From NCBI GenBank assembly GCA_013314775.1, contig JABUFB010000008.1:725036-789035 (forward strand): a DNA stretch of 64,000 bases, given 5' to 3'. Of this stretch, positions 1 through 64,000 are shown one piece after another (within the stretch, counting starts at the first letter, position 1; every line of letters starts with the position of its first letter). The stretch is from Armatimonadota bacterium. Lineage in GTDB: Bacteria; Armatimonadota; Zipacnadia; Zipacnadales; JABUFB01. Made by a program: the position numbers and the translations under genes. Below the pieces are notes generated by a model. It had not been told where the DNA came from. It searched no databases and saw nothing but the letters and a program-made list of their open reading frames with translations.

Positions 1-5
1 AGCGG

Positions 6-1520
6 GTGAACAAGCGCGAGGGGGTACCGGACGCCACGGGCCACAGGTATGAGATCAGTGTGCCTGATGCCGGGAAGCTGGTGGTGCGAGACGTTGATGA
101 GGGCAAGGTGATCGCGGAGGCGCCTGTCACCGACAAGATGGGGATTCCGGGAATCGAGCCGGGGAAGCTGACCCTGACCGGCACGCCGCCCGTGGGCGCA
201 AAGTGGATAGTTGAGACCACTGCCCCCGCCCGGTGCGAGTACCAGGTGCATGACGGGATGGTAACCCACCGCATCGCGCAGTTCATCGAGTTAGTGCTGG
301 CCGACCCGGAGCTGAATGCGGCCTACGGGGACAAGGCCCGAGAGTACCTGGCGCTCCTGGACCGGCATTTCCTGCGAAAGTGGGAATCGACGTGGGTGGA
401 CCTGCCCGGCGGAGCGGGTCTGTACAAGTTTACGGACAATCCTACCCAGCGCTTCCCGGGTTACAGCCTGCCTCACAACCAGTACCTCGCGCTGGCCCGA
501 ACCTGGCTGGTGCTCAAGGACATCCCCGGGTACGAGGGCGCGGACCTTTGCCTGAGACGGGCCACGGCAATGGCCACATACTTCAAGCAGAACCTGCGAT
601 TAGTGGGCCATGCGTACGAGTGGAACTACTGGGACCCGCTACCCCACGAAGAGGGCGTGCGCCGCAGTGTTGAGGACTACAGCCACGCGACCATCGACGT
701 CGGGTTCGCCATCGAAGCCGCCGGGCGCAACGTGGTCTTCGATGCAACGGACCTCACCCGTTTCGCGTCGACCTACGTTGACGTGATGTGGAATCAGAAC
801 CGGGAACATCCGCGCTTTGGCGCGCGGGTGAATACCAACGTGGGTGACAAGGTTGCCTGGGCCGACTGGATCGAGCTGGGCGTCAAGGACGAGCGGGCCT
901 GGGAGCTTGCCCAGTTGCTGTTCCTGGACCTGCAGCGACAGATATCCATGTGTCCCACCATCTGTGAGATCATCCGCCAGCGCGACGGGGTCCCGCCTGA
1001 AGACCTGCCCGTGTTCCGCGAGGGCACAAAGATGCTGAGCAACTTGCTGAGCGCCGAACTGCCCAATGCCGGCTTCGAAATTGGCACGAAAGACAGCCCG
1101 TTCATGTGGCAGTGCGGAGTCTGGAGTGAAGGCGGTGAGGGCTCCCTGTTCGAGCGCGTCCAGCCCGGTCACACCGGCGATTGGGCACTGATGATGACCG
1201 GGCGCGGTACCAGAGTGAACCAGGTAGCCCAGAGCCGGCGCTTCCGAGTTGAGGGGAAGACGCGGGTGAGGGTGAGGGCATGGTACAGAACGGAGGAGAC
1301 GCCGGCGCCGGTCTTCTCGCTGATGAGTTATGATGCGAAGGGTGAGCGGCTGCAGTATGATTACTCGCCGAAGTTCGCGCCGACCCAGGACTGGGCTCTC
1401 GCGGAACACGAGTTCGCGCTGAAGGAAGGAGCCACGAGCGCCGAGGTGCTCCTTCGTAACGGCGCGGTGGGAACGGTCTACTATGATGACGTTCAGATTG
1501 AAAGGCTTGACGACGAGTAG
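6..1520 (+). CDS. Hypothetical protein with a C-terminal carbohydrate-binding-module-like tail, probably polysaccharide-active. Likely 5'-truncated by the window edge: the frame is open to position 3 and there is no signal peptide or typical N-terminus.
   Basis: Long ORF followed 14 nt later by the DegT gene. The C-terminal roughly 130 aa (..RVRAWYRTEE..VYYDDVQIERL) resemble a CBM4/9-like beta-sandwich ending. The first in-frame codon is GTG at position 6 and the frame stays open upstream. Confidence 0.45.
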   Translation: MNKREGVPDATGHRYEISVPDAGKLVVRDVDEGKVIAEAPVTDKMGIPGIEPGKLTLTGTPPVGAKWIVETTAPARCEYQVHDGMVTHRIAQFIELVLADPELNAAYGDKAREYLALLDRHFLRKWESTWVDLPGGAGLYKFTDNPTQRFPGYSLPHNQYLALARTWLVLKDIPGYEGADLCLRRATAMATYFKQNLRLVGHAYEWNYWDPLPHEEGVRRSVEDYSHATIDVGFAIEAAGRNVVFDATDLTRFASTYVDVMWNQNREHPRFGARVNTNVGDKVAWADWIELGVKDERAWELAQLLFLDLQRQISMCPTICEIIRQRDGVPPEDLPVFREGTKMLSNLLSAELPNAGFEIGTKDSPFMWQCGVWSEGGEGSLFERVQPGHTGDWALMMTGRGTRVNQVAQSRRFRVEGKTRVRVRAWYRTEETPAPVFSLMSYDAKGERLQYDYSPKFAPTQDWALAEHEFALKEGATSAEVLLRNGAVGTVYYDDVQIERLDDE

Positions 1521-1603
1521 GGCTTGGGAAGGTCGTGCCGGCTGCGCGGGGAATACGTGGTCTTCGCTCGAATGTCGGCAGGCGCATGCAAGGGAGGACT
1601 GCA

Positions 1604-2881
1604 ATGCCAACGAAGCTTGCCATTGACGGCGGCTCACCGGTCGTGCCCGAGGGCATGATCAAGAGCTGGCCGGTGATCACCGACGCGGACCGCGAGGCGC
1701 TGGTTTCGGTGCTGGATAGCGGCCATCTGCACGGAACCAGCGCACCACTGGCCACCGAGCTCCAGAGGCGCTGGGCCGAGTACTGCGGGACGAAATACGC
1801 TATCGTCACCAGCAGCGGCACTGGAGCGCTGCACATGTCGCTGATGGCAGCCGGAGTGATGCCCGGCGACGAGGTAATCGTTCCCGCTTTCACGTACTGG
1901 GCCACAGTGGTCCCGGTGGTGCAGCAGAGCGGCATCCCGATCTTCGCGGACATCGATCCGGAGACGTACACCCTGGACCCGGCGAAAATCGAGGAGCGCA
2001 TCACCGATCATACGAAAGCGATCCTGCCGGCGCATATCCATGGTATGCCGGCAGATATGGACCCCATCAATGAGATCGCCCGCAAGCACGGACTGGTTGT
2101 AATTGAGGACGCCTGCCAGGCCCACGGGGCCATGTACAAGGGGCACAAGACCGGCTCTCTGGGCGATGTGGCGGGGTTCAGCTGCAACCGTTCCAAGTGC
2201 CTGTCCGGCGGCGAGGGCGGGCTCGTGACGACCAGCCACGATGATTTCGCCGCTGTAGCCGACCGCTGCCGAGTCGTCGGCCCCATCCCGCAGACCACGC
2301 GTGACCCGATCTACGCGCTGGGCTGGGGATACCGGCCCCATGAGTTCGTGAACGCCTTCATCCTGAGCCAGCTCGACCGCCTCGACGAGTACAACGGCAT
2401 CCGTAGAAAGTATGCGGCGTATATCACGCAGGAGTTGGCGAAAATACCCGGATTTGAGGGGCCCGTCACTCCGGACTGGGCGGATCCGTGCTACTTCTGC
2501 TATGTGGTAACATTCAGGCCCGATCAACTAGGGCTGGATTGCACGGCGCAGGAGTGGAAAGAAGCGTGCAAGAGGGCCCTTGCCGCCGAGGGCATGGGGC
2601 TGGGGAACTGGCAGTATGAGCCGGTGCCGGGCATGAGCGTATTCCGTGACAAGGTGGGTTTCGGCAAGGGACACCCCTGGAGCAGCCCATTCGCCCGGCA
2701 GGACGTGGTTTACGACCCCGAGGAATACCCGGCCGCGAAGGAGTTCATCAGCAGTCACGCCTATCTGGGCGGCGTCTACCCTCCCAACGGCATGGACCTG
2801 ATGGAGCTGTACGTGCAGGGCTTTCAGAAGATCAGCGAGAACGCGCAGCGGGTTCTCGAATCCGCGCGCGAACAGGGATAG
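1604..2881 (+). CDS. DegT/DnrJ/EryC1/StrS-family PLP-dependent sugar or aminocyclitol aminotransferase
   Basis: N-terminus MPTKLAIDGGSPV, with motifs TSSGTGALHMSL and IEDACQAHGA and a lysine region SKCLSGGEGG typical of DegT-family aminotransferases. GGGAGG RBS at 1592-1597 sits 6 nt before ATG 1604. The ORF-track start at 1535 lacks an RBS. Confidence 0.85.
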   Translation: MPTKLAIDGGSPVVPEGMIKSWPVITDADREALVSVLDSGHLHGTSAPLATELQRRWAEYCGTKYAIVTSSGTGALHMSLMAAGVMPGDEVIVPAFTYWATVVPVVQQSGIPIFADIDPETYTLDPAKIEERITDHTKAILPAHIHGMPADMDPINEIARKHGLVVIEDACQAHGAMYKGHKTGSLGDVAGFSCNRSKCLSGGEGGLVTTSHDDFAAVADRCRVVGPIPQTTRDPIYALGWGYRPHEFVNAFILSQLDRLDEYNGIRRKYAAYITQELAKIPGFEGPVTPDWADPCYFCYVVTFRPDQLGLDCTAQEWKEACKRALAAEGMGLGNWQYEPVPGMSVFRDKVGFGKGHPWSSPFARQDVVYDPEEYPAAKEFISSHAYLGGVYPPNGMDLMELYVQGFQKISENAQRVLESAREQG

Positions 2882-2890
2882 GAGCCTAAG

Positions 2891-3724
2891 ATGAAGCTTG
2901 GTTTCATGATCTATTCGCTCAGCCGGTCGCTTGCAGATGGTACGCTGACAGTCCCCAGCGCTCTGGCGCTCATGAAGGACTGTGGCGTGGAGGGCGTAGA
3001 CATCACCGACGGGCACGTCACCGGATACACGGCGGCGGAAGTGCGTAAGATGGCGGAGGATGCGGGAATCGCGGTCTCAGCGTGGATCGGCGGGGGCAAT
3101 CTGACCACCAATGACCCGGAGATCCGCAAAGCATCGCTGGATACCATCCGCGCGCTCATTGACAAGTCTGCGGAAGCGGGCACCCGGAACCTGCTGGTCA
3201 CAACCGGTGGCTGCGCGCCCGATCAGGACAAGGCCGAGGGCCGGCGCAATGTGGCAGCCGGGCTTGCGGAAGTACTGCCGGTGGCGAAAGCGGCCGGGGT
3301 TGTGCTGTCCATCGAGGACTTCGGCAGCCCGGTTGCGCCGTACCAGAACTCGGCCGAATGCATGGAGACCTGCGAGCTTGCCGGCCCGGACCTGATGATG
3401 ACCTATGATTCCGGCAACATGGTTATGGCCGACGAGGACCCCGTGGAGTTCCTCCTGGCAGTCAAGAGCCGACTGGCCCATGCCCATGCAAAGGATTGGG
3501 AATTGCTGCCGCCGGACGCCGAACGCGGGCTCACCTCCCGGGCAGGAAAAAAGTATATCGGCACGGTCGTGGGCGCCGGGGTGCTGGACTACCCGGCGAT
3601 CATCCGTACGCTCAAGACCCTGAACTACACGGGCTACCTGTCCTTCGAATATGAAGGCACAGGCGACCCGGTGCAGGCTGCACGCGAAGGCACGGCATAT
3701 CTGCGCGATCTCATGGCAGACTGA
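2891..3724 (+). CDS. Sugar phosphate isomerase/epimerase (xylose-isomerase-like TIM barrel, AP-endonuclease-2 fold)
   Basis: 277 aa with the family's typical layout (GVEGVDI..., HAHAKD metal-site-like motif). Begins 10 nt after the DegT stop, suggesting operon coupling. Confidence 0.75.
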   Translation: MKLGFMIYSLSRSLADGTLTVPSALALMKDCGVEGVDITDGHVTGYTAAEVRKMAEDAGIAVSAWIGGGNLTTNDPEIRKASLDTIRALIDKSAEAGTRNLLVTTGGCAPDQDKAEGRRNVAAGLAEVLPVAKAAGVVLSIEDFGSPVAPYQNSAECMETCELAGPDLMMTYDSGNMVMADEDPVEFLLAVKSRLAHAHAKDWELLPPDAERGLTSRAGKKYIGTVVGAGVLDYPAIIRTLKTLNYTGYLSFEYEGTGDPVQAAREGTAYLRDLMAD

Positions 3725-3747
3725 CTCGCGGCTTGCCAACCGGACAA

Positions 3748-3775
3748 GGCGCCCCGCGAGGAATCGCGGGGCGCC
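3748..3775 (+). terminator. GC-rich hairpin terminator candidate after the isomerase gene (12-bp perfect stem GGCGCCCCGCGA / TCGCGGGGCGCC with a GGAA tetraloop)
   Basis: Perfect inverted repeat read directly from the sequence, 24 nt downstream of the stop. No U-tract follows, which is common in high-GC genomes. Confidence 0.5.
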
Positions 3776-3885
3776 TGCATTGGGGCCAGTGTCAAGAGTC
3801 TGCGTCACGGGGGCGATCGGATTGGCAGGCGATCTGAGGGGGTAAAAGGATGTTTCAGCCCACATTACACTCAGGAAAGGCAACC

Positions 3886-4503
3886 ATGAAACGCAGGCCT
3901 CTCGCCGGCTTCACACTCATCGAACTCCTGGTCGTCATCGCGATCATCGCGATCCTGGCAGCCATTCTCTTCCCGGTTTTCGCGCGAGCGCGGGAGAAAG
4001 CCCGGCAGAGTTCCTGCCTGTCCAACCTGAAGCAGATCACCCTCTCGCTACTCATGTACGCCGACGACTGGGACGAGACCCTTCCCTACTACCAGCGGCC
4101 GTGGGGCTACGCGTGGTACGACGACATCATCCCGTACATGAAGAACCGGCAGATTCTCGTCTGCCCCAGCAAGACCGACTGGAACCCCAGTGCCCCCACC
4201 CACAAGACGGGGTACGGTCTCAACGAAACCGTCTTCCCTTCGGGCAATGGCTCGCCGTGGCCGGTCCCGCCGATACCGCTGAGCGCCATCCAGAGCCCAT
4301 CGGAGACCATCGCAGGAGCCGACAAGAACCAGGGGAATGTGTACATCGTCGGGCTGTCTTTCTCGGGTTCGACTGCCTGGCCGTACAATGTGGACACCCG
4401 ACACAATGACGGCGCGAACTTTGCCTTCATGGACGGGCATGCCAAGTCCATGAGTAAGGGGGGCACGTGGTCGACGAGCAACACCATGTGGGACCTGTAC
4501 TGA
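3886..4503 (+). CDS. Prepilin-type N-terminal cleavage/methylation domain protein with a C-terminal H-X9-DG motif (DUF1559-like pseudopilin-type protein)
   Basis: Leader MKRRPLAG followed by [44 protein letters not shown]-terminal [16 protein letters not shown] matches H-X9-DG. ATG 3886 is preceded by GGAAAGG. Confidence 0.9.
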
Positions 4504-4525
4504 TCGTTATGGGCGGCGGATGCCA

Positions 4526-4556
4526 AAGGGCCCCCGAGTGATGACCGGGGGCCCTT
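4526..4556. terminator. Bidirectional hairpin terminator between convergent genes (AAGGGCCCCCG ... CGGGGGCCCTT)
   Basis: 9-10 bp perfect GC stem located between the stop at 4503 (plus) and the stop at 4580 (minus). Confidence 0.5.
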
Positions 4557-4579
4557 GCATTGCCACTGTCCAATCGCGC

Positions 4580-5419
4580 TCAGATTTCGGCCAGGAGTTT
4601 CTTCACGTACTCCAGGTCCAGCCGGGTCTGCTCGATGAGTTCCGACGTGGTCATGTCCTTGAAGCTGAAGCTGCCCTGGTATTCGCTGTGGAAGCTGCAG
4701 GGCCCGTCGAAGCCTGTCTGCTTGAGAAATCCGAATGCCTGCCTGAAGGGCGTCAGGCCCTCCCACACGGGGACGAGCTTGCCCTGCCAGCGCACATTCC
4801 CCTCGGCATCCTTCTCTGGGTAGAGCCCGGCGTTCTTGACGCCCACCATGTTGATCCGGTCACCGAGGAGGTCGAGCCCCTGTTTCCAGCCCGACCGGCC
4901 GCCCTCAAGGCCCATGTGGCACAGGTCTGGATATGCGCCGATGACAGTTGCCTCATACGGCTCAATGAGGTTCCAAACCACCGCGGACATGGCACTCAGG
5001 AAATCACCGGAGTGCACGTGAATGTTGGCGCTCACCCCGTATTTCATGGCCAGCTTGCTGATGCCCACCAGAGACATGCGCGCTTCCTCGATCTTCTCGC
5101 GCATCGTGCCGAACTCGCGCACCTGCCAGTAACCGAGCTTCAGGCGCGGAATCCCGTTGGCGGCCGCCGCACGGAAGATCGGCTCCGCAGTAGGGTCGTC
5201 CGCGCTGGTTATGTTTGTGGTGATCATCGGTACGCTCAGGCCCCTGTCGGCGAGGGCGCAGACCGCGGGCTCCAGGTCCTTTTCGACGCTCTCGGGCGAA
5301 ACGTGGCCACCGTCGCGCACGGTGAGGTCGACGCCTTCGAAGCCGAGGTCCTTGATGATGTCGCCGGCCTCGGCCACCGGGAACTCCTGGAGCATCTTGG
5401 AGAACATGATGAGTTGCAT
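4580..5419 (-). CDS. Sugar phosphate isomerase/epimerase (xylose-isomerase-like TIM barrel), second paralogue
   Basis: 279 aa, MQLIMFSKMLQEFPVAEAGDIIKDLGFEGVDL..., a typical TIM-barrel isomerase/epimerase layout. GGAGG lies 7 nt upstream of the ATG at 5419. Confidence 0.75.
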   Translation of the reverse strand: MQLIMFSKMLQEFPVAEAGDIIKDLGFEGVDLTVRDGGHVSPESVEKDLEPAVCALADRGLSVPMITTNITSADDPTAEPIFRAAAANGIPRLKLGYWQVREFGTMREKIEEARMSLVGISKLAMKYGVSANIHVHSGDFLSAMSAVVWNLIEPYEATVIGAYPDLCHMGLEGGRSGWKQGLDLLGDRINMVGVKNAGLYPEKDAEGNVRWQGKLVPVWEGLTPFRQAFGFLKQTGFDGPCSFHSEYQGSFSFKDMTTSELIEQTRLDLEYVKKLLAEI

Positions 5420-5461
5420 CGGAACCTCCGTGAATGAGGGAATCCGGTTCGGGAGCTCGGC

Positions 5462-5917
5462 TCAGCCGCCCTTCGTGTGCCACTGGTAGCCGATCTCAGG
5501 GTCATCCCAGGGCCGGCGGAGTTCATCAGGGCTGGCGTAGACGTAGTGCTCGGTGGGCACGTTGAGGACCAAGGCCATCTCGCTGCCCAGGCAGACCCAG
5601 CCGTGCCACACCCCCGGGGGAATCTGGATCAGGGTGCGGTTCAGTTCGCCGATGACGAAGGAGTTGGTTTCGCCGCGGGTCGGCGAGTTCTCGCGGCCGT
5701 CCCAGAGAGCGACTTTCACATTGCCCTTCACGCAGCAGAAGGAATCTGTCTGCTTGGCGTGAGCATGCCATGCCTTCACAATGCCCGGATACGTGGCGGA
5801 GATGTAGCACTGCCCGAATCCAAGGAAAAGCTCCTCGTCGTTGCGCAGGACCTCCATGAGGTACCCGCGGTCATCGGCGATGAGCTTCAGCGGCTTGGTG
5901 CGGACGCCATCAATCAT
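5462..5917 (-). CDS. Cupin-fold sugar epimerase/ketoisomerase (RmlC / FdtA / WxcM-like; dTDP-4-dehydrorhamnose 3,5-epimerase-related)
   Basis: MIDGVRTKPLKLIADDRGYLMEVLR... with HAHAKQTD and a conserved cupin core. GGGAGGG lies 11 nt upstream of ATG 5917. The ORF-track start at 5965 lacks an RBS. Confidence 0.7.
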   Translation of the reverse strand: MIDGVRTKPLKLIADDRGYLMEVLRNDEELFLGFGQCYISATYPGIVKAWHAHAKQTDSFCCVKGNVKVALWDGRENSPTRGETNSFVIGELNRTLIQIPPGVWHGWVCLGSEMALVLNVPTEHYVYASPDELRRPWDDPEIGYQWHTKGG

Positions 5918-5994
5918 CGTCCGGGTTCCCTCCCGGTAACAAGCGCAACGGGCAATGGCCGGCAACGGATCACGACCAGGTCCCGCAGTCCGGC

Positions 5995-7332
5995 TCAGTT
6001 TCCTGGCATGACCAGGCCGATTGCGTGCTGTTTCATCTGCTCGGCAGCGACCGCCTGCACGGTCTCGGCGCTGAGCCCGGCGATCTGTGCGATTATTGGA
6101 TCGTCGAGACTGACCTCGCCGGTCACCAGGTACCGGCGATTGAGCGCGGCGGCGGCGACACGCGGCTCATCCATCCCCAGAACACGGAGATTGATTGCCC
6201 GCGTCTTCGCCCGGGCGAGTTCCTCGGCGGCCAGGGGTTTCTCGCCAAGCGCTGCCAGTTTGCCCAGGAGAAGCTGGCGCGCGTCCTCGACCGACGTGGG
6301 CATAACGCCGACGATGATCGCCAGAGACGGCGTGTGCGATACGAGGACCGGCAGCACACCGGACGGCGCCTTCGGGCCGGAGCCTTCGGACCGTTCCAGG
6401 TTCGCGAGGCCTTCGTCCTGGGCCAGCGAACCGCCGGGGCCGGACAGGGCCGCGTTCAGGACAAGCCCGGCCGCGTAGCCTTCCGTCCCCACCGGTGGCA
6501 GCGGGATGCCCACCACGAGCACAGCCATGCGCAGCGCGGCGCTCTCCCCCACCTGTACCCGCGTGCGTGGCCGTCCCTGGACCACAGGCGTAGCCGGAGC
6601 CACCTTGCGGGACTCGAAACCGCCAAAGGCCGCGGTAGCGAGGTCAATGACGTCGCGCGCCGGAACGGGTCCGACTATGCAGAGACTGGCCAAATTGGGC
6701 ACGTAGTAGCTGCGGTAGAAAGACTTCACGTCAGCGAGGGTAATCCCCTCGAGGGTCTCACGGGTCCCGAAGACGGGCTGAGTGTGCGGCCCGTCACCAA
6801 GGAGCGCGTGCGAGAACAACCGGTAGGCCTCGATGTAGTTTTCCGCGCCCGATTCGGGACCGGTGCCGGAGGGGGAATTGGCCTTCTGCAGCACGATCTC
6901 GCGCGCGCTGACCACGTCGTCCTGGGTCCAGTCGGCGGCAAACACTGCCGGAGCCAGGAACTCCAGGAGGGGCTTGAGTTGCGCCGATGTCACCGACGCT
7001 GTGAACTCCACGCAGTCTTCCTGGGTCTCCACGCTGAACCCCGCGCCCTGGGTACCCTCCTGACGCAAGCTGGCAAGGCTCTCGGTGGTGTTCATCTGCG
7101 CGCGGATCTTCGAAAGGATGATCTGCTGGGTCAGGGCACGCAGACCGGCTTTCTCCGGGGGCACACGTTCCGGGCCGATGTTCAGCGCAAGATGGACGCC
7201 GCAGACATCACTGGCGCCCGATTCGAAGACCAGCACATTCATGCCGTTGGGCAGCAATAGCTGATCGGATGACGCGACGGATGCGATCATCATGAAGAGT
7301 ACTGCCACAGCCGGAGCGAAAGCGGGTTTCAT
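5995..7332 (-). CDS. M16-family (pitrilysin/PqqL-like) peptidase homologue with a signal peptide; lacks the HxxEH zinc motif, so probably a non-catalytic M16B-type subunit
   Basis: Signal peptide MKPAFAPAVAVLFMMIASVAS. Two-domain M16 architecture. The position of the inverted zinc motif reads ...GLRALTQQIIL... with no H-x-x-E-H anywhere. Start overlaps the upstream stop (ATGA). Confidence 0.7.
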   Translation of the reverse strand: MKPAFAPAVAVLFMMIASVASSDQLLLPNGMNVLVFESGASDVCGVHLALNIGPERVPPEKAGLRALTQQIILSKIRAQMNTTESLASLRQEGTQGAGFSVETQEDCVEFTASVTSAQLKPLLEFLAPAVFAADWTQDDVVSAREIVLQKANSPSGTGPESGAENYIEAYRLFSHALLGDGPHTQPVFGTRETLEGITLADVKSFYRSYYVPNLASLCIVGPVPARDVIDLATAAFGGFESRKVAPATPVVQGRPRTRVQVGESAALRMAVLVVGIPLPPVGTEGYAAGLVLNAALSGPGGSLAQDEGLANLERSEGSGPKAPSGVLPVLVSHTPSLAIIVGVMPTSVEDARQLLLGKLAALGEKPLAAEELARAKTRAINLRVLGMDEPRVAAAALNRRYLVTGEVSLDDPIIAQIAGLSAETVQAVAAEQMKQHAIGLVMPGN

Positions 7333-8717
7333 GGGGTCAGGCGGGCCTCCCAGACGGGGCCCGAGGCGGACTTGGGCCGGATGATCACCAGAGAATAGTT
7401 ATCGAGCCCCAGGTACTGCCTGGCCACTCTCTGGACGTCTTCGGCGGTGACCGATTCGAGAGTGGTGATGTAATCGATTGCGAACCGGTAGCTATCGATG
7501 GCCTCGTAGAAGCCCATCGAACTCACCTGGTTCTCGTAGCTGGAATTGTCGAAGGAGTAGCCGGCGCGAACCACGGCCTTCACGCCTGCAAGCTCCTCGG
7601 GCGTGAGAAGTGTATTGTGCAGCTTCTCAATCTCCGCAAGGATGATCTCACGGGTCTCAAGCTCCATTTGGGGCTTCGCCACACAGGTGACCAGGAACAG
7701 GCCGGGATCGCGTTTGGTGATGAACTCTACTTCGGGAACTGCCCCGATTTCCTCCTGACTGACGAAGGCCTGCATGAGACGGGCTTGCTGACCCTCGATG
7801 AGCAAGGCGTAAATCAGGTCCAGTGCGCAGACGTCGGGCTTGTTGGCGATACCCGCCGCGTGCCAGCCGAAGGACACCAGCGTGTTGCGGGTATCGGCTT
7901 TCTCCAGACGCGTACGCGTGTCGGTCTGGATCGGCTCCGGATCTGGTTCTCGCAGAGCAATGTTTCCCCGCGGGTACTTGCCGAACAGCTCACGGATCAG
8001 ATCGAGAGCCGCGGCGGCATCTATGTCTCCCACCACGATGAGGGCAGAGTTGTTGGGGACGAAATGGTTGCGGTGGTAAGCCGCGAGGTCCTCGGCATCG
8101 TACGCGGCGATGCCGTCAGGAGTGCCCGAGACCGGCCGCCCATATGGATGCTGGCGAAAGGCAGTCTCCCACATGGTCCGCCACAGCTTTCCCACCGGGC
8201 TGCTTTCCACGTCCATCAGGCGCCTGCGCAGGGTCTGAAGCTGATTGGCCCAGATCTCCTCTCTGAAGGAGGGCTCGAAGGTGGCGCGCGCAGTCCGGGC
8301 CAGGGCTTCGGGGAAGAAACCAGCGCTCGTGGTGATCCGGACGTGAGTCCCATCCGGAGTGGTGTAGCTGCTGATTCTCCCACCGCGATCTTCGATCCAG
8401 TCGGACAGGGAGAGGTCGTCGCCCGGAGCCGGGACGTCGTGGATCATGTGCCGGACCAGATCAGAGAGCCCCTGCTCGCTGTCCGTTTCGTAGAGCGGGC
8501 AGGCCTTGATGACGAGACCGGCGGATACCACTCCCCAGTTGCGCTCCGGTTTGATGATCACGCGCAGGCCGTTATCGAGGGCCGTCTCGCTGACGGTCTG
8601 CGAGTTGATCACCGGCGCCCCGATCGCGGGAAGAGTGAGCAGCAGCGTGACAGGCAGGAGCATGGAGGGGAATAGCCCAACTGCGGCATAGCGGTAAGCC
8701 CCGTGGCGAATGAGCAT
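7329..8717 (-). CDS. M16-family peptidase homologue with a signal peptide; the inverzincin motif is degenerate (LVRHMIHD in place of HxxEH)
   Basis: MLIRHGAYRYAAVGLFPSMLLPVTLLLTLPAIGAPV signal peptide. M16 fold motifs present (R/Y region HPYGRP). AGGAG lies 7 nt upstream of ATG 8717. The track start at 8732 is GTG. Confidence 0.7.
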   Translation of the reverse strand: MLIRHGAYRYAAVGLFPSMLLPVTLLLTLPAIGAPVINSQTVSETALDNGLRVIIKPERNWGVVSAGLVIKACPLYETDSEQGLSDLVRHMIHDVPAPGDDLSLSDWIEDRGGRISSYTTPDGTHVRITTSAGFFPEALARTARATFEPSFREEIWANQLQTLRRRLMDVESSPVGKLWRTMWETAFRQHPYGRPVSGTPDGIAAYDAEDLAAYHRNHFVPNNSALIVVGDIDAAAALDLIRELFGKYPRGNIALREPDPEPIQTDTRTRLEKADTRNTLVSFGWHAAGIANKPDVCALDLIYALLIEGQQARLMQAFVSQEEIGAVPEVEFITKRDPGLFLVTCVAKPQMELETREIILAEIEKLHNTLLTPEELAGVKAVVRAGYSFDNSSYENQVSSMGFYEAIDSYRFAIDYITTLESVTAEDVQRVARQYLGLDNYSLVIIRPKSASGPVWEARLTP

Positions 8718-8728
8718 CCAGTTTCTCC

Positions 8729-10285
8729 TCACGACACAGGTTCATCGGCCATCGCTGCCCGCGCCTCGTCGCGCAATTCGCGCTTGAGGATCTTCCCCGT
8801 CGCCGACTTGGGCAGTTCTGGTCGGAACTCCACGAACCTGGGCACCTTGTAATTGGCCAGGTGAGACTTGCAGTGCTCAATGATCTGAGTCGCGTCAAGC
8901 TGCGTGCCCTCTTTGAGGGACACGTAAGCTTTGACGTCCTCTCCGCGAAGTCTGTTCGGGATGCCCACCACCGCGGCCTCGGCCACGGCTTCCAGGCGGT
9001 ATAGGACATCTTCGACCTCGCGGGAATACACGTTCATGCCACCGACGATGATCATATCCTTCTTGCGATCCACGATTCGCAGGTAACCATCAGCATCCAC
9101 CGTGGCCACGTCGCCGGTGAGCAGCCATCCGTCGCGGATTGTTTCCGCAGTGCGCTCCGGGTCGCGCCAGTAGCCCTTCATCACGTTGCGCCCGCGCACG
9201 CACAGTTCGCCGGGCACCCCCACCGGGGCGATGTTGAAGTCGTCGTCCCGGATGGTGACCTCGATTTCCGGCAGTGGTGGCCCGATGGTGCCGATCCTGC
9301 GCGTCCCATCAGTGCGGTTCACGCTGACCACCGGGGAGGCTTCGGTGGGGCCGTAGCCCTCTATCATATATACTCCGAAGCGCCGCTCGAATCCCTTGAG
9401 CACCTCATCGGGCATTGCCGCGCCGCCGGAGACGCCGATGCGCAGACAGGAGAGGTCGAAGTCGCGGTCGGTCTTCATCCCCAGCATCACCGCGTACATG
9501 CTGGGAACTCCCGCGAACACGGTGCAGCGGCGGCTTTCGAGAGTCTCAAGTACTGACAGCGGCGCGAATTTCGGGATCAAGACCGTATGTGCGCCGAGGC
9601 TCAACGGCAGAACCATGCAGACTGTCGCGCCGAAGGAGTGGAACAACGGCAGGACAGTGCCGAACACATCATTCTCGTTCACATCAATGGCCACGGCGCA
9701 TGAGGCTGCGTCGAACACAAGGTTGTCGTGGGTGAGCATGGCGCCTTTGGGCTGGCCCGTGGTTCCGGATGTGTAGATGAGAACCGCCACATCATCCGGA
9801 CGCGCATCATGGACCGGCGGCGCGCTCTGGGGTGGCTTGAGAAGGCCCTCGAAGCTAACCACGTCGTCGAGCCGGCTCGGGCCGCTGATGATGAGCCGTT
9901 TGAGACAGGACACATTCGTGCGGATCGCAGCCATCACCGGCTCCAGCAGGTTCAGACCGATGAGGGTCTCCGCCTCCGCGTTCGCCACGATGTAGGCCAA
10001 CTCTTCAGGCCCCTGGAGACAGTGGAGCGGAACGACAGTCGCCCCAAGCTGCAGGGCGGCGAAGTATGAAATGATGAATTGGGGACAGTTGGGGAACAGA
10101 ATAGCAACGCGCTGATCCGGCCCGACCCCCAGCTCTGCGAGAGATGCCGCGCACGCTCCGACTGCCCGGGAGAGATCAGCATAGGTGAGTGTCTTGTCCT
10201 CGAAACTGACCGCAGGACGTTCAGGGAACCGCGCCGCAGCGGACAGGAAGGTGGCAGTCAAGCTGGCAGGTGGGCATAGGGACAT
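8729..10285 (-). CDS. AMP-dependent synthetase/ligase (long-chain fatty acid--CoA ligase family)
   Basis: AMP-binding signature LIYTSGTTGQPKGAMLTHDNL and the C-terminal GKILKRELR motif. ATG 10285 (MSLCPP...) is preceded by GAGG. The longer ORF reaches 10378. Confidence 0.85.
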   Translation of the reverse strand: MSLCPPASLTATFLSAAARFPERPAVSFEDKTLTYADLSRAVGACAASLAELGVGPDQRVAILFPNCPQFIISYFAALQLGATVVPLHCLQGPEELAYIVANAEAETLIGLNLLEPVMAAIRTNVSCLKRLIISGPSRLDDVVSFEGLLKPPQSAPPVHDARPDDVAVLIYTSGTTGQPKGAMLTHDNLVFDAASCAVAIDVNENDVFGTVLPLFHSFGATVCMVLPLSLGAHTVLIPKFAPLSVLETLESRRCTVFAGVPSMYAVMLGMKTDRDFDLSCLRIGVSGGAAMPDEVLKGFERRFGVYMIEGYGPTEASPVVSVNRTDGTRRIGTIGPPLPEIEVTIRDDDFNIAPVGVPGELCVRGRNVMKGYWRDPERTAETIRDGWLLTGDVATVDADGYLRIVDRKKDMIIVGGMNVYSREVEDVLYRLEAVAEAAVVGIPNRLRGEDVKAYVSLKEGTQLDATQIIEHCKSHLANYKVPRFVEFRPELPKSATGKILKRELRDEARAAMADEPVS

Positions 10286-10705
10286 AGCGCAACCTCGGAC
10301 GCAGGCCCCGCGGGGAAACGCGCCGGACAGCCTGCTCGGTTGGAGCACGGCGGAAGCGTGTTGGCGGACAGGATACACCCTGACTCCGAGCCCGTCAAGG
10401 AAGCGCGGCCGTTGGGCAGGACCGTCGGTTTTGCGGAATGCGTGCCGGCCTCGTACGTGGCCAGCGTTCGCTGCCTGCGGTGTTGGGGCCGTGCCGTGTG
10501 CTATCAGGCTCCGTCAGGAGCTGTCCGCCTGTAGCCCCCGTCGGAAAGGAATCCGGGGGCTTCCGCTCCCGTCTACAGGCTGCCGCCCGCGCCGCGGGCT
10601 GTGGGGCAAGGGCTCACGGCGAACGGCGCCCTGAACGGGTATCCGGCCCCAGCCGGCACACATCCAGCAGAATCGATGCTCGTGAAGCGCCTTCGGCCTG
10701 GCTCT

Positions 10706-11461
10706 TCAGCCCATGTGCGCCCCACCATTGATGTCCAAGATGTTCCCGGTCATATGGGTGCAAAGGTCAGATGCGAGATAGACGCAGGCGCGCCCGATGT
10801 CCTCCACAGTGCCCAATCCCAGCGGAATCTCCGAAGACAACTGGGCGATGCGCTTGTCCCCCACTGTCTCATGCAACAACTCCGTCTCCACGATCCCCGG
10901 CGCAACCGCGTTGACGATAATCCCGTACTTTGCCACGTCCCGGGCCAGGGTCATGGTGAAAGCATTGATCCCTCCCTTGCTCGCGGCATAGTGGACGTGG
11001 CCGTATAATGCGCCTCGCCGGGACACAATGGAAGTCATGTTGATGATGCGCCCGCCGCCAAGGTCACGCATGATCGGCACCGCGGCCCGGCAGCACAGGA
11101 AAGTGGATTTCAGGTTTGTGTCGATGATGAAGTCCCAGTCTTCTTCAGTCATCTCCAGAATCGTCTTCGGCTGGGATGTACCCGCATTATTGACCAGCAC
11201 GTCGAGGGAGCCATATTCGGAGCAGACGGCGTCGAACAGACGGGACACATCATCGGCACGGGAGACGTCGGCCTGGAGGACGAGACATGACACCCCGAAC
11301 TCCCGGACCTGGCTTGCGACCGATTCTGCCTGTTCCGCCGAACTGCGGTGGCAGATGGCGATCGAAGCTCCCTCGCGGGCCATCTCCACGGCGATTCCGC
11401 GGCCAATTCCCCGTGACGCGCCGGTGATCAGCGCCACTTTGTCTTTGAGAAGCATGATCAT
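10706..11461 (-). CDS. SDR-family oxidoreductase (FabG-like 3-oxoacyl-ACP reductase type)
   Basis: TGASRGIGRGIA Rossmann motif, NNAG motif, YAASKGG catalytic motif. Overlaps the upstream gene's stop (ATGA). Confidence 0.85.
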   Translation of the reverse strand: MIMLLKDKVALITGASRGIGRGIAVEMAREGASIAICHRSSAEQAESVASQVREFGVSCLVLQADVSRADDVSRLFDAVCSEYGSLDVLVNNAGTSQPKTILEMTEEDWDFIIDTNLKSTFLCCRAAVPIMRDLGGGRIINMTSIVSRRGALYGHVHYAASKGGINAFTMTLARDVAKYGIIVNAVAPGIVETELLHETVGDKRIAQLSSEIPLGLGTVEDIGRACVYLASDLCTHMTGNILDINGGAHMG

Positions 11462-13482
11462 CTCCTGCCCTTCCGATAGACGAGAACTGCGATAGACTGC
11501 GGGGGTAGGGAGTTGCCCGGTTCGAACCCTGAGAAAGGCGTGGCACCCTCCTCAAACACCCAGCCTTCATGGACTCTGGGCGCGAATTGTACCGGCTCCC
11601 CCGTGTCGTTCCAGCCCACGACCGCCAGGCCGTCGGTGCTCTCGAACCCCTTCACACGGAGGAGGTCGGTGCCCGGCTCGCAGCTGTCCTGGTCGGTGAA
11701 GCGCCCGTTCATGAGAAGCTCGGGCCAGCGCTCCCGCAGGGCAATAAGACGCCGCATATACTCGCCGTAGGCGGGGGCATCGCGCAGGTCTCCACGGCAG
11801 CGCCAGATCTCCACATCGAAGATCCAGCCATGGGTAAATGCCCAGTGCATCCGGCGCTCGTGATCGCGCTCGTCGCGGATCTCACGGGTGCTCAGGATGA
11901 TCTCGGGGAAGGTGTAAAGGAACAGCTCCGGCAGCGCCTGCGGCCCTGGAGACATGCCGTAAGTGCAAGTGTGAACGTAGTCCGCGTGGCGCACCAGGCA
12001 GTCGGAGACCAGTTCAGTCCCGAAGGCCAGGCCGGGCCGCGGATCGACCACCCGCCGGCGCATCTCCTTCATGTTCCGGTCCTTGCCCGGCCCTTGGGCA
12101 AATGCCGGGCCCGGATGCGGGTGGGATTTGTCGAAACACAGGTACGGGACATGTCCGCCCATCTGATCGAAGAAGATGGAATCCGCGCCCAGGTCGGCCA
12201 TGCGCAGACCGATCTCGATGAGCTTCTCGCGCCACTCATCCGTTGACTGGCACGCGGCCGCGAACGACTTGGCGCCGAAGTTCCGCAGATAGGTCCCGTC
12301 GCCCGAGAACTTGTAGTGCTCCCGGTACTCGCTTCCCTGGGAAGTCTTCAGCGAAATGCGCTGCCCCACGCTCTTGTAGAAGTCCGTGTCCACGTCGATG
12401 ATGTGTCCGTTGGCGTAGAGCAAGATCCGGCCGCCGCGTCTGCGCACCTCGGCGATGGCGTCGCGCAGGGCTTGTTCGCCCCCTAGCTCCTCGTCGGCGA
12501 GGTACTCCGGGTAACCGTTGTCATGTCCGCCCCGGAACCAGCCGAAGACCAGCAGAGCGTCGATTCCATACTTCCGCCCTGCTTCGAAGCAGTCAACGAG
12601 GTCCGCGTACCGATAGAAAATCTCGCCATACTGGTGCTTCATGATGATCCGTTGCCAGCCGTGCATGCGGTTGACCCAGTCCGGCCGGGCGGGCTGCGAC
12701 CACCAGACCTTGTCCACCCAGGAACGGTAGAAACGGGCGTCCGTGTGCCAGTCGCCGCGATGCAGGCGGACTACGGAGAGCGGAGCATCCCAGCGCCCGG
12801 ATTCGGTAAAGGGGTATCGTGCGATTCCGGCGGACATCTTGCCGGTGGGGGTGTCCAGCACCTGCAGGAGACCCGTCGTCTGGAACGACGCGTCCAGTGA
12901 GAAGATGGACATCGATGCCCGCTGACCGTAAATGCCGAACCAGGGCATGCTCATGGGCCCGCCCGGATAGAAGCCGCAGTCAAGGATGTGAACCTGATCG
13001 GGGGCCATGTATCCGGTATGCAGGGAAGCCAGGTGCGCCTTCGGGTTGGGTATCCGCCTGCCGAAACCTTCCGGGCGAATGAGAAGATCGCGGGACGGGT
13101 CATCAGACAGGCCTGTGAACAGCCCGATGAGCGGGAACCAGAACTCCTCCACCGTGATGCTGCCGGGGTTGTCCAGCGAGGCGCGGCATTCCAGGCAGTC
13201 GCCGATGATGCGGAACGTCAGCTGAACCGCGAGGGGTACGGGTGCGCCGCCCAGCGAAACGCCATCGTAGACGGCGGCGAGCATATCTTCTTGCTTCTCA
13301 ACGCGCGCGGCAAGAATCGGGTAATCTGCGGCCGCTTCGTGCCGGTTGCCCTTGCCCGCGATGATGCGGAACAGGCCGCGGTCGCCGCTAATCAGCGCCT
13401 CCTCGCCGGGGAATCCGAGTTCGAAACGGGCCCCGTCTTCGCTGACCGCGAACCGGATGTGGCTACTTTGTATCTCGAGCAT
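11458..13482 (-). CDS. Large putative glycoside-hydrolase-like protein (GHL-type TIM barrel, unassigned family)
   Basis: 675 aa. Central segment DALLVFGWFRGGHDNGYPEY..ILLYANGH resembles hypothetical GH-like (GHL) TIM-barrel families. GAGGTGA RBS lies 9 nt upstream of ATG 13482. Confidence 0.45.
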   Translation of the reverse strand: MLEIQSSHIRFAVSEDGARFELGFPGEEALISGDRGLFRIIAGKGNRHEAAADYPILAARVEKQEDMLAAVYDGVSLGGAPVPLAVQLTFRIIGDCLECRASLDNPGSITVEEFWFPLIGLFTGLSDDPSRDLLIRPEGFGRRIPNPKAHLASLHTGYMAPDQVHILDCGFYPGGPMSMPWFGIYGQRASMSIFSLDASFQTTGLLQVLDTPTGKMSAGIARYPFTESGRWDAPLSVVRLHRGDWHTDARFYRSWVDKVWWSQPARPDWVNRMHGWQRIIMKHQYGEIFYRYADLVDCFEAGRKYGIDALLVFGWFRGGHDNGYPEYLADEELGGEQALRDAIAEVRRRGGRILLYANGHIIDVDTDFYKSVGQRISLKTSQGSEYREHYKFSGDGTYLRNFGAKSFAAACQSTDEWREKLIEIGLRMADLGADSIFFDQMGGHVPYLCFDKSHPHPGPAFAQGPGKDRNMKEMRRRVVDPRPGLAFGTELVSDCLVRHADYVHTCTYGMSPGPQALPELFLYTFPEIILSTREIRDERDHERRMHWAFTHGWIFDVEIWRCRGDLRDAPAYGEYMRRLIALRERWPELLMNGRFTDQDSCEPGTDLLRVKGFESTDGLAVVGWNDTGEPVQFAPRVHEGWVFEEGATPFSGFEPGNSLPPQSIAVLVYRKGRR

Positions 13483-13562
13483 CGTCCAATCACCTCGCCG
13501 GGTAGGTTCGTCCCCGGGGGAAGGCAATCCTGCGCGCAAGGCGAAATGACGGATGCAAACCG

Positions 13563-14381
13563 ATGCTGCGAACCTGCGCCGCGCACCGAAAGGGGATCAG
13601 GCCCTTGTCTGACCAACCCACTCTCCGAGAGCGCATTCTGAGTGGCCCCACACTCTACGGGCCATCATTGACGTCTGCATCGCCGGCCGCCGTGGAGATA
13701 GCGGCGCTGGCGGGTTGCGATTTCGTCTGGCTTGAGGTGGAACACTCTTCGCTGGACGTCATGCAGCTGGAGCACCTGTGCCGGGCGGCCGAACTCCACG
13801 GAATCCTTTCACTGGCCCGCACGGCGGACCCCAGCCGCCCCTGGATTCTTCGCCCCCTGGAGGCAGGGGCGAAGATCGTCCTCGTGCCCCAGGTCCATAC
13901 GGTTGAGCAGGCAGCGGCGGTGGCTGAGTGGGCCAAGTTCCCACCTCTGGGCAAGCGCGGGTACAATACGGGCAGTCGCGGCCTGGGTTACGGCGCCATG
14001 GCGACCACTCCCAATGAGATCCTGGACAAGGCCAATCGTGAGACGGTGTTGCTGGTCCAGATCGAGTCCCAGGAGGCACTGGACAACGTGGAGGGCATCG
14101 CGGCGATTGAAGGAGTGGATGGGCTGTTCTACGGGCCGGGTGACATGTCGCTGGACAAGGGCATTCCCTCAGACTGGGACAATGAAGAGCTTCTCGCGGC
14201 TGGAGAACACATCATCCGGACCGCCCGAGCCAACAGGAAGATATCCTCGAGCACCTGCCCCACCATGAACATGGCTGCCCGATGGAAGCAGGCAGGCGCG
14301 AACATGCTGGTCGTAGGTGGCGAACTGGGCCTGCTGCGGAAGGCTTTCATGGATCGCGTGGCCGAAGTCCGCGCACTGTAG
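13563..14381 (+). CDS. HpcH/HpaI-family 2-keto-3-deoxy-acid aldolase
   Basis: Family-typical ...SPAAVEIAALAGCDFVWLEVEHS..., ...VPQVHTVEQAAA... and ...VLLVQIESQEALDNVEGIAAIEGVDGLFYGPGDMS.... An alternative TTG start at 13605 carries an AAGGGGA RBS. Confidence 0.75.
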   Translation: MLRTCAAHRKGIRPLSDQPTLRERILSGPTLYGPSLTSASPAAVEIAALAGCDFVWLEVEHSSLDVMQLEHLCRAAELHGILSLARTADPSRPWILRPLEAGAKIVLVPQVHTVEQAAAVAEWAKFPPLGKRGYNTGSRGLGYGAMATTPNEILDKANRETVLLVQIESQEALDNVEGIAAIEGVDGLFYGPGDMSLDKGIPSDWDNEELLAAGEHIIRTARANRKISSSTCPTMNMAARWKQAGANMLVVGGELGLLRKAFMDRVAEVRAL

Positions 14382-14460
14382 GCTGCTCGACACGGACGAG
14401 AGAGCCCGCCTTCCCAGACCGAAGGCGGGCTCCTATGTGTGTCCGATCGGGTTGAATGCG

Positions 14461-17400
14461 TCAGTCGAACAGGCTGACGATTGCGCTGACGACCCAGAAC
14501 GAGTCACGGAGGGTGCGCCAGAGGTCTCCACGTGCCGGTGCGCGCGGCGGGACATAGAAAATGTCGCCGGGCTTCACCTTGACCGGGTCCGGCACCTTCC
14601 CCTGCCGCAGTTTGGCGAGGTTGATCTCGGTGTGTTCCGTGGTCCCGTCGGGACGCTTCCGGATCATGATCACGCGCTGTTGAGCGCCCGGCGCGAGGGC
14701 AGCGCGGCTGACAATGTCCATGATGCCCCATTCCGGGTCCAGCGGATACGGCCCCGGACGCCCCACGGCGCCCAGCACGTAGATCTCGTCCATTGCCGGC
14801 ACAACCACCACATCGCCGGGCTGCAGGTCCATGGTCTGATCCAGCGCACCCTCGTCCTGCAGGAGCCTCAGGTCCCTGTAGATCGGCTCCTGATCCGGGC
14901 GGTACACGGTCACGCGGGTCAGATCGGCAGTGGCGAGGGGCTGCATGAGCGTGACCACTCGCAGCAGGTCGCGGTTGGCCTTCTCGCGGATATTCACGGC
15001 GCCATTGCGCTGCAGGGCACCGAGGACCATGATGTTATTGACATCGTCCGTCGGCACATAAACCAGATCGCCGGGCTGGAGTTCGAGGTTCTGGGTCATG
15101 TCGCCCTCTTCGACAAGGGCGCGGTAATTGCGGACGATGGCTTCCCCGTCACGATAGATGGTTACGCGGTCCAGGCCGCCTTCGGGATTGGGTGAGGCCA
15201 GAGGCAGCAAGCGTACCAGGTCGCGCTCCTTCGCTCCGTGGATGCTGATCGCGCCGGGCCTCGCCACCTCGCCCGCGAACACCACCGTTTCGGTCGCCAT
15301 GGGCACGTGTACGATATCCCCCGGCTCGAGCATCATGTTCTGCGACGTGTCGCCCTCTTCCTCGAGCCGCGTGAGGTCGCGGACGATTCTCTCGCCCTTG
15401 CGGTAGACGCTGACCCGCGACAGATCGGCGGTGGGCCGATTCGGCCCCGCGAAGGTGACCGTAGCGAACAGGTCATTGCTGCGCCCGACTTCCTGGGGCA
15501 CAACGCCGGAGCGCATGACCTGGCCGGTGATGATGATGCTCCCCGTGCCAAGCTGGGGCACGAGCACCCGGTCGCCGTCTTCGAGAAGCAGTGTCTGGCT
15601 GGTGTCGCCCTGGTCGAAGTAAGCGCGCAGGTTTCGCACGATCACCTCATCGCCCCGATGGACGGTGACATTGGTCAGATCGGCCATGGGGTCCCAGCCC
15701 GCAGCGGTCACTACCCGGGCGAGATCGCGCTGCTCTTCGGTCACCAATTCGATGGTCCCGCGACGCTGGACGGCGCCGGTGATGAGGACGCTCACGGTGT
15801 CCAGGCCCGGGACGAGAATGCGGTCGCCGGGCAGGACCTCGGCATCCACCGGCACCGGCACACCTTCCTCCACTAGACCCTTCAGGTTGTACACGAACTG
15901 CTCGTCACCCCGGAACACTGTGACTCGCTTCAGGTCCGCATTGGGCAGCGGGCCGGATGCCAGCAAGGTATCCACCAGCCTGCGGTTCTCGGGGTCGGAG
16001 ACCCGCACCTGCCCCGCTCGTTGGACCGCGCCAGTGATGAGCGCCGTCCCGCGGTCGATGGGGATGACCACGAGGTCGCCGTCTTCCAGCTGGAGGGTCT
16101 GCGAGGTGTCGCCCTCGTACAGGTACGCCTGAACGTCGCGGGTGATCTTCTCACCGCCGCGATGCACCGTCACCCGGCGCAGGTCGGCGAAAGGAGCCGG
16201 TCCGGATGCGGCGATGAGCCGGGCAAGGTCCCGGGTATCCTCGTCGCCAAGGGCAAGGACGCCGGTGCGTCCTGCGGCGCCGGCCAGGAGAATACTGTCC
16301 TCGTATGCCGGGACCTTGATGATATCGCCGTCCTCCAGCAGGAAGCTCTGGGACAGGTCGCCGGTCTCGTATAGTTTTTTCAGGTCACGCTTGATCTGCT
16401 GTTCGCCCCGGAAGATAGTGACCCTGGACAGATCGGCGTTGGGCATCGGCCCGGCGAGAGTGACCACGCGCAGGAGATCGCGCTGTTTGTCATCGAAGAG
16501 CTGGATGCTGCCGGATCGGGCGACCGCGCCCATGACAAGGACGGTATGCTCAACGCGCGGCACCACCACCACGTCGCCATCCTCAAGCTGCAGTGAGTAG
16601 GCTTCCAGCCCGGTTTCGATGAAGGCCTTGATGTCGCGCTCCGTGGTATTGCCGCCGCGATGGACCTTGACGCGGGTGAGGTCGGCGTTGGGCAGCGGCC
16701 CGGCAAGGGTAACCAGGCGGGCCAGGTCACTCCGCGGGTCATCCGCAACGGTGAGCAGCCCCGCCTGGGCCACCGCACCGGTGATCAGAATATTGCGCAG
16801 CTCGCGGGCGGGGACCGTGATGATGTCTCCGGGCTCGACATACATGGACTGGGTGCGGTCGCCGTCTTGGATCATCGCCAGCAGGTTGCGGACGATCTTG
16901 TTCTGCCCGCGGTGGACGGTAACGTGTTCGAGATCGGCCTGGGGCAGAGGTCCGGCGGCCAAGATCAGGCTCGCGAGGTCGCGGTCAAGCGTTGGCACAA
17001 GCCTCAGCACTCCGCCTCGGCTCAGCGCACCAGTGAGCATGATGCTGTCTTCGACCACGGGGACGCGGATCATGTCCCCGTCTTCCAGGGCGAGAGTGGC
17101 CTGGCGATTGCCTTCCTCGATGTACGGTTTCACATTGACCAGAATCTGTTTGCCACCACGGCTAACCATGACCCGGGTCAAGTCGGCATAGGGCAGCGGA
17201 CCAGACATGAGGATCAGGCGGCCAAGATCGCGCCAGTCATCATCCACGAGGCGCACGATCCCGCCGCGCTCTACGGCGCCTGACAGAACCACGTTCTCGT
17301 CGATCTCCGGCACAACAATGACATCCCCGTCTTCCACAGGGATGCTGTTTTCCATGCGGCCTTCGTCCACCGCGGCCTGCAGATCGCGGATGATGGTCTC

Positions 17401-18996
17401 GCCATTGCGGTGGATGGTGACGCGTCTGAGATTGGAGCCCGTGCCCGGTCCGGAGACGGTGACGATGCGCAGAAGGTCGTGGTCTTCGTCCCGCGCGATC
17501 TGGAGCACTCCCTGGCGGGATACTGCGCCGGTCACAAGCACGCTGTCAACCTCCCGTGCGGGCACCATAACCATGTCGCCGGGTTGGAGGTCGAGATTCT
17601 GAGACAGGTCGCCTTCGTCCATGAGCGCCTGCAGATTGCGGACTATGGTCTCCTTGCCGCGATAGACGGTGACCCGGGTGAGGTCACTCATGGGGCCCGG
17701 GCCGGCGGTTGTGATGATGCGCAGCAGGTCGCGCTCGGTCACCCCGCGCAGGTTGAAAGTCCCGGTTCGCCCCAGCGCTCCCATGACCAGCAGCGTCTGG
17801 GAGACCCCTTCGGGAATCACCAGCACGTCACCGGGCAGCAGCGAGGATTCATCGGGGGCCTGACCAGCTTCGATGAACCGCTGCAGGTCTACACTGATGC
17901 TCTTGCCGGCCCGGATGATCTCCGCGCGGCTCAGATCCGCGGTGGCAGTGGGGCCGCCGGCGGCTGCCAGGCCCTGCAGGACGGGGATGGGGCTCCCCAT
18001 GCGGAAGACTTGAGGGGTGTTGACCTGTCCGACCACCGAAATGCTGCCGGCCTCGTGCACCACCAGTACATCCCCGCCGCGGAGCACATGGTTCTGGCTG
18101 GTACTGCCGCCCTTGAGCAGCGCGTTCAGGTCGATCTCAAGCGGGTCGGAATCGGCACGCAGGAGGATGGCGCGGGAGCGGTCGGCAATGGGAGAGAAGC
18201 CCTGGGACATGCGCAGGGCGTCAAGCACCCGCACTTCGCGGTCCACGGGGAGCAGGAGACTGCCGGGGGCCTGAACCTCCCCGAGGATCATGACTTCCTC
18301 GCGCACCCGAGGAACATAGACGGTGTCGCCATATTCCAGGCGATGTTCGTGCCCAAGACCGCCTTCACCTCGAAGGCCGCTGCAATCTACTTCGATGGGC
18401 TTACCGCCCGGGTGTGTGAGGCGCACCCGGCGCAAGTCAGCGTACGGGCCGGGACCGGCGGCGGCCACGGCGTCGGTGAGCGTGGAGCCAAAGGGCAAGG
18501 TGACCGCCCCGTTGCGGGACAGTTCGCCGGACACGTACACCTTGCGGATGGAATTGATCTCGTCCACGGTCACCTTGACCGACGGTTTTCGTACGAGCGT
18601 GCTGAGACGTTTGACCAAGAACGCCTCGGCTTCGCGCAGGGTCATCCCGCGCAAGCCGACCTGGCCGAGGAGGGGCATGGGGATGGATCCACCGGGGCCA
18701 ATGCGCGCGGCGGTGGAGAGCGTGGGCTCGTTGAAGACCACTATCTGCACCACATCGCCGGCGCTGAGCCGATAGTCGGTATCCACGGAAAAGCGGGGCG
18801 TGAGGGAGCGCACCGGCCCGGCCCCCGCTGTCCGGGACTTTGCTGAGGAGGCAGCCTGCGCGAGCGCTGTATCGCGGGAGGCCTGGTCGTCTTTGAGACT
18901 TGCCGCACAGGCGGTTCCAGCGCTGCAAGATACCAGGAGGGCGACGAGAAGGGCAACCCTTCCGAAGCCGGCCCTAGACGTGGCCCTGCGGAACAT
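14461..18996 (-). CDS. Giant Wza/KpsD-like polysaccharide export protein: signal peptide, N-terminal Poly_export (PES) domain, then about 16 tandem SLBB (soluble-ligand-binding beta-grasp) repeats
   Basis: Signal peptide MFRRATSRAGFGRVALLVALLVSCSAGTACAAS. PES domain YRLSAGDVVQIVVFNEP...LGQVGLRGMTLREAEAFL. About 75-aa units recur (DL.RV.V.RG...IVRNL.AL..EGD.SQN..L.PGD.V.VP....SVLVTGAV.R.G). GGGAGG lies 7 nt upstream of ATG 18996; the 45 codons upstream of this ATG in the ORF track have no RBS. Confidence 0.85.
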   Translation of the reverse strand: MFRRATSRAGFGRVALLVALLVSCSAGTACAASLKDDQASRDTALAQAASSAKSRTAGAGPVRSLTPRFSVDTDYRLSAGDVVQIVVFNEPTLSTAARIGPGGSIPMPLLGQVGLRGMTLREAEAFLVKRLSTLVRKPSVKVTVDEINSIRKVYVSGELSRNGAVTLPFGSTLTDAVAAAGPGPYADLRRVRLTHPGGKPIEVDCSGLRGEGGLGHEHRLEYGDTVYVPRVREEVMILGEVQAPGSLLLPVDREVRVLDALRMSQGFSPIADRSRAILLRADSDPLEIDLNALLKGGSTSQNHVLRGGDVLVVHEAGSISVVGQVNTPQVFRMGSPIPVLQGLAAAGGPTATADLSRAEIIRAGKSISVDLQRFIEAGQAPDESSLLPGDVLVIPEGVSQTLLVMGALGRTGTFNLRGVTERDLLRIITTAGPGPMSDLTRVTVYRGKETIVRNLQALMDEGDLSQNLDLQPGDMVMVPAREVDSVLVTGAVSRQGVLQIARDEDHDLLRIVTVSGPGTGSNLRRVTIHRNGETIIRDLQAAVDEGRMENSIPVEDGDVIVVPEIDENVVLSGAVERGGIVRLVDDDWRDLGRLILMSGPLPYADLTRVMVSRGGKQILVNVKPYIEEGNRQATLALEDGDMIRVPVVEDSIMLTGALSRGGVLRLVPTLDRDLASLILAAGPLPQADLEHVTVHRGQNKIVRNLLAMIQDGDRTQSMYVEPGDIITVPARELRNILITGAVAQAGLLTVADDPRSDLARLVTLAGPLPNADLTRVKVHRGGNTTERDIKAFIETGLEAYSLQLEDGDVVVVPRVEHTVLVMGAVARSGSIQLFDDKQRDLLRVVTLAGPMPNADLSRVTIFRGEQQIKRDLKKLYETGDLSQSFLLEDGDIIKVPAYEDSILLAGAAGRTGVLALGDEDTRDLARLIAASGPAPFADLRRVTVHRGGEKITRDVQAYLYEGDTSQTLQLEDGDLVVIPIDRGTALITGAVQRAGQVRVSDPENRRLVDTLLASGPLPNADLKRVTVFRGDEQFVYNLKGLVEEGVPVPVDAEVLPGDRILVPGLDTVSVLITGAVQRRGTIELVTEEQRDLARVVTAAGWDPMADLTNVTVHRGDEVIVRNLRAYFDQGDTSQTLLLEDGDRVLVPQLGTGSIIITGQVMRSGVVPQEVGRSNDLFATVTFAGPNRPTADLSRVSVYRKGERIVRDLTRLEEEGDTSQNMMLEPGDIVHVPMATETVVFAGEVARPGAISIHGAKERDLVRLLPLASPNPEGGLDRVTIYRDGEAIVRNYRALVEEGDMTQNLELQPGDLVYVPTDDVNNIMVLGALQRNGAVNIREKANRDLLRVVTLMQPLATADLTRVTVYRPDQEPIYRDLRLLQDEGALDQTMDLQPGDVVVVPAMDEIYVLGAVGRPGPYPLDPEWGIMDIVSRAALAPGAQQRVIMIRKRPDGTTEHTEINLAKLRQGKVPDPVKVKPGDIFYVPPRAPARGDLWRTLRDSFWVVSAIVSLFD
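14634..18564 (-). repeat. Divergent tandem coding repeats (about 225 bp period, roughly 16 copies) encoding the SLBB modules of the exporter
   Basis: The (E/P)GD..(V/I)VP and TGAV.R.G motifs recur every 73-78 aa in the translation. The DNA copies are diverged rather than identical. Confidence 0.75.
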
Positions 18997-19200
18997 GTAT
19001 TCGTCCTCCCCAGCTCGAGGTGTCTGCATTGTGCGTCGTCTATAGACTGCAATTCTTGCGGCAATTCGCCGCTGGGGTCGGCAGGCGGGCACAAATGGCG
19101 CCCGAAGCACGCCGCTGATATTATAGCACACTCATTCTGCCTAGACTATAGAGGGCCCCTCTTGGACAAGTCAAGCCCGCCGGCGGGCTACGAGGTCTGT

Positions 19201-19229
19201 TTGACTCGATCCAGCGTCTACCGTATACT
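19201..19229 (+). promoter_or_regulatory. Consensus-like sigma-70 promoter for recJ (TTGACT, 17 nt, TATACT)
   Basis: -35 TTGACT at 19201-19206, 17-nt spacer, -10 TATACT at 19224-19229. AAGGAAG RBS at 19247-19253 sits 9 nt before ATG 19263. Confidence 0.6.
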
Positions 19230-19262
19230 GCCCCCAAAGGAAGACACTGGAATTCGGTACAT

Positions 19263-20975
19263 ATGCCTGCATGCAGACCCGCATGGGACGCCGCGCCACG
19301 AGACTTTGATTTTGAAGCGCAGATGGCCCGCGAACTGGGGATTCACCCCGTCATAGCGGGCGTCATGCGCCGCCGCGGCATAACCACTCCAGACCACGCA
19401 CGCCGCTTCCTCCACCCCGATCTGGCCGACCTGCATGACCCGTTCCTATTGCCCGATATGGACATCGCGGCCCGGAGAATCGTGAAGGCCATCGAAAACC
19501 ATGAGACCGTCCTGGTCCACGGTGACTACGATGTGGATGGAATTACCGGTTCTGCCCTGATGGTCCGTTTCCTGTCGAAACTGGGGGCGGACGTGCAGTA
19601 TCACTTGCCCCATCGTCAGATTGACCACTATGGGCTGAGCGTGGAGGCGATGCGCGAGGCCGCGCGGGTGGGTGCCCATCTCGCCATAGCGGTGGATTGC
19701 GGTGTCACCGGCTTCGAGGCGGTGGCGGAGGGGCGGCGCCTGGGCATGGACGTGGTGGTCATCGATCACCACGAGCCCGAGGACAGACTACCCAACGCCA
19801 ACGCCATCGTTGATCCAAAGCGCGCCGACTCCACCTATCCCGAGCGCGATCTGGCCTCTGTCGGCCTCTGCTTCAAGACCGCGTCGGCCGTTTGTACCCT
19901 CATGGACGTGCCCCAGGAATCCCTGCAGAGGGCATTCCTGGACCTGGTGGCCATGGGAACCATAGCCGACGTGGTCCCGCTCATCGGCGAGAACCGCATC
20001 CTGGCCAGTCACGGCTTGAGGAGCATGGCAGGCACGCGCAAAGTGGGGCTGCAAGCTCTGATGCGTCTGTGCAATGCAGACGGAGACATCCGAGCTTCCG
20101 ACGTGGCCTTCCGTATTGCCCCGCGGATGAACGCCGCCGGGAGAATGGGCGACGCGACTGATGCCCTGGAATTGCTTCTCACGAATGACCCGGAGACTGC
20201 CACCCGGTTGGCTCTCTCCCTGGATAACGCGAACCGCGAGCGTCAGCGGGTCCAGGAGCGCATCTATCGGGATGCCCTGGAGATGATAGAGGGAGAGGTG
20301 GACTTCGAGAACGAGCACGTCGTGGTGCTGGCGTCTCCTGAATGGCACGTGGGCGTTGTGGGCATTGTGGCCTCGAAAATCATGGAGACCCACTCGCGCC
20401 CGACGATCCTCATGGTGCAGGAAAACGGTGAGGCCCGGGGATCCGCACGGAGCGTTCATGGGTTCGATATCAGCCAGGCCCTGCAGGGGTGCACCGACCT
20501 GCTGCTGTCCCACGGTGGGCATGCCCTGGCGGCCGGGATGAGTCTGCGCATTGAGAACCTGCCGGACTTCCGCCGACGCCTGAACTGCCTCGCCGCCGAA
20601 TCCCTGCGTTTGGAGGACCTTCAGCCCAGATTGGAGACCGACGCTGAGGTGTTGCTGGACGAGGTGGACGCGGAACTGCTTGAGGGTCTGGCGCAGCTTG
20701 AGCCCTTCGGGCAGGCGAACCCGGCGCCCTTGTTCGTGACCCACGGGGTGGATGTGCTGGATGTCCGGACTGTCGGAAGGGACAACCAGCACCTGAAACT
20801 GTTCGTGAGCCAGGGTGACCGCCCGGTGGACTGTATCGGGTTCGGAATGGGTCCTGAAGCCGACTGGATCGACCGGGGATCTACTATCGATATCTGCCAC
20901 ACTCCCGAGATCAATGAGTACAATGGGACCCGAGGGGTCCAACTGCGTCTCCAGGCTGTTCGCGCGGCACGGTAA
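19263..20975 (+). CDS. recJ: Single-stranded-DNA-specific exonuclease RecJ
   Basis: DHH motifs (VLVHGDYDVDGITGSAL; DHH phosphoesterase), DHHA1 region, RecJ OB-fold C-terminus. Confidence 0.9.
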   Translation: MPACRPAWDAAPRDFDFEAQMARELGIHPVIAGVMRRRGITTPDHARRFLHPDLADLHDPFLLPDMDIAARRIVKAIENHETVLVHGDYDVDGITGSALMVRFLSKLGADVQYHLPHRQIDHYGLSVEAMREAARVGAHLAIAVDCGVTGFEAVAEGRRLGMDVVVIDHHEPEDRLPNANAIVDPKRADSTYPERDLASVGLCFKTASAVCTLMDVPQESLQRAFLDLVAMGTIADVVPLIGENRILASHGLRSMAGTRKVGLQALMRLCNADGDIRASDVAFRIAPRMNAAGRMGDATDALELLLTNDPETATRLALSLDNANRERQRVQERIYRDALEMIEGEVDFENEHVVVLASPEWHVGVVGIVASKIMETHSRPTILMVQENGEARGSARSVHGFDISQALQGCTDLLLSHGGHALAAGMSLRIENLPDFRRRLNCLAAESLRLEDLQPRLETDAEVLLDEVDAELLEGLAQLEPFGQANPAPLFVTHGVDVLDVRTVGRDNQHLKLFVSQGDRPVDCIGFGMGPEADWIDRGSTIDICHTPEINEYNGTRGVQLRLQAVRAAR

Positions 20976-21032
20976 GCTCATCGCAGGCCTCAGCGCGGAA
21001 CAGCTCTGGTTCGGAGGATCCGAGGTGCCGAT

Positions 21033-22049
21033 TTGAAGGCCCCCGTCAACCAGGCGGTCCTGCTGGTGGGTGGACAGGGCACGCGATTGCGTCCCCTGAC
21101 CTGTGATCGCCCCAAGGCTCTCGTACCCTTGTTGAATGAGCCCCTGCTGGCCTGCGAACTGCGCCTTCTGGCACGCCACGGCATCACTAACGTGATCCTT
21201 TCCGTTGGTTACCGCGCGCGCGTCCTCCAGGATGCGCTGGGGGATGGGTCGCGCTGGGGGGTAAGGCTGCGGTACGTTGAGGAGCCTTCGGCACTGGGAA
21301 CCGCCGGCGGTCTGCGGAATGCCCTGGAGCTGCTGGATGGGCCCTTCGTGGCGATGAATGGGGACCTGGTGTACGACGTAGACCTGTCCGCCTTTGCCGA
21401 AGCCCACCTGCGAGCGGGCGCGATGGTGAGTTTCTGCCTGCGGCGAGTGGAGGATATACGGCGTTTCGGGCTGATCCAGTGCGACGATTCCGGTCGAGTC
21501 GTGGCCTTCCGCGAAAAGCGGGAGGTCGACGAGACCGGACGGAATACTGTGAACAGCGGGGTCTATCTCATGGACCCGGAAGCATTGCTGCGGGTGCCCG
21601 CGGGCGTTGAGTGGTCCAACGAGACCCAGCTGTTTCCCGGTCTGCTCCAGGAAGGCTGCCTCTTGCTGGGGTTCATGCCCGAACAACAGGGCTACTGGGC
21701 TGACGTGGGCACAGTAGAGTCGTACCTGCAGACCAGCCGCGACCTGCTGCGAGGCGCAATTCCGTGGATGCGGGGAGCGGTCGCCACATCTGTCATGGGA
21801 CGCACCGAGGACATCGAACAACCGGTGGGGCTGGCTGAAGGCGTACGCATTGAGGATGGCGCACGAGTAGGGCCGGAGGTGTGCATTGGCGCGCGTGGCA
21901 CAGTCGGCGCCGGGGCGCGCATCCAGGCGTCTATCCTGTGGGAAGATGTGACCATTGGGCCCAATGCCCATATTCACAACTGCATAATCGGCGCCGGGGT
22001 GACCATCGGCGCGGGCTGCAAGTACAGTGGAAAGGTCGTCGTCCGGTGA
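21033..22049 (+). CDS. Sugar-1-phosphate nucleotidyltransferase with a C-terminal left-handed beta-helix (mannose-1-P guanylyltransferase / glucose-1-P nucleotidyltransferase type)
   Basis: N-terminal LLVGGQGTRLRPLT nucleotide-binding loop. C-terminal hexapeptide repeats (IGAGVTIGAGC). TTG start at 21033 preceded by GAGGTG. Confidence 0.8.
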   Translation: MKAPVNQAVLLVGGQGTRLRPLTCDRPKALVPLLNEPLLACELRLLARHGITNVILSVGYRARVLQDALGDGSRWGVRLRYVEEPSALGTAGGLRNALELLDGPFVAMNGDLVYDVDLSAFAEAHLRAGAMVSFCLRRVEDIRRFGLIQCDDSGRVVAFREKREVDETGRNTVNSGVYLMDPEALLRVPAGVEWSNETQLFPGLLQEGCLLLGFMPEQQGYWADVGTVESYLQTSRDLLRGAIPWMRGAVATSVMGRTEDIEQPVGLAEGVRIEDGARVGPEVCIGARGTVGAGARIQASILWEDVTIGPNAHIHNCIIGAGVTIGAGCKYSGKVVVR

Positions 22050-22069
22050 GCCACCAAGATCCATTGCTG

Positions 22070-23191
22070 ATGATTCCAGGGCCGACCAATCTGCCGCCAG
22101 AAGTTCGAGCGGCCATCGGCGCGCCCAGCATGTACCACCGCGGGCCGGGCTTCATGGGGCTCCTCGACGGCTGCAACCGGGGCCTGCAGGTAGTTTTCCA
22201 GACGAAGAACGACGTGATCATCCTGGCATCATCGGGTACCGGGGGCGTTGAGGCGGCCATCGTCAATCTCATCAACCCCGATGACCGGGTGCTTGTGGTG
22301 CGCGGAGGGAAGTTCGGCGAGCGCATGGCCGAGATCGCGGCCCGATTCGGCGCGCTGGTAACGACGCTCGACGTCGAACCCGGGCGAGCCGCCGAGCCCC
22401 AGCAGCTTGCGGATGTACTGGCGCGCAAGCCATTCAAGGCCGTGCTGTTCGTGCAGAACGAGACCTCGACTGGCATCACACAGAACGTCGCTACGCTGGC
22501 AAAGATCGCTCACGATCACCGATGCCTGACCATCGTGGACTGTGTGAGCGGGATGGGCGGGATCCCGGTGCGCACCGACGAATGGGGCTTGGACGCAGTG
22601 ATCTCCGGCTCCCAGAAGGCTTTCATGCTCCCGCCCGGGCTGTCCTTTGTATCTCTCTCGCAGCGAGCCTGGGAGATTGCGGAAAAGAGCAAGACGCCGC
22701 GCTTCTACTTCGACCTGCCCGCCGCGCGGAAGTCACTGGCGAAAGGCCAGACGCCTTTCACCCCCGCCGTCAACCTGATCCAGGGCCTGGGGGCGTCTCT
22801 TGAGCTGATCTTGGGCGAGGGCCTTGAGAAAGTGTACGCGCGCCACGCCCGGGCAGGACGTTCGGTGCGTCTGGCAATGCAGGCGCTGGGCCTGGAGCTG
22901 TTTGCGGACCCCGCCTACGCAAGCAATGTGGTGACCGCGATCAGAGCACCTGAGGGAGTCTCGTCCACAGATGTCGTGAAGCGGTTGGCGGCTAACCACC
23001 AGATCGTAATCTCCGACGGCCAGAGTGAACTGAAAGGTAAGATTTTCCGAATAGGGCATATGGGCTGGTTCGACGAGGAGATGCTGGCGCGCACGGTGCG
23101 TGCAACGGGCGAGACTTTAGCCGGTCTGGGGCATTCGTGCGACCCGCAGGCCGGCGAGGAAACGCTGCGGGAGGTCTGGGCACAGGCATGA
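22070..23191 (+). CDS. Class-V PLP aminotransferase (serine-pyruvate / alanine-glyoxylate / serine-glyoxylate aminotransferase family)
   Basis: MIPGPTNLPPEV N-terminus and the SGSQKAFMLPPGLS lysine region typical of AGXT-like enzymes. ATG 22070 lies 21 nt after the upstream stop. Alternative in-frame GTG at 22046 and TTG at 22064. Confidence 0.8.
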   Translation: MIPGPTNLPPEVRAAIGAPSMYHRGPGFMGLLDGCNRGLQVVFQTKNDVIILASSGTGGVEAAIVNLINPDDRVLVVRGGKFGERMAEIAARFGALVTTLDVEPGRAAEPQQLADVLARKPFKAVLFVQNETSTGITQNVATLAKIAHDHRCLTIVDCVSGMGGIPVRTDEWGLDAVISGSQKAFMLPPGLSFVSLSQRAWEIAEKSKTPRFYFDLPAARKSLAKGQTPFTPAVNLIQGLGASLELILGEGLEKVYARHARAGRSVRLAMQALGLELFADPAYASNVVTAIRAPEGVSSTDVVKRLAANHQIVISDGQSELKGKIFRIGHMGWFDEEMLARTVRATGETLAGLGHSCDPQAGEETLREVWAQA

Positions 23192-24777
23192 GGCCGCGGG
23201 TACTGGTCTGTGACAATGTGGCGGCGTCCGGCTTGGAGTTTCTGCGCACCCGAGCAGAAGTGGTGGAAGCCGGCAGCCTGGACGAACAGGCGCTGATTGC
23301 GGCCCTGGATGGCTGCCAGGCTCTCATCGTCCGCAGCGCAACGAAAGTAACCGCGCCCGTGTTTGAAGCCTGCCGGGGCCTGAAAGTGGTGGCTCGCGCC
23401 GGCGTGGGTGTTGATAACATTGATATCGAGGCTGCCACGCGCTGGGGGGTGCTGGTGGTCAACAGCCCCGCGGGGAACGTGCTGGCCGCGGCCGAGCACA
23501 CCCTGGCAATGCTGCTTGCTGCCGCGCGAAACATCCCGCAGGCCGATGCATCAATGAAACAGGGGCGGTTCGACCGCAAGAGCTTCATAGGCCGTCAAGT
23601 CCTGGGCAAGACGCTGGGGATCGTGGGCCTGGGAAACATCGGGACCGAGGTCGCTCGAAGGGCGAGAGCTCTCGGGATGAACGTCGTCGCCTTCGACCCC
23701 TACGCCTCCGAGGAACATGTGCGCAAACTCGGAGCCACCTCTGCCCCACTCCATGAGCTGCTGGCCCAGAGCGACTTTCTGACCGTACACGTGCCGCTGA
23801 CAGACGAGACCCGGGGCCTGATCGGGGCGCGTGAACTGGATCTGCTGCCCGACCATGCCGTGGTCGTCAACTGTGCGCGGGGAGGGATCATCGACGAAAA
23901 CGCGCTTCTTGAGGCGCTTCAGGCGGGCACGGTCGCCGGAGCCGCGCTAGATGTTTTCGTCGGCGAGCCCGACGTGAACGCGAGCCTCGTGGGGCACCCT
24001 CGTGTCATCGCGACACCGCACCTGGGCGCCTCCACGAGTGAGGCCCAGGAGACGGTTGTTCTGGACGCGGCGTCGCAGGTGATGGATGTACTGGCCGGCT
24101 TGCCTCCCAGTTCGCCGGTGAATGTGCCCGCCCTGCCCGCAGAGCTGATGGACCAGCTCAGCCCGTATCTGCTTGTTGCCAGGCATCTGGGGACCCTCGC
24201 GAATGTGCTGGTGACCGGCGCCGCTCGGTCGGTGAAGGTGGATGCAGGGGCAGGCGCGCCAGTTCAGGGCATTCCGCTCCTGGCACACACCATCGTGGCG
24301 CGGATGCTGTCGGGGAAGATCGACCAGCGGGTGAACGAGGTGAACGCTCCAGTAGTTGCGCGTGAGCGCGGCATCGAGGTGCTTCACGGCGCACTGGCCG
24401 AGGACCCGGGGTATTCGCGCTATCTTGAGGCCGGCATTGTGGGTGAAGACTTTGCCTATGAGCTCGCGGGAGCTGTGCTGGAAGGGGACCAGCCCAGAAT
24501 CCTGCGCATCGCGGGCTATGCAGTGGATCTACGCCCTGAAGGCAGGATTATTCTCGTCTGGAAGGACCGGCCGGGGACGCCCGGATTTATCGGTGCGGTG
24601 GGCACGACCCTCGGTGATGCGGGGGTGGGAATTGCCAGCATCCAGGTTGGCCATGAGATCATTGATGACCGCGGCCTATTGGTGATCCGAGTTCTGCAGG
24701 AACCATCGTCCGAGGTGCTTCAGGCAATCCGTGAGCACCCGGACGTCGCGAGGCTGGAGACGGTGGTTTTCGACTGA
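23188..24777 (+). CDS. serA: D-3-phosphoglycerate dehydrogenase (type with a C-terminal ACT domain)
   Basis: MRPRVLVCDNV..., NAD-binding GIVGLGNIGTEVA, catalytic region, C-terminal ACT/ASB domains. Start overlaps the upstream stop (ATGA). Confidence 0.85.
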   Translation: MRPRVLVCDNVAASGLEFLRTRAEVVEAGSLDEQALIAALDGCQALIVRSATKVTAPVFEACRGLKVVARAGVGVDNIDIEAATRWGVLVVNSPAGNVLAAAEHTLAMLLAAARNIPQADASMKQGRFDRKSFIGRQVLGKTLGIVGLGNIGTEVARRARALGMNVVAFDPYASEEHVRKLGATSAPLHELLAQSDFLTVHVPLTDETRGLIGARELDLLPDHAVVVNCARGGIIDENALLEALQAGTVAGAALDVFVGEPDVNASLVGHPRVIATPHLGASTSEAQETVVLDAASQVMDVLAGLPPSSPVNVPALPAELMDQLSPYLLVARHLGTLANVLVTGAARSVKVDAGAGAPVQGIPLLAHTIVARMLSGKIDQRVNEVNAPVVARERGIEVLHGALAEDPGYSRYLEAGIVGEDFAYELAGAVLEGDQPRILRIAGYAVDLRPEGRIILVWKDRPGTPGFIGAVGTTLGDAGVGIASIQVGHEIIDDRGLLVIRVLQEPSSEVLQAIREHPDVARLETVVFD

Positions 24778-24778
24778 T

Positions 24779-25552
24779 ATGCGCATACTGATCACAAATG
24801 ACGACGGAGTTCACGCACCGGGCCTGCGGGCACTGGTTTCGGAGCTGACCTCGCTAGGTGAAGTGGTGGTGTTCGCCCCCGAACGCGAGCAGAGTTGCAG
24901 CGGGCACGCAATCACCCTGCACAAGCCCCTGCGCATCCGGGACGCCCGCATTGACGGAGCGGATGTGCGCGCATATTCGGTGAGCGGCACTCCCGCGGAT
25001 TGTGTGGTTCTCGGTTGCCTGCAGGAGAAGGAGCCCTTCGACCTGGTGCTGTCCGGGATCAACGCCGGAGCCAATCTGGGTGAGGAGGTTTTCTACTCGG
25101 GCACCGTAGCGGCGGCGATGGAGGCTTCGCTGCACGGCATCCGCAGTGTCGCGATGTCGGTGACGGCCTACCGCGACTGTGATTTCCGTGCGGCGGCGCA
25201 GTTCGCGACCCGATTTGGGCCGGCCTGCACAACCATGGACCTGCCGCCAGACACCGTGCTGAATGTGAACGTGCCCAGCCTGCCACCCGATCAGATTCGG
25301 GGCGTCCGGGTCACGCGTCTGGGCCGACGGTCGTACGAGAACTTCCTGGAGCGTCGCGAGGACCCGCGAGGCGTGCCCTATTACTGGTTTAGCGGGGAAG
25401 CCCGGGAGGCCGACGCCACCGAAGACACCGACATCGGCGCCACACAGGCCGGATTCATCTCGGTCACGCCCATGCGGTTCGACATCACCGCGTATGAGGC
25501 CATGGGCGGGATTATGTCGCAACTGTCAGCTATGGGGCTCGTGAAGCCATGA
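24779..25552 (+). CDS. surE: 5'/3'-nucleotidase SurE
   Basis: MRILITNDDGVHAPGL... SurE signature. Starts 1 nt after the serA stop. Confidence 0.9.
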   Translation: MRILITNDDGVHAPGLRALVSELTSLGEVVVFAPEREQSCSGHAITLHKPLRIRDARIDGADVRAYSVSGTPADCVVLGCLQEKEPFDLVLSGINAGANLGEEVFYSGTVAAAMEASLHGIRSVAMSVTAYRDCDFRAAAQFATRFGPACTTMDLPPDTVLNVNVPSLPPDQIRGVRVTRLGRRSYENFLERREDPRGVPYYWFSGEAREADATEDTDIGATQAGFISVTPMRFDITAYEAMGGIMSQLSAMGLVKP

Positions 25553-26466
25553 GGCCGTCCTACCTCGAAGCCATCGAGCAAGGGACCTTCGGGGGGAAGC
25601 TGGCAGATCTGAGAGCGCTGCTGTCGCCCTGTCGTCTCTGCCCGCGAGAGTGCGGCGTGGATCGACTGTCTGGGGAAGCCGGGTTCTGCGGCGGATTGGA
25701 CCGGGCCGTTGTGTCGGGGGCAGGCCCGCATTTCGGGGAAGAGCGACCGCTTGTTGGGTCCGGAGGGTCCGGCACGATCTTCCTGGCCGGCTGCAATCTT
25801 GGCTGCGTGTTCTGCCAGAATTACGATATCAGCCACCTGCGCCAGGGCAGGCCGTTGACCTGCGCCGCGCTGGCACAGGTGATGATCGACCTGCAGGCCC
25901 AGGGCTGCCACAATATTAACTTCGTGACACCCACTCACTTCGCGCCCCAACTGGTGGAAGCAGTGGGAGTAGCGGCCAGGCAGGGGCTTCGCCTGCCGCT
26001 GGTGTGGAACTGCGGCGGGTATGAGAGCGTCAAGGCCCTGCGGCTCCTGGACGGCATCGTGGATATCTACATGCCCGATGCGAAGTACTGGGACGCCGCG
26101 GTGGGGCAAGAGCTCTCGGGCGTTCCTGACTATCCGCAGCGCATGCAGGAAGCTATCACCGAAATGCACCGGCAGGTGGGCGACCTGGCCCTTGATCGCA
26201 GGGGTATCGCAACGCGCGGTCTGCTCGTGCGCCATCTCGTGTTGCCTGAGAACCTGGCTGGAACCGCCGGGATAGCGGGGTTCCTTGCGTCACTGAGCAG
26301 GGACACATACGTCAACATCATGGCCCAGTACCGCCCGTGTCACCGGGCTTCGGACTTCCCGCGGATCGCCCGCCGCATCACTGCCAAAGAGTTCCAACAG
26401 GCCCTGACGGACGCCTCGGTCGCGGGCCTGCGCCGGTTCGACGATCGGCCGACGAATCTGGCCTAG
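25549..26466 (+). CDS. Radical SAM protein of the PflX family (pyruvate formate-lyase activating enzyme homologue, COG1313)
   Basis: CPRECGVDR and GFCG motifs; overall PflX-like layout. Overlaps the surE stop (ATGA). Confidence 0.7.
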   Translation: MRPSYLEAIEQGTFGGKLADLRALLSPCRLCPRECGVDRLSGEAGFCGGLDRAVVSGAGPHFGEERPLVGSGGSGTIFLAGCNLGCVFCQNYDISHLRQGRPLTCAALAQVMIDLQAQGCHNINFVTPTHFAPQLVEAVGVAARQGLRLPLVWNCGGYESVKALRLLDGIVDIYMPDAKYWDAAVGQELSGVPDYPQRMQEAITEMHRQVGDLALDRRGIATRGLLVRHLVLPENLAGTAGIAGFLASLSRDTYVNIMAQYRPCHRASDFPRIARRITAKEFQQALTDASVAGLRRFDDRPTNLA

Positions 26467-26521
26467 CCACACGCGCAGCGCATACCACATGAAATCTGTC
26501 CGCTTTCGGGAGGCGAGTTGG

Positions 26522-27052
26522 ATGTCGGATTTCCTGGACGAGGCCAAGAACATAGCCGCCAGCCTTTGGCGCAAGAGCCGTGAGAGCGTGGACAGTCTCG
26601 CAGCAACTATCGACCAGCGGTCTGAAGCGAGCAAGATCAGCGGAAAGATGCGGAACCTCAACCGCGAACGCGAGGACCTGGTGACGGAGATGGGCAAGAA
26701 GGTGTACGCGCTCTATCGCCGGGGCAAGGTGGAGAACCTGGACCTGCTCGCGGCCTGTAAGCGCATCGACGAGATAGGTAAGGAACTCGAAGCAGCCCGA
26801 GAGGCCCTGGAGAAGTTGCGCAACGAAGCCAAGCCTGATCTGGATGTGCCTGAGGTCACCGATGACACCCCGGCCACCGTGGAACCCGCAGCCGAACCGG
26901 TCAAGGAACCGGAGCCGCCGGTGTGTGCGGAGCCTGTGGTCGCGGCGCAGGAGCCGGCGCCCGAACCCATTGTAGAGACTGCCCCGGAACCAGTCGCGCC
27001 TGCCGAGGCGCCTGCTGATGCCGCACCCGAGGAACCGCAGGACACGATCTGA
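26522..27052 (+). CDS. Hypothetical protein: coiled-coil N-terminal part and a Pro/Ala/Glu/Val-rich low-complexity C-terminal tail
   Basis: GGGAGG lies 9 nt before ATG 26522 (MSDFLDEAKN...). C-terminal ...PEVTDDTPATVEPAAEPVKEPEPPVCAEPVVAAQEPAPEPIVETAPEPVAPAEAPADAAPEEPQDTI. No homology recognised. Confidence 0.5.
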   Translation: MSDFLDEAKNIAASLWRKSRESVDSLAATIDQRSEASKISGKMRNLNREREDLVTEMGKKVYALYRRGKVENLDLLAACKRIDEIGKELEAAREALEKLRNEAKPDLDVPEVTDDTPATVEPAAEPVKEPEPPVCAEPVVAAQEPAPEPIVETAPEPVAPAEAPADAAPEEPQDTI

Positions 27053-27078
27053 AGCACACGCATAGAAGGGGACAGACC

Positions 27079-28716
<1,638 letters not shown>

Positions 28717-28835
28717 GGGATTCGCCATAAGAACGTAACGCGCAGACTGCGAGGGACAGGGCGTGCCGCCCGTCCTCTTGCCTGACGACCCCGATACTGA
28801 GCCGGACCCATCACGCGTATCATCGGTGATTCACT

Positions 28836-31211
28836 TTGTCGTTACTGGACGAACTCAATCCTCAGCAGCGTCAGGCTGCCGAGGCAGTCGAAGGACCTGT
28901 TCTCATCATCGCCGGCGCCGGCAGCGGAAAGACCCGGGCGCTGACATACCGCATCGCCCACATGGTCCATGACCTCAAGATCCCGCCGGAAGCGATTCTC
29001 GCAGTCACTTTCACCAACAAGGCCGCGGGCGAGATGAAGGAGCGCATCCACAAGCTCACCGGCGATGCCGGCAAGGGTTTGTGGGTGGGTACATTCCATT
29101 CCATCTGCGCCCGTATCCTGCGCGCCCACGGGTCGGCCATCGGCATCCCCGACAATTACGTGATCTACGATGAGTCCGACCAGCGCTCCCTGATCCGCCA
29201 GGCGCTGTCAGTGCTGGACATCGACAGCAAGCAGTACAAGCCGGCGGAAATCCACTGGGCGATCAGTGCGGCGAAGAACGAACTCATCGGGCCCCAGGAA
29301 TACCGGCGTTCCAGCCGCGGACCTTTCGATCAGGTGGTGCGCCAGGTCTATCCACGCTACCAGCAGTCGCTGCGGGCCAACAATGCGCTGGATTTCGACG
29401 ACCTGCTCATGCGCACCGTGCAGCTTCTGCGTGAAAGTCCTGAGACTCTCAAGGTGTACCACGACCGCATCCGGTACATCCTGGTGGACGAGTTCCAGGA
29501 CATCAACCATGCTCAGAACGAGTTCATCAGGCTCATGGGGCAAGCCAGTCGGAACGTCTGCGTGGTGGGCGACGATGACCAGAGCATATACGGTTGGCGC
29601 GGGGCGAACATCGGGCTGATCCTGGACTTCGAGAGCCAGTACCCGGAGGCGCAGATTATTAAACTGGAGCAGAATTACCGGTCTACCCAGAAAATCCTGG
29701 AGTGCGCCTACGAAGTCATCCGACACAATGTTGATCGGCGCGAGAAGAAACTCTGGACCCAGAACCGTCCCGGGGAGAATGTGGTGCAGTATGAGGCCGT
29801 GGATGCCGAACAAGAGGCGGACTGGGTAGCGCAGACCATCCAGGCTCAGGTCAACTGCAGAATGACCAGCTTTGGCGACTACGCTATCCTGTACCGCGCC
29901 AATGCCATGTCCCGGGTGTTCGAAGAGGCCATGATGCGCCGGCGAATACCCTACGAGGTCGTGGGAGGCATCCGCTTCTATGAGCGCGCGGTAATCAAGG
30001 ATTTCATTGCATACCTGCGGGTAATCTTCAACCCTGCGGACGGCGTGTCCTTGAGCCGGATCATCAACGTCCCCGCCCGGGGCATCGGGGACAAGACCCT
30101 CTCCCACATCGACCGCATCGCCGCGGCCAACGGTATGAGCCTGTATGACGCGGTGCGGGTGGTCGCCTCCGACGAGAACCTGCGGCAGCGCGCAAGGGAC
30201 GCAGTCGCGGATTTCTACGATCTCATGGAGAGGCTGCGGCAGGTAGCCGCGGAGCAGTCTCTCACCGTGCTCTGCCGCAGTGTGGCCGAGATGTCCGGCT
30301 ACCTGCATGCTTTGGAAAGCAGCGAGACGGCGGAGGATCAGACCAAGGCCGAAGACCTGCGCGAATTCGTCTCCCTTGCTGAGCGGTTTGAGCGTGACCG
30401 CCCCGATGCCGACCTTGGCAGCTTTCTGGAGCACATCTCGCTCCTGTCAGACCTGGACGAGGCGCAGGAGATCGGTAGCAAAGTATCGCTCATGACCCTC
30501 CACGCTTCAAAAGGGCTGGAGTTTCCGGTGGTGTTCATGGTGGGCATGGAGGAGGGCATTTTTCCTCACCAGCGCAGTCTCGGAGAGGAGCACGAACTCG
30601 CGGAAGAACGCCGGCTCTGTTACGTTGGGATGACCCGGGCCCAGAGCCTGCTGTACCTCACCCATGCGTACAATCGTGTCATCTACGGGCAGCCCCAGCT
30701 CATGCGGCCCTCGCGGTTCCTGGCCGACCTGCCCGACCAACTGGTAGACCGGCAGGTCACCCTCGCCAACCTGGTGTCCAGTTCGGTCCTCGGGGATGAT
30801 GACGACGGCGAAGAACAGGAGGTCGGTGGGCGGAAGATCGATATGACCGAGCTCCTGTCCCGCGCCCGGGCGAACATGGAGAAAGCGCGAGATCGGCAGC
30901 GACAGGAGGCCGCGGCGCAGGCCGAAGGGACGCCTCGACGGCCGAAAAGCAGTCGAGAGGAGCGGCGCCGGGAACGCGAAGCGAAGGCGGCGCCAGAGAG
31001 CAAACGAGAACGCGGCGCGGGGACCGCGCCGGCTGCGGACGCATCCGGCATCGAGTACAAGTCCGGTGACCGCGTGCGTCACAGGACATTCGGCGAGGGG
31101 TTGGTGGTGCAGGTCAGGGGAAGCGGTGTGGACATGGAGCTTGTGGTGGCATTCGCCGGCAAGGGTGTGAAGACGCTACTGGCGGAGGTTGCGCCCATCG
31201 AGAAGGTGTAG
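28836..31211 (+). CDS. ATP-dependent DNA helicase of the UvrD/PcrA/Rep family, with an extended charged linker and a C-terminal Tudor-like domain
   Basis: Walker A AGAGSGKT, helicase motifs (TFTNKAAGEM, VDEFQD, GDDDQSIYGWRGA). TTG start with an in-frame TGA immediately upstream. Confidence 0.9.
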   Translation: MSLLDELNPQQRQAAEAVEGPVLIIAGAGSGKTRALTYRIAHMVHDLKIPPEAILAVTFTNKAAGEMKERIHKLTGDAGKGLWVGTFHSICARILRAHGSAIGIPDNYVIYDESDQRSLIRQALSVLDIDSKQYKPAEIHWAISAAKNELIGPQEYRRSSRGPFDQVVRQVYPRYQQSLRANNALDFDDLLMRTVQLLRESPETLKVYHDRIRYILVDEFQDINHAQNEFIRLMGQASRNVCVVGDDDQSIYGWRGANIGLILDFESQYPEAQIIKLEQNYRSTQKILECAYEVIRHNVDRREKKLWTQNRPGENVVQYEAVDAEQEADWVAQTIQAQVNCRMTSFGDYAILYRANAMSRVFEEAMMRRRIPYEVVGGIRFYERAVIKDFIAYLRVIFNPADGVSLSRIINVPARGIGDKTLSHIDRIAAANGMSLYDAVRVVASDENLRQRARDAVADFYDLMERLRQVAAEQSLTVLCRSVAEMSGYLHALESSETAEDQTKAEDLREFVSLAERFERDRPDADLGSFLEHISLLSDLDEAQEIGSKVSLMTLHASKGLEFPVVFMVGMEEGIFPHQRSLGEEHELAEERRLCYVGMTRAQSLLYLTHAYNRVIYGQPQLMRPSRFLADLPDQLVDRQVTLANLVSSSVLGDDDDGEEQEVGGRKIDMTELLSRARANMEKARDRQRQEAAAQAEGTPRRPKSSREERRREREAKAAPESKRERGAGTAPAADASGIEYKSGDRVRHRTFGEGLVVQVRGSGVDMELVVAFAGKGVKTLLAEVAPIEKV

Positions 31212-31265
31212 CCGCGGGTCACGTGGAATTGTGCGGCAGCTCGTGCCTGCTGCCTCAAGACCCTC

Positions 31266-33275
31266 ATGCTTGCCGCACTGATTCTGGAGATTCGGAGCCC
31301 CACCGCGTTGAAAATACTCGCCGCGACCTCGCCTCCTGTTTCCAACGATCCCGGGGCAAGGGGCGTCACTCCCCGGGCTGTGATCCTTGCCTGCATACTG
31401 CTGCCGGCGAACGCCTACTGGATCACCCAGATGGCCGTGGTGCGGTACGAGGGCCACCCAACCACGGTTTCGCTGTTCTTCAACGCCGTCTTCATACTCT
31501 TCTCGCTGGTGCTGATCAACTCCGGCATCCGTCGACTCTTCCCGCGCCGTGCGCTGCACCGCAATGAACTGCTAGTGATCTACTGCATGGTCTGCGTGGC
31601 CTCGGCGCTTTGTGGGCACGACCTGATCCAAGTGGTCACTCCGCAGATTGTGATGCCCTTCTGGCTGGCAAGCCCGGAGAATAAGTGGGAAGACCTCTTC
31701 TTCCAGTACCTGCCGCAGCACCTGACCATCAGCGACCCGGATATTTACGAGCCTGCATTCGAGGGCGGCACGACGCTGTATACCATGGAGCGCATAAAGG
31801 CCTGGGCCGTGCCGGTCGCGAACTGGGGTCTGTTTCTCATCGTCCTGAGCACCATGATGCTGGCGATGAACTCTCTGCTTCGCAAGCGTTGGATGGACCG
31901 GGAAAAGCTGACCTACCCCATCACCCACATGCCCCTGGAGCTGACCCAGCCGGGCGTCCCCCTCTTGCGCAACAAGTTCATGTGGATGGGATTCGCAGTC
32001 GCCGCGGCGATCACGCTCATCAACGGCTTTCACGAACTGTGGCCCGCGATCCCGCTCATCAAAGTGCGCGTGGTCCACTATGATGCGTACATGTCCACGC
32101 TGTTCCGGACGTATCCGTGGAACGCCCTCGGCGGGACGCGTATCTCCTTCTACCCCTTCGCGGTAGGCCTGGGCCTCCTGCTTCCCCTGGACCTGGCGTT
32201 TTCATGCTGGTTCTTCTATCTCTTCTGGAAGGGGCAGCGGCTTGTCTCCGCGATGCTCGGGTTGAGCCAGATCCCACGTTTCCCGTACGCCGATCAGCAG
32301 GCTTCGGCGGCATATATCGGACTGGCAGTTTTTGCGCTGTGGATGGCCAGGGGACACATCAAGGATATCTGGCTGGGTCTGGTGGGCCGATCGCCAATCA
32401 ACGACAAGGGTGAGCCGATGGGCTACCCCCTGGCGATGTGGGTGTTGGGGGGCGGCGCGGCGTTTCTTGCGCTTTTCGCGGCGCGCATGGGCATGTGGAT
32501 GTGGGTCGCAACACTGCTCTTTGGCATCTACTTCCTGATCTCTCTGACGGTGGCACGCGTTCGGGCTGAACTTGGCCCGCCTGCCCATGATTTGCACAAT
32601 GGCGGCCCGGACCTCATCCTCACGAACCTGTTCGGCACAAGCACGGCTGTCTTCGACGCCCGCCAGTTGACTGTGCTCGAAATGTGCTACTGGTTCAACC
32701 GAGCCTACCGCGCACACCCCATGCCGATCCAGCTTGAGTCCTTCAAGATCGCGCAGACGTCGGGAATCCCCCAGTCCGCGATGGCGCTGGCCCTTACCAT
32801 CGCCACGGTTATCGGCGTGTTTGCCGCTTTCTGGGCACAGGTCCACAACTACTACAGCTATGGGATGGCGGCGAAAATGAGTTTTGTCGCCCAGACTTTC
32901 GGGCGCGAGCCATTCCAGCGTCTTGCAGGCTGGCTACAGGCGCCATACGGCACTCGCTGGCCCGAAATCGGCGCCTACGCAGTGGGATTCGTCTTCTCAC
33001 TGCTTCTCATGTTTCTGCGCGTGAACTTCATCTGGTGGCCCTTCCACCCTGTCGGCTATGCAATCTCGGGCAGTTGGTCGATGAACTGCCTGTGGCTCCC
33101 CATTTTCATCGCCTGGCTCATCAAGTTAGTCATGCTGCGCTACGGCGGGTTCAAGATGTTCCAGTCGGCGATTCCCGCCGCCCTGGGACTGGTCCTGGGC
33201 GAGTTCATTCTCGGAAGCCTGTGGACCCTGATTGGGATCATTTTCCAGATACGCACGTACGCATTCTGGGTGTGA
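31266..33275 (+). CDS. Large polytopic integral membrane protein of unknown function (at least 12 predicted hydrophobic helices)
   Basis: 669-aa ORF with repeated 20-25 aa hydrophobic stretches (e.g. VSLFFNAVFILFSLVLI, WGLFLIVLSTMMLAM, GGAAFLALFAARMGMWMWVATLLFGIYFLISL). No recognisable transporter motifs. Confidence 0.55.
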   Translation: MLAALILEIRSPTALKILAATSPPVSNDPGARGVTPRAVILACILLPANAYWITQMAVVRYEGHPTTVSLFFNAVFILFSLVLINSGIRRLFPRRALHRNELLVIYCMVCVASALCGHDLIQVVTPQIVMPFWLASPENKWEDLFFQYLPQHLTISDPDIYEPAFEGGTTLYTMERIKAWAVPVANWGLFLIVLSTMMLAMNSLLRKRWMDREKLTYPITHMPLELTQPGVPLLRNKFMWMGFAVAAAITLINGFHELWPAIPLIKVRVVHYDAYMSTLFRTYPWNALGGTRISFYPFAVGLGLLLPLDLAFSCWFFYLFWKGQRLVSAMLGLSQIPRFPYADQQASAAYIGLAVFALWMARGHIKDIWLGLVGRSPINDKGEPMGYPLAMWVLGGGAAFLALFAARMGMWMWVATLLFGIYFLISLTVARVRAELGPPAHDLHNGGPDLILTNLFGTSTAVFDARQLTVLEMCYWFNRAYRAHPMPIQLESFKIAQTSGIPQSAMALALTIATVIGVFAAFWAQVHNYYSYGMAAKMSFVAQTFGREPFQRLAGWLQAPYGTRWPEIGAYAVGFVFSLLLMFLRVNFIWWPFHPVGYAISGSWSMNCLWLPIFIAWLIKLVMLRYGGFKMFQSAIPAALGLVLGEFILGSLWTLIGIIFQIRTYAFWV

Positions 33276-33312
33276 TTGCGAGCTATCGCCTTTGCACACG
33301 AAGTTGAGAGCC

Positions 33313-34692
33313 ATGCATCGACTCGCCACAACACGGCCGCTGCCGGTGCTAATCGCCATTTTCGCGTGCGCGCTAAGCAGCCGCCTCGCCGCGCAGATCA
33401 CCGGCGTCACCGCGCAGGGGGCGGATCTCGTGACGCCTCCCCACTCCACGAACGACGTAGTGCTCGTCTATGGTCTTGGCTTCCCCTTCCAGGTTGCGCC
33501 CGACAGGGCGGCGGTTTTCTGCAATGTCCGTGTCGAGGGCATAAACGTCACGGACTACGAGAACGGGACAGATGTCATCGTCTTCAACGACCTCGAGGCG
33601 ATTAGCGCCGACGACGCGGTCGCGATCTCTCGCAACGAGCGCGAGACCGGCGCTGATGGCGAAAAGCGTCTTGTGGTGAAGTTCCCGATCATCGGCGGGT
33701 TCGTCCCGCAAGGGGCGCTCCGTGAGGACGGCACCCCTCACCCTCACGCAGGCAGCGGCTTCGGGCTCTGCCAGGCCATCTCTTTCCCCGTGGACGAGAA
33801 CGGTCACTTCAGCTGGAGTACGAAGTACATCCACCGTAGTGAGGTTCACCAGTTCACATACGGCGGCGAGGGCTTCCGGTCAGTGCGTTCATCATCAGGG
33901 CTGGAGCAGACGCACCCGACGGTGGGTGTCTGGCGGATCGTGGCGCCCGGGATCACAAACGCCATCCCGGACGGCGATGATCTGCTCCTGGCAGTCAGCG
34001 CCACCGACGGGTCCGGACAAGTGACCGGTGTATCGCGCTGGGCTCGCAGTCAATCCCGGTGGCGACCCGTCGCTTTCTCGCCCGTAACTCCGCCCGGTGA
34101 GGGTTGGGCCGAACCGAGCCTTGTCCGCGACAAGGACGGTGCCCTGCTCTTCACCACCAGGGGCTCGGGTGGCGAGCGGTACGGCCAAGTTCAGGTGTGG
34201 CGTAAGAACGGCGAGGGTCCACAATGGCGCCTGGTGGTGAGCACCCCTGACGTCCGCGTCTGGCACAAGCAGGACGATGGCCTGGAATGGGGCACGGTGA
34301 TCAAGCTGGCGGGCGCACACAACTCCGGTCCGATCTCCATCGGATCCGCAGCGGACGGCACTCCGTATATCGCTGCTAACCTGTCCGGCAGTGGACGTGA
34401 GACACTGTGCATCTGGCCCCTGAACGCCGAACGCATGGACCTCGAGAAACCACTTACGGTGCGGGCCGCCCGAGATGAGTTCGGTCCGGCTCCCGGTGGA
34501 GGGGCCTGGATGGTCGATCATCCCTCCGGTGCGGTGCTGCGACTGGCGGACGGCCGGTGGCACGGCGTCCTTGCCTACCGCGTGCTGGGGGACGCCGAGC
34601 ACAAAGGCGCCCTCCCCACGGCTAAGACCGGCTGCTATCTCGAGGAAATAGCTTCCTCCGGGCCCCCTCTGCCGCCCTGGCGGTTCGAATGA
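33313..34692 (+). CDS. Secreted hypothetical protein (signal peptide; possibly a beta-propeller / BNR-like fold)
   Basis: MHRLATTRPLPVLIAIFACALSSRLAAQ signal peptide. Gly/Asp/Trp-rich repeats of weak BNR-like character (e.g. SATDGSGQ, RDKDGALLF). Confidence 0.45.
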   Translation: MHRLATTRPLPVLIAIFACALSSRLAAQITGVTAQGADLVTPPHSTNDVVLVYGLGFPFQVAPDRAAVFCNVRVEGINVTDYENGTDVIVFNDLEAISADDAVAISRNERETGADGEKRLVVKFPIIGGFVPQGALREDGTPHPHAGSGFGLCQAISFPVDENGHFSWSTKYIHRSEVHQFTYGGEGFRSVRSSSGLEQTHPTVGVWRIVAPGITNAIPDGDDLLLAVSATDGSGQVTGVSRWARSQSRWRPVAFSPVTPPGEGWAEPSLVRDKDGALLFTTRGSGGERYGQVQVWRKNGEGPQWRLVVSTPDVRVWHKQDDGLEWGTVIKLAGAHNSGPISIGSAADGTPYIAANLSGSGRETLCIWPLNAERMDLEKPLTVRAARDEFGPAPGGGAWMVDHPSGAVLRLADGRWHGVLAYRVLGDAEHKGALPTAKTGCYLEEIASSGPPLPPWRFE

Positions 34693-34739
34693 TACCCCTC
34701 CGATGCATGTTATGGCCATCGACTCCGGTGAACTACCTA

Positions 34740-34790
34740 TTGACACCGAACGTCATCTACTATATCTTATAGTAGATACTACACAGCTCA
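34740..34790 (+). promoter_or_regulatory. AT-rich promoter/operator candidate: TTGACA, 17-nt spacer, TATCTT, overlapping a perfect 8-bp inverted repeat CTACTATA-TCT-TATAGTAG
   Basis: An AT-rich island unusual in a 64% GC background, 40-70 nt upstream of the lipoprotein gene, which has an AAGGAGG RBS. Confidence 0.45.
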
Positions 34791-34811
34791 GTCGGCAAGG
34801 AGGGTCCCCCG

Positions 34812-35423
34812 ATGACATACAGGCCCCGGAACGGCGGAAATATCAGTTCGCCCGGTATCGCGCTCCTGGTCCTTGGCGCCTGCGTGTTCGTCCCCGTGTT
34901 GTTCAGCGGATGCTCGAGCGATGACGAGACCACCTTCGTAGACTGCGAACCGCGATACCACAACCTGACTATCATCCTCCAGGTGCATGATCTGGCTGGC
35001 GACGCCCTGGGGGAGGTTACGGTCTGGGTCGATGGCGTCGCGCAGAACGCCCGGACAAGCTGGCAATTCGTCTCTCTCGGCAACCAGTATCCGCCGGAAT
35101 GGCGTGGGTTCCTGGCGAACTGGATCTTCTCGGGCTTCACCGTGGCCACCTACCGCGCCGATGACCTGGAGACAGTGACGGTGGTTGTGACCAAGCCAGG
35201 CTACCAGCCGCAGGGTACGGTGTTTTACGTGGCTGACGATCTGCCAAGCCAGGTCTACGCCCGGGAGACTTTCACGATGCTGCCCACGGCTTTCCCGGCG
35301 GGTGCCGAAGGTACGGATGAGATAAAGCCCATCATGAAAGACGAGCCCGGCGAGGTCATTGGCTGGGAAAAGCCTGCAACCACGGGAGCGACCAATTCGA
35401 TGTTCAAGATCGCGGGGCTATAG
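34812..35423 (+). CDS. Hypothetical lipoprotein
   Basis: N-terminal hydrophobic segment ending in the lipobox LFSGC. AAGGAGG RBS 8 nt upstream. Confidence 0.55.
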   Translation: MTYRPRNGGNISSPGIALLVLGACVFVPVLFSGCSSDDETTFVDCEPRYHNLTIILQVHDLAGDALGEVTVWVDGVAQNARTSWQFVSLGNQYPPEWRGFLANWIFSGFTVATYRADDLETVTVVVTKPGYQPQGTVFYVADDLPSQVYARETFTMLPTAFPAGAEGTDEIKPIMKDEPGEVIGWEKPATTGATNSMFKIAGL

Positions 35424-35466
35424 CCGCTCACGCTCGGTTGACGGGCGCGATCAGGTGACGAAAAGC

Positions 35467-35510
35467 AGACGCCGCGGATTGCAGACCAGTCCGCGGCGTC
35501 TTTGGTGTTT
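35467..35510. terminator. Bidirectional intrinsic terminator (12-bp stem AGACGCCGCGGA / TCCGCGGCGTCT followed by TTGGTGTTTCATT)
   Basis: Perfect inverted repeat plus a U-rich tract, between convergent genes ending at 35423 (plus) and 35528 (minus). Confidence 0.65.
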
Positions 35511-35527
35511 CATTGGGCAATGTATCG

Positions 35528-36124
35528 TCAGCGTTGGGCAAGAATGGCCTTGAAATCCCGCCGGAAGGCCTGCAACGCCTTCCCTCGATGACTTACCTGG
35601 CTTTTCTCCGCGCGGCTCAGCCGGGCGAAAGTGCACCCCGCCGGCGGGTAGATGAACACGGGGTCGAAGCCGAACCCGTTGTCGCCCTCGGGCGCATCGG
35701 AGATGAACCCTTCCACAGTCTCCTGCCACGTGCCCAGAATCCCCTCGGGAGACGCGAGCGCAATGCAGCAGACGAACCGCGCCTGGCGATCCTCGGGCGC
35801 GACCCCCTCAAGGCGCTGGAGCAACCACGCGATGCGTTCGGGATCAGTCTCCGCAACGCGCGCCGACTTCACGCCGGGTTCGCCATTGAGCGCATCCACC
35901 TCCAGGCCACTGTCATCGGCGACGGCCCAGTGCCCGGTGGCTGCGGCGATGACCAGAGCCTTTTCACAGGCATTCGCGCAGAAGGTATCGTGAGGCTCTT
36001 CTACTTCCGGCGCGTCCGGAAAGTCCGCGAGCGAGACCACCTCCACGGCCAGCCCATCCAACAGTTCCGCGATTTCCCGAAACTTGCCCTGATTCCGGGT
36101 GGCGACCACGAGCCGCTCCAGCAT
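35528..36124 (-). CDS. rdgB: Non-canonical purine NTP pyrophosphatase (dITP/XTP pyrophosphatase, RdgB/Ham1 family)
   Basis: MLERLVVATRNQGKFREI..., FGFDPVF and SHRG motifs. ATG at 36124. The longer track ORF to 36250 has a non-homologous basic N-terminal extension. Confidence 0.85.
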   Translation of the reverse strand: MLERLVVATRNQGKFREIAELLDGLAVEVVSLADFPDAPEVEEPHDTFCANACEKALVIAAATGHWAVADDSGLEVDALNGEPGVKSARVAETDPERIAWLLQRLEGVAPEDRQARFVCCIALASPEGILGTWQETVEGFISDAPEGDNGFGFDPVFIYPPAGCTFARLSRAEKSQVSHRGKALQAFRRDFKAILAQR

Positions 36125-36125
36125 G

Positions 36126-37094
36126 CTATCCGGCCCCGTGCCTTTCGATGATTTCGTCGATCTGAGCCAGCTGCTCGGGAGTGAGGGTCCAACCGGATGC
36201 CGCCGCTGTCTCTTGAATCTGGGCGGGTCGCTTGGCACCAGCGAGGGCACAGGTCAGGCCGGGCTGGGCGAGAACCCAGGCCAGCGCGAGCTGAGCCGCG
36301 GTGCGTCCCTGAGCCTCCGCCATCGCAGCCAGTTCCCGCACAGCTGCCACGTTTCTCGCGAGGCGCTCGCCCTTGAACATAGGGGAACTTGAGCGGGCAT
36401 CAGACTCCGGGAAGGTCGCATTCTCGTCATACTTTCCGGTGAGCAATCCGCGCGCCATGGGACTGTACGCCAGCACGCCGATGTTGTGCTCGCGGCAGAA
36501 TGGGAGTATTTCCGCCTCGATGTCCCGGGTGAGCATGCTGTAGGGCGGCTGGAGGGAGTGCAGTGGGCAGACTTCCATGAACTCGGACATCTGCTCCACG
36601 CTGTAGTTGGAGACACCGACAGCCCTGATCTTCCCGCTGTCCAGGCAGGCCTTCATCGCGGCGGCGGTGTCCTTGATCGGCACGTCAGGGTCGGGCCAGT
36701 GAACCTGGAACAGGTCGATGTAATCTGTCTCCAGGCGGTCGAGACTGTCCTCAAGACTGCTCGCAATGTACTCGGGCGAACTGTTGCGGGTGATGTTCTG
36801 GTCTGCGTCCCACTGCAGTCCGGTCTTCGTGGCGATGATGACCTGGTCTCGAGGCAAGCCGGCGATGCCCTGCGCGAGGACCCGTTCCGAATGCCCGCAG
36901 CCGTAGGCCTGAGCGGTGTCGTAGAAATTGATCCCCAGCGAGAAGGCCAGCTTGACGGCGGCAACGGATTCCTCGTCGACGACGTCGTCACCCCAGAAAG
37001 CATGGCCCATCGCCCAACAGCCGTACCCCACTGTTGAGATGTTCAGATCACTTGCGCCCAGCTTGCGATACTCCAACCTGGAGCCCTCCTTCAT
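36126..37094 (-). CDS. Aldo/keto reductase family oxidoreductase
   Basis: GYGCWAMG..., IDLFQVHWPD and ...GVSNYS... AKR signatures. Confidence 0.85.
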   Translation of the reverse strand: MKEGSRLEYRKLGASDLNISTVGYGCWAMGHAFWGDDVVDEESVAAVKLAFSLGINFYDTAQAYGCGHSERVLAQGIAGLPRDQVIIATKTGLQWDADQNITRNSSPEYIASSLEDSLDRLETDYIDLFQVHWPDPDVPIKDTAAAMKACLDSGKIRAVGVSNYSVEQMSEFMEVCPLHSLQPPYSMLTRDIEAEILPFCREHNIGVLAYSPMARGLLTGKYDENATFPESDARSSSPMFKGERLARNVAAVRELAAMAEAQGRTAAQLALAWVLAQPGLTCALAGAKRPAQIQETAAASGWTLTPEQLAQIDEIIERHGAG

Positions 37095-37819
37095 TCGCCC
37101 AGTCGGGCGATAGCTTCCGCCTGTTTCGCCATGAGCGCTCTGATTCCGTCCTGCCCGAGACTCATCATCTGGTTCAGCTGCTCGAAGCTGAAGGCGCCAT
37201 CCTCGGCGGTGGCCTGGATCTCCACGATCTTCCCCTCACCGGTCATGATCAGATTCAGGTCCACACCGGCCTTGCTGTCTTCTTCGAAACAAAGGTCCAG
37301 CATGGGTTCGCCGGCAACGATCCCCACCGAGACCGCGGCCACCTGAGTGACCAGCGGACTGCGCTTGATAACGCGGCGCTTCTCCAAGTTCTTTGTGGCT
37401 TGCGCAAGAGCCACATAGGCACCGGTGATGGAGGCTGTCCGGGTGCCGCCGTCAGCCTGGAGCACGTCGCAGTCGAGAGTGATGGTGCGCTGCCCGAGAA
37501 GCTTCAAGTCGCACGCGGCCCGCAGTGCGCGACCGATGAGACGCTGGATCTCGAGAGTGCGCCCCCCCTGTTTGCCAGTCGCCGCCTCGCGGCTGGAGCG
37601 TTCGGAGGTCGCTCGCGGAAGCATTCCGTACTCTGCGGTGATCCAGCCCTGGTCGGAGTCCATGAGCCACCGGGGCACGCGGTCCTCAATGGAGGCAGTC
37701 ACGTGCACTTTGGTGTCGCCCTGCACGATGAGACACGAGCCTTCCGCGTATTTATTTACACCCACCAGCAGCTTGATGTCTCGAAGGTCAGCGTTGCCAC
37801 GTCCGTCAGATCGAATCAA
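37091..37819 (-). CDS. rph: Ribonuclease PH
   Basis: MIRSDGRGNADLRDIKL..., AEYGMLPRAT and QADGGTRTASITGA motifs. Lies in the classic rph-rdgB neighbourhood. Confidence 0.9.
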   Translation of the reverse strand: MIRSDGRGNADLRDIKLLVGVNKYAEGSCLIVQGDTKVHVTASIEDRVPRWLMDSDQGWITAEYGMLPRATSERSSREAATGKQGGRTLEIQRLIGRALRAACDLKLLGQRTITLDCDVLQADGGTRTASITGAYVALAQATKNLEKRRVIKRSPLVTQVAAVSVGIVAGEPMLDLCFEEDSKAGVDLNLIMTGEGKIVEIQATAEDGAFSFEQLNQMMSLGQDGIRALMAKQAEAIARLGE

Positions 37820-37858
37820 AGCGTCTCGTTCCTTCCCGGTAATTGTTTCGTGCTGGGA

Positions 37859-39502
37859 TTACATTCGCCCCGGCGCCCCGGTGCCCTCCACGAACTGCCG
37901 CAAACCCTCGCAGATGGCCACGGCAGCCCTCTCGCGGGTCGTGTCCTGCTGCAAGAGGGCTTCCTCCGTGTCGCTGTTCAGAAACATCAGCTCCACGAGC
38001 ACTGCGGGCATTCGGGTCTCGCGGATGACCACGAACCGGGCCTGCTTCAAGCCGCGGTCAGGTCGCTTGAGCGCCGCAACCAGAGATTGCTGCATAATCA
38101 TACCCAGGCACTTGCTGGCCTGGCGATAGTAGAAGGTCTCGGTGCCAATACCCTCGTTCCGCCGGGGCATGGCATTGCAATGAATGCTGACAAACATGTC
38201 CGCCCCGAGGCGGTTGGCAAAACCAGCGCGGTCATAGAGATCCACAAAACGGTCATCATCCCGGGTCATGCGAGCAAGCACACCACGGCTGCGCAGAATC
38301 CGCGCTGCTCGTTGGGCCACGTCGAGAGTGACTTCCTTCTCCTTGAGCACCTTGCCCGAAGCGCCGTTGTCCTTGCCACCGTGCCCGGCGTCGAGAACTA
38401 CCCGCTTCCCTTCCAGCTGCTCGCGCCGGAAGACAATCTCCAAACCCGCGGGAGCGATGGGGTTCACGTCGAACTGGATCAGTTCGCGCAGGTTGAGGGT
38501 GAGGGTGGTCTGCGGCGGGTCTCCGTCCTGGTCCACGGTCACCGACTCGACGAACTCGCCGAACATGGGCAGATCGCGTTCGCTAGTGCCGGATCGCGTG
38601 TCGGCAAAACTCACGGTGATGCGCACCGGCCGCATGTGCAGGTCCCAGTTTGGGGTCACAGGCCAGTCCGTGAGAATGCGCAGCCGCTCGGAGTCGTCCG
38701 TGCCTTGCACAAGCGTCACGTCGGTAATCGCCGGGAAACGGCGCTTGACGACGGGCGCATTGTCCGACGGGCTGCCGATGATCATTATCCCGCCATACCC
38801 GCCTGCCGCCGGCTCCCAGCGGCCCGGTTGGTCGCTCCCGAGATCGGCAACCACTCTAGCGGTCGGCGGCTGAGGAACCGGTACTCCCAGGCGCACCCTG
38901 GCAAGCGGGCCGGTGTGGATATACTGGATCATCGGCACGTCAGGGGCAATCTCGGCGCCGCGCAGGTCAACATAGAAGCGGGTGGGGGCAGCCATGCGTT
39001 CGGTATTTCCCGTCACCGGCGCGGAGCAGTCCAAACGGATTCGCGCACCGCGCGCATCCGCACGCACTTCCACTTGAGTCAGGACCGCATTGGCCAGCAC
39101 GAATGCGTCGCCCTTCTTCCAGCGGAAGGAGAGGCCGAGAGCCGTGAGCACTGGTTCAAGAGGTCCGTAGCAGGTGCCCTGGCGCAGTTCGATCTTGCGC
39201 GGAAGCACGCGGGGATTGCCGGCAATCTGAGCGGTGGCGCTGCCGACTGCGAGCTTCACGCTCTGCCCGCGCGCCGTGGTCAGGGTAAGTGTCTGCTCAG
39301 CCTTGTTCCAGTCCGCGCGCGCGGAAGCCAGTCGGGCAGCATCAGCGAGTGGGCCGCAGACAACGCCGTCCAGAACCAGCGCTGCCGGGCCGCTATCCAG
39401 GGCCCGGCCGCATATAACAACGCCCACCGGCTCCTGCGCCACGCAGACGCCGGCGAAAATGATCGTTCCGAGGACCCACACGCCACCAAGACGGCTACCC
39501 AT
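37859..39502 (-). CDS. N-acetylmuramoyl-L-alanine amidase (Amidase_3, AmiC-like) with N-terminal AMIN-type domains and a signal peptide
   Basis: C-terminal VVLDAGHGGKDNGASG...FVSIHCNA... Amidase_3 motifs. N-terminal signal peptide MGSRLGGVWVLGTIIFAGVCVAQEP. Confidence 0.85.
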   Translation of the reverse strand: MGSRLGGVWVLGTIIFAGVCVAQEPVGVVICGRALDSGPAALVLDGVVCGPLADAARLASARADWNKAEQTLTLTTARGQSVKLAVGSATAQIAGNPRVLPRKIELRQGTCYGPLEPVLTALGLSFRWKKGDAFVLANAVLTQVEVRADARGARIRLDCSAPVTGNTERMAAPTRFYVDLRGAEIAPDVPMIQYIHTGPLARVRLGVPVPQPPTARVVADLGSDQPGRWEPAAGGYGGIMIIGSPSDNAPVVKRRFPAITDVTLVQGTDDSERLRILTDWPVTPNWDLHMRPVRITVSFADTRSGTSERDLPMFGEFVESVTVDQDGDPPQTTLTLNLRELIQFDVNPIAPAGLEIVFRREQLEGKRVVLDAGHGGKDNGASGKVLKEKEVTLDVAQRAARILRSRGVLARMTRDDDRFVDLYDRAGFANRLGADMFVSIHCNAMPRRNEGIGTETFYYRQASKCLGMIMQQSLVAALKRPDRGLKQARFVVIRETRMPAVLVELMFLNSDTEEALLQQDTTRERAAVAICEGLRQFVEGTGAPGRM

Positions 39503-39604
39503 CGGCTACCCAGTCCCGTGTTGCGGTCTGTGATGCAGGCTTCGATGCGATATCACGGGGCCGAGACTGCCGCCACAGCGCGCGGCGATCCCGGACAAGC
39601 ACAC

Positions 39605-39626
39605 TAAAAGGCCCGGCATAACCGGG
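39605..39626 (-). terminator. Intrinsic terminator for ssrA (GCCCGG-TTATG-CCGGGC followed by CTTTTAG on the minus strand)
   Basis: Hairpin plus a T-run immediately 3' of the tmRNA CCA end. Confidence 0.6.
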
Positions 39627-39643
39627 CAGATCCACCGTGTTGG

Positions 39644-39990
39644 TTGGTGGAGGCGGCGGGAATCGAACCCGCGTCCGAAGAGAGGAACGACACTGCGTCT
39701 ACGAGCGTAGCGGCCGATTCGATCTCGCCGTGGCTTCCCTGGTCGCCCGGTATCCCCGGCCAGCCCGAATTTGGTTCCCGCGTCCCTTAGCGGGCGTTTG
39801 GGACGTCGGTATCCAACCCAGTTGATGTCTCATCCGAAGCGGGTTGGCTCGCCCCGGGAGACATGGCTACGTTAAGCAGCCAGTGCCAGTTCGTTGTTGG
39901 CAGTTATTCTTTTCCCGCGTTTTACGAGACTCGGGGATCTCGGCTCGCAGCCTTGCCTTTCCTGTCTCCCCGTCGAAACCAATCGCCCCC
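39644..39990 (-). ncRNA. ssrA: Transfer-messenger RNA (tmRNA, SsrA), 347 nt, tag peptide (A)NNELALAA
   Basis: Minus-strand sequence GGGGGCGATTGGTTTCGACGGGG...CTCGTAAAA...AATAACT GCC AAC AAC GAA CTG GCA CTG GCT GCT TAA...GGACGCGGGTTCGATTCCCGCCGCCTCCACCA. Acceptor stem carries the G3-U pair. T-arm and encoded CCA are present. Very similar in layout to E. coli ssrA. Confidence 0.95.
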
Positions 39991-40009
39991 AAACCGCACT
40001 CACAAAGCT

Positions 40010-40038
40010 ATTATACCCCCAAGATGGGGGTGGGTCAA
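40010..40038 (-). promoter_or_regulatory. Sigma-70 promoter for ssrA (TTGACC, 17 nt, TATAAT)
   Basis: Minus-strand -35 TTGACC (plus 40033-40038), 17-nt spacer, -10 TATAAT (plus 40010-40015). About 19 nt of precursor leader precede the mature GGGGGCG 5' end. Confidence 0.7.
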
Positions 40039-40120
40039 ACATACGGCGAATGCATAGTTTATGGTGAACAGTTGATAGTGAACGGCGAGCGCAAAGGACC
40101 ACCGGAGCGCAACGGCCCGG

Positions 40121-41236
40121 TCACTTCACCCCGAACACATGCATCGTGGTCTGCCGGTACACCTGTCCCGGTCGCAGGACGACGGATGGGAACTCGGGTT
40201 TGTTGATGGAGTCCGGGTAGTGCTGGGTCTCCAGGCAGAACCCCCCGTGCTTCTGGTAGACCACGCCGCCCTTGCCCTTGAGGGTGCCGTCCAGGAAGTT
40301 CCCGGTGTACAGCTGGATGCCGGGTTCCGTCGTGTAGATCTCCATCACGCGCCCCGTGGTAATCTCCTCAACCCGCGCAGCGAAGGCCAACTTACCGCCG
40401 CCTGAATCCAGGCAGAAATTGTGGTCATATCCGCCCGGGTCGCCCGTCATCATGTCGATGTCCCGGCCAATGCGCTTGGGGCGGGTGAAGTCCAGCGGCG
40501 TGCCGGCCACGGGTGCGATCTCGCCCGTGGGAATGAGAGTGTCATCCACCGGCGTATAGTGCGAGGCCGCCAGGGTCAGGCGATGGCCGAGAATATCCCC
40601 CTTCTCCGGACCGGCCAGATTGAAGTAGCTGTGGTGCGTGAGGTTGACCGGGGTGGCCTTGTCGGTAGTGGCCCGGTAGTCGATGCGCAGGGCGTTGTCA
40701 TTGGTGAGGGTGTATGTGACGCGCACTCGCAGGTTTCCCGGGAACCCCTCTTCCCCATCTGGGCTCAGGTATTCGAAACGCACCGCCGGACCGGCGGCAG
40801 TCCGGAGCGGCGTGGCCTTCCATACCACCTTGTCAAAGCCCACAATGCCGCCATGGAGGGTGTTCGGGCCATTGTTGGCCGCAAGGAGGTACTCCTTGCC
40901 ATCCAGCGTGAACCTAGCTCCCCCAATGCGGTTCGCCACCCGGCCCACGGTTGCGCCGAAGTACGGGTGCCCGGCGAGGTACGCGTCCAGATTGTCGAAG
41001 CCCAGGACCACATCGCCCAATTTGCCTTCGCGGTCCGGTACGTGCAGTTCAGTAAGCAGCGCGCCGTAGGTCATGATCTTCGCGACCAGGCCGTTGACGT
41101 TAGTCAGGACGTACAGGTCCACGGGCTTGCCTTGCTCGGGAGTTTTCCCGAAGTCCAGGCGCTGGATGCTCGGCCTCGCGGCGAAGCTCGTGGAGATGAG
41201 AATGAGAAGGCAACTACACAACACGGTGGCGCGCAT
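40121..41236 (-). CDS. galM: Aldose 1-epimerase (galactose mutarotase family), secreted
   Basis: Signal peptide MRATVLCSCLLILISTSFA. Mutarotase motifs (NNGPNTLHGG, HHSYFNL). Confidence 0.8.
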   Translation of the reverse strand: MRATVLCSCLLILISTSFAARPSIQRLDFGKTPEQGKPVDLYVLTNVNGLVAKIMTYGALLTELHVPDREGKLGDVVLGFDNLDAYLAGHPYFGATVGRVANRIGGARFTLDGKEYLLAANNGPNTLHGGIVGFDKVVWKATPLRTAAGPAVRFEYLSPDGEEGFPGNLRVRVTYTLTNDNALRIDYRATTDKATPVNLTHHSYFNLAGPEKGDILGHRLTLAASHYTPVDDTLIPTGEIAPVAGTPLDFTRPKRIGRDIDMMTGDPGGYDHNFCLDSGGGKLAFAARVEEITTGRVMEIYTTEPGIQLYTGNFLDGTLKGKGGVVYQKHGGFCLETQHYPDSINKPEFPSVVLRPGQVYRQTTMHVFGVK

Positions 41237-41290
41237 GGTGAGGCCTCCTTCGTATCTGTGGCTGAGACTGGTCAGCGGTTCCGCTGCCCC

Positions 41291-42235
41291 TCAGTCGTCG
41301 AAACTATTGTCTTTGATGAACTGAATCAGCTCTGTCAGCGTGGTCGTCGCCAGGCAGACGCAGGTGTCCGCCGCGCCGTAGTACACCCGGAGTTCGTCGG
41401 TCTCCGGGTCGTGGGTCGCAGCCACCGGAAAGACCACGTTCGGCGTGTCGCCCACACATTCATAGAGGGCTGTGGGCGCAAGGATGTAGCGGCTGGTGCG
41501 ATAGAGCACCCTCCACGGCTCGTCAAGATCAAGAAGCGCCGCACCCGCGCTGTAGACGAAGCCATTGCAGGACGTGAGCACCCCGTGATAGATCATTACC
41601 CACCCTTCAGGGGTCTCGATGGGCACGGGTCCCGCGCCGATCTTCGTGCTCTGCCACCCGCCGCGCCGGCCCATGACGAACCGATGCTTGCCCCAGTAGA
41701 TCAGGTCTTTCGAGAAGCACAGGAAGATGTCGCCGAAGGGCGTGTGGCCCATGTCGCTGGGCCGGTGGAGCATACAGTACTCCCCATTGATCTTGCGCGG
41801 GAAAAGCACCGCATTGCGATTGCACGGCGGCAGGGCTATCTCCAGAAGCTCAAAGTCCTCGAAGTCGTCAGTCACTCCCATGCCGATGCACGGGCCGTGG
41901 TAGCCATGGCACCAAGTCACGTAGTAGCGGCCGTCAAGCTGGGTGATGCGCGGGTCATAGCCGTACTCGAAGCGCGAGAGATCACAATTGCCACAGCGCC
42001 ACCGGATCGGTTCCGGCGAAATGTGCCAGTCGATGCCGTCCTTGCTCTGGCCGGAGTGAAGCGTCATGTTCCGGGCCTGGTCGTCCACCCGGAAGACCCC
42101 CCGGTACTCGTCGCCCACCCGGATGACGCTGCTGTTCATGATGCTGTTGGAGGTGGGCGTCGCATTGCGGTGGATGATGGGGTTACCGGGATAGCGCTTC
42201 AGGAGTGGCTCGTTTGCTGGACTGAGTTCGTGCAT
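41291..42235 (-). CDS. Glycoside hydrolase family 130 (beta-mannoside / mannosylglucose phosphorylase type)
   Basis: YPGNPII..., ...FRVDDQ..., ...DPRIT...YYVTW... and YYGAADT segments characteristic of GH130 five-bladed propeller phosphorylases. Confidence 0.75.
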   Translation of the reverse strand: MHELSPANEPLLKRYPGNPIIHRNATPTSNSIMNSSVIRVGDEYRGVFRVDDQARNMTLHSGQSKDGIDWHISPEPIRWRCGNCDLSRFEYGYDPRITQLDGRYYVTWCHGYHGPCIGMGVTDDFEDFELLEIALPPCNRNAVLFPRKINGEYCMLHRPSDMGHTPFGDIFLCFSKDLIYWGKHRFVMGRRGGWQSTKIGAGPVPIETPEGWVMIYHGVLTSCNGFVYSAGAALLDLDEPWRVLYRTSRYILAPTALYECVGDTPNVVFPVAATHDPETDELRVYYGAADTCVCLATTTLTELIQFIKDNSFDD

Positions 42236-42256
42236 GGTGCCTCACCGGTGTCCGAT

Positions 42257-43531
42257 TCAATGAACGGCGTTGAACTCGCGGATCGCGTCGAACATCGCCA
42301 GCAAATTCGGGACCGGCGTGTTCGGCTGGATATTGTGGATGGTGTTGAAAACGAACCCGCCTCCAGGAGCGAAGACTTCCAGGCGCTCCAGGACCTCGGC
42401 GCGCACTTCCTCGGGCGTGCCGAAGGGCAGCGTGCGCTGGGTGTCGACTCCGCCACCCCAGAAGGTGATGCGGTCGCCGAAATCCGCCTTCAGCCCCCGC
42501 GCCTCCATGCCATCCGCAGAGCATTGGACCGGGTTCAGGATGTCAAAGCCGGCGTCGATGAAGTCTTCCAGAAGCGGGCGAATGCCGCCGCAGGAGTGGA
42601 TGAAGGTCTTCCACCGGGTGTTCGCGTGGATCCAGTCATTCACCGCGCGATGGAAGGGCTTGAACAGGTCGCGGTAGCTCTCCACCGACGCAAAGGGCCC
42701 GCGCTGGGTCCCGAAGTCGGTCCCGGTAACCATTGCGACCTGCACGGCGTCACCAACCACCGCGGCGATGCGCTCGAGGTTGCGAAGGGCGATTTCGCAC
42801 TGTCTGGCGAAAACGATCTTCACATAGTCGCGGCGGGCGACCGTGGATATGTACCATTCCTCCACGTCGCGGATTCCCTTCGGATGCTTCAGGAAAGGCG
42901 CAGGGACAAGGGCAATGTCACCGAATCCAGTGCCGCCGAAATTGGCGACCACTGCCCGGTCTGACGCATCCAGGTCTGCAGCCAGAGTGCTGTAGCGCGC
43001 CAGTTCACCCTCAGTGACCGGCTGAAACTCCTCCAGATTGTCTTCAGGGTCCAGGCTCGCGTCGTCAATCGGCTCCTGTCGAATAATGCTGTCGAAGTAG
43101 AAGCCGCCCGCGGGCATCCGGCCACTGGGCGGCACAGTCTGGTCGCCGCCAGGGTACTGGAGCAGATCGCCGTTGGGTTCGGGCTGGGTGTTGAAGCCTC
43201 CCGGAACGAGGACCGGCGTCCCGTCCGGCATGTCCCAGGGCTTCCAGTCCTCGGCGGGGTACCCGAAGAGGGTGTCCTTCCCGCCGATGCCCACGGTGTC
43301 GATGCCCAGAGCTTCGCGCAGATCATCGGTGACTTCGCCCAGCATCTGGTACGGCTCGATCACCCGTACGCGATCACCGGGCTTGTCAAGACCCAGCGCC
43401 AGGCGCAGCTTCGACAGCGTAGACGCAGAGATGCCCGAGACCGGCGTGGCGCCGATGTCCAGGGGCACGCGGTCAGGCTCGCGATGGTCGATTGCCGCAA
43501 GGACTCTCTCGCGGGAGGTCATGTCGCCCAC
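42257..43531 (-). CDS. Uroporphyrinogen-decarboxylase (URO-D)-family protein of unknown substrate
   Basis: Length and layout match the UroD/MtaA-like TIM-barrel family (VPLDIGATP..., GGFVFNTIHNIQPNTP...). It sits among carbohydrate-related genes. Confidence 0.55.
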   Translation of the reverse strand: MGDMTSRERVLAAIDHREPDRVPLDIGATPVSGISASTLSKLRLALGLDKPGDRVRVIEPYQMLGEVTDDLREALGIDTVGIGGKDTLFGYPAEDWKPWDMPDGTPVLVPGGFNTQPEPNGDLLQYPGGDQTVPPSGRMPAGGFYFDSIIRQEPIDDASLDPEDNLEEFQPVTEGELARYSTLAADLDASDRAVVANFGGTGFGDIALVPAPFLKHPKGIRDVEEWYISTVARRDYVKIVFARQCEIALRNLERIAAVVGDAVQVAMVTGTDFGTQRGPFASVESYRDLFKPFHRAVNDWIHANTRWKTFIHSCGGIRPLLEDFIDAGFDILNPVQCSADGMEARGLKADFGDRITFWGGGVDTQRTLPFGTPEEVRAEVLERLEVFAPGGGFVFNTIHNIQPNTPVPNLLAMFDAIREFNAVH

Positions 43532-43542
43532 CTCGGGTCAAG

Positions 43543-44469
43543 TCACGGGAAGAGCACGTCGGCTTCTTCCTTGACGATGCGCTTGATGTCCTGCTCGCAC
43601 TCGGGCGTCAGCGGGTAGCGCAGGAAATGCCGCCAGGTGCTGAAGATGCCCATCTCCACGAGAAGCCGCTTCTGCCCGGCCAGCCAGCACGCGATGCTCT
43701 CGCCCCCGAAAACCGCGTACATCATGGTGTTCATGCGCTCCTGCAAGGCATTCGCAGTGGTCAGATCGCCGGACTTCACCGCCTGCATGATGAGCCCCGC
43801 CAGGTAGCCGTTGAAGATTCCGCCGCCCAGCAGGAGTCCGTCGTAGCCGGCCGCCAGGTAATCCACGCACTTGAACTCGTTCCCGTTGAGCAGAAGCAGG
43901 TCTGGGCGCTTGCGGCGGGCTTCGAGAGCGATCTTCCGGCGGCCGTCATCCGAAGAGCTGTCCTTGACGAGGACCACATTGTCTTCGGCGTAGATGTTGG
44001 CCAGGACTTCATCCGGGACCACCACAGCTCCGAGCTTGCCACGGTCGTAGACGCCTACTGGCAAGGAGCTGTCACGGATCGCTTCCTGATACAGAGCGAG
44101 AATGTTGTCCGGCGTTGCGTTCAGGAGGAAGTAGGGCGGCGCGATAACCGCCACGTCCGCGCCGTCCTCGGCAGCCATCGCGATGTTGTCGAGGATCCGC
44201 GCAGAGGAGTTGTCGGTGACCTGCACCGCGATTACCAGCCGTCCCGCAGAAGCCTTCACGGTGGCTCTGACCAACGCACGGCGGGTCGAATCGGGCATCC
44301 AGGCGCCTTCACCGCAAGTCCCTGCGAGGAACAGGCCTTTCACCCCCAGGCGCAAATGGTGCTCCACCATGCGCTCCACCGAGGCTTCGTCCAGCGTCAT
44401 GTCGTCATTGAAAGGCGTGGGCGTCGCCGACCACACTCCGGCAAGTTTGTCACGGCTCAGCGCGGCCAT
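43543..44469 (-). CDS. Dihydrodipicolinate-synthase / N-acetylneuraminate-lyase family (DapA-like) aldolase
   Basis: TPF.DD...GLFLAGTCGE..., active-site Lys region VLVKDSS. Typical class-I aldolase DapA/NAL family. Confidence 0.75.
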   Translation of the reverse strand: MAALSRDKLAGVWSATPTPFNDDMTLDEASVERMVEHHLRLGVKGLFLAGTCGEGAWMPDSTRRALVRATVKASAGRLVIAVQVTDNSSARILDNIAMAAEDGADVAVIAPPYFLLNATPDNILALYQEAIRDSSLPVGVYDRGKLGAVVVPDEVLANIYAEDNVVLVKDSSSDDGRRKIALEARRKRPDLLLLNGNEFKCVDYLAAGYDGLLLGGGIFNGYLAGLIMQAVKSGDLTTANALQERMNTMMYAVFGGESIACWLAGQKRLLVEMGIFSTWRHFLRYPLTPECEQDIKRIVKEEADVLFP

Positions 44470-44552
44470 AGTGTGTCTCCCTGTCTGTTGTTGACTACCC
44501 GTGAGGGAGATTCTCCCTTTGCTTCCGGGTTCCTTTGTCCCTGCCTTCGGCC

Positions 44553-46475
44553 TCAGAGCTGGTTCTGCTCCCAGGGATTGTCCGGCGGCGGCGCTGGTCG
44601 ATTCAGTCTTCGGAGCAGGTCCTCTATGTCCCGTTCATCCCCCGGCCGGTCCAGGTCCATCGCGAGTTCGGGGCGGTCCAGGATCATCAGTTCGCAGCGC
44701 GCGGCACCGGTCATCCGTTCCAGAAGGCGCGCAAGCGCGGATATGCTCGTGCCGGCCCGCGGGCTGACAAACCCGACCAGGAAGCGGAGCAGAAACCCCG
44801 GCCCGGCGAGTGAGGCGGCAAGCCACGGGCGCCTGCGCAGGACCAGAAACTGCTCCAGAGCGCCACGGAACTCGGCCGCCGCGTCCGGCCGCACCAGCGC
44901 GACGCCGGTGTGGGTCACCCAGCCTTCTTTCACAGGCAGCCAGGCCCAGTGGCGCTCCGGGGCCACCATCTCCGCGGAATCCCGCGACACCAGGGGGAGA
45001 CACAGCTCGGCGTCGCCCGAGCAATGCGCCAGGAACTCGCAGAGCGCCGCGGGAGTGACCGCAGGCAGGTCGCAGGTGACCACCAGGACCCGACGGTGTG
45101 TGCCTATGTCCTCGATGGCGCCCAGCAGGTTCGCGGTGAGCCCCGGCCGTTCTACGATGAGCCGGTCCGCCTTGCCCTCGCCGACCATCTCCCCCAGCAG
45201 GTCATCCGGACCGGCGATGGTGATGCTCTGGACATTGGGCACTTTTCGCAGGGCGTCTATGATGTGGGCGATGCTCGGCTTGCCCAGGATCGGTATCAGC
45301 GCCTTGTGCCCCCAACCGGTCCATTCGGCGAGATCGCGGCCCGAGCTTCCACCGGCGAGGATCAGAGCATCCACATGCTCGCGCGACTCCTGCGGGGTCT
45401 GGCACGCCGCAGAGACGGCAGCGCCCGGGACACGTCTGGTGGAAGGCTCCAGCCAGACCCGCTCGGCCCGACGCTGCGCAACGCCCGTGAGCTTGTCGTC
45501 CTCCAGTAGTCCACGGCGCCGCAGCATGACGTGCTCGAACCCTACGGCGATATGCGCGCCAAACAGGAGCGTCTGGGAGCCGATGAAGGACCACAGTGAG
45601 AAAACGACGACGCCGGTGAGGCCACCGTAGATCGTGCCGAACTGCTGTGACTGAGCGATAATGCTGGTGAATATGTGAGAGACAAGGAGCCACAAAACCG
45701 TCGCGCCCAGTGAGCCCGCCAACACTGCCTGATTAGGGACGCGCTGGACAGGCATGAGCTTGTACACAAGGGCGAACGCCACCCAGACCAGCAAGATCTG
45801 GACGGCCTCCACGAACCATGGCTGAGCGGCGTCCAGAATTGCTGGATTGATCTCCGGGAACTGCAGCAGCCACGTTCGCACCGAGGCCCACAGGGCGTTG
45901 AGAAGCATGAAGCTCCCCAGGAGCAGTCCTGCCACCACCATGCTGTTGAACGCCACCAGCTTCCGGGTGAGGTATCCGCGCGTGATCTTCCCCGGCCAGA
46001 CCTCTGTCAGGCTGCGCTCCAGGGTTTCGAAGAGGCGAATTGCGGCCCAGATCACGGTAACGAGACTTGCGGCGAAGGCAAGATACGCATTGCCCTGCCC
46101 CACGAGTCCGTATGCATCCCCCGAACCCATGGTGCCGATGGGATTTGCAAGCAGCCCCTCGACCATGGGGATGATCCGGTCAGCGGCATTTGGGCCAAGC
46201 TCCCGCGCCGCCTCGCGGATGCGTTCGTACACATCAGTCCCGGGGCCCAGGAGCATCTGCAGCCCGGCGGCGAGGAGCACGGCCAGCGGACCCAGGCAGA
46301 TCAGGGAGTAAAAGGCCACCGCAGCGGCCATGAAATGGGTGCCCGTGAAGTAGAAGCGCAGGTATGCGATCCTGGCAATGCGCAGCCAGAGCACCGCGAT
46401 GCGCAGCGGCGCCCGGGCAACCCGGACAGCCAGTTTCTCCGGTTCAGGGTCTGTCATGTCGCCTTCTCTCAGCAT
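44553..46475 (-). CDS. Fusion protein: N-terminal YihY/BrkB-family integral membrane domain (formerly called RNase BN-like) plus C-terminal MobA-like nucleotidyltransferase (NTP_transf_3) domain
   Basis: N-terminal roughly 330 aa with YihY signatures (YLRFYFTGTHFMAAAVAFYSLICLGPLAVL..., multiple TM helices). C-terminal ALILAGGSSGRDLAEWTGWGHKALIPILGKPSIAHIIDAL...VLVVTCDLP, typical of MobA/MocA-like nucleotidyltransferases. Confidence 0.7.
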   Translation of the reverse strand: MLREGDMTDPEPEKLAVRVARAPLRIAVLWLRIARIAYLRFYFTGTHFMAAAVAFYSLICLGPLAVLLAAGLQMLLGPGTDVYERIREAARELGPNAADRIIPMVEGLLANPIGTMGSGDAYGLVGQGNAYLAFAASLVTVIWAAIRLFETLERSLTEVWPGKITRGYLTRKLVAFNSMVVAGLLLGSFMLLNALWASVRTWLLQFPEINPAILDAAQPWFVEAVQILLVWVAFALVYKLMPVQRVPNQAVLAGSLGATVLWLLVSHIFTSIIAQSQQFGTIYGGLTGVVVFSLWSFIGSQTLLFGAHIAVGFEHVMLRRRGLLEDDKLTGVAQRRAERVWLEPSTRRVPGAAVSAACQTPQESREHVDALILAGGSSGRDLAEWTGWGHKALIPILGKPSIAHIIDALRKVPNVQSITIAGPDDLLGEMVGEGKADRLIVERPGLTANLLGAIEDIGTHRRVLVVTCDLPAVTPAALCEFLAHCSGDAELCLPLVSRDSAEMVAPERHWAWLPVKEGWVTHTGVALVRPDAAAEFRGALEQFLVLRRRPWLAASLAGPGFLLRFLVGFVSPRAGTSISALARLLERMTGAARCELMILDRPELAMDLDRPGDERDIEDLLRRLNRPAPPPDNPWEQNQL

Positions 46476-46527
46476 GGCGGCCGGCAGAGGATATGCGAAA
46501 AACGGAGCGCTGTTCCCGCTTCTCTTA

Positions 46528-47061
46528 CTACCGCAGCTTCGCGAGCGAGCGGATCAGGTCCAGGTCCAGCTCGCCTTTCTGCCCCCAGCCCTTCTTGCCT
46601 GACGCGATCTGTGGCCGGAAACGCTCATACAGCTCATAGCCTGCCTCCGCGAGGGCTTCTGGTTCCAGGGAGTCCGCGAGCGCACGCATGGCGTCGCGCA
46701 CCCGGTCGAGGTCCGCGCCGAATTTGTTCTGAAGATATGTGCGGACCTTCTCTGGATCAATGGCCTCGTCCTTGACCACAGCTCGCAAGCCTGCGTCTGT
46801 GTTTTTGGCAGGGACCGGCCTGCCAAGGACCTCCACCCAGAACTCCTCGCCGAGACCCTTCTTCTTTGGTTTGCCCTCTTCATCCAGGTGCCTCGGGGGG
46901 CCGAAAACGCCCAGGCTCCGGCCCTTGGACTGGGCGTTGAGGCCCGCCAGGGCTTTCCCGAGGGTGAGCGCCGCATCCTCGTCGTGCCCAAGGCGTTCGC
47001 ACACCACTGCGGCCCAGAGCGCAAGAACGGGGGCCCTGTTGATCTGCACCGTGTCAGCCAT
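46528..47061 (-). CDS. Hypothetical protein (177 aa, charged, no recognised domain)
   Basis: ORF with plausible codon usage, tightly spaced after the upstream gene. No homology recognised from the sequence alone. Confidence 0.4.
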   Translation of the reverse strand: MADTVQINRAPVLALWAAVVCERLGHDEDAALTLGKALAGLNAQSKGRSLGVFGPPRHLDEEGKPKKKGLGEEFWVEVLGRPVPAKNTDAGLRAVVKDEAIDPEKVRTYLQNKFGADLDRVRDAMRALADSLEPEALAEAGYELYERFRPQIASGKKGWGQKGELDLDLIRSLAKLR

Positions 47062-47240
47062 TCACCACACCTCCATGACAACAGTTCGCCCGGGAAGAGA
47101 CCATCGCCTGCATGCCCCGCTGAAGGGATTACTGCTCGGGAGCGGAACCTGTCTCCGGCAGACAGCTGTACCGCTGCCGCCGCGCCGGATACCGAACTGG
47201 TGCGGCCCGGGCAATATCGGACTTGGGAGGACTGATGCGA

Positions 47241-48182
47241 ATGTCGCGAGTGTTTGTATTGATAACGTGCGCGCTGTGCCTGGTTGTGCCTTCTTCGGCC
47301 CAGCAGAACGCTGCCGCGCGCCGGGCGCTTCTATTGACACTCAAGCCAGGGCAACTCGCGGCTGTCGAGCGGCTTTCGGCATCACTCCATGACCCCGATC
47401 CGGTGGTAGCGCGCACGGCGGCCCGTCTTCTCGGACAGTTTGGAGATGCCGCCTTGCCATCCTTGCGCAAAGCGCTGCAAAGCAACGATCTGCTGGTTCG
47501 GCGCAATGCGGTGGCGTCCCTGGGAGCTATCGGGAAGCCCGCCGTAGCCGACCTCATGCAGGCGATGAAAGATCCGCATGTGCTGATCCGGCAGGCAGCG
47601 GTGTTTGCGCTGAGCCGGGTGCGGCCCATGTCTGATGAGGTCTCGCAGGCCATCGCCCTCGCCACATCGGACGAACAGCAACTCGTGCGCGACGCGGCGC
47701 TGGATGTCCTGCGAACGCGGTTCGTCACAGTGCGCACGATTCCCCTGCCGGAGGAGGACTGGAAATTCAGGACCGACCCGGACAACCAGGGCGAGCAGGC
47801 CGGCTGGTTCGCAGCTGACCTGGACGATGCCGGCTGGCTGGACATTGGCATCGGCAAGTCGTGGGAGGAGTTCGGGCACACCTACGATGGCGTGGCGTGG
47901 TACCGCAGGACCGTGGAACTGCCCGCCATCGATCCGCCACCGGCCCGGGCGGTGCTGGCTTTCGGTGGGGTGGATGAAGACTGCTGGGTGTGGATCAACG
48001 GGAAGTCCGCCGGAGCCCATGCCATCGGCCCGATGGGTTGGGACAAGCCCTTCCGGCTGGATGTGAGCCATGCGATCAAGTGGGGCCAGGCCAACCAGAT
48101 CGCGGTGAAGGTGAATGACTCGGCCTTCGCAGGCGGCATCTGGCGGCCGGTGGAATTGCTGGCGCTGGAGGAGGCGGATTAG
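47241..48182 (+). CDS. Secreted HEAT-repeat (PBS-lyase-like) protein fused to a GH2-N-terminal-type sugar-binding jelly-roll domain
   Basis: Signal peptide MSRVFVLITCALCLVVPSSAQQ. Three to four HEAT-like repeats (DPDPVVARTAARLLGQFG, NDLLVRRNAVASLGAIG, DPHVLIRQAAVFALSRV, DEQQLVRDAALDVL). C-terminal WYRRTVELP...VLAFGGVDEDCWVWINGKSAGAH...FRLDV...NQIAVKV resembles a beta-galactosidase sugar-binding domain. GGAGG lies 10 nt before ATG 47241. Confidence 0.65.
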   Translation: MSRVFVLITCALCLVVPSSAQQNAAARRALLLTLKPGQLAAVERLSASLHDPDPVVARTAARLLGQFGDAALPSLRKALQSNDLLVRRNAVASLGAIGKPAVADLMQAMKDPHVLIRQAAVFALSRVRPMSDEVSQAIALATSDEQQLVRDAALDVLRTRFVTVRTIPLPEEDWKFRTDPDNQGEQAGWFAADLDDAGWLDIGIGKSWEEFGHTYDGVAWYRRTVELPAIDPPPARAVLAFGGVDEDCWVWINGKSAGAHAIGPMGWDKPFRLDVSHAIKWGQANQIAVKVNDSAFAGGIWRPVELLALEEAD

Positions 48183-48185
48183 CCG

Positions 48186-49790
48186 TCACGGCGCGTTCTC
48201 AGGCCGCTTGCCAATGGCTTCTGCCTCGGTTGCTGTCTTCACTTCAACCGGCCGAGCCCGCGCGCCTACCTTCACGGACAACGGGTCAAGCACCACCAGA
48301 TCATCCACAGTGAGACCCTCGAGTATCGCCGTGCCCTCATCCGTGCGCGGGCCGGGAAGCACCGGGCGCCGCCGGATGTGTCCGCCTTCAACAAGAAGCA
48401 CGTATGCCTCCTGCCCCACGCGCACGAGGCACGCTTCAGCTACCGCCGGGAGCTGCCGGTCCGCATCCACGATGATGTCGGCAAGAGCGGGCTTTCTGCC
48501 TTCCACTGCGTCGGCGCTCGCGTTCAGTTGCAGTGTAACGGTGACCACTTCCCGCTCGTCACCGGGCTCAGGCACTTCACTCACCGTGGCTTCGAAGCTC
48601 TCGTCTGGCGAACCGCGCAGCGCGACGCGTGCGGTCTGGCCGAGACGGATGCGCGCTGCATCCCTCGCCGGGACCTGCACGCGGGCGACGGGTGGTCTGG
48701 CTTCCGCGATCGTGAGCACCACTGATTCGGCGCTCACGAAGTCGCCCTCTTGCCGCAGGACCTCGGTGATAATGCCGTCGAAGGGCGACTTGACGTCAGT
48801 TGTCCGGAGGGACGCGTCGATCTGGTCGCGCAGGTTCTCGGCACGTTCCAGGCGCTCCAGGGCAGCCTTCAGGCGCTCGTCCAGGGCCTGCCGACGCTTC
48901 TCCAATATGTTCGGGGCAGGCTCAGGCCCATCTGTAGACTGCTGCTCGCGCAGGGCGGCGACATAGCGCGCTTCGGCATCCTCCAGCGCGCGCCGGGCCT
49001 TCTCGAGCTCCTCGCCCAGCTCCCTCCTCGCGCGGGACCGCAGGGCATCTGAGCGCTCCTGCGCCGCGGCCAGGCCCCGCTTCGCGGCTTCGAGCTTCCG
49101 CGTGGCACGGTCCAGATCAAGCTGAGCCTGGGCCAGGACTTCAGGTTCCTTCTTCCCCTCGGTCATCAACTGCCGGGCGTGGTCGCGCAGCTTCGTCATT
49201 CGGTCCACGTGGGCCTGCTCGATCTCCAGGCGACTGCGGGCGCTCTCAAGCTCCTTCGTCGCGTCCTTCATCTCGCGCATGGCATCCCGGGAATCCGACG
49301 CTTCCTTGGCGAGACGGGCGAACTCCTCGCGGAGGCGCCGCACCTCATTCCGGGCCTGTGCAAGTGTGTCGGTGGCTGCCAATTCCGGCGTGCTGTCGGG
49401 TTCACGCTCGATGGCTCGTCGCACCGCGTCCAGTTCAGCGCGGGCATCCTTGACCACGGCTTCAGCACGCTCCAGGTCTCGAGCGCCGCTCTGGGAACCA
49501 AGCCGCGCGATGACCTGGTTCGCGGACACTTCGCTGCCCGGTGTGACCAGCATCTGCACAATGATGCCTGGGTCGTGCAAGGTCAGCTCAACCTGCTTCG
49601 GGCCCAAGACGACGCCGTCCACAGAGAGGATTTCCGGCGCCAGGGTCATGCGCGGGCGAATGACCTCCACCGGTGCGGGACGCGCCACTGACCAGAGCGC
49701 GGCGCCTGCGGCGAGGATGCCGATAATCGCCCCGACGAGCAGCCAACGCCGGGTACGCGTGTCGTATGACGGCGGGGTCTCGGGCGTCAT
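48186..49790 (-). CDS. HlyD-family secretion / efflux periplasmic adaptor protein (membrane fusion protein) with a long coiled-coil
   Basis: N-terminal TM anchor RRWLLVGAIIGILAAGAALWSV. Long coiled-coil (REEFARLAKEASDSRDAMREMKDATKELESARSRLEIEQAH...). C-terminal beta-barrel/lipoyl-like segments. Start could instead be TTG 49931. Confidence 0.7.
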   Translation of the reverse strand: MTPETPPSYDTRTRRWLLVGAIIGILAAGAALWSVARPAPVEVIRPRMTLAPEILSVDGVVLGPKQVELTLHDPGIIVQMLVTPGSEVSANQVIARLGSQSGARDLERAEAVVKDARAELDAVRRAIEREPDSTPELAATDTLAQARNEVRRLREEFARLAKEASDSRDAMREMKDATKELESARSRLEIEQAHVDRMTKLRDHARQLMTEGKKEPEVLAQAQLDLDRATRKLEAAKRGLAAAQERSDALRSRARRELGEELEKARRALEDAEARYVAALREQQSTDGPEPAPNILEKRRQALDERLKAALERLERAENLRDQIDASLRTTDVKSPFDGIITEVLRQEGDFVSAESVVLTIAEARPPVARVQVPARDAARIRLGQTARVALRGSPDESFEATVSEVPEPGDEREVVTVTLQLNASADAVEGRKPALADIIVDADRQLPAVAEACLVRVGQEAYVLLVEGGHIRRRPVLPGPRTDEGTAILEGLTVDDLVVLDPLSVKVGARARPVEVKTATEAEAIGKRPENAP

Positions 49791-50008
49791 GGGGACTCTC
49801 GCGCGGGATGAGTGAGCGCCTGCGGACCTGTGCAGATAGTACTCCACGCGGGGAGAGACGGCAACGGAGAAGCGAAGCAGGCTGGAAACGCGCAGTACAG
49901 GGTTTGTGGGAGTGTTCTGACCCGCTGCCAAGTCTCCCCTCCGCTCAGGCGTAGTTTTGCGGCACGTTGGCTGCTTATCTTGCGGACGTTACAAGCACCA
50001 CCCGTCCG

Positions 50009-51190
50009 TCAGAACCTCGGGTTCGGCCCGACCACTTCCGGGCGTTCCTCGGCCAATTCCTTCGCCATCGCCTTCAGGCGCGCATCCGCGTGCTCGAAGA
50101 GCATCCTGTATGATTCGCAGAAGTAGCTCGGGCCGTTGATAGTGCCGAGGCCGGTGAGCCGGTGTCGCTGACAGCCACCGTGGCACTGGCCGAACCAGGG
50201 GCAGTCCTCGCACCCGCACCCTGTCCGGGCCTTGTCGAACCGAAACTGCATGAACTTCTCGGAGAGCGCGATCTCTCGCAGCGGTGTCTCCATTACATTA
50301 CCCAGACGGTATTCCGGCTCCACGAAAAAGTCGCAGGGATAGACGTCGCCGTTGTGCTCGATGAGCAGATAGTCCGCGCACGTCCGGCGCATGTCGCACG
50401 ATGGGCACTCGTGGCCGAGATAGACCATAAGCAGGTCGTCCATCATGCGCACGTAAGTTCGCGGTGCTGATTCCGCTTGCCAGCGGTCGAAAATGGTGCA
50501 CAGGAACTCGCCAAACTGTCGTGGGGTGCAGTTGTACGGACAAAGCTTCCCCGTCTCCGGATCGCGCTCGATGCACGGGATGAACTGCAGATAGCGGAAG
50601 TTGTGCTGCATATAGAAGTCGTAGATCTCGTCGGCCTTGTCGCCCGAGTATGCGGTGACCATGCACAGGATGTTGAACTCTGCGCCATTTCGGTCGAGTA
50701 TTTCGGTGCTGCGCATGACCCGGTCCCATGTAGATTCGCCGGTGGGCGTGCGGCGGTAATGGTCGTGGATGTGCTTCGGGCCGTCGAGACTCACACCGAT
50801 GAGGAAGCTATACCTTCGGAAGAACCGGGCCCACTCATCATTGATGAGCATGCCGTTGGTCTGCAGGCCGTTGGCGATGTTTTGGCCAGGCCGCGCTTTC
50901 TGAAGCTGGACAGCCACCACGCTGCGAAAGAAATCCACACCGAGAAGTGTGGGTTCACCACCTTGCCAACCGAAAGAGGGATTGTCGCCAGACATCTCCA
51001 TGTACTCACCTATGAGCCGGTGCATGACCTCGCGCGACAGCCTGTGGCCGCCGCCGGGATAAATCGCGTGTTTCGGCAAGTAGAAACAGTACTCGCAGCG
51101 CAGATTGCAGTCAGGTCCGGCGGGCTTGATGAGCAAGCTGAGACTGCGCAGGTAGGCTTCGGGGTCGGTGATGCGGATGTCTGTGTCCAT
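50009..51190 (-). CDS. Radical SAM / SPASM-domain maturase of the anaerobic sulfatase-maturating enzyme (anSME) family
   Basis: CNLRCEYCFY (CxxxCxxC) and GGEPTLLG motifs. C-terminal Cys-rich SPASM region (CPSCDMRRTCADYL...CDFF...CGCEDCPWFGQCHGGC). ATG 51190 = MDTDIRITDPEAYL.... Confidence 0.8.
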   Translation of the reverse strand: MDTDIRITDPEAYLRSLSLLIKPAGPDCNLRCEYCFYLPKHAIYPGGGHRLSREVMHRLIGEYMEMSGDNPSFGWQGGEPTLLGVDFFRSVVAVQLQKARPGQNIANGLQTNGMLINDEWARFFRRYSFLIGVSLDGPKHIHDHYRRTPTGESTWDRVMRSTEILDRNGAEFNILCMVTAYSGDKADEIYDFYMQHNFRYLQFIPCIERDPETGKLCPYNCTPRQFGEFLCTIFDRWQAESAPRTYVRMMDDLLMVYLGHECPSCDMRRTCADYLLIEHNGDVYPCDFFVEPEYRLGNVMETPLREIALSEKFMQFRFDKARTGCGCEDCPWFGQCHGGCQRHRLTGLGTINGPSYFCESYRMLFEHADARLKAMAKELAEERPEVVGPNPRF

Positions 51191-51875
51191 GAGCGCGGGT
51201 ATGCCTCGTGGGGTCCCGAAATGGGGGTGACCGCTTCCGGGCCGGTGGTTATAATATGGGCCATAATACCCACACCGGCCCCCGCGAAGCAACCGGGGGA
51301 GGGTGGTCATGTGGCAGGGGCCCCATCCGCCCATCATGGGTCACGCCGGGAGAAGCGAAACACACGGAGGGCGCTGCACTGTCGGCGTCTATGCCCTGTC
51401 GCCGCCGTGAAACCCCGGTGGGGCCGTCCGTATGCAGCCAGGGGCGGGCGCCCCTGGAATCAGGTGTACGCGACCGCAGAGACGCGAAGCCCCAGCGGGC
51501 AGACAGGAACCGCTGCTCATCTGCCGCCCCCGTTGGGGGCTGACGTCGGACTGCAACCGAGGACGGAGCGCGCGTCATCAATACGGTTGTGTTCGCGGGA
51601 GCGCTTTGCCCCGCATGAGTTGGACACACGTGTGCTCATCGTTCACCTGGAGTTCGAGGGACTCGGTGACTGACTCGGCTGACACTTGAGCCGCCCACCC
51701 CGCCCCGGAGATAACATGGCGCGAATTGGCAAGAACAGGTATGTCTATCCACAGGCACTGATCCCATCCCGGGGTCAGTGCCTGCTTCCGTATGCCTGAT
51801 CGGGGCCGTGCACGGGCCCACTTCGCGACCACACCGGCGGCTTTCCCCGCCTCAAACTCACAGGAGCAATACGTG

Positions 51876-53078
51876 ATGACCCCCGAAGCCCAACTCGAGA
51901 TCCTGGCCCGCAATTGCGTGGATTTCCACACACGCGAGGAACTGCTGGACAAGCTGAAGGAAGGCCGCCCGCTGCGCATCAAGTACGGCGCCGATCCCAG
52001 CGCGCCCGACCTGCACCTGGGTCACAGCGTGCCCTTGTGGAAACTGCGCGAATTCCAGGAGCTCGGCCACCAGATCGTGTTCATCATCGGCGACTTTACC
52101 GGGATGATCGGCGACCCCAGCGGCAAGTCCAAGACTCGCCCCATGCTCACGCGCGAACAGGTCGAGGCCAATGCGAAGACTTACGCCGAGCAGGTGGGGA
52201 AGATCCTGGATGTGAGCAAGTGCGAGATTCGCTACAACAGCGAGTGGTTCAGCAAGATGACGACGGCGGAGTTCCTGGCGGTGGCTTCGAACTACACCAT
52301 CGCGCGCATGCTGGAACGCGACGACTTCTCCCTGCGGATGCGGGACGAAGTGCCCATATCCATGCTGGAACTCATGTACCCGCTGGTGCAGGCATACGAT
52401 TCGGTGGCAGTGCAAGCGGACCTGGAAATGGGGGGAACGGACCAGCTTTTCAACTTCCTTGTGGGTCGGGACATTATGCGCGCTTACGGCCTGCCGCCTC
52501 AAGTGGTCATGACCTGGCCGCTTCTCGTGGGCACCGACGGCAAGGACAAGATGAGCAAGTCACTGGGAAACTATATCGGGATCGCCGAAAGCCCGGACGA
52601 AATGTTCGGCAAGGTCATGTCGATCCCGGACAGCGCCCTTGCCCAGTACTTCCGGCTGATCCTCAACCGCAGCAATGCGGAAATCGCGGAGATGGAAAGA
52701 GCCATCGAGGCCGGCGCGAACCCCCGGGATTTCAAGGCCGAGCTGGGTCGGCAGATCGTAGCGATCTACTACGACGCCGCTACCGGTCAGGCCGCTAGTG
52801 ACGAATTCGACCGCGTCCATGCCGAGCGCCAGCTGCCCACCGATATGCCCGAGCTGGACGTGTCGGGCGAGCTTGAGAATGGGGCGCTGTGGATCGTGAA
52901 ACTCCTGGTCATTGCCGGCTTTGCCCAGACCAACGGAGAAGCGCGGCGGCTCGTGCAGCAGGGCGGAGTCAAGATCAACGGCGAGGTCATCAACGACGAG
53001 ATGGCCCAGGTGTCACCGAAAACAGGCGACGTCCTGCAGGTAGGCAAGCGCCGGTTCGCCCGGATCCTGGTCGGTTAG
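51876..53078 (+). CDS. tyrS: Tyrosine--tRNA ligase
   Basis: HIGH-type motif (DLHLGH), KMSKS motif, C-terminal S4 domain. AGGAG RBS lies 9 nt before ATG 51876. Confidence 0.95.
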   Translation: MTPEAQLEILARNCVDFHTREELLDKLKEGRPLRIKYGADPSAPDLHLGHSVPLWKLREFQELGHQIVFIIGDFTGMIGDPSGKSKTRPMLTREQVEANAKTYAEQVGKILDVSKCEIRYNSEWFSKMTTAEFLAVASNYTIARMLERDDFSLRMRDEVPISMLELMYPLVQAYDSVAVQADLEMGGTDQLFNFLVGRDIMRAYGLPPQVVMTWPLLVGTDGKDKMSKSLGNYIGIAESPDEMFGKVMSIPDSALAQYFRLILNRSNAEIAEMERAIEAGANPRDFKAELGRQIVAIYYDAATGQAASDEFDRVHAERQLPTDMPELDVSGELENGALWIVKLLVIAGFAQTNGEARRLVQQGGVKINGEVINDEMAQVSPKTGDVLQVGKRRFARILVG

Positions 53079-53149
53079 GAGGGGATTGCGGTGCGAGCGT
53101 CGAAGGTACATTCCAGGCGCAAACAGCAGATGGTGGGAGGCGATCGGGT

Positions 53150-53446
53150 ATGTCCTCTGAGCGGGGCGGAAGCGATCTTGCGACAATTATCATAGCGGGT
53201 GCGATCGGGGCGACGGTTGGTGCGGTAGTAGCCCTGTTGCTGGCGCCGAAGTCCGGGTCCGAACTGCGGGCGGACATCGGCGACAAGGCAAGAGAATACG
53301 CCGAAAAAGCAAAGGAAACGGCTCACGAGGTCGCCGAGAAGGCCCGTGAGGCAGCGCATGAGGTCGCTGAGAGGGCCAGAGAGAAGGTCGCGGAGGTCCG
53401 GGATCAGGCTTGCCCGGAATGCGACCATGAGGAAGCGCGCGGCTAA
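53150..53446 (+). CDS. YtxH-domain (DUF948) small membrane-anchored stress protein
   Basis: Hydrophobic N-terminus LATIIIAGAIGATVGAVVALLLAPKSG followed by the charged helical tail KAREYAEKAKETAHEVAEKAREAAHEVAERAREK. GGGAGG lies 10 nt before the ATG. Confidence 0.7.
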   Translation: MSSERGGSDLATIIIAGAIGATVGAVVALLLAPKSGSELRADIGDKAREYAEKAKETAHEVAEKAREAAHEVAERAREKVAEVRDQACPECDHEEARG

Positions 53447-53506
53447 CAGTCGGCTGCAAACAAGGCTCCCGGTGGAGAGGCGCTGACCTGGCGGAACAAA
53501 GCGAAC

Positions 53507-53545
53507 AGGTGGGGCTAAGGTGAGCGCCTGTGCCCCACCTTTTCC
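53507..53545 (+). terminator. Intrinsic terminator (AGGTGGGGC ... GCCCCACCT followed by TTTTCC)
   Basis: 9-bp stem plus a T-run between convergent genes ending at 53446 (plus) and 53555 (minus). Confidence 0.6.
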
Positions 53546-53554
53546 GACCTGACC

Positions 53555-54811
53555 TCACTCCTTCAACGCATACAATTCCATCGCGTTCTGTCGCATCATC
53601 TTGTCGCATAAGTCCAGCGCGCAGTCTTCGCTGAGGAAGTCGCGCTCCACCTTGGTCGCCAGCACGTCCGCAATGCAGGCCCGCGCCATGGCAAGATGCG
53701 AGTACAGCATCTCCGGCCAGGGAACGTCCGAGCCGAACCCCAGGATGCGGTATCCCGGAACGAGGTCCAGCCACTCGTTGAGGCTCTGGCGCGTTCCCTC
53801 CATGGTCACCACGTATATCCACGCCATATTCAACCAGACATTGGGGAAGTGCTTAGCGAGCATGCCAATCTCGCGGCTGTAGGGGTATCCGGCGTGGTAC
53901 AAGCTGAACCGGGTGCCCGGGTTTGCGCGCAAGAGCGGTATCAAGTGCAACGGATCAGACTCGGGAACAAGCCCCCACGTGCTTTGCACACCGGTGTGGA
54001 TGTCGAAGACGAGGTTCATCTCCCCCGCTGTCCTCGCCAGGTAGAAGATGATGTAATCCTGAAGCTGCTTGATCTCGGACGCTGTCAAGGTCTGCCCCAC
54101 CAGGCTTCGCGAGAACAGCGCGGTGGCGGTGCGCTCGTCAACCGGTTCGGACAGGAGCGTACGCGAGTACGCGTGGGCCAGCTTGATCCCCCGGGCGCCG
54201 CGAGCCTGATACTCGGCCATGAGTTGCGCCAGGCCTTCCCTGATGTCAGCAAGCGAACCGAAGTCTCGGTCGAGATGGCTTGCCAGCCGCGCCCGTGTAT
54301 CTGCATGGTGGAGGTTCAGCGCCGACTCCATGCGCAGGATGGCAGTGAAGTATGTCGGATCCCAGTTGCCGAACCAGTCGACGTTGAGCATCTGGGTTTG
54401 CAGATTGCACAGGCCGGTGACCTGCGCGTACCAGCCCGGATCGGAGGTGGTTGCGATGATGCGCTCGTTCACCGCCTCCCAGTTGTCGTCGGTCAGCTCA
54501 GCATCCTGCAAACCGAACAGAGCCTGGTAGGTGACGAGATTGTGCCGCCAGTAGGAGATGTTCCGGCAGCGATCTACCACTCCGCGCAGTACCTGCCAGC
54601 GCTCGGCATGGGTGTCGCAGCCCTCATAAGCCTGCCCCGTGGACTTGCCCAGTGTCGCCTCGAAATCACGCACGAAGTAGCTCATGAGGCTGAACAGGTT
54701 CAGGGGAGCCACATTGGCGTAATCCTCGGGCTGCTGGGTGTGTGAATGGCAGTCTACGGTGCGGATCGACTCTAGACGGGCGAGTATCCGATCGCGGAGC
54801 TTGTCGCTCAT
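53555..54811 (-). CDS. Amidohydrolase-2 family (metal-dependent TIM-barrel hydrolase) protein
   Basis: ...VDCHSH... near the N-terminus and ...HAGYPY... / ...GSDVPW... segments typical of PF04909-type amidohydrolases. Confidence 0.6.
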   Translation of the reverse strand: MSDKLRDRILARLESIRTVDCHSHTQQPEDYANVAPLNLFSLMSYFVRDFEATLGKSTGQAYEGCDTHAERWQVLRGVVDRCRNISYWRHNLVTYQALFGLQDAELTDDNWEAVNERIIATTSDPGWYAQVTGLCNLQTQMLNVDWFGNWDPTYFTAILRMESALNLHHADTRARLASHLDRDFGSLADIREGLAQLMAEYQARGARGIKLAHAYSRTLLSEPVDERTATALFSRSLVGQTLTASEIKQLQDYIIFYLARTAGEMNLVFDIHTGVQSTWGLVPESDPLHLIPLLRANPGTRFSLYHAGYPYSREIGMLAKHFPNVWLNMAWIYVVTMEGTRQSLNEWLDLVPGYRILGFGSDVPWPEMLYSHLAMARACIADVLATKVERDFLSEDCALDLCDKMMRQNAMELYALKE

Positions 54812-54996
54812 GGCAGGTCCTCCTGCGTGAGATCATTCGCCGTGGCTGGTAAAGTATTCGACGCGCCGCGGGCGAGGCACCTTCACTTGCACTGCCAAAA
54901 CACCGGCTTGACGGACGCAGGGGAAATAGCCCCGAGCGCGGAATCCCAGACATGGTTAGTGCAGGCCCAGTCTCGAAGCGTGCGGGAGTGCAAACC

Positions 54997-56082
54997 ATGT
55001 CCGGCAAGGACACGTTCCATAGCAGAATTGGCCGCCGGCCTCGGCAGAAGTTGGGCAATCCTCCGGGCACCCTGGTGCATGTGGGTGAGAAGAAAGCGGA
55101 CCGCGTTCGCGTCAGCCTGATCGCATACGGGCCGGACGGGCTGGCGGTGGAACGCGAGGCAACGCTGTCCGACTGCCTTGAGGCGCGGGCGACCAGCGCC
55201 GTAGTGTGGGTGAACGTCCACGGCCTGCATGATGTGGAAGCCGTGCAGGCTGTGGGTGAAGCATTCGGCGTTCACCCCCTGGGTCTGGAGGACGTAGTCA
55301 ACACCCACCACCGCCCGAAAGTCGAGGATTTCGGCGACCAGATACTCCTCGTGGCGAAGCTCTTGTCCTGGGACGCCGCGGCCCAGCGTCCGATGACAGA
55401 GCAGATCAGCATCGTCCTGGGGCCCGGGTTCCTTCTGACCTTCCAGGAGAGACCAACGGGGCTCCTTGAACCGGTACGCCGGCGTATTCGAGAAGGTAGG
55501 AGCAGGATTATCTCCAGTGGTGCGGACTACCTGGCATACGCCGTGCTGGACATGGTGGTGGACCAGTATTTCCTGGTGCTCGAGGCCATCGGCGACCGCA
55601 TCGAGGAGATCGAGCAGGCGCTGTCGGGCGACGGTGGGTCCGGTGGCATACGCGATCTGCACGGACTTCGCCGGGAGCTGCTGGCGATGCGCCGCGCCAT
55701 CTGGCCGCTGCGGGACGTGGTAAGCATCCTGCGCCGCGGCGACTGCCCGCTCTTCCAAGCCGAGACCGAGGTCTTCCTGCGCGACGTCTACGACCATGTT
55801 GTCGAGGCCATCGAGACCCTGGAGGCCTTCCGCGACGTGCTCAGCAGCCTGCTCGATACCCACCTGTCGGTGGTGAGCAACCGGATGAATGAGGTGATGA
55901 AGGTGCTCACCCTCATCGCCACCTTGTTCATGCCGATTACTTTCATCGCGGGCGTTTATGGTATGAACTTCGAGTACATGCCGGGCACAAGGTGGGTCGG
56001 GGGATTTGCGGCCTGCGTCGCGGCAATGGCGGTGACGGCTCTGCTCATGCTCTGGTACTTCAAGCGACGGCGCTGGCTTTGA
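54997..56082 (+). CDS. corA: Magnesium/cobalt transporter CorA
   Basis: GMNFEYMP (GMN motif), two C-terminal TM helices, YFKRRRWL ending. GGGAG lies 10 nt before ATG 54997. Confidence 0.9.
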   Translation: MSGKDTFHSRIGRRPRQKLGNPPGTLVHVGEKKADRVRVSLIAYGPDGLAVEREATLSDCLEARATSAVVWVNVHGLHDVEAVQAVGEAFGVHPLGLEDVVNTHHRPKVEDFGDQILLVAKLLSWDAAAQRPMTEQISIVLGPGFLLTFQERPTGLLEPVRRRIREGRSRIISSGADYLAYAVLDMVVDQYFLVLEAIGDRIEEIEQALSGDGGSGGIRDLHGLRRELLAMRRAIWPLRDVVSILRRGDCPLFQAETEVFLRDVYDHVVEAIETLEAFRDVLSSLLDTHLSVVSNRMNEVMKVLTLIATLFMPITFIAGVYGMNFEYMPGTRWVGGFAACVAAMAVTALLMLWYFKRRRWL

Positions 56083-56135
56083 GTCGGGCTGCGGGGCGAA
56101 CCGCAGATTCCTGACCGTGCGGGAGGGTGCGGCCG

Positions 56136-56399
56136 ATGGATGACGACGAACTGCTGGACCGCCTGGAGCGTCTGGCGACCTCGCTGGGGTACGAAATCCG
56201 ATACGAGGCCGCGGGTGGACGCAGCGGCAAGTGCGTGCTCCAGGGGCGCAAGGTGATGATCGTGGACAGCAGCCAGAACCTGCGGGGGAAGGTGGACGCG
56301 CTGGCGGTCATGCTGGCAGCCGAGGACCTGGAATCCATCTACCTGCCCCCGGCGCTGCGGTTACTGCTGGACACCTACGCTCCCCCGCCGGAGAAGTGA
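56136..56399 (+). CDS. Hypothetical small protein (88 aa)
   Basis: GGGAGGG RBS lies 8 nt before the ATG. No recognised domain. Confidence 0.45.
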   Translation: MDDDELLDRLERLATSLGYEIRYEAAGGRSGKCVLQGRKVMIVDSSQNLRGKVDALAVMLAAEDLESIYLPPALRLLLDTYAPPPEK

Positions 56400-56507
56400 C
56401 GCGAGGGCGCAGGTCCCGGAGGAAGTCCCGGTGAAAAGTGGACGGCGCAATGCGATGCCGGCCGTGACGACCGGCCTGTACGGAAGAGGTGACGCGACGT
56501 GCGAGTC

Positions 56508-57206
56508 ATGGCCGTCGGGGCGCATCCCGATGATGTGGAGATGTACTGCTCAGGGACTCTTCTTGCCTGCCGCGCAAGAGGCGATGATCTGTTCGTCTGC
56601 TGCATGACCAACGGCGACAAAGGCGCCTATGAGATGACCTGCGAGGAGCTTGCAGCCGTCCGCCGCAGGGAAGCCGGGGAAGCAGCCGCGATCTTCGGAG
56701 CGGAGCTGATGTTCCTGAGTCTGCCCGACGGTGAGCTTTTCGTGGATGAAGCGTGCCGTGCACCGCTCATCGACGCAATCAGACAGGCCCGTCCCGACAT
56801 TATCATCACACACAACCCCGAGGACTATCACCCGGACCACTGCAACACCAGCGCCCTTGTGTTCAGCGCGAGTTTCCTGGCAGGCGCACCCAATGTGAAA
56901 GGACTGCGAGACCTGCCGGGACATGACCGTGTGCCCGCAGTCTTCTACATGGACACGCCCACCGGCACGGGCTTCCAGCCTACCGAGTACGTGGACATCA
57001 CCCCGTACTGGGAGACCAAGGTCCGCATCATCGAGTGTCACGCCAGCCAGGTGCAATGGATCCGCGAGCACGACGGGCTGGACATCGTGGATGTTGCGCG
57101 GGTGATGGCCGAGTTCCGCGGCATGCAGTGCGGAGTCCGTTATGCGGAAGGCTTCCGGCAGCTCACGCAATGGCCGCGGATGACCACGAAACGACTGCTG
57201 CCCTGA
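56508..57206 (+). CDS. PIG-L/LmbE-family N-deacetylase
   Basis: MAVGAHPDDVEMYCSGTL..., ...HPDH... zinc-binding motifs characteristic of LmbE-like deacetylases. Confidence 0.8.
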   Translation: MAVGAHPDDVEMYCSGTLLACRARGDDLFVCCMTNGDKGAYEMTCEELAAVRRREAGEAAAIFGAELMFLSLPDGELFVDEACRAPLIDAIRQARPDIIITHNPEDYHPDHCNTSALVFSASFLAGAPNVKGLRDLPGHDRVPAVFYMDTPTGTGFQPTEYVDITPYWETKVRIIECHASQVQWIREHDGLDIVDVARVMAEFRGMQCGVRYAEGFRQLTQWPRMTTKRLLP

Positions 57207-57235
57207 ACCGGAATATGGAACGGAGGACGCGACGG

Positions 57236-58009
57236 ATGGCAAACTGGAATCTTGCCGAGACCACCCTGGGACTAGCGCGGGATGAGCAGTACGAAGTCGC
57301 GGTTCTGCCTGTGGGAGCAACCGAGGCCCACGGACTGCATCTTCCGTACGCAACCGACACGATCATGGTGGAACGCCTCGGGAGGCTGGCGTGCGAGCGG
57401 GCGTCGGGGGACGGCGCCAGGGTCCTGCTGCTGCCCGCATTGCCCTTCGGGATCAATGAGAACACCCTGGGGTTCAAGTGGACGATGAGTCTTCGCCCAA
57501 GTACGCTGTTCCAGGTGGTCACGGACATCGTGTCCAGTGTTGAGGAGCACGGAATCCCGAAGATGGTAGTGCTCAACGGCCACGGAGGAAACGAGTTCCA
57601 GCCCCTCCTGCGAGAGCTTTTTCGGCAGACCAGCGTGAGGTTGTTCCTCGTGAACTGGTACATGGCCAACCAGGCAGCGGCACGAGAAGTTTTCGAGCGG
57701 CCTGGAGAGCATGCGGATGAGATGGAGACTTCCATGCTCCTGCACATGCGGCCGGACCTGGTGCGGATGGAGCTTGCAGGAGACGGGGCGACGCGCGAAC
57801 CGGTTTTCCGAGCGATGCGCGAGGGCTGGGCGTGGGTGGCCCGTCCGTGGGACCGGTTCACCGTGGACAGCAGCTTCGGAGACCCGGCACGTGCGACAGC
57901 GCAAAAAGGTGCGGCTTACGAGGAAGCGATCGTCGGCAAGCTGGCGCAGTTCATTACCGAGCTCGCCGCGGCTCCGGTGGATGAAATGTTCCCATACCGT
58001 GAAGCATAG
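57236..58009 (+). CDS. Creatininase-family (creatinine amidohydrolase fold) hydrolase
   Basis: ...LPVGATEAHGLHLPY... and ...VLNGHGGN... motifs of the creatininase/ArfB/MftE family. GGAGG lies 9 nt before ATG 57236. Confidence 0.75.
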   Translation: MANWNLAETTLGLARDEQYEVAVLPVGATEAHGLHLPYATDTIMVERLGRLACERASGDGARVLLLPALPFGINENTLGFKWTMSLRPSTLFQVVTDIVSSVEEHGIPKMVVLNGHGGNEFQPLLRELFRQTSVRLFLVNWYMANQAAAREVFERPGEHADEMETSMLLHMRPDLVRMELAGDGATREPVFRAMREGWAWVARPWDRFTVDSSFGDPARATAQKGAAYEEAIVGKLAQFITELAAAPVDEMFPYREA

Positions 58010-58035
58010 TGGGCGGGCTGTTGCCTGAAAATGAA

Positions 58036-58066
58036 AGACCCCGCCGGGGTTGCCCTGGCGGGGTCT
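58036..58066 (-). terminator. Intrinsic terminator for the cold-shock gene (AGACCCCGCC / GGCGGGGTCT stem followed by TTCATTTTCAGG on the minus strand)
   Basis: 10-bp stem plus a U-rich tract immediately 3' of the csp stop. Also lies downstream of the convergent plus-strand gene. Confidence 0.65.
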
Positions 58067-58087
58067 TGGGCTCGCGCAGTGAGTGTC

Positions 58088-58291
58088 TTAGTTGATGACC
58101 ATGACGTTCTCGGCCCGAGGGCCCTTCGCGTCCTGGACCACGTCGAACTCAACCTTCGCGCCTTCGGCCAGAGACCGGTAGCCCTCCCCAACAATGGCGG
58201 AGAAATGAACGAAAACGTCCTCGCTACCATCGGTCTCAATGAAACCGAAGCCCTTCTCGTCGTTGAACCACTTGACGGTGCCAGTAGGCAA
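58088..58291 (-). CDS. cspA: Cold-shock protein (CspA family)
   Basis: [18 protein letters not shown] (RNP1) ... VFVHF (RNP2); 67 aa. Confidence 0.95.
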
Positions 58292-59134
58292 AACAGATAC
58301 ACCTCCATTCGCCAGTTTCGACCAGGAACCCCCGCCGCGACCAGAAATGGCAGAGATGTATCTGCCGAGCTGGACAATCGCACACCAGGTACCTTAGTCG
58401 TGCATGCGTCAGTCTTGTGAACTACCACAAGACCGAGATTACTATACCACACCACCGTGGACATGTCAAAACGCGTCGAAAGGTGGGGTGCGTTCGGCGA
58501 GAGTAGGTGGGTTCTTGGGTGGATATGGCAGGAGCCGTCCTCTTGGAGCGAGAATGGAGTTGCGCTCACGAACACCAGTCTCACGGGAGGACGGCCCACA
58601 TGTCTATTAGCCAACAGAGCCGCGCAGACCTTCAGTCGCGTATCCGAGAATGGATGGACCAGCAGCCGTCGGCAGGGGCCTCATCGCTTTCCGCGCCTCC
58701 ACCCGAGAACGAAAAGAGACGCCGCCGTTGAGGCAAAGCGCGCGATACGGGCCCCACAGGCCCCTGACATACGCGCCCGAGAAGCACCCAGAAGCCCCTG
58801 CAAGGGCGACACAACCGGGCAGCGCTTCAAACATTTCGTCCCATTCGGGGGCTCAGGCGGTCTGAGGCGCACCGATGCCACGGGTTCCGTTCCGCTTCGC
58901 TCCACTCCCCCCGTGGCCAAAGGCTGCCGCACGCTTGGCGGGCTGTGAGGCGGAAGGCCCGACGGCGAGACTCCAGCAGGCTCCAGGCTTGCGCAACTCA
59001 TACCCAGCAGGGAGAGCCGCCTGACTTCGGTTGGTCGAGACGCGGGCGGGCCGGCTATCATGTCATGCGCAGACGCCCAGGAGATTGTGCCGCATCCTGC
59101 GCCGCATTGCGGGTCCCAGGACCTCGGGCGCTGC

Positions 59135-60586
59135 CTAATCTGCCGCGAACATGGTCTCCAGGATCCCCACGGCCTCATCAACGAGTTGCTGGCCACCGGC
59201 GGGCGACACATTGCAGCTTGCCGGCACCGCACCATAACTCAGTCCCTCCGCCGCGCGCTCGGTTGCCAGATAGGGACCACCGACGACGAGTTGCACCACG
59301 AAAGTCTGCACCGCCGGCGAGCGCCCTTTGATGCGGTCACCAAAGTCCAGGTAGTACTCGAATGGCGCTGTGACAAGAGCAATGTCGCCCACACGCAGGA
59401 CATTGACCTCGGTGGGCACACTATCCGGCGGGTTCTCGTAGCGGTCCACCGCGCGCCGGCACCAGGCGATCCTCGAGCGCAGAGATGTGTACTGGCTCCC
59501 CAGACGATCGGCATCACCCAGTTCTGCCAGCTGCCTCTCGGCCTCTGCAATGTCCTGCATCAAATCCGCATGCTCCGCCGCCGTGACCCTCCAGTGTTCG
59601 AGTTGGAGCGTGCGGTTCTCGTGTTTCAGTACCGCCCGGTCCCGCAGATCGCCGCGGATGACGGTCTCGGCCCCAACGGTCGCGTCCGCGATGCGGCAAG
59701 CAATCTCGGTGCGCAGAGCGGCGTTCAGGGGACGGCCAACTCCGCCGCCGTATTTGAGCTGCAGCATACGATCTTCAGCCTTCTTCGCGATCAGCCGGTG
59801 CGGGCTCTGGTCACCTGCGGCCGAACACTGGGGCAGCACGAAAAGGCCCGCGCCCAACCGCCGGCGCAACTCTTCGCGGACGTCATGCCAGTAGTCGGCC
59901 GAGACAAAGTCCTGCCCGCTTTCGCTGGCTTGCGACGGGCAGGCGAGATTGATCAGCACGCCCGTCAGGTTCCTCGCGGAGTCGTATGTGAACAGCAGGT
60001 TCACGCCGTGGTCTACGTGGCCCTCGATGTGAGAGAACTCGGGCACACTGGTGCTGCCGTACATCTTCGCGCTGCCGTCGAAGTACCGGACACGGCGGTT
60101 CTCGCCCACCACTGCGTGCGAGTAGCCCCAGCCGATGTGCCCCTCCGAGCGCCGTTTCCACGCCTCGCACACCGCATCCACCAGCGCCTCGATGAGCATC
60201 TCGGTGTACTCGGCTACGGTCACGTAATCAGGATAGCGGGCCCTGATGGCATCAAGGTACTCGGCATCCTGCTGCCAGCCGCCGGTTCCGTTAAATGGTC
60301 CGGTGTGCGTGTGCGTCGCGCCGATGATGATCTTGTGCGGATCCAGCTCCGGAACGCGTTCGGCAAGCGCCGCTCGCACCTCCCGGAGCACTTCGCCAGC
60401 GACTGAACACGCATCCACGGAAACGATCGCCGCATGGTCATCGTCTCTCTGCAGCACTAAGGCGGTCAATGTGAGCGGATCCTGCACTCGTGTGGCGATG
60501 CGCAGGTTGAACTGTCCGTGAAGGGATACCGGCCCCTGAGGGGTGATGTCTCGCTGTGCCCAGCCGATCCGGATCTTGTTTTTCAT
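59135..60586 (-). CDS. Neutral/alkaline-ceramidase-like N-terminal-domain hydrolase, paralogue A
   Basis: IGWAQRDITP... and GATHTHTGP signature shared with PF04734-type ceramidase N-domains. ATG 60586 = MKNKIRIGW.... Confidence 0.6.
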   Translation of the reverse strand: MKNKIRIGWAQRDITPQGPVSLHGQFNLRIATRVQDPLTLTALVLQRDDDHAAIVSVDACSVAGEVLREVRAALAERVPELDPHKIIIGATHTHTGPFNGTGGWQQDAEYLDAIRARYPDYVTVAEYTEMLIEALVDAVCEAWKRRSEGHIGWGYSHAVVGENRRVRYFDGSAKMYGSTSVPEFSHIEGHVDHGVNLLFTYDSARNLTGVLINLACPSQASESGQDFVSADYWHDVREELRRRLGAGLFVLPQCSAAGDQSPHRLIAKKAEDRMLQLKYGGGVGRPLNAALRTEIACRIADATVGAETVIRGDLRDRAVLKHENRTLQLEHWRVTAAEHADLMQDIAEAERQLAELGDADRLGSQYTSLRSRIAWCRRAVDRYENPPDSVPTEVNVLRVGDIALVTAPFEYYLDFGDRIKGRSPAVQTFVVQLVVGGPYLATERAAEGLSYGAVPASCNVSPAGGQQLVDEAVGILETMFAAD

Positions 60587-60889
60587 TTCGCGTGTGCCTC
60601 GGTTCTGTGACGGAATGCCCTCGGAGAGCACTCAGGGCGGTCCGAAGGTTGTTCAGGCCATTTCTATCTGCGCGGCAGTCGGACCCACACGATGCGTAGT
60701 GCCTTTGTGTGTTGCCTGTGCAGCAGACATAGAGAGCGATGGCCCCTGGACTCTTCCACGTGGGAAGTACACTCCACCTTCCCGCGGGATTGGACAAAGG
60801 CCGGTGCGGTTCCTGCAAGGTCTCCACGCCTGCCGAGGGGAACAGTCCTGCAGTGACGCGGCACGACTCCCTCGCAACGAGGTGCGCTC

Positions 60890-62173
60890 ATGCTCACGGC
60901 CGGAGTGTCCTGTCTGGATATTACTCCTCCTCTGGGGACCCGGATGCGCGGCTATTTCGAGGAACGCACGGCCAGCAGCGTGCACGATCCCCTGCACGTG
61001 CGCAGCTTCGCCCTGGAGGATTCCGGCGCCGCGCTTGCCATCGCCGTCTGTGATGTGATCGGCATCAGCCGCCAATACCTGGACCGGGCCAAACCCCGAA
61101 TTGCTGAGACCACCGGCCTGCAGCCGAAGCAGGTGATGATCGCCTGCACCCACACCCATACCGGACCGGAAACCGGCGATGACCCTTACACAGAGTGGCT
61201 TTGGGGACGCATCGCCGACGGTGTGCGCATCGCCTGGCAGGCCCGGGAACCCGCGCAAGTGGGATGGGCGCGGACCACAGAGGCGAGGCTGGTTTTCAAT
61301 CGCCGGTACCACATGGCGGATGGCTCTGTCCAGACCAATCCGGGCGTGGGCAATCCCGATGTGGTCGAGCCGGCTGGACCGGTTGACCCCGAAGTAGGCG
61401 TTCTTGCACTTCATCGCGCGGATGGCCGGACGCTGGGCCTGCTGGGCAACTACTCGCTGCATTACGTGGGTATCCCCGACGACTTCACGTCTTTCTCGGC
61501 CGACTATTTTGGATTCTTCTCAACCATGGTGCAGCGGCTGCGGGGGGAGAGCTTCGTTGCCGCCCTGTCTAACGGTGCATCGGGGGACATCAATAACGTG
61601 GACGTGCTGGGCCGGTCCGTGAGGCGCAATGACCGGTACCAGCATTGCGAACGCGCGGGGGCAATCGTCGCCGCGAGCGCCTTCTATGCGTGGAACGAAG
61701 CGGAGTTCACCGGGCAGACGCGCCTTAGCAGCGCGCTTGCCGAGATCACCCTGGAACCTCGCCCGCCGGCCACTGAAGAGGACCTGGCGAAGGCACGGGA
61801 GATCGAGGACCGTCTCGCCGCTGGCCAACACGTGCTCATGGGCGAGCGATCCTTCCAGCGGCGCGTCCGGCGCTTCGAGGCGGAGCCACCTGCTGCTCGG
61901 GCCACGGTGGTTCAGGCCCTGCGCGTCGGTGACCTTGCACTGGTGGGCGCGCCGGGAGAGTTCTTCGTCGAACTGGGCCTGGAGATCAAGCGCCGCTCGC
62001 CTTTTGCGCAGACCATGGTGATCGAGCTGGCTAATGACAGTGTGGGCTACATCCCGACCCGGCGTGCTTTCGAGGAAGGAGGGTACGAACCCAACTCCAG
62101 CCCCTACAAGCCGGGGTTTGGCGAACTGATCGTCGAGACGGCCGTGGGGTTGTTGGAAGGCCTCAAGGACTGA
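60890..62173 (+). CDS. Neutral/alkaline-ceramidase-like N-terminal-domain hydrolase, paralogue B
   Basis: [15 protein letters not shown]... and [10 protein letters not shown] signature. Divergently oriented to paralogue A. Confidence 0.6.
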
Positions 62174-62409
62174 ACCCGGGCTGTTCCGGCAGCGATGATC
62201 AGCAGACTTCGGTCATCGCGCAGGCGCCGTTCCTCGCCGTGCGTTTCCCGATTCCCCGTGCCCATGAAGTTCGCGAAAAAAAGCCGGCGCGAAGGAGTGA
62301 ACTTCGCGGGAATGGTACACGTCACTCGTCCTTAGGGACTGGTGGATGGCGCTTGCGCGTCATCTGTCCTGCATGCCGCCTGCAGGCGGCTGACTGGGGG
62401 TCGAAATGC

Positions 62410-63111
62410 ATGAGACGCGGGTTCACGTTGATCGAGCTGTTGGTGGTGATCGCGATTATCGCGATTCTGGCCGCGATACTCTTCCCGGTCTTTGCGCGCG
62501 CCAGAGAGAAAGCCCGGCAGGCAAGTTGCTCATCGAACCAGAAACAGATCGCATTGGGCATCCTGATGTACGGGCAGGACTACGACGAAGCATTCCCGGG
62601 TTTCTACTACAAGGCAACCACGGCTGATTGGCCGCTGTTCATCTGGATTGACGCGGTCAAGCCCTACGTGAAGAATGAGCAGATCTTCCGCTGTCCCAGC
62701 GGCAATGACAGCACCCTCACCGGCCCATCCACCAACTACGCGGGCACCACGATCACCACTTCCTACGCCGTGAACCGATACGTCTGCAATGGGGGGCGCG
62801 GAGCATTCGACAACCGCATCGGCCAGATAACCTACCCGGCACAGACCTTGCTCACCTTCGACGCCATTCGAGCTTCGCGCTGGTGTGCCACGCCGATGGG
62901 AACCGGAGGCAGCCGCGGTGATGACTGCTACGGCCGCCCCGCCGGGATCATCGAAGTCGCTGGTGGCTCATTCACCGTCGGGCAGGACTTCGGTCTTCAC
63001 AATGAAGGTGCCAACATGTCCTTCTGCGACGGCCACGTGAAATGGCAGAAGAGCGGATCGTGGGAATCGTACGCGAAGCATTACACCACTTACTGGCAGA
63101 AGACGCGCTGA
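62410..63111 (+). CDS. Prepilin-type N-terminal cleavage/methylation domain protein with a C-terminal H-X9-DG motif (second DUF1559-like protein)
   Basis: MRRG|[44 protein letters not shown]-terminal [16 protein letters not shown]. Confidence 0.9.
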
Positions 63112-63125
63112 AATCGCGCTTGCCG

Positions 63126-63172
63126 CCCCGGGACGCCGGCGCTGTATCGGTGGCCGCCAGGCGTCCCGGGAC
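63126..63172 (+). terminator. Hairpin terminator candidate (CCGGGACGCC ... GGCGTCCCGG, 10-11-bp stem with a 22-nt loop)
   Basis: Inverted repeat 15 nt after the stop of the DUF1559-like gene, followed by a weak T-run. Confidence 0.4.
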
Positions 63173-63625
63173 GTCGCTTTGGCCGGGTAGACAGCGTAGG
63201 AGCGGCGGCTGATTGACCGGACCGAGGTGACGGAGACGATGGCCGGGCACACTCGCGGGATATTGCGTATCTGGGGTGGAACACCGTTGGGGGCCGATTG
63301 TTTGTTTCTGCATTACCCAGTTATGAAAGACTGAGCCGAACTGCCTGCTGTGACGAGTAGGCCCGCATGCCGGGGCGGGAGACGGACGTTGCCGGCGGCC
63401 ACCTTCCGGCCGTTGATGAGCACGCCAAAGCAGGGCTACACGCGCCGCACTGCGCGCGGCGCCCGGAGAGAGCACGCTGAGTGGCCGCGCCATCCACATC
63501 GCGGCAGGTCACAATCGCGCCCTCTCGGGGTTTCGCCTCGCCGGCGCGAGCCACACGACACTCATCGCACCTTGCGCTCATCAGGCATTCCGCTGCGCTC
63601 GCGTTGAAAGGCGGTTGTTCCTCGA

Positions 63626-64000
63626 ATGGGAGCACCAACCCGTCTGCTGGTCATCGGTATCGACGGCGCCGACTTCATCCTGATGTCGGAATGGTTGGCG
63701 GGGGGGCACCTGCCGAACCTCGCGAAGCTTTGTGAATCCGGACGCCTCCTTCCTTGCAGTTCCACACACCCCCCTGTCACCGCGCCCGCCTGGACCACAG
63801 CATTCACCGGCTGCAATCCGGGCAAGCATGGGCTGTATGATTTCTGGGATTTCAGCTTTCCCAACCGGCGGCCATGGTGGACTGAGCCCAGACGGTGCCC
63901 CAGCCTGTGGCGCATCCTGTCGGAAGCAGGGCTTTCCTGCGGCCTGGTGAACCTGCCGATGAACTTCCCGGCCGAGGCGATCAATGGTGTGATCATCTCG
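63626..64000 (+). CDS. Alkaline-phosphatase-superfamily protein (type I phosphodiesterase / nucleotide pyrophosphatase, PF01663-like), 3'-truncated by the window edge
   Basis: MGAPTRLLVIGIDGADFILMSEWLAGGHLPNLAKL...HPPVTAPAWTTAFTGCNPGKHGLYDFWDF.... The N-terminal metal-site Asp/Thr pattern (GIDGAD, TAPAW) is typical. The ORF runs off the window end. Confidence 0.7.
   Translation, partial: MGAPTRLLVIGIDGADFILMSEWLAGGHLPNLAKLCESGRLLPCSSTHPPVTAPAWTTAFTGCNPGKHGLYDFWDFSFPNRRPWWTEPRRCPSLWRILSEAGLSCGLVNLPMNFPAEAINGVIIS

Follow-up and report, generated by a model that had tools for sequence, protein, structure and literature searches.

A conserved Armatimonadota protein with 16 tandem SLBB modules, likely a Wza-type polysaccharide exporter with a lengthened periplasmic conduit

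On the minus strand of the 64-kb window, i.e., the whole stretch of Armatimonadota DNA that was analysed, lies a gene at positions 14461-18996 whose product, read from the ATG at 18996, is a secreted protein of 1,511 aa. A signal peptide and a disordered linker precede its single Poly_export (PES) domain, which is followed by 16 SLBB β-grasp modules in tandem and by a 28-aa tail. The locus contains the following features, in the direction of transcription:

19145..19174, minus strand: candidate σ70-like promoter TTGACT-18-TATAGT (consensus scan 10/12), ~150 nt upstream of the ATG
14461..19131, minus strand: open reading frame, from the open reading frame listing
18994-18996, minus strand: start codon ATG, with GGAGG 8 nt upstream
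18904..18996 including the ATG, minus strand: Sec signal peptide, residues 1-31 (MFRRATSRAGFGRVALLVALLVSCSAGTACA), read by eye from the translation
18787..18903, minus strand: low-complexity linker, residues 32-70 (AF2 pLDDT <50 at protein residues 26-70)
18565..18786, minus strand: Poly_export (PES) domain, residues 71-144 (Pfam PF02563, 66.2 bits, cut-off 28)
17812..18564, minus strand: SLBB modules 1-3, residues 145-395, divergent and proximal (own-profile E ~1e-26)
14797..17811, minus strand: SLBB modules 4-15, residues 396-1400, forming the amplified core (own-profile E 1e-29 to 1e-36)
14548..14796, minus strand: SLBB module 16, residues 1401-1483, divergent, distal and adjoining the tail (own-profile E 1e-23)
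14464..14547, minus strand: C-terminal tail, residues 1484-1511, a basic stretch followed by a predicted amphipathic helix DLWRTLRDSFWVVSAIVSLFD (AF2 and conservation)
14461..14463, minus strand: stop codon, from the ORF and its translation

The ATG at 18996 was taken as the start because of the GGAGG Shine-Dalgarno sequence 8 nt upstream, the promoter candidate, and orthologues that start at the same site; TTGACT-18-TATAGT is a candidate promoter by consensus match only. The signal region, as read by eye, comprises an n-region with Arg/Lys, a hydrophobic core and an ACA↓AS site, and an equivalent is kept in the orthologues, which have in common a mature N-terminus A/G-L-K after an AxA site (cleavage context AxA↓(A/G)LK). 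The stretch 'LVSC' resembles a lipobox, but its Cys is missing from P0004, P0007 and other orthologues, so that a lipoprotein is unlikely and the signal is probably of the signal-peptidase-I type. The ORF, the Shine-Dalgarno sequence, the signal peptide and the orthologue starts thus bear out the original prediction of a secreted 1,511-aa protein encoded at 14461-18996.

The domain composition was determined with family models and with a profile made from the modules of this protein. Both families named for this check at the outset, PF02563 and SLBB, are called by Pfam above their cut-offs (SLBB_2 at E 2.6e-93 with nine stretches passing; SLBB at E 3.4e-34), the NCBIfam model PRK15078 'polysaccharide export protein' scores 359.5 bits versus a cut-off of 333, and residues 72-270 align to the Wza chains 26gs/2j58 at E 1e-18 to 3e-22 (phmmer). 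While PF10531 under-calls the modules, the dedicated own-module profile delineates exactly 16 of them over residues 145-1483 at E 1e-23 to 1e-36, so the predicted Wza-like arrangement of a PES domain and about 16 SLBB modules was correct; the repeat unit, however, given before as 75 aa, measures 81-85 aa, typically ~84, with GDxxxVP at the end of each module. Modules 4-15 are 33-53% identical among themselves, modules 1-3 share 20-37% identity with the other modules, and module 16, which adopts the β-grasp fold in the AF2 model (pLDDT ~85), shares 20-27%. Weak Pfam matches to cupin/JmjC families were rejected as spurious; they fall on the GDxxxVP β-hairpin and no stretch passes alone.

Metagenome assembly can go wrong in genes rich in repeats, a caveat raised together with the original prediction, and the array might accordingly be read as an assembly artefact or as a decaying pseudogene. 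This reading is effectively already refuted and retains almost no probability. The DNA of the module repeats is only 60-81% identical at a period of 249-255 nt, and TRF found no tandem array in the DNA of the gene. In an independent GenBank MAG, contig JAGPGE010000016 matches the window collinearly for 18.3 kb (87.5% nucleotide identity) and carries the gene with 1,511 codons and no indel, a gene of the same length was also recovered in Logan, JGI and ENA assemblies, and the closest genome record, labelled Armatimonadota by the MAG submitter, shows 94% amino acid identity. The frame is intact, and in comparison with the independent MAG the dN/dS ratio is 0.069 for the gene, 0.049 for the PES domain and between 0.02 and 0.12 for the individual modules. 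Purifying selection is strong on all of the modules, and residues 1-70 are the sole relaxed part of the gene (dN/dS 0.47). Moreover, all 16 modules are positionally orthologous, module i pairing with module i in four 16-module orthologues (P0002, P0004, P0007, P0010) at 55-67% identity, and in each of three 15-module variants one module is missing, a different one every time. The array is thus genuine.

The conserved C-terminal amphipathic helix had been overlooked in the original prediction. It is predicted at protein residues 1492-1510 (~19 residues; residues 260-278 of the AF2 fragment) with pLDDT 55-81 and a hydrophobic moment (µH) of 0.45, the tail pattern W..(I/L)RD....(I/L)F(D) is kept in all orthologues, and a tail of 24-35 aa is present in nearly all multi-SLBB relatives. 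The helix is the candidate outer-membrane segment; at 1.5 Å per residue, a helix of ~20 residues measures 30 Å, which is in principle enough to span the hydrophobic core. Neither this tail nor the tails of four relatives match Wza_C (PF18412) in Pfam at E≤10, and with ~20 residues the helix is nearer in length to the 21-residue helix of GfcC than to the 35 residues of Wza (PMC9603273). The mark of Class 2 OPX proteins of the KpsD type, Caps_synth_GfcC (PF06251), is not matched in Pfam at E≤0.01. Class 3 OPX proteins (Myxococcus WzaX/S/B type) have no C-terminal membrane segment and pair with an adjacent 18-stranded β-barrel porin; assignment to this class is disfavoured by the conserved C-terminal amphipathic helix and by the lack of a β-barrel neighbour, both here and beside the orthologues, although a porin gene may lie farther away.

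In the Pfam scan of essentially all plausible ORFs in the 64-kb window no PCP/Wzc, Wzx, Wzy, ABC transporter or glycosyltransferase cluster was found, in agreement with the earlier statement that no capsule partner is nearby, and no export partner gene lies beside the close orthologues. The survey of relatives that had been suggested for this question was carried out and revealed a Wzz/GNVR co-polymerase (PCP) directly downstream of the gene in all four distant multi-SLBB giants that were examined, accompanied in three of the four by genes for a CpsB phosphatase and a BY-kinase in split form and in some by sugar-nucleotide genes. It is thus clear which class of partner is to be expected, and the view that cargo and partner are unknown was too pessimistic. 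In L006, L007 and L008 the gene immediately upstream of the orthologue encodes a divergent DegT/DnrJ aminotransferase, but it was rejected as a conserved neighbour because the DegT gene of the window (1535-2881) is 16 kb distant and only 33% identical to the orthologue-linked ones, so that the linkage is not conserved. Two candidates for an adjacent β-barrel porin, a 693-aa DUF6259 protein in the window and a 779-aa unannotated protein encoded downstream in L007, were rejected as well; both are without a signal peptide and look cytoplasmic. The window also encodes N_methyl+DUF1559 proteins, which at first hinted at a planctomycetotal source; this idea was dropped in favour of Armatimonadota in view of the label on the closest genome record.

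Structure models were obtained for two monomer fragments, residues 26-480 (pLDDT 76) and 1233-1511 (pLDDT 86), which show β-grasp folds and both have Wza as their top Foldseek match. Over 266-272 columns, the PES domain together with modules 1 and 2 matches D1-D3 of Wza (E 1e-19, rmsd 7.3 Å), and D2-D3 of Wza can be superposed at 4.7 Å (179 columns) on a pair of adjacent modules. The alignments behind the models are shallow (9-11 sequences) and the pTM of the N-terminal fragment is 0.48, which together with its rmsd of 7.3 Å makes the inter-module geometry uncertain. GfcC (3P42) is a weaker Foldseek match, as GfcC itself consists of two SLBB-like domains and a helix, and Foldseek also returns linear poly-ubiquitin chains, i.e., strings of the same β-grasp fold.

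OPX proteins form the exit gate for capsules and exopolysaccharides, and we consider it likely that this gene, from a diderm member of the Armatimonadota, encodes a Wza-type OPX protein whose periplasmic conduit is greatly lengthened. Following Sec export, the protein would assemble as Wza does, which is an octamer, into a ring-shaped oligomer with the N-terminal PES ring deepest in the periplasm, docked on a Wzz/GNVR PCP that would be encoded elsewhere in the genome. The 16 SLBB modules would form 16 stacked rings around a lumen for the growing polymer, giving one continuous channel, and the C-terminal amphipathic helix of ~20 residues may form or join the outer-membrane pore. At ~25-30 Å per β-grasp ring the conduit would measure roughly 40-50 nm; the three rings of Wza measure ~10 nm. 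The near-constant module count (15-16) in the clade suggests that this length is matched to envelope width, and by analogy with other diderm Terrabacteria the envelope in question may be a wide and thick-walled one. Armatimonadetes and Limnochordia are both diderm Terrabacteria with OmpM/SlpA-type tethers (10.1101/2021.05.31.446380, PMC9388160). Fimbriimonas is encapsulated, yet its genome yielded no EPS cluster (PMC4072686). As a point against the model, a ~45-nm stack with a PCP added would be too long for a periplasm like that of E. coli (21-44 nm; PMC12881504).

The tail and the gene neighbourhood bear on a different division of labour, in which the protein would be a wholly periplasmic, Class 3-like OPX protein whose short helix docks on a separate β-barrel porin of the GfcD/PgaA type, encoded elsewhere and forming the actual pore. 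The missing Pfam Wza_C match and the length of the helix, ~20 residues versus 35 in Wza (PMC9603273), fit this arrangement, which with its Class 3 OPX protein and porin is the commonest overall (PMC9603273, PMC9601211, PMC12819527), and the scattering of the genes in this lineage means that an absent neighbour says little. However, no β-barrel gene adjoins the gene or its orthologues, whose neighbours look like cytoplasmic enzymes, the amphipathic tail is kept in almost all multi-SLBB relatives and is long enough in principle to span the membrane, and Pfam Wza_C was called on the Fimbriimonas homologue by Saidi et al. (PMC9603273), so we regard a porin-dependent periplasmic protein as unlikely. 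Still less probable, in our judgement, is a protein without any channel, namely a long glycan-binding scaffold of lectin-like SLBB modules in the periplasm or at the cell wall that would attach to peptidoglycan or a secondary polymer, as has been suggested for the SLBB domain of ComEA, and act as a spacer or tether. SLBB domains were proposed to bind sugars and soluble ligands (PMC1796856), and export partners are absent nearby; the poly-ubiquitin matches point in the same direction, as linear poly-ubiquitin chains share the β-grasp fold and tandem β-grasp domains thus need not form rings. Against such a scaffold stand the retention, under strong constraint (dN/dS 0.049), of the PES domain, whose conservation among exporters is absolute, the preserved Wza-like N-to-C order including the terminal amphipathic helix, and the distant giants, 4/4 of which are operon-like with a PCP and 3/4 with BY-kinase and phosphatase genes.

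Beyond the Wza-type exporter with a lengthened conduit preferred here, it can be proposed tentatively, as an extension that we hold to be possible although rather doubtful, that the number of SLBB rings is a molecular ruler for envelope width, with 12-23 or more rings and a conduit of 35-65 nm among those diderm Terrabacteria that have OmpM tethers (Armatimonadota, Limnochordia and relatives). If true, polysaccharide in these bacteria would cross a periplasm and a wall far thicker than in Proteobacteria, the module count (15-16 in this clade) would predict the periplasm width of uncultured lineages from sequence, and OPX proteins of this kind would constitute a structurally distinct 'long-barrel' subclass whose terminal helix is short and GfcC-like. 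Exporter architecture would then be tied to the envelopes of deep-branching diderm phyla, of which little is known, and Armatimonadota capsules that lack a recognisable EPS cluster would be explained. The conservation of both number and order of the modules in the 16-module OPX protein argues that the length of the putative conduit is itself a selected trait.

To our knowledge, all OPX proteins of known structure (Wza, WzaB, PslD) carry one or two SLBB domains. E. coli Wza, a Class 1 OPX protein (PDB 2J58, 9R60; Wza-Wzc 9R64/9R68), is homologous in sequence (E 1e-18 to 3e-22) and the top structural match for both modelled fragments, but it has two SLBB modules compared with 16 here, a helix of 35 residues compared with ~20 that lack a Pfam Wza_C match, and a lipoprotein signal where the protein here probably has one of the signal-peptidase-I type; unlike wza, the gene here is not clustered with wzc/wzb or biosynthesis genes. 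The PilQ secretin of Thermus thermophilus, which bridges an unusually wide periplasm with a stack of six rings (N0-N5; PMC5745081), is an analogue rather than a homologue: an outer-membrane channel with an increased number of ring domains and a wide periplasm in diderm Terrabacteria are shared, whereas fold, family and cargo (pili/DNA) are unrelated and six rings compare with the 17 proposed here.

The nearest described relatives were catalogued in the census of Saidi et al. (2022), which lists Poly_export-SLBB(1-14)-Wza_C proteins including those of cultured Armatimonadetes (PMC9603273). Fimbriimonas ginsengisoli peg_3156 (1,356 aa; Poly_export, 10 SLBB and Wza_C; 'Class 2B') and Chthonomonas calidirosea peg_1166 (1,154 aa; Poly_export and 7 SLBB; 'Class 2A') belong to the same phylum and likewise combine one PES domain with many SLBB modules and an SPI-type signal (PMC9603273); both come from a bioinformatic census only and were compared by their published architecture, while the 16 modules here were counted with the dedicated profile and PF10531 under-calls. 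In a scan of 1.84 billion proteins the module numbers form a continuum up to at least 23, with proteins of 19-23 or more modules among the representatives. Four distant giants (P0014, P0015, P0021, P0026), from Limnochordales and Firmicutes-like MAGs, combine a PES domain with 12-19 SLBB modules and a tail of ~26-35 aa and are 25-31% identical to the protein here over most of its length. Their modules show no positional orthology to those described here, so that judged by sequence the expansions may either have arisen independently or have diverged too far to match, and they lie directly upstream of a Wzz/GNVR PCP while the gene here stands alone. The original prediction rightly called multi-SLBB giants uncharacterised, the class being known from the census without experimental study, but the exceptional architecture that it implied is less so, given the published SLBB(1-14) proteins (PMC9603273) and the 19-23 or more modules among the representatives. 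The protein is unusual, but its architecture is an extension of one already catalogued and not a new one; its close orthologues with 15-16 modules and the homologues of cultured Fimbriimonas and Chthonomonas would be tractable targets for cryo-EM and cryo-ET.

The outer-membrane polysaccharide export (OPX) protein of 1,511 aa is confirmed as a genuine, intact and strongly constrained member of its family with 16 SLBB modules, encoded in an Armatimonadota-like genome, and the reading given in the original prediction is supported in part. Translation almost certainly begins at ATG 18996, the start assumed in the original prediction, since a GGAGG lies 8 nt 5' of this codon, a promoter candidate is located further 5' and the orthologues start at the homologous methionine. 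The gene and its product are organised as follows:

14461-19131 (-), single long open reading frame
19174-19145 (-), on the OPX strand, sigma70-like promoter candidate TTGACT-18-TATAGT, by consensus match
residues 1-31 (-), Sec signal peptide, read from the translation
residues 32-70 (-), low-complexity linker
residues 71-144 (-), Poly_export (PES) domain, Pfam 66 bits against a cut-off of 28
residues 145-1483 (-), 16 tandem SLBB modules of 81-85 aa each, with GDxxxVP at every module end
residues 1484-1511 (-), C-terminal tail of 28 aa, a basic stretch followed by DLWRTLRDSFWVVSAIVSLFD

Besides Poly_export, Pfam calls SLBB_2 (E 2.6e-93, nine stretches) and SLBB (E 3.4e-34), so that the proposed domain content holds, and the protein exceeds the curated cut-off of NCBIfam PRK15078 ('polysaccharide export protein'). 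A profile made from its own modules recovers 16/16 of them with E-values of 1e-23 to 1e-36; the predicted number of about 16 was right, while the unit measures about 84 aa rather than 75 aa.

An assembly artefact, against which the original prediction had asked for a check, and likewise a pseudogene are effectively excluded by DNA divergence, an independent MAG, dN/dS and positional orthology. In DNA the module copies, which recur every 249-255 nt, are just 60-81% identical, and no tandem array is detected in the gene by Tandem Repeats Finder; copies as diverged as these therefore leave nothing for an assembler to collapse or expand. Over 18.3 kb the window is matched collinearly, at 87.5% nucleotide identity, by the GenBank MAG contig JAGPGE010000016 ('Armatimonadota bacterium Gw_SlDig_bin_68'), whose OPX copy has 0 indels, also comprises 1,511 aa and is 94% identical in amino acids. 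Comparison with this copy by the Nei-Gojobori method gives a gene-wide dN/dS of 0.069 and values of 0.02-0.12 across all 16 modules, the signal peptide and linker (0.47) being the only relaxed part. A word-indexed search returned a tight orthologue family (P0001-P0013; 43-94% identity, 1,415-1,516 aa, 15-16 modules) and more distant giants of 11-20 modules. In the orthologues P0002, P0004, P0007 and P0010 (55-67% identity), each with 16 modules, every module is the reciprocal best match of the module at the same position, with module 11 of P0007 as the sole exception, and three 15-module variants each lack a different module (3, 7 or 2). Low DNA identity, the indel-free MAG copy, per-module dN/dS and positional orthology together argue for an old array of fixed order whose modules are each under constraint. 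Modules 4-15 of the protein are mutually 33-53% identical, whereas modules 1-3 and 16 reach just 20-37% identity to other modules, which suggests distinct roles of the terminal modules and amplification of one internal module type.

The multi-SLBB architecture has already been catalogued. For polysaccharide export proteins, Burroughs et al. (2007) reported 1-8 SLBB repeats (PMC1796856), and Class 1 in the scheme of Saidi et al. (2022) is Poly_export-SLBB(1-14)-Wza_C. The supplement of the latter includes a long OPX protein for each of the two Armatimonadetes that were in culture at the time, Fimbriimonas peg_3156 (1,356 aa, 10 SLBB and Wza_C) and Chthonomonas peg_1166 (1,154 aa, 7 SLBB) (PMC9603273). 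When the 16-module profile was run against 1.84 billion representative proteins, it yielded 20,729 matches at E<=1e-3, of which the best 150 form a continuum of module numbers. We recounted modules under a stricter length filter in 148 proteins (143 of the best 150 and five from earlier searches): at least 10 modules are present in 37 and at least 16 in 6, the longest being P0121 (2,040 aa) and P0123 (2,313 aa) with 23 modules each, for which HMMER reports 23 and 28 stretches, respectively; both still have a PES domain and end in a tail of about 26 aa. Most of the 148 retain the N-terminal PES and nearly all a C-terminal tail of 24-35 aa. Sixteen modules thus exceed the published maximum of 14, yet lie well within the range found in databases, where recounted proteins reach 23. 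The literature searched contained no experimental or structural work on OPX members with more than two SLBB domains, in agreement with the view that these giants are experimentally uncharacterised.

Essentially all plausible ORFs of the 64-kb window were scanned against Pfam, and no PCP (polysaccharide co-polymerase)/Wzc, Wzx, Wzy, capsule ABC transporter, glycosyltransferase cluster or beta-barrel porin was found in it, which bears out the reported lack of a capsule-gene partner nearby. On the 3' side follow, in order, a convergent HpcH-type aldolase, a DUF6259 protein, an SDR, an acyl-CoA-ligase-like enzyme and two M16 peptidases; on the 5' side lie, divergently, recJ, a sugar-1-phosphate nucleotidyltransferase-like gene, serC/serA-like genes and surE. 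Close orthologues on the related contigs L006, L007 and L008 are equally isolated from partner genes, and their sole recurring neighbour, directly upstream and divergent, is a DegT/DnrJ/EryC1 aminotransferase (423 aa), which hints at an amino-sugar polymer. In the window recJ occupies its position; a conserved DegT linkage was rejected here, since the DegT gene of the window lies 16 kb off and is just 33% identical. Sugar-nucleotide genes are loosely scattered 2-16 kb from the OPX gene and form no cluster. A DUF6785+DUF6784 gene and a Ham1-like gene are near in both window and L006, probably as residual synteny and not as a functional link; the former is separated from the OPX gene by about 12 kb, and from the L006 orthologue by about 7 kb. 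The genes concerned are:

window 21033-22049 (+), NTP_transferase+hexapeptide protein
window 5462-5965 (-), dTDP-sugar isomerase/WxcM-like cupin
window 1535-2881 (+), DegT aminotransferase
L006 8409-9680 (-), L007 8297-9568 (-), L008 7189-8460 (-), DegT/DnrJ/EryC1 aminotransferase
window 31266-33275 (+), 669 aa, E 2e-159, and L006 889-2847 (-), DUF6785+DUF6784 protein

Such scattered pathway genes fit the report on Fimbriimonas ginsengisoli, which has a visible capsule, yet no complete EPS cluster was found (PMC4072686).

The remaining window contains a complete tmRNA gene at 39645-39990 (-) (Rfam RF00023, 183.9 bits; ARAGORN tag peptide ANNELALAA). Two proteins with a prepilin-type N-terminal methylation motif and DUF1559 (SBP_bac_10) are encoded at 3850-4503 (+) and 62239-63111 (+). 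This family is usually tied to Planctomycetota; the closest genome record to the window is nevertheless labelled Armatimonadota, so the marker is not phylum-specific. Two divergent genes at 59135-60631 (-) and 60890-62173 (+) give weak N-terminal matches to neutral/alkaline ceramidase, one below the Pfam cut-off, which one would not usually expect in such a bacterium. An HlyD-type membrane-fusion protein (48186-49931, -) adjoins a radical-SAM/SPASM maturase (50009-51337, -), and the two could be a peptide-modification and export pair.

The partner, which the original prediction left open, is absent from the window, but the survey of relatives points to a PCP. Genomic context was retrieved for four distant giants, P0014, P0015 (Limnochordales MAG), P0021 and P0026 (Firmicutes MAG), which show no module-by-module orthology with the OPX protein studied here. 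A Wzz+GNVR PCP of about 490-515 aa is the next gene downstream in 4/4, a separate BY-kinase (AAA_31/CbiA type) and a CpsB/CapC phosphatase accompany it in 3/4, and Polysacc_synt_2, DegT and UDP-sugar dehydrogenase genes occur in some loci; lptF/G, present as well on the P0015 contig, are in keeping with an outer membrane that contains lipopolysaccharide. Judged from these gene neighbourhoods, multi-SLBB giants appear to be genuine parts of Wzx/Wzy-type export modules, and because giants of like architecture adjoin PCP genes, we infer that the expected partner would be a PCP encoded elsewhere. That the protein serves as a glycan-binding scaffold and not as a channel is improbable, given its strongly constrained PES domain and its PCP-linked relatives.

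In PDB sequence searches the protein matches Wza (E 1e-18 to 3e-22), followed by WzaB and PslD. Two fragments were modelled with AlphaFold2 from orthologue alignments, and as monomers built on shallow alignments they support inter-domain geometry just roughly. Residues 26-480 (pLDDT 76, pTM 0.48) comprise a disordered linker, the PES domain and four beta-grasp modules, with Wza 9R60 and 2W8I as top Foldseek matches (E about 1e-19, 266-272 columns, 26-27% identity, rmsd 7.3 A). Residues 1233-1511 (pLDDT 86, pTM 0.74) form three beta-grasp domains and a predicted terminal helix (1492-1510); the best matches are the Wza chains 9R68, 9R64 and 2J58 (E about 3e-11), and Wza D2-D3 can be superposed on two consecutive modules at 4.7 A (179 columns). 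Pfam finds no Wza_C in the tail, and the helix has about 20 residues against 35 in Wza, as would suit a Class-3-like arrangement in which the helix merely docks onto a separate porin encoded elsewhere. We consider this unlikely. A helix of the predicted length could in principle cross the hydrophobic core, and the one in GfcC, with 21 residues, is similar.

If the protein works as Wza does, it would face the inner membrane with its PES ring and dock a PCP there, its SLBB rings would stack toward the outer membrane, and its C-terminal amphipathic helices would make up the pore or become part of it. We estimate a conduit of about 40-50 nm for the PES ring together with 16 SLBB rings of about 25-30 A apiece, judging by how large a beta-grasp domain is and by the periplasmic part of Wza, which measures roughly 10 nm. 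By comparison, the complete Wza-Wzc machine bridges about 25 nm of periplasm, and periplasm widths of 21-44 nm are given for E. coli (PMC12881504). Such a conduit is sensible in a wide envelope only, which published work makes plausible here. Armatimonadetes and Limnochordia are diderm Terrabacteria whose outer membrane is tethered via OmpM/SlpA-type proteins with long coiled-coil spacers (10.1101/2021.05.31.446380; PMC9388160). The periplasm of Deinococcus is 121 nm wide. The near-fixed module number in the orthologue clade fits selection on length, and it is a tentative possibility that SLBB number acts as a ruler for envelope width in diderm Terrabacteria. A precedent for the lengthened ring stack proposed here is PilQ of Thermus, a secretin whose six stacked periplasmic rings span a wide periplasm (PMC5745081).

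What the first reader, a model, noticed from the sequence alone, without database searches (positions are those of the whole stretch)
44553..46475. Fusion of a YihY/BrkB membrane protein to a MobA-like nucleotidyltransferase
YihY/BrkB proteins (once misannotated as RNase BN) are polytopic membrane proteins of unknown function. Here roughly 330 aa of YihY are fused in one ORF to a complete GT-A-like MobA/MocA nucleotidyltransferase domain (GGxS nucleotide-binding loop present). A membrane-tethered NMP-transferase suggests a nucleotidylated small molecule being made or modified at the membrane, which could give a functional clue for the whole YihY family. The fusion sits just upstream of a DapA-like aldolase, a UroD-like protein, GH130 and a mutarotase.
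Basis: partly seen in the sequence, partly recalled or inferred. Interest (0 to 1): 0.6.

Follow-up and report, generated by a model that had tools for sequence, protein, structure and literature searches.

The report
YihY membrane protein fused to nucleotidyltransferase
This is a genuine but rare gene, so far seen only in Armatimonadota-type bacteria, that joins a six-helix membrane protein of unknown function (YihY/BrkB) to a cytoplasmic nucleotide-transferring enzyme of an equally uncharacterised family, which gives a modest, testable clue to what this subgroup of YihY proteins does.

Summary
Window 44553-46475 (-) is one ORF of 640 aa (probably 634, starting at M7). It has a YihY/BrkB domain with six TM helices and both ends cytoplasmic, a ~45-aa linker, and a complete ~260-aa NTP_transf_3 domain. 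It is not a frameshift artefact. The same architecture occurs in at least 10 independent contigs (32-88% identity). One lineage carries it as two translationally coupled genes (TGATG overlap preceded by a Shine-Dalgarno sequence).

The interpretation needs correcting in four ways:
- The enzyme domain is not MobA/MocA. It belongs to the uncharacterised TTHA0179 (PDB 2DPW) family.
- Most stand-alone members of that family sit directly after ispE, not next to YihY.
- The YihY-linked enzymes form one clade with their own motif (T-H-T instead of F-T-G-G-N), which suggests a different substrate.
- The DapA/UroD/GH130/mutarotase neighbourhood is conserved only in the 88% orthologue.

The fusion is rare: about six 50%-identity clusters among 1.84 billion representatives, and both named examples are from Armatimonadota. 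YihY-only relatives are nested among the fusions.

The best reading is membrane-coupled nucleotidyl activation of an unknown substrate. It is a new domain combination of two known but functionally unsolved families, and of moderate interest.

The parts
44553..46475 (-). Whole ORF, 640 aa from the first ATG; the TGA stop is at 44553-44555. The likely true start is M7 at 46457 (634 aa).
   Evidence: NCBI NSW56368.1 and orthologue P0002 start at the M7 equivalent. There is a GAGAAGG sequence 5 nt upstream of M7.
45534..46334 (-). YihY/BrkB (PF03631) membrane domain, aa 48-314. It has six hydrophobic helices at aa 46-79, 128-152, 172-199, 218-246, 250-275 and 286-307.
   Evidence: Pfam E 8e-34. 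Hydropathy and K/R distribution indicate N-in/C-in. The AF2 model shows the matching helices. The topology agrees with that reported for E. coli YihY in bioRxiv 10.64898/2026.03.31.715626.
45453..45509 (-). Conserved helix after TM6 (aa 323-341, LLEDDKLTGVAQRRAERVW). It is the cytoplasmic tail of the YihY module.
   Evidence: Helix H323-341 in the model. D326 is invariant in alignment A1, and the segment is also present in the YihY-only P0007 and in the split YihY of L070.
45378..45452 (-). Variable interdomain linker, aa 342-366.
   Evidence: Length and sequence vary among the fusions. pLDDT is 50-64. The linker is absent from the split-gene form.
44601..45377 (-). TTHA0179-type NTP_transf_3 nucleotidyltransferase domain, aa 367-625, facing the cytoplasm.
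   Evidence: Full-length match to 2DPW_A (E 6.3e-15 with the single sequence; 5.7e-60 with the profile). Foldseek TM-score 0.90 normalised to 2DPW. pLDDT above 90.
45348..45359 (-). L-A-G-G nucleotide-binding loop (aa 373-376).
   Evidence: G375 is present in 14/14 YihY-linked and 26/26 other family members. It aligns with the GlmU LAAGKG loop.
45303..45305 (-). K391, equivalent to the conserved lysine of GlmU in the motif (Y/P)KVL.
   Evidence: K or R in 14/14 YihY-linked members. That this lysine is GlmU K25 is from my own knowledge.
45063..45071 (-). D469-L-P471, the D-x-P metal-binding motif.
   Evidence: D and P are each present in 14/14 YihY-linked and 25/26 other members. The motif aligns with G-D-(T/A)-P-L of GlmU.
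44907..44915 (-). T521-H522-T523, a motif specific to the YihY-linked clade. It replaces the (F)-T-G-G-N of ispE-linked and stand-alone members, and is the putative acceptor-substrate pocket.
   Evidence: H522 is present in 13/14 YihY-linked members against G in 23/26 others. T523 is present in 14/14 against G in 21/26 others. Its role as a substrate pocket is inferred by analogy with sugar nucleotidyltransferases (own knowledge).
44643..44657 (-). D607-L-D609-R-P611, the C-terminal D-x-D-x-P motif of NTP_transf_3-type enzymes.
   Evidence: D607 is present in 11/14, D609 in 12/14 and P611 in 13/14 YihY-linked members; both D residues are present in 26/26 others. The motif aligns with the D-V-D-L-P-A-D end motif of FbiD 7P97.

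Best explanation
The gene encodes one polypeptide made of two functionally coupled modules. The N-terminal module is a six-helix YihY/BrkB inner-membrane protein with both ends in the cytoplasm. A flexible linker of about 45 residues holds a catalytically competent TTHA0179-type nucleotidyltransferase at the cytoplasmic face of the membrane. The most likely mechanism is that the enzyme module condenses an NTP with a phosphorylated or acidic small-molecule substrate, giving an NMP-linked (activated) product plus pyrophosphate. It would do this next to the YihY module, which binds or translocates either that substrate (uptake followed by activation) or the activated product or its lipid-linked acceptor (envelope tailoring). 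Shown here: the architecture, the topology (by inference), retention of the nucleotide- and metal-binding residues, long-term co-inheritance of the two modules both as a fusion and as a translationally coupled gene pair, and a clade-specific change in the presumed acceptor pocket. Inferred, not shown: catalytic activity, which NTP is used, the identity of the substrate, and the direction of coupling. The ispE linkage of sister-clade enzymes and the published link of E. coli YhjD to lipid A precursors make an isoprenoid- or envelope-related substrate the leading guess, but only weakly.
For: Both domains score above Pfam gathering thresholds. The full-length fusion is found in P0002-P0006, P0022-P0024 and the junction fragment P0031, and in L037, L038, L039, L042 and L051, at 32-88% identity. 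A split form exists: a YihY gene (322 aa, 48% identical to the window's N-terminal half) followed by NTase P0029, with a TGATG overlap and an AAGGAGG Shine-Dalgarno sequence, in three contigs. All YihY-associated NTases form one clade in an NJ tree, with the split form nested inside it. G375, K/R391, N449, D469 and P471 are each conserved in 14/14 members. The topology is N-in/C-in (preprint). The same NTase family is independently fused to an MFS_2 transporter (P0067), a second case of tethering to a polytopic membrane protein. The closest characterised folds are sugar-, polyol- and sugar-acid nucleotidyltransferases: GlmU, KdsB, IspD and NeuA. PF12804 enzymes commonly make CMP/CDP-activated head groups for surface tailoring (PMC6697681). 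YhjD, a YihY paralogue, binds rough LPS and has been implicated in lipid IVA transport (PMC3219608).
Against: There is no experimental information on any member of the TTHA0179 family or on YihY itself. The canonical P-loop arginine of GlmU/IspD/MobA-type enzymes is not conserved: position 377 is R in 10/14, and position 380 is R only in the window protein. The chemistry may therefore be atypical, or the domain may only bind a ligand. The fusion has no conserved operon partner that could name the substrate. YihY-only proteins are nested among the fusion proteins, so the enzyme module is dispensable or can act in trans. None of about 25 related YihY-only loci and none of 21 Chthonomonadales NTase loci shows the other partner nearby. 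The interdomain geometry is not reliably predicted (pTM 0.59). The MFS_2 fusion is a single cluster with one member.
Confidence: 0.55

Rival explanations
1. The C-terminal domain is a non-catalytic, nucleotide- or ligand-sensing regulatory domain. It gates or regulates the YihY membrane module, as cytoplasmic CBS or TrkA-type domains do in other transporters.
For: The canonical P-loop arginine is not conserved. The lysine equivalent is replaced by E or C in some stand-alone family members (5 E and 1 C out of 26). The family has no demonstrated activity. YihY-only relatives manage without the domain.
Against: Within the YihY-linked clade, the GG loop, K/R391, N449, D469-x-P471 and the C-terminal D-x-D-x-P motif are almost all retained, which is what purifying selection on a catalytic site predicts. 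The same domain exists as a free soluble protein in many genomes, in operons with a metabolic enzyme, ispE.
Confidence: 0.15
2. The fusion is a neutral accident: two functionally unrelated neighbouring genes were joined by loss of a stop codon and then carried along in one lineage.
For: The fusion is rare and restricted to one lineage. There is no conserved wider neighbourhood. The NTase module appears to have been lost repeatedly.
Against: The association persists from 88% down to about 32% identity, and between two Armatimonadota MAG proteins that are only about 37% identical. The one split form keeps the two genes translationally coupled with an evolved ribosome-binding site. The associated NTases share a derived active-site motif, T-H-T, which indicates adaptation to the partnership. 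A second, independent membrane-protein fusion exists (MFS_2).
Confidence: 0.1
3. One reading: a MobA/MocA-type enzyme (molybdenum-cofactor-type nucleotidylation) working with the downstream DapA-like, UroD-like, GH130 and mutarotase genes in one sugar-related pathway.
For: All five genes are on the same strand with short gaps (83 bp between the fusion and the DapA-like gene). The arrangement is kept in L037. Foldseek ranks sugar-acid cytidylyltransferases (KdsB, NeuA) among the nearest characterised folds, and the neighbour resembles NanA/DapA aldolases. In Firmicutes a GntR/FCD regulator lies beside or is fused to family members. This fits a sugar-acid theme, but only speculatively.
Against: The MobA, MocA, CofC, IspD and GlmU equivalog models are all far below their cutoffs. 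None of the more distant fusion loci (L001, L002, L003, L038, L039, L042, L051), nor the split-pair locus L070, has these neighbours. Synteny at 88% identity carries no functional information.
Confidence: 0.07
4. Artefact: two separate genes joined by a sequencing or assembly frameshift, or by a missed stop codon.
For: The window comes from a MAG. One relative, L051, does show its NTase part broken over two frames.
Against: There is one open frame with uniform GC3 across the junction, and stops in both other frames. The same uninterrupted architecture appears in at least 10 independent assemblies from different samples and sources: NCBI, JGI, ENA and Logan.
Confidence: 0.02

Closest known systems
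TTHA0179 of Thermus thermophilus (PDB 2DPW, a structural-genomics 'hypothetical transferase') and its stand-alone relatives annotated 'nucleotidyltransferase family protein'
   Same: The C-terminal domain aligns over the whole 232-aa chain (E 6.3e-15 with the single sequence, 5.7e-60 with the profile; Foldseek TM-score 0.90). It shares the L-A-G-G loop, N449, D-x-P, the R-K-x-P helix region and the C-terminal D-x-D-x-P motif.
   Different: TTHA0179-type proteins are soluble, about 230-260 aa long, and carry F-T-G-G-N where the window protein has V-T-H-T-G. Sampled relatives sit directly downstream of ispE in 15 of 21 Chthonomonadales loci, in three Firmicutes-type clusters and in a third context, L036. 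The window's domain is fused to a membrane protein, and no ispE lies within the 64-kb window. No function is known for either group.
YihY/BrkB family (PF03631): E. coli YihY and YhjD, Bordetella BrkB
   Same: The N-terminal half matches PF03631 end to end (profile positions 7-256 of 259) and has six TM helices with cytoplasmic termini, as described for E. coli YihY.
   Different: It is a divergent member: TIGR00765 scores 56.6 bits, below its cutoff of 73.15. It carries a C-terminal enzyme domain. YihY function is unknown. Only YhjD has functional data, on LPS and lipid IVA handling (PMC3219608).
NCBIfam NF003256 / PRK04214 'ribonuclease BN/unknown domain fusion protein' (YihY plus another C-terminal cytoplasmic domain)
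   Same: It is a precedent for a YihY module carrying an extra C-terminal cytoplasmic domain. The window protein matches its YihY part (profile positions 103-271 of 412).
   Different: The appended domain is different. There is no match to the C-terminal part of that model, and the score of 34.6 bits is far below the cutoff of 500.
MobA / MocA molybdenum-cofactor nucleotidyltransferases (the name-giving members of PF12804)
   Same: Same GT-A-like superfamily, with a shared GG loop, lysine, D-x-P and C-terminal D-x-D-x-P-type motif.
   Different: The equivalog models fail (33.7 against 164 bits, 23.5 against 151.85 bits, and no MocA hit). The match covers only the first ~110 residues. The window's domain is about 70 residues longer and has a helical insertion (aa 530-590). 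GlmU, FbiD, KdsB and IspD are equally close.
MFS_2 transporter-NTase fusion P0067 (671 aa, metagenomic)
   Same: An NTase of the same family (30% identical, aa 434-662) is fused to the C-terminus of a polytopic membrane transporter. It branches next to the YihY-linked clade.
   Different: The membrane partner is unrelated to YihY. The motif is F-T-G-S-N, not T-H-T. It is known from a single sequence on a 6.3-kb contig, and its context was not examined.

Membership tests
YihY/BrkB (Pfam PF03631, Virul_fac_BrkB) | Score above the Pfam gathering threshold over most of the model | tested here: met
   117.9 bits against a cutoff of 33.7; profile positions 7-256 of 259.
YihY/BrkB (Pfam PF03631, Virul_fac_BrkB) | Six transmembrane helices with N and C termini in the cytoplasm | tested here: met
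   Six hydrophobic segments, with K/R-rich N-terminus and TM2-TM3 loop. Helices are present in the AF2 model. This matches the published description. It is a prediction only; no experimental topology exists.
YihY/BrkB (Pfam PF03631, Virul_fac_BrkB) | NCBIfam TIGR00765 (yihY_not_rbn) or NF002457 (BrkB equivalog) cutoff | tested here: not met
   56.6 bits against 73.15, and 52.7 bits against 307. It is a divergent subfamily, not an orthologue of E. coli YihY or of BrkB.
NTP_transf_3 / MobA-like NTP transferase superfamily (PF12804) | Score above the Pfam gathering threshold | tested here: met
   53.7 bits against a cutoff of 27.
NTP_transf_3 / MobA-like NTP transferase superfamily (PF12804) | Nucleotide-binding GG loop, conserved lysine, D-x-P metal site and C-terminal D-x-D-x-P motif | tested here: met
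   L373-A-G-G376, K391, D469-L-P471 and D607-L-D-R-P611 are present and conserved across the clade. The P-loop arginine is not conserved.
NTP_transf_3 / MobA-like NTP transferase superfamily (PF12804) | Nucleotidyl-transfer activity | not testable with these tools
   This needs an enzyme assay.
MobA (molybdenum cofactor guanylyltransferase) / MocA | NCBIfam equivalog cutoff (NF001457, TIGR02665, TIGR03310) | tested here: not met
   33.7 bits against 164, 23.5 bits against 151.85, and no MocA hit for the window protein.
MobA (molybdenum cofactor guanylyltransferase) / MocA | Closest solved relatives are MobA or MocA | tested here: not met
   2DPW scores 5.7e-60. MobA at 3.2e-7 ranks behind GlmU, FbiD, KdsB and IspD. 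MobA is not in the Foldseek top 50.
IspD (MEP cytidylyltransferase) | TIGR00453 equivalog cutoff | tested here: not met
   There is no IspD hit for the window protein. The stand-alone relative P0008 scores 19.2 bits against 181.3.
TTHA0179-like nucleotidyltransferase family (no curated model; defined here by PDB 2DPW and alignment A2) | Full-length sequence and fold match, including the C-terminal helical region and the final strand with the D-x-D-x-P motif | tested here: met
   Query residues 3-247 align to chain residues 4-229. TM-score 0.90 and rmsd 2.4 over 248 columns.
TTHA0179-like nucleotidyltransferase family (no curated model; defined here by PDB 2DPW and alignment A2) | F-T-G-G-N motif and a gene position directly downstream of ispE | tested here: not met
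   The window has V-T-H-T-G. No ispE lies in the 64-kb window. The window's domain therefore belongs to a distinct, YihY-linked sister clade.

The most novel reading that the evidence does not exclude
The YihY-linked and ispE-linked branches of the TTHA0179 family together define a previously unrecognised nucleotidyl-activation step. It would act on an isoprenoid-pathway or envelope-precursor metabolite at the cytoplasmic membrane face, and this subgroup of YihY proteins would be the dedicated transporter or flippase for that substrate or for its activated, possibly lipid-linked, product. If so, the fusion would give the first biochemical handle on the widespread YihY/BrkB family, and on an uncharacterised enzyme that accompanies ispE in at least three different genomic contexts.
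Probability: 0.15. Interest if true: 0.75.

Novelty: new variant of a known kind. Interest (0 to 1): 0.45.

Why it matters
YihY/BrkB is one of the widely conserved bacterial inner-membrane families that still has no assigned function; a 2026 preprint says so explicitly. Conserved fusions and translationally coupled pairs are among the few sequence-only clues to function. Here the partner is an enzyme domain that can be expressed as a soluble protein, and a relative has already been crystallised as 2DPW. The hypothesis of membrane-coupled nucleotidyl activation can therefore be tested with standard pyrophosphate-release or LC-MS screens. The work also turned up a separate, stronger regularity: the same uncharacterised enzyme family is usually encoded directly after ispE. 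That may point to an unrecognised activity associated with the MEP pathway or with envelope-precursor supply. Two limits apply. The fusion is rare and restricted to one lineage, and the enzyme's substrate is unknown. It therefore informs only one YihY subclade, not the whole family.

Tried and rejected
1. Frameshift or assembly artefact: rejected, given the single open frame, uniform GC3, stops in the other frames and at least 10 independent assemblies.

2. MobA/MocA identity: rejected.

3. Conserved operon with DapA/UroD/GH130/mutarotase: rejected. It is kept only in the 88% orthologue.

4. YihY next to stand-alone NTases: none within ±6 kb in the 21 Chthonomonadales loci, nor in L004-L010 and L033-L036.

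5. NTase or ispE next to close YihY-only genes: none in L011 or L040-L064.

6. A genome scan with the diverse alignment A2 failed because it had no conserved stretch. The narrower alignment A3 reached only Chthonomonadales, so ispE linkage could be quantified in one order only, plus single sampled loci elsewhere.

7. Modelling the membrane domain alone gave mean pLDDT 60, and Foldseek against the PDB gave nothing significant (best E 0.4). This is uninformative. The CysZ/AAC resemblance reported for E. coli YihY could not be checked.

9. Literature searches for TTHA0179, 2DPW, PF03631 with PF12804, and ispE with nucleotidyltransferase found no description of this architecture or of the enzyme family.

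10. The promoter and terminator scan around the gene gave nothing above shuffled expectation that bears on operon structure.

Full report
**1. Observation**

The ORF list shows one 640-aa ORF at exactly 44553-46475 on the minus strand.

Pfam places Virul_fac_BrkB (PF03631) at aa 48-314 (E 8e-34, 117.9 bits, cutoff 33.7). It places NTP_transf_3 (PF12804) at aa 370-494 (E 3.5e-14, 53.7 bits, cutoff 27).

Simple hydropathy gives six hydrophobic helices: aa 46-79, 128-152, 172-199, 218-246, 250-275 and 286-307. The N-terminus and the TM2-TM3 loop are rich in K and R. The predicted topology is therefore N-in/C-in, which puts the C-terminal domain in the cytoplasm. A 2026 preprint describes the same topology for E. 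coli YihY (bioRxiv 10.64898/2026.03.31.715626).

GC3 is 0.68-0.88 in every 50-codon block across the junction, and both alternative frames contain stops there.

The second ATG (M7, 46457) has a GAGAAGG sequence 5 nt upstream. The first ATG has no such signal. NCBI's identical protein (NSW56368.1, Armatimonadota MAG, on a 1.13-Mb contig) and the 88% orthologue both start at M7.

**2. The fusion is not an artefact**

The word-indexed search found five further full-length two-domain proteins at 88, 50, 48, 43 and 36% identity.

An exhaustive phmmer scan of 1.84 billion 50%-identity cluster representatives found these full-length fusions:
- P0002, P0003, P0022, P0023 and P0024;
- P0031, a fragment that spans the junction.

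The metagenome scan added L037, L038, L039, L042 and L051.

The linker (aa 342-366) varies in length and sequence, while both domains are conserved. This is what a real interdomain linker looks like.

The two proteins that carry source names are both from Armatimonadota MAGs and are only about 37% identical. Every 90% cluster has only 1-3 members.

The architecture is therefore old within that phylum but rare. Of 3912 hits with E below 1e-3, almost all match only one of the two domains.

**3. What the enzyme domain is**

The C-terminal 274 residues align end to end with PDB 2DPW chain A, the 232-aa 'hypothetical protein TTHA0179' of Thermus thermophilus (E 6.3e-15).

A profile of the domain (alignment A2) gives these PDB matches:
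- 2DPW: 5.7e-60, over its full length;
- GlmU 4.8e-9, FbiD 6.2e-8, KdsB 6.7e-8, IspD 2.2e-7, MobA 3.2e-7. The GlmU, KdsB, IspD and MobA matches cover only the first ~100-140 profile positions; FbiD matches positions 39-118 and, separately, the C-terminal D-x-D-x-P motif.

The AF2 model of the full protein has pLDDT above 90 throughout this domain. Foldseek against the PDB puts 2DPW first (TM-score 0.90 normalised to the target). GlmU, KdsB, IspD and NeuA follow at roughly equal scores, and MobA is not in the top 50.

The NCBIfam equivalog models for MobA, CofC, GlmU and IspD are all far below their cutoffs.

'MobA-like' is therefore only the name of the Pfam model. The domain belongs to an uncharacterised family represented by TTHA0179, on which I found no literature.

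Family-wide conserved residues are the L-A-G-G loop, N449, D469-x-P471, R547-K/R548, G558 and the C-terminal D607-x-D609-x-P611 motif. In the alignments to GlmU, K391 lines up with the (Y/P)-K-V-L lysine and D469-x-P with G-D-(T/A)-P-L.

The canonical P-loop arginine is not conserved. This is the main reason to doubt canonical chemistry.

**4. Genomic associations of the enzyme family**

*Stand-alone relatives and ispE.* Stand-alone relatives (about 250 aa) are abundant. Their context is strikingly regular.

In each of these sampled loci the gene lies immediately downstream of a GHMP kinase gene:
- Desulfofundulus (L004/L005);
- another Firmicutes-type locus (L010);
- Chthonomonas calidirosea (L006/L007);
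- a metagenomic lineage (L008/L009).

In L006-L009 the NTase gene overlaps the kinase gene directly. In L004/L005 and L010 a GntR regulator gene lies between them. The kinase is unambiguously IspE: TIGR00154 scores 211-259 bits against a cutoff of 138.7.

A genome scan returned 21 Chthonomonadales loci.

Three further samples:
- a Firmicutes-type cluster: ispE-GntR-NTase-purR-glmU-prs-...-pth (L034/L035);
- an unrelated context: gatC-gatA-x-GHMP kinase-NTase with touching genes (L036);
- a Deinococcus contig where the upstream gene is accA, though the contig is short (L033).

Fusions of the family to RidA/YabJ (P0123) and to a GntR-type FCD domain (P0257) reflect the same Firmicutes neighbourhood.

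None of these loci has a YihY gene within the sequence held. The 64-kb window has no ispE and no second NTase.

*Link between the enzyme and YihY outside the fusion.* The stand-alone NTase closest to the window's domain is P0029 (263 aa, 38% identical). In three contigs (L070-L072) it is encoded directly after a separate 322-aa YihY gene.
- The YihY stop codon and the NTase start codon overlap as TGATG.
- An AAGGAGG Shine-Dalgarno sequence lies about 8 nt upstream.
- That YihY protein is 48% identical to the window's N-terminal half.

This is a split, translationally coupled version of the same unit, so the pair is a classic Rosetta-stone case.

*Phylogeny.* In an NJ tree of NTase domains, all YihY-associated sequences form one clade: 11 fusions, the split P0029, P0034 and the junction fragment P0031. 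P0029 is nested inside it.

This clade has T-H-T-(C)-N where ispE-linked and other stand-alone members, including TTHA0179, have F-T-G-G-N. H522 is present in 13/14 members against G in 23/26 others. T523 is present in 14/14 against G in 21/26 others. By analogy with sugar nucleotidyltransferases this stretch probably lines the acceptor-substrate pocket (inference from my own knowledge). If so, the YihY-linked enzymes likely act on a different substrate from the ispE-linked ones.

In the YihY tree, YihY-only proteins (L040, L043, P0025; up to 57% identical to the window's N-terminal half) are nested among the fusion proteins. That tree has no support values. None of about 25 such YihY-only loci has an NTase or ispE in the sequence held.

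The simplest history is one origin of the association, followed by repeated loss or relocation of the enzyme module.

*Second membrane fusion.* P0067 (671 aa) joins an MFS_2 transporter to an NTase of the same family. It branches next to the YihY-linked clade. It is known from a single sequence.

**5. The local neighbourhood**

L037, the 88% orthologue, keeps the window's gene order: HEAT/GH2_N protein, small hypothetical, fusion, DapA-like.

The other fusion loci have unrelated neighbours:
- L001: peptidase M19, a beta-propeller protein and pilin-like paralogues;
- L002: DUF2334 and FGE-sulfatase;
- L003: MTTB and an epimerase;
- L038: a GH42-like protein;
- L039: an S9/DUF2920 hydrolase;
- L042: a GyrI-like protein.

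L051 and the split-pair locus L070 likewise lack the DapA/UroD/GH130/mutarotase genes.

The DapA/UroD/GH130/mutarotase context therefore carries no functional information about the fusion.

**6. Mechanism**

*What is shown:*
- a membrane module and an enzyme module that have been inherited together for a long time, either covalently joined or translationally coupled;
- the enzyme module lies on the cytoplasmic side;
- its nucleotide- and metal-binding residues are under conservation;
- its presumed acceptor pocket has a clade-specific form.

*What I infer.* The enzyme transfers an NMP from an NTP to a phosphorylated or acidic small molecule at the inner membrane face. The YihY module binds or moves either that substrate or the product or its acceptor. 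Two directions are possible:
- uptake followed by activation, which the parallel MFS_2 fusion favours, since that Pfam family consists of secondary solute transporters;
- supply of an activated head group to a lipid-linked acceptor that YihY handles. This is favoured by the only functional data in the family: E. coli YhjD binds rough LPS, co-purifies with LptB and has been implicated in lipid IVA transport (PMC3219608).

PF12804 enzymes often make CMP/CDP-activated head groups for surface tailoring (PMC6697681). The ispE linkage of the sister clade hints at isoprenoid or envelope-precursor metabolism. Because the pocket motif differs, that hint transfers only weakly to the fusion.

I put about 0.55 on 'functionally coupled, catalytically active membrane-tethered nucleotidyltransferase'.

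**7. Comparison with what is known, and novelty**

Both domain families are known, and neither has an established function in this form.
- A YihY protein with a different C-terminal domain already has an NCBIfam model (NF003256).
- The protein itself is in NCBI nr, annotated simply as a YihY/BrkB family protein or as an NTP transferase domain-containing protein.
- I found no paper describing the PF03631+PF12804 architecture, the TTHA0179 family, or its linkage to ispE. As of April 2026 YihY is still called a protein of unknown function.

This is therefore a new domain combination (a new variant) of known kinds, not a new kind of system.

Its value is as a hypothesis generator for one YihY subclade. 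The side observation of a conserved ispE-NTase pair also deserves follow-up.

**8. Limits**

- The interdomain geometry is unreliable (pTM 0.59).
- The membrane domain modelled alone is poor (pLDDT 60) and finds nothing in the PDB.
- The trees are NJ trees without support values.
- The ispE statistic comes mainly from one order, plus a handful of other loci.
- I could not examine whole genomes, so it is unknown whether fusion-bearing genomes also keep an ispE-linked copy or a canonical ispD.

Noticed in passing
L004:6396-8762, L006:7090-8753, L008:7063-8948, L010:6261-8765, L034:4441-6768, L036:5174-6723, and 15 of the 21 loci L012-L032: Stand-alone TTHA0179-type nucleotidyltransferase genes lie directly downstream of ispE (CDP-ME kinase), often overlapping it. 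In Firmicutes-type clusters a GntR regulator gene lies between them. This holds in Chthonomonadales, in Firmicutes-type clusters and in a third context. I found no description of this pairing in the literature. It may mark an unrecognised activity linked to the MEP pathway.
   Followed up: partly
P0067 (671 aa, ENA metagenome, 6.3-kb contig): An independent fusion of an MFS_2 transporter (aa 2-390) to an NTase of the same family (aa ~433-662). It is a second case of this enzyme tethered to a polytopic membrane protein. It is a single sequence, and its context was not examined.
   Followed up: partly
P0123 (379 aa) and P0257 (380 aa): Fusions of the same NTase family to RidA/YabJ (Ribonuc_L-PSP) and to the FCD ligand-binding domain of GntR regulators. 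These mirror the genes next to it in the Firmicutes ispE-...-purR/spoVG-glmU-prs clusters.
   Followed up: no
window 46528-47061 (-): A 177-aa ORF lies 52-70 bp upstream of the fusion on the same strand. It has no Pfam or NCBIfam hit. A counterpart (200-aa ORF, L037:1651-2250) lies at the same position in the 88% orthologous locus, but not in more distant fusion loci.
   Followed up: partly
window 47223-48182 (+); L037:628-1572 (-): A protein that combines HEAT repeats with a GH2 N-terminal sugar-binding domain and has no catalytic GH2 domain. It is conserved next to the fusion in the close relative.
   Followed up: no
window 42257-43531 (-): The 'UroD-like' protein matches only the C-terminal ~140 residues of the URO-D model. 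It weakly matches MtaA/CmuA methyltransferase models (37 bits against a cutoff of 235), so it is neither a true UroD nor a clear MtaA. It sits between the GH130 and DapA-like genes.
   Followed up: no
window 48186-49931 (-) and 50009-51337 (-): A HlyD-type membrane-fusion protein with a long coiled-coil, next to a radical SAM/SPASM enzyme. They lie just beyond the fusion's neighbourhood.
   Followed up: no
window 14461-19131 (-): A very long ORF (1556 aa). It was not examined.
   Followed up: no
L051:1676-4237: The most distant fusion locus (32% identity) has its NTase part split over two reading frames. This is either a frameshifted pseudogene or an assembly error.
   Followed up: no
L001:3286-6673: Four tandem paralogues with prepilin-type N-terminal methylation motifs plus SBP_bac_10/DUF1559-like regions lie next to the P0006 fusion gene.
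   Followed up: no

Follow-up and report, generated by a model that had tools for sequence, protein, structure and literature searches.

A Tyr-codon leader upstream of tyrS, a stand-alone maturase gene and an HlyD-like neighbour in Armatimonadota DNA

Known synthetase leaders and the present locus

Attenuation by a leader peptide is known for pheST (the E. coli pheM-pheST system) and for Streptomyces trpS and leuS, with the leader lying 5' of the gene, and certain leader peptides come without obvious terminators (PMC1262725). The leader found upstream of tyrS in the Armatimonadota DNA analysed here resembles these attenuators in that a short ORF with cognate codons lies on the same strand, 5' of the synthetase gene, and is immediately followed by conserved RNA hairpins. 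It differs from them in carrying two regulatory codons only, in the fixed context G-x-N-R-Y-V-Y, in having a stop codon that may directly follow the last Tyr codon and no U-tract terminator, and in being closed as a whole by a long-range helix. No described Tyr leader peptide was found in the literature. In Firmicutes, tyrS is under T-box control, and this classical tyrS leader (RF00230) would share with the present one both the gene and the logic, that is, sensing of the charging state of tRNA-Tyr. However, the T-box or other Rfam leader which had been envisaged upstream of tyrS is not there: no Rfam family matches the leader, even at E<=10, no T-box sequence is present, and the conservation is that of a translated frame. 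Finally, the arrest peptides TnaC (tnaCAB) and SpeFL (speF) are conserved over the last 7-10 residues before the stall or stop. The tyrS uORF recalls them, since its stop follows directly in some lineages and the lack of an intrinsic terminator would fit a Rho-dependent readout, but no sign of a small-molecule effector or of Rho is seen at the tyrS leader. In addition, the conserved residues of the uORF include the cognate codons themselves, so that plain codon starvation would suffice as an explanation.

The window, i.e. the whole 64 kb stretch under study, originates from an Armatimonadota bacterium. In an earlier note, a radical SAM/SPASM gene and an HlyD-like gene were correctly called and placed in it, and were preferentially read as a biosynthetic core for a ribosomally synthesized, modified peptide (RiPP). 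The observation was confirmed in part, and the interpretation is partly supported. The genes concerned are the following:

48186..49790, minus strand: HlyD/membrane-fusion-protein-like adaptor, 534 aa (Pfam HlyD_3 and HlyD_D23; TIGR01730)
49836..49864, minus strand: promoter-like TTGCCG-17-TACTAT for the HlyD-like gene (hexamers read from the sequence, putative promoter function)
50009..51190, minus strand: predicted anaerobic sulfatase-maturating enzyme (anSME), radical SAM + SPASM, 393 aa (TIGR03942 equivalog and anSMEcpe alignment)
51862..53078, plus strand: tyrS, tyrosine--tRNA ligase, 400 aa (SD AGGAG at 51862-51866, ATG at 51876)

With a probability of about 0.68, a stand-alone anSME, an HlyD-like neighbour and a tyrS-leader interval are three independent things rather than one biosynthetic locus.

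The 685-bp interval and the tyrS leader

The gap between the maturase gene and tyrS (51191-51875, 685 bp) falls into three zones: a putative divergent promoter block, a spacer that evolves fast, and a tyrS leader of ~185 nt. The tyrS product scores 355 bits with TIGR00234 (cut-off 113.8), and its length of 400 aa is also found in the gene calls on identical contigs. The interval holds the following features:

51191..51320, no strand: conserved AT-rich block with back-to-back promoter-like boxes (identity with the L032 lineage and promoter scan; putative function)
51321..51689, no strand: lineage-specific, unalignable non-coding spacer with a palindrome at 51438-51457 and a GCCCCC/GGGGGC stem
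51694..51804, plus strand: structured core of the tyrS leader (covariance model R1, 106 bits)
51716..51799, plus strand: uORF for the leader peptide MARIGKNRYVYPQALIPSRGQCLLPYA (MARIGKNRYVY...) and its stop, an in-frame ATG ORF conserved in seven lineages
51752..51784, plus strand: hairpin P2, 14-bp stem CAGGCACUGAUCCC/GGGGUCAGUGCCUG with a 5-nt loop (inverted repeat I3)
51836..51851, plus strand: GGCGGC element, 3' strand of the long-range closing helix P0 (MFE folds, covariation)

The AT-rich block contains a promoter-like GTGACC-17-TATAAT on the plus strand (51227-51255), a TATTAT on the minus strand (51268-51263) and an imperfect 21-nt inverted repeat (I1, 51239-51281), and it is the site of the one match, at 10/12 positions, of the promoter scan. 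Its identity with the L032 lineage amounts to 82%, compared to 61-73% at the four-fold degenerate sites of the flanking genes, and no conservation was detected in more distant lineages. The spacer is only 44.5% identical to that of a 94% relative, with 196 gap columns, and in this relative an unrelated inverted repeat with 20-bp arms takes the place of the window palindrome, of which no other copy was found in the window or in related loci. Coding GC periodicity, Pfam matches and remnants of AP_endonuc_2 or YbjN were all sought in the spacer and not found.

The interval had been described as hairpin-rich and devoid of any convincing ORF, and both statements hold for a part of it. The three hairpins listed do exist, although the first one actually reads CCAGGGGCG-GG-CGCCCCTGG, a 20-bp palindrome whose transcription in the note contained one extra C. 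Two perfect stems have 9 bp or more (51438-51457 and 51752-51784), compared to 0.06 expected by chance (P=0.006), whereas stems of at least 6 bp, which include GCCCCC/GGGGGC, are at chance level (5 vs 3.2 expected, P=0.2). In the same line, the tyrS-proximal third is unusually folded (51690-51880, plus strand: MFE z=-3.27, 0/200 shuffles folding as well), whereas fold energies are not unusual in the rest of the interval (z=-0.96 for 51400-51690; z=-0.59 for 51191-51400, minus strand). As for ORFs, the candidates in the gap lack the coding signature of the genome, their GC1/2/3 being flat compared to ~0.65/0.43/0.80 in genuine genes, and none has a Pfam match; yet 51716-51799 on the plus strand contradicts the statement, its frame being conserved as coding in seven lineages. 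The suspicion that a small peptide or regulatory RNA was hidden there was right in substance, but the element belongs to tyrS and not to the maturase.

An ATG-started in-frame ORF with the core GxNRYVY is present in the window and in six further lineages (L032, L003, L034, L040, L049 and L127). In the window, this core reads G-K-N-R-Y-V-Y (51728-51748), the two Tyr codons being 51740-51742 and 51746-51748. Codon differences in the uORF frame are 78 synonymous to 51 non-synonymous, compared to 21:117 and 13:126 in the other frames, and reach 58:17 in the 7-codon core; the cognate Tyr codons are invariant, apart from a third position that alternates between U and C. The stop is variable in position: at one extreme it immediately follows YVY, at the other it lies more than 50 codons further on. 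A GGAG lies 5 nt before the ATG, a clear SD for the uORF being seen in the window/L032 lineage only. The uORF and the leader stay directly upstream of tyrS despite the presence of AP_endonuc_2, YbjN or DegT between tyrS and the maturase gene, and the element is absent from the fairly close tyrS genes of L044/L045 (79%), L128 (68%) and L129 (63%).

At the RNA level, model R1 has a single match 5' of tyrS in each of the seven lineages and none elsewhere in 599 kb. P2 begins 3 nt past the second Tyr codon in the window (3-5 nt overall) and is kept in 7/7 lineages, in which its loop measures 5-8 nt and compensatory changes are seen. The partner strand of P0 is GAGCCGCC at 51688-51695 or CCGCC at 51700-51704; six of the seven lineages have the pairing CGCCGCC/GGCGGCG in their predicted MFE folds, and its outer pairs show A-U to G-C covariation. 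For P0 and P2 together, 90% of the cells are paired and six pairs are changed on both sides, compared to 33-56% and 0-2, respectively, in slid controls, these covariation statistics resting on seven sequences, which are few for such tests. The GGCGGC element also forms a local hairpin, P4 (GGCGG-CUUUCC-CCGCC), just 5' of the tyrS SD, which is not conserved in L049 or L127.

A parallel is provided by cysS, which in L034, L123 and L003 is preceded by a conserved uORF, [KR]SGG[PL][PA]AC. Its last codon is for Cys, a stop and then a hairpin come next, and its variation at third positions is synonymous.

Possible mode of action of the leader

Most likely, tyrS is under leader-peptide control by the conserved Tyr-codon mini-gene and the folded RNA. 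When charged tRNA-Tyr is scarce, the ribosome would stall on the Tyr codons of the uORF; located 3-5 nt past these codons, P2 would lie within the ribosome footprint, and the stalled ribosome would hold the hairpin and the leader domain open, thereby raising tyrS expression. When charged tRNA-Tyr is ample, the ribosome would finish the uORF, the leader would refold, and tyrS expression would decrease. Rho-dependent termination, translation initiation and mRNA stability are the candidate readouts. An intrinsic terminator (hairpin plus U-tract) is absent from every leader, and when folding was constrained by a ribosome placed on the Tyr or Cys codon, the SD was not consistently freed.

An unlikely alternative is that the element acts purely as an RNA or DNA operator, be it riboswitch-like, T-box-like or a tRNA mimic bound by a ligand, tRNA-Tyr or TyrRS, the ORF being incidental. 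The significant structure of the leader with its covarying helices P0 and P2 would agree with this, the two UAY triplets could in principle be specifier-like codons, and neither the start position nor the SD of the uORF is conserved; besides, autoregulation of a synthetase through a tRNA-like operator is known for E. coli thrS. However, the 10 codons 5' of the hairpin vary overwhelmingly synonymously, and in one frame only (GCG/GCC/GCA, CGA/CGC, GGC/GGU/GGG, AGG/AGA/CGG/CGA, GUC/GUU, UAU/UAC), which a constraint at the RNA level does not predict, and an in-frame AUG is kept in every lineage. The failure of the leader to match any Rfam family, T-box included, also speaks against such a role, and a dimeric DNA operator is made less likely by loops that vary in length (5-8 nt).

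Two features of the core deserve mention in relation to leader-peptide control. The presence of two regulatory codons only speaks against such a mechanism, and the G, N, R and V of the core are conserved as well, which simple codon starvation does not require.

The maturase and its HlyD-like neighbour

Judged by its sequence, the radical SAM/SPASM gene is a genuine, ordinary stand-alone anaerobic sulfatase-maturating enzyme gene. The product scores 410.1 bits with the NCBIfam equivalog TIGR03942 (cut-off 349.45) and aligns end to end with anSMEcpe (PDB 4K36/4K37, E=2e-77; 370 vs 393 aa). Like anSMEcpe, AtsB and ChuR (PDB 4K36-4K39), it keeps the CX3CX2C motif and both auxiliary SPASM clusters, all the cluster cysteines (Cys255/261/276/330 and Cys317/320/326/348) being aligned and conserved with anSMEcpe together with Tyr24 and Asp277 of the latter. 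Pfam detects Radical_SAM and SPASM without any extra domain, and the C-terminus lacks the SEC-C motif found in many homologues from Armatimonadota. Unlike in the classical arrangement, the gene does not sit beside a sulfatase gene; in this clade it stands alone, is inherited vertically and is surrounded by housekeeping genes (tyrS, cysS, a diaminopimelate-dehydrogenase-like gene and tatA), with the order tyrS...anSME...DAP_DH...cysS maintained across related loci. Its downstream neighbour varies by lineage, being HlyD-like, a GDSL lipase, CN_hydrolase, PF01663, an unknown protein, cysS or glnA. In Desulfobacterales relatives (~40% identical), a CxPSR sulfatase lies immediately 3' of the maturase and is detected by the motif scan, which served as positive control. 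No intact sulfatase gene was found in the window or in ~15 Armatimonadota loci, each a small part of its genome, the sole trace being in L040, where a PF00884 fragment of 109 aa has a degenerate motif. Therefore, the substrate is inferred and not observed: the enzyme would presumably oxidise the Cys/Ser of C/S-x-P/A-x-R to formylglycine in sulfatases encoded elsewhere, and the idea of an orphan sulfatase maturase, put forward as the second choice of the note, fits the data.

The target could also be another formylglycine-dependent enzyme of the alkaline-phosphatase superfamily, or some other Cys/Ser-containing protein. This is rather improbable. In its favour, intact sulfatases are lacking, judged on small visible parts of each genome, and a PF01663 gene of this superfamily lies directly 3' of the maturase in a 68% lineage and another one 12 kb away in the window. 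Against it, the adjacency is limited to that lineage, both proteins have a Thr nucleophile (PTITPVN; VTAPAW) instead of Cys/Ser-x-P-x-R, and the maturase, which exceeds the equivalog cut-off, has every catalytic residue of anSME. The enzyme at 63626, proposed as candidate substrate, is an unlikely one, being a PF01663 protein with the motif T-A-P-A-W. The reading as a sactipeptide/ranthipeptide-type RiPP core, whose precursor would be hidden in one of the two gaps (49791-50008 or 51191-51875), is largely refuted by now and retains very little probability. Many SPASM enzymes of the same radical SAM + SPASM fold are indeed RiPP maturases (CteB, PapB, SCIFF, DarE/DynA and the cyclophane-forming GrrM/XyeB); CteB (PDB 5WGG) matches the maturase at E=3e-21, and partial, sub-threshold similarity extends to the DynA (204 bits), GrrM, DarE, PapB and SCIFF models. 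The maturase and HlyD-like genes are co-directional with no terminator in between, and small ORFs are easily overlooked. However, the scores lie 2-10 times under the cut-offs of these and all other RiPP models, whereas that of the anSME equivalog is exceeded, and the maturase has no RRE or other N-terminal recognition domain or extension, nor is it accompanied by a neighbouring precursor or by a transporter or protease conserved along with it. Across the entire 64 kb window there is no RiPP precursor, peptidase, sulfatase, ABC or RND transporter or C39 gene, which extends the absence of adjacent partners already noted. Moreover, the HlyD adjacency is gone at <=73% identity, neither the 130 nt past the maturase stop nor the 370-nt spacer can be aligned even with the 94% relative, and the scan of both gaps gave small ORFs on the maturase strand that are neither conserved, nor Cys-rich, nor endowed with a coding signature. 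Still less credible is that the anSME-like enzyme modifies the conserved peptide encoded upstream of tyrS (...NRYVY...), for instance by a three-residue cyclophane-type crosslink on Y-V-Y. Cyclophane-forming SPASM enzymes, which resemble anSME (sub-threshold matches), do act on aromatic-X-X motifs, and peptide and enzyme adjoin in the window, L032 and L003; but the peptide is encoded on the strand opposite to the maturase, remains 5' of tyrS, at 127-184 nt, despite one or two genes between tyrS and the maturase (L034, L040, L127), and has no such counterpart near the maturase orthologues located elsewhere (L037, L122, L124, L126). In two lineages it is an 11-14 aa peptide ending at YVY, with no follower and hardly any leader, and the analogous Cys-codon uORF of cysS fits sensing of cognate codons rather than RiPP chemistry.

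As a neighbour of the maturase gene, the HlyD-like gene is recent and lineage-specific; it carries a promoter-like element of its own, and no functional link between the two genes could be detected. It occurs only in identical contigs and in 94% relatives (L001, L002, L032, L033), and seven different genes replace it in orthologous loci of 58-73% identity. ATG 49790 is taken as its start, because conservation with L032 and coding GC periodicity are both missing between this ATG and TTG 49931. Within the 218-bp gap to the maturase gene, the promoter-like element falls in the only conserved part, the ~85 nt 5' of ATG 49790 being nearly identical between the window and L032; co-transcription of the two genes may nevertheless occur, since no terminator was found between them. 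The protein resembles HlyD/MacA/EmrA adaptors in its N-terminal TM anchor, coiled-coil hairpin and C-terminal barrel-sandwich and beta-barrel domains, and scores just above the cut-off of TIGR01730 RND_mfp (103.3 vs 94.9), but differs from them by having no ABC, RND, MFS or outer-membrane partner in the 64 kb. Its coiled coil, of ~235 residues, is unusually long for such adaptors, and the gene evolves faster than its neighbours, with 84% amino acid identity among the relatives compared to 94-95%.

Zones of the interval upstream of tyrS

The interest lies in the unannotated leaders of tyrS and cysS, whereas what had been flagged as a RiPP locus is ordinary. The earlier note had favoured a RiPP core, composed of a radical SAM/SPASM maturase and an HlyD-like adaptor, with a precursor peptide or a regulatory RNA hidden in the neighbouring gap, and the gene coordinates on which it relied are borne out, including the length of this gap:

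48186-49790 (-): HlyD-like ORF of 534 aa, hereafter the adaptor
50009-51190 (-): radical SAM/SPASM ORF of 393 aa, hereafter the maturase
51191-51875: 685-bp interval
51716-51799 (+): small upstream ORF (uORF) within this interval
51876 (+): ATG start of tyrS

The window has a G+C content of ~63%, and the locus is present in identical copies on two metagenome contigs; the radical SAM gene and tyrS have their closest named relatives in Armatimonadota MAGs (Candidatus Zipacnadia, uncultured Armatimonadia). At four-fold degenerate positions in the genes on either side, identity to the 94% lineage (L032 and its like) amounts to 61-73%; with this as the benchmark, the interval divides into three zones by identity to that lineage:

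51191-51320: zone 1, 82% identical, AT-rich
51321-51689: zone 2 (spacer), 44.5% identical, 196 gap columns
51690-51875: zone 3 (tyrS leader), 85% identical, significantly structured (z=-3.27)

Zone 1 carries the boxes GTGACC-17-TATAAT on the plus strand and TATTAT on the minus strand, and probably corresponds to back-to-back promoters. Besides, an imperfect 21-nt inverted repeat at 51239-51281 (GGGCCGGTGGTTATAATATGG / CCATAATACCCACACCGGCCC), kept in the 94% lineage only, spans two AT-rich boxes beside the maturase start and may be either an operator or the mere reflection of two divergent -10 boxes. A comparison across lineages found no conserved operator upstream of the maturase, and the zone is not kept in the more distant ones.

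The spacer shows neither coding GC periodicity nor Pfam hits, and it folds no more stably than expected by chance (z=-0.96), so that the description of the interval as hairpin-rich holds for the tyrS-proximal zone and not for the spacer. Its 20-bp palindrome at 51438-51457 is individually improbable, but unique and not conserved. Two origins of the spacer were considered and rejected: a pseudogene remnant of the AP_endonuc_2 or YbjN genes that relatives have between tyrS and the maturase, for which tblastn of both gave no match in 51191-51875, and a repeated element of the REP/MITE kind, of which blastn and pattern searches turned up no further copy, either in the window or in the retrieved loci. 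At the spacer position, L032 (3540-3760; also L033, L042, and L046) bears an unrelated perfect inverted repeat with 20-bp arms, GGAGCGGGCTTGCCCGCGAC … GTCGCGGGCAAGCCCGCTCC. Since short stretches resembling it were noticed 3' of tyrS in L044, L045, and L049, this L032-lineage repeat is suggested to be a REP-like element.

Leaders of tyrS and cysS

The leader is conserved upstream of tyrS in seven lineages (the window, L032, L003, L034, L040, L049, and L127; TyrRS 69-100% identical), with exactly one copy per locus according to a covariance model, which returned no other hit in the 599 kb searched, whether upstream of other genes or in the ~75 tyrS loci of other phyla included there. It lies on the tyrS strand, 127-184 nt before tyrS in every lineage, even where one or two genes stand between tyrS and the maturase. 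As the leader stays with tyrS when the maturase is separated, it belongs to tyrS. The idea of a small peptide or regulatory RNA hidden in the gap therefore stands as regards a conserved uORF and a structured leader, and falls as regards the maturase, the linkage being to tyrS.

In the window, the uORF contains Tyr codons at 51740-51742 and 51746-51748 and lies 127 nt before the tyrS ATG. An in-frame ATG-started ORF exists in 7/7 lineages, though the window ATG is not alignment-matched in the others, and its core reads G-x-N-R-Y-V-Y, with x being K in the window.

Table. Leader peptides of the seven tyrS lineages
Window: MARIGKNRYVYPQALIPSRGQCLLPYA*
L032: MARLGKNRYVYPQALIPFRGQRLLPRV*
L003: MRGIARIGRNRYVYL*
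L034: MMAPPAKGVARIGKNRYVYPQALLPPCGVSA*
L040: MIGLPHNGRNRYVY*
L127: M(RDM)ALTGTNRYVY*
L049: MARLGSNRYVYAP…

Variation in the ten codons through the second Tyr is coding-like, with Gly as GGC/GGU/GGG, Arg as AGG/AGA/CGG/CGA, Val as GUC/GUU, and Tyr as UAU/UAC. More precisely, pairwise codon comparison in the uORF frame gives 78 synonymous and 51 non-synonymous differences, versus 21:117 and 13:126 when the frame is shifted; the core alone gives 58:17, and its non-synonymous changes all fall at x. A protein-database search with the peptide profile recovered the self cluster only.

In the 79% TyrRS lineage (L044 2900-3000, L045 630-730), the GxNRYVY leader is absent and a CATAAT promoter-like box is present; a short ATG-started frame (MTAAFPHARRLLY) there runs in frame into tyrS and might either provide another start site or represent a leader of another kind. 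Upstream of the leaderless tyrS of L129, at ~3720-3880 (+), a GC-rich unit of ~45 bp is repeated three times in tandem (…GAGCGGGCG(G/A)GACGCCC…TT(G/A)CGCGTTGT(A/G)G…).

At the RNA level, two helices stand out. P2, a 14-bp hairpin (51752-51784 in the window), begins 3-5 nt past the last Tyr codon or the stop and has loops of 5-8 nt and compensatory changes, its inner stem being wholly rebuilt in L127. P0, the long-range helix that closes the leader domain in at least six lineages, pairs CGCCGCC just 5' of the uORF with GGCGGCG ~35-90 nt 5' of the tyrS ATG and shows A-U to G-C covariation. Together, P0 and P2 are 90% paired versus 33-56% for slid controls, and six of their pairs are changed on both sides versus 0-2.

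How such a leader could be read out is constrained by several observations. A hairpin followed by a U-run, as in a U-tract terminator, occurs in 0/7 leaders, and the alternative pairing between P0 and P4, a local hairpin just upstream of the tyrS SD, is not kept in either L049 or L127. A model in which the leader sequesters the SD was rejected as well: when the ribosome footprint was forced unpaired, no consistent gain in SD accessibility resulted for tyrS or cysS, and the accessibility was unchanged in this stalled-ribosome folding in six of the seven tyrS leaders. The possibility of a T-box or another known leader upstream of tyrS, also raised by the earlier note, did not materialize either: at the Rfam thresholds searched (E<=1 over 4 kb, E<=10 over 341 nt), neither RF00230, with its Stem I/specifier loop, T-box sequence, and antiterminator, nor any other family matched the leader beyond miRNA noise.

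A parallel was found at cysS. In three related loci, a conserved uORF with synonymous third-position variation encodes …[KR]-S-G-G-[PL]-[PA]-A-C with a fixed UGU Cys codon, directly followed by UGA in two lineages, and then by a GC hairpin; the cysS of L124 is devoid of such a uORF.

Table. The cysS uORFs
L034 8196-8330 (-): MRFGRSGGPPAC*
L123 5275-5410 (-): (V)GARKSGGLAAC*
L003 5987-6125 (-): …GKSGGPAACLGP…

Taken together, the tyrS and cysS findings mean that two synthetase genes of the same clade each have an upstream ORF ending in the cognate codon near a hairpin. Comparison of the tyrS sequences establishes a uORF conserved in its translated frame and containing cognate codons, adjacent covarying helices, and linkage to a synthetase gene. 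In the mechanism that we infer, ribosomes would stall on the Tyr codons of the uORF when Tyr-tRNA-Tyr is scarce; a stalled ribosome would cover the 5' arm of P2 and hold the P0/P1/P2 domain open, and the open leader domain would in turn increase tyrS expression. The readout may proceed through Rho, by termination of the kind seen in tna or speF, or through altered initiation or stability. G, N, R, and V are conserved in addition to Tyr, which hints that the nascent chain also plays a part. It is tentatively proposed, with a probability of roughly 0.3, that GxNRYVY is a new ribosome-arrest-type leader peptide belonging to a clade-wide Armatimonadota tyrS/cysS system, in which uORFs ending in a cognate codon beside a stop and a hairpin would dispense with intrinsic terminators and might, for instance, block Rho or remodel a closed leader domain. 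If true, this system would be a peptide-built functional counterpart of T-boxes.

To our knowledge, nothing is known about the control of synthetase genes in the Armatimonadota, an uncultivated phylum. Leader-peptide attenuators are known for pheST, trpS, and leuS (PMC1262725); the tyrS leader would resemble them in its working mode, but fits neither the classical terminator nor the classical sequestor. By analogy, it would fill the role that T-boxes have for tyrS in Firmicutes. No described Tyr leader was found in a literature search, and the tyrS leader, which has its parallel at cysS, was previously unannotated and is absent from Rfam. If confirmed, it would extend leader-peptide control to tyrS with a compact motif consisting of GxNRYVY and a hairpin.

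The maturase and its neighbourhood

By its sequence, the maturase is an anaerobic sulfatase maturase (anSME), which is the alternative that the earlier note had put beside its RiPP reading. It scores 410.1 bits against the NCBIfam equivalog TIGR03942 'anaerobic sulfatase maturase' (cut-off 349.45; model positions 2-362/363), and its residues 16-379 align by phmmer to the C. perfringens anSMEcpe (4K36_A, E=2e-77). In this alignment, the three radical SAM Cys (CX3CX2C), the eight auxiliary-cluster Cys, Tyr24, and the Cys276-Asp277 pair all match anSMEcpe exactly; in that enzyme, Asp277 and Tyr24 were reportedly described as catalytic by Goldman et al. (2013), with the eight Cys ligating two auxiliary [4Fe-4S] clusters. 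Radical_SAM and SPASM are the only domains; an RRE or N-terminal recognition domain is absent according to both the domain search and the alignment, where residue 16 stands opposite anSMEcpe residue 3. Of the anSME homologues with 45-52% identity (hits P0018-P0120), about half, including several labelled Armatimonadota, have a C-terminal SEC-C motif (PF02810), which the window maturase and its closest relatives do not have. A second, unrelated radical SAM protein of 305 aa is encoded at 25549-26466 (+), directly after surE.

An anSME gene classically adjoins a gene for a sulfatase with the C/S-x-P/A-x-R motif. Neither Pfam annotation nor a motif scan identified such a sulfatase, whether within the 64 kb of the window or among the Armatimonadota loci. 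As a positive control, the motif scan did pick up the Cys-type sulfatase (…CAPSR…; CxPSR) directly beside the maturase in ~40% identical relatives from Desulfobacterales and Enterobacterales. The sole sulfatase trace among the Armatimonadota loci is a 109-aa fragment in L040 (2134-2463, -), 5.5 kb from a 58% maturase orthologue, which matches the N-terminus of PF00884 Sulfatase only (25.6 bits), has a degenerate motif (…NSITARTRA…), and may be a decayed sulfatase. The truncated ORF at 63626-64000 (+), ~12 kb from the maturase, had been considered as a substrate: it does belong to the alkaline-phosphatase superfamily, as a PF01663 phosphodiesterase, but its nucleophile motif Thr-x-P-x-W has Thr instead of Cys/Ser. 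In the 68% lineage, a 259-aa gene of the same superfamily (PF01663; L034 4288-5067, +, also L035 and L036) lies 61 bp 3' of the maturase, and its product likewise has Thr at this position, not Cys/Ser. A literature search on Armatimonadota sulfatases gave nothing usable. The maturase is, in short, a conventional anSME in an unconventional neighbourhood without a sulfatase.

The RiPP reading had in its favour the adjacency of a SPASM enzyme and an HlyD-like gene, and comparison of orthologous maturase loci of differing identity removes this support.

Table. Gene 3' of the maturase in orthologous loci, by maturase identity
100-94% (L001, L002, L032, L033): HlyD-like gene, itself only 84% identical
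73% (L126): convergent GDSL lipase
70% / 69% (L003 / L123): CN_hydrolase
68% (L034): PF01663
65% (L122): unknown 262-aa protein
63% (L124): convergent cysS
61% (L037): convergent glnA

The adaptor is confined to relatives of at least 94% identity, and seven different genes occupy its position elsewhere, whereas a persisting synteny comprises tyrS (with or without AP_endonuc_2, YbjN, or DegT), the maturase, the variable gene, a DAP-dehydrogenase-like gene, cysS, and tatA. Given that this housekeeping synteny is kept, that the downstream neighbour varies, and that no sulfatase is found in the Armatimonadota loci, the maturase is a stand-alone, vertically inherited gene, and its link with the adaptor, as judged from these loci, is recent and local. 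In the same line, all the RiPP-maturase models (DynA, GrrM, DarW/DarE, YhhB, PapB, XyeB, SCIFF, CcpM, RumMC, and others) score 2- to 10-fold under their cut-offs, as exemplified by PapB (107 vs 340), SCIFF (97 vs 425), CcpM (89 vs 500), and RumMC (60 vs 720). Neither gap (49791-50008 and 51191-51875) contains a maturase-strand ORF with a coding signature or a conserved Cys-rich precursor adjoining the maturase, both having diverged from the 94% relative outside the promoter-like blocks and the tyrS leader, and the window has no ABC or C39 peptidase gene for export or processing (Pfam). The model scores, the missing RRE, the lack of a conserved precursor, and an adaptor that is not co-conserved make a sactipeptide/ranthipeptide-type cluster very unlikely. 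The locus, which is no priority for natural-product discovery, is a cautionary case for genome mining: a SPASM enzyme, an HlyD-like gene, and a large 'empty' gap mimic a RiPP cluster that dissolves on comparative genomics.

The adaptor itself (HlyD_3 and HlyD_D23 domains; TIGR01730, 103.3 vs cut-off 94.9) is an orphan membrane fusion protein. Pfam annotation found no ABC, RND, MFS, or outer-membrane factor gene for tripartite efflux or type I secretion in the 64 kb, just as the earlier note had seen no sulfatase or ABC/RND partner adjacent. No terminator was found between the two genes. In the 218-bp gap separating them, the first 130 nt are unalignable even to the 94% relative, and the 85 nt before ATG 49790 are near-identical to it, which fixes the adaptor start at this ATG; these 85 nt contain TTGCCG-17-TACTAT, which points to a separate promoter for the adaptor.

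Further features of the window

A gathering-level Rfam search of the whole window returned only a tmRNA gene, at 39645-39990 (-) (RF00023, 183.9 bits), whose tag peptide is ANNELALAA* according to ARAGORN. At 14461-19131 (-), a 1556-aa protein with Poly_export and multiple SLBB domains looks like a polysaccharide export component. Finally, two pilin-like proteins with N_methyl and SBP_bac_10 (DUF1559) domains are encoded at 3850-4503 (+) and 62239-63111 (+), and members of this family were also observed in the related loci L034 and L124.
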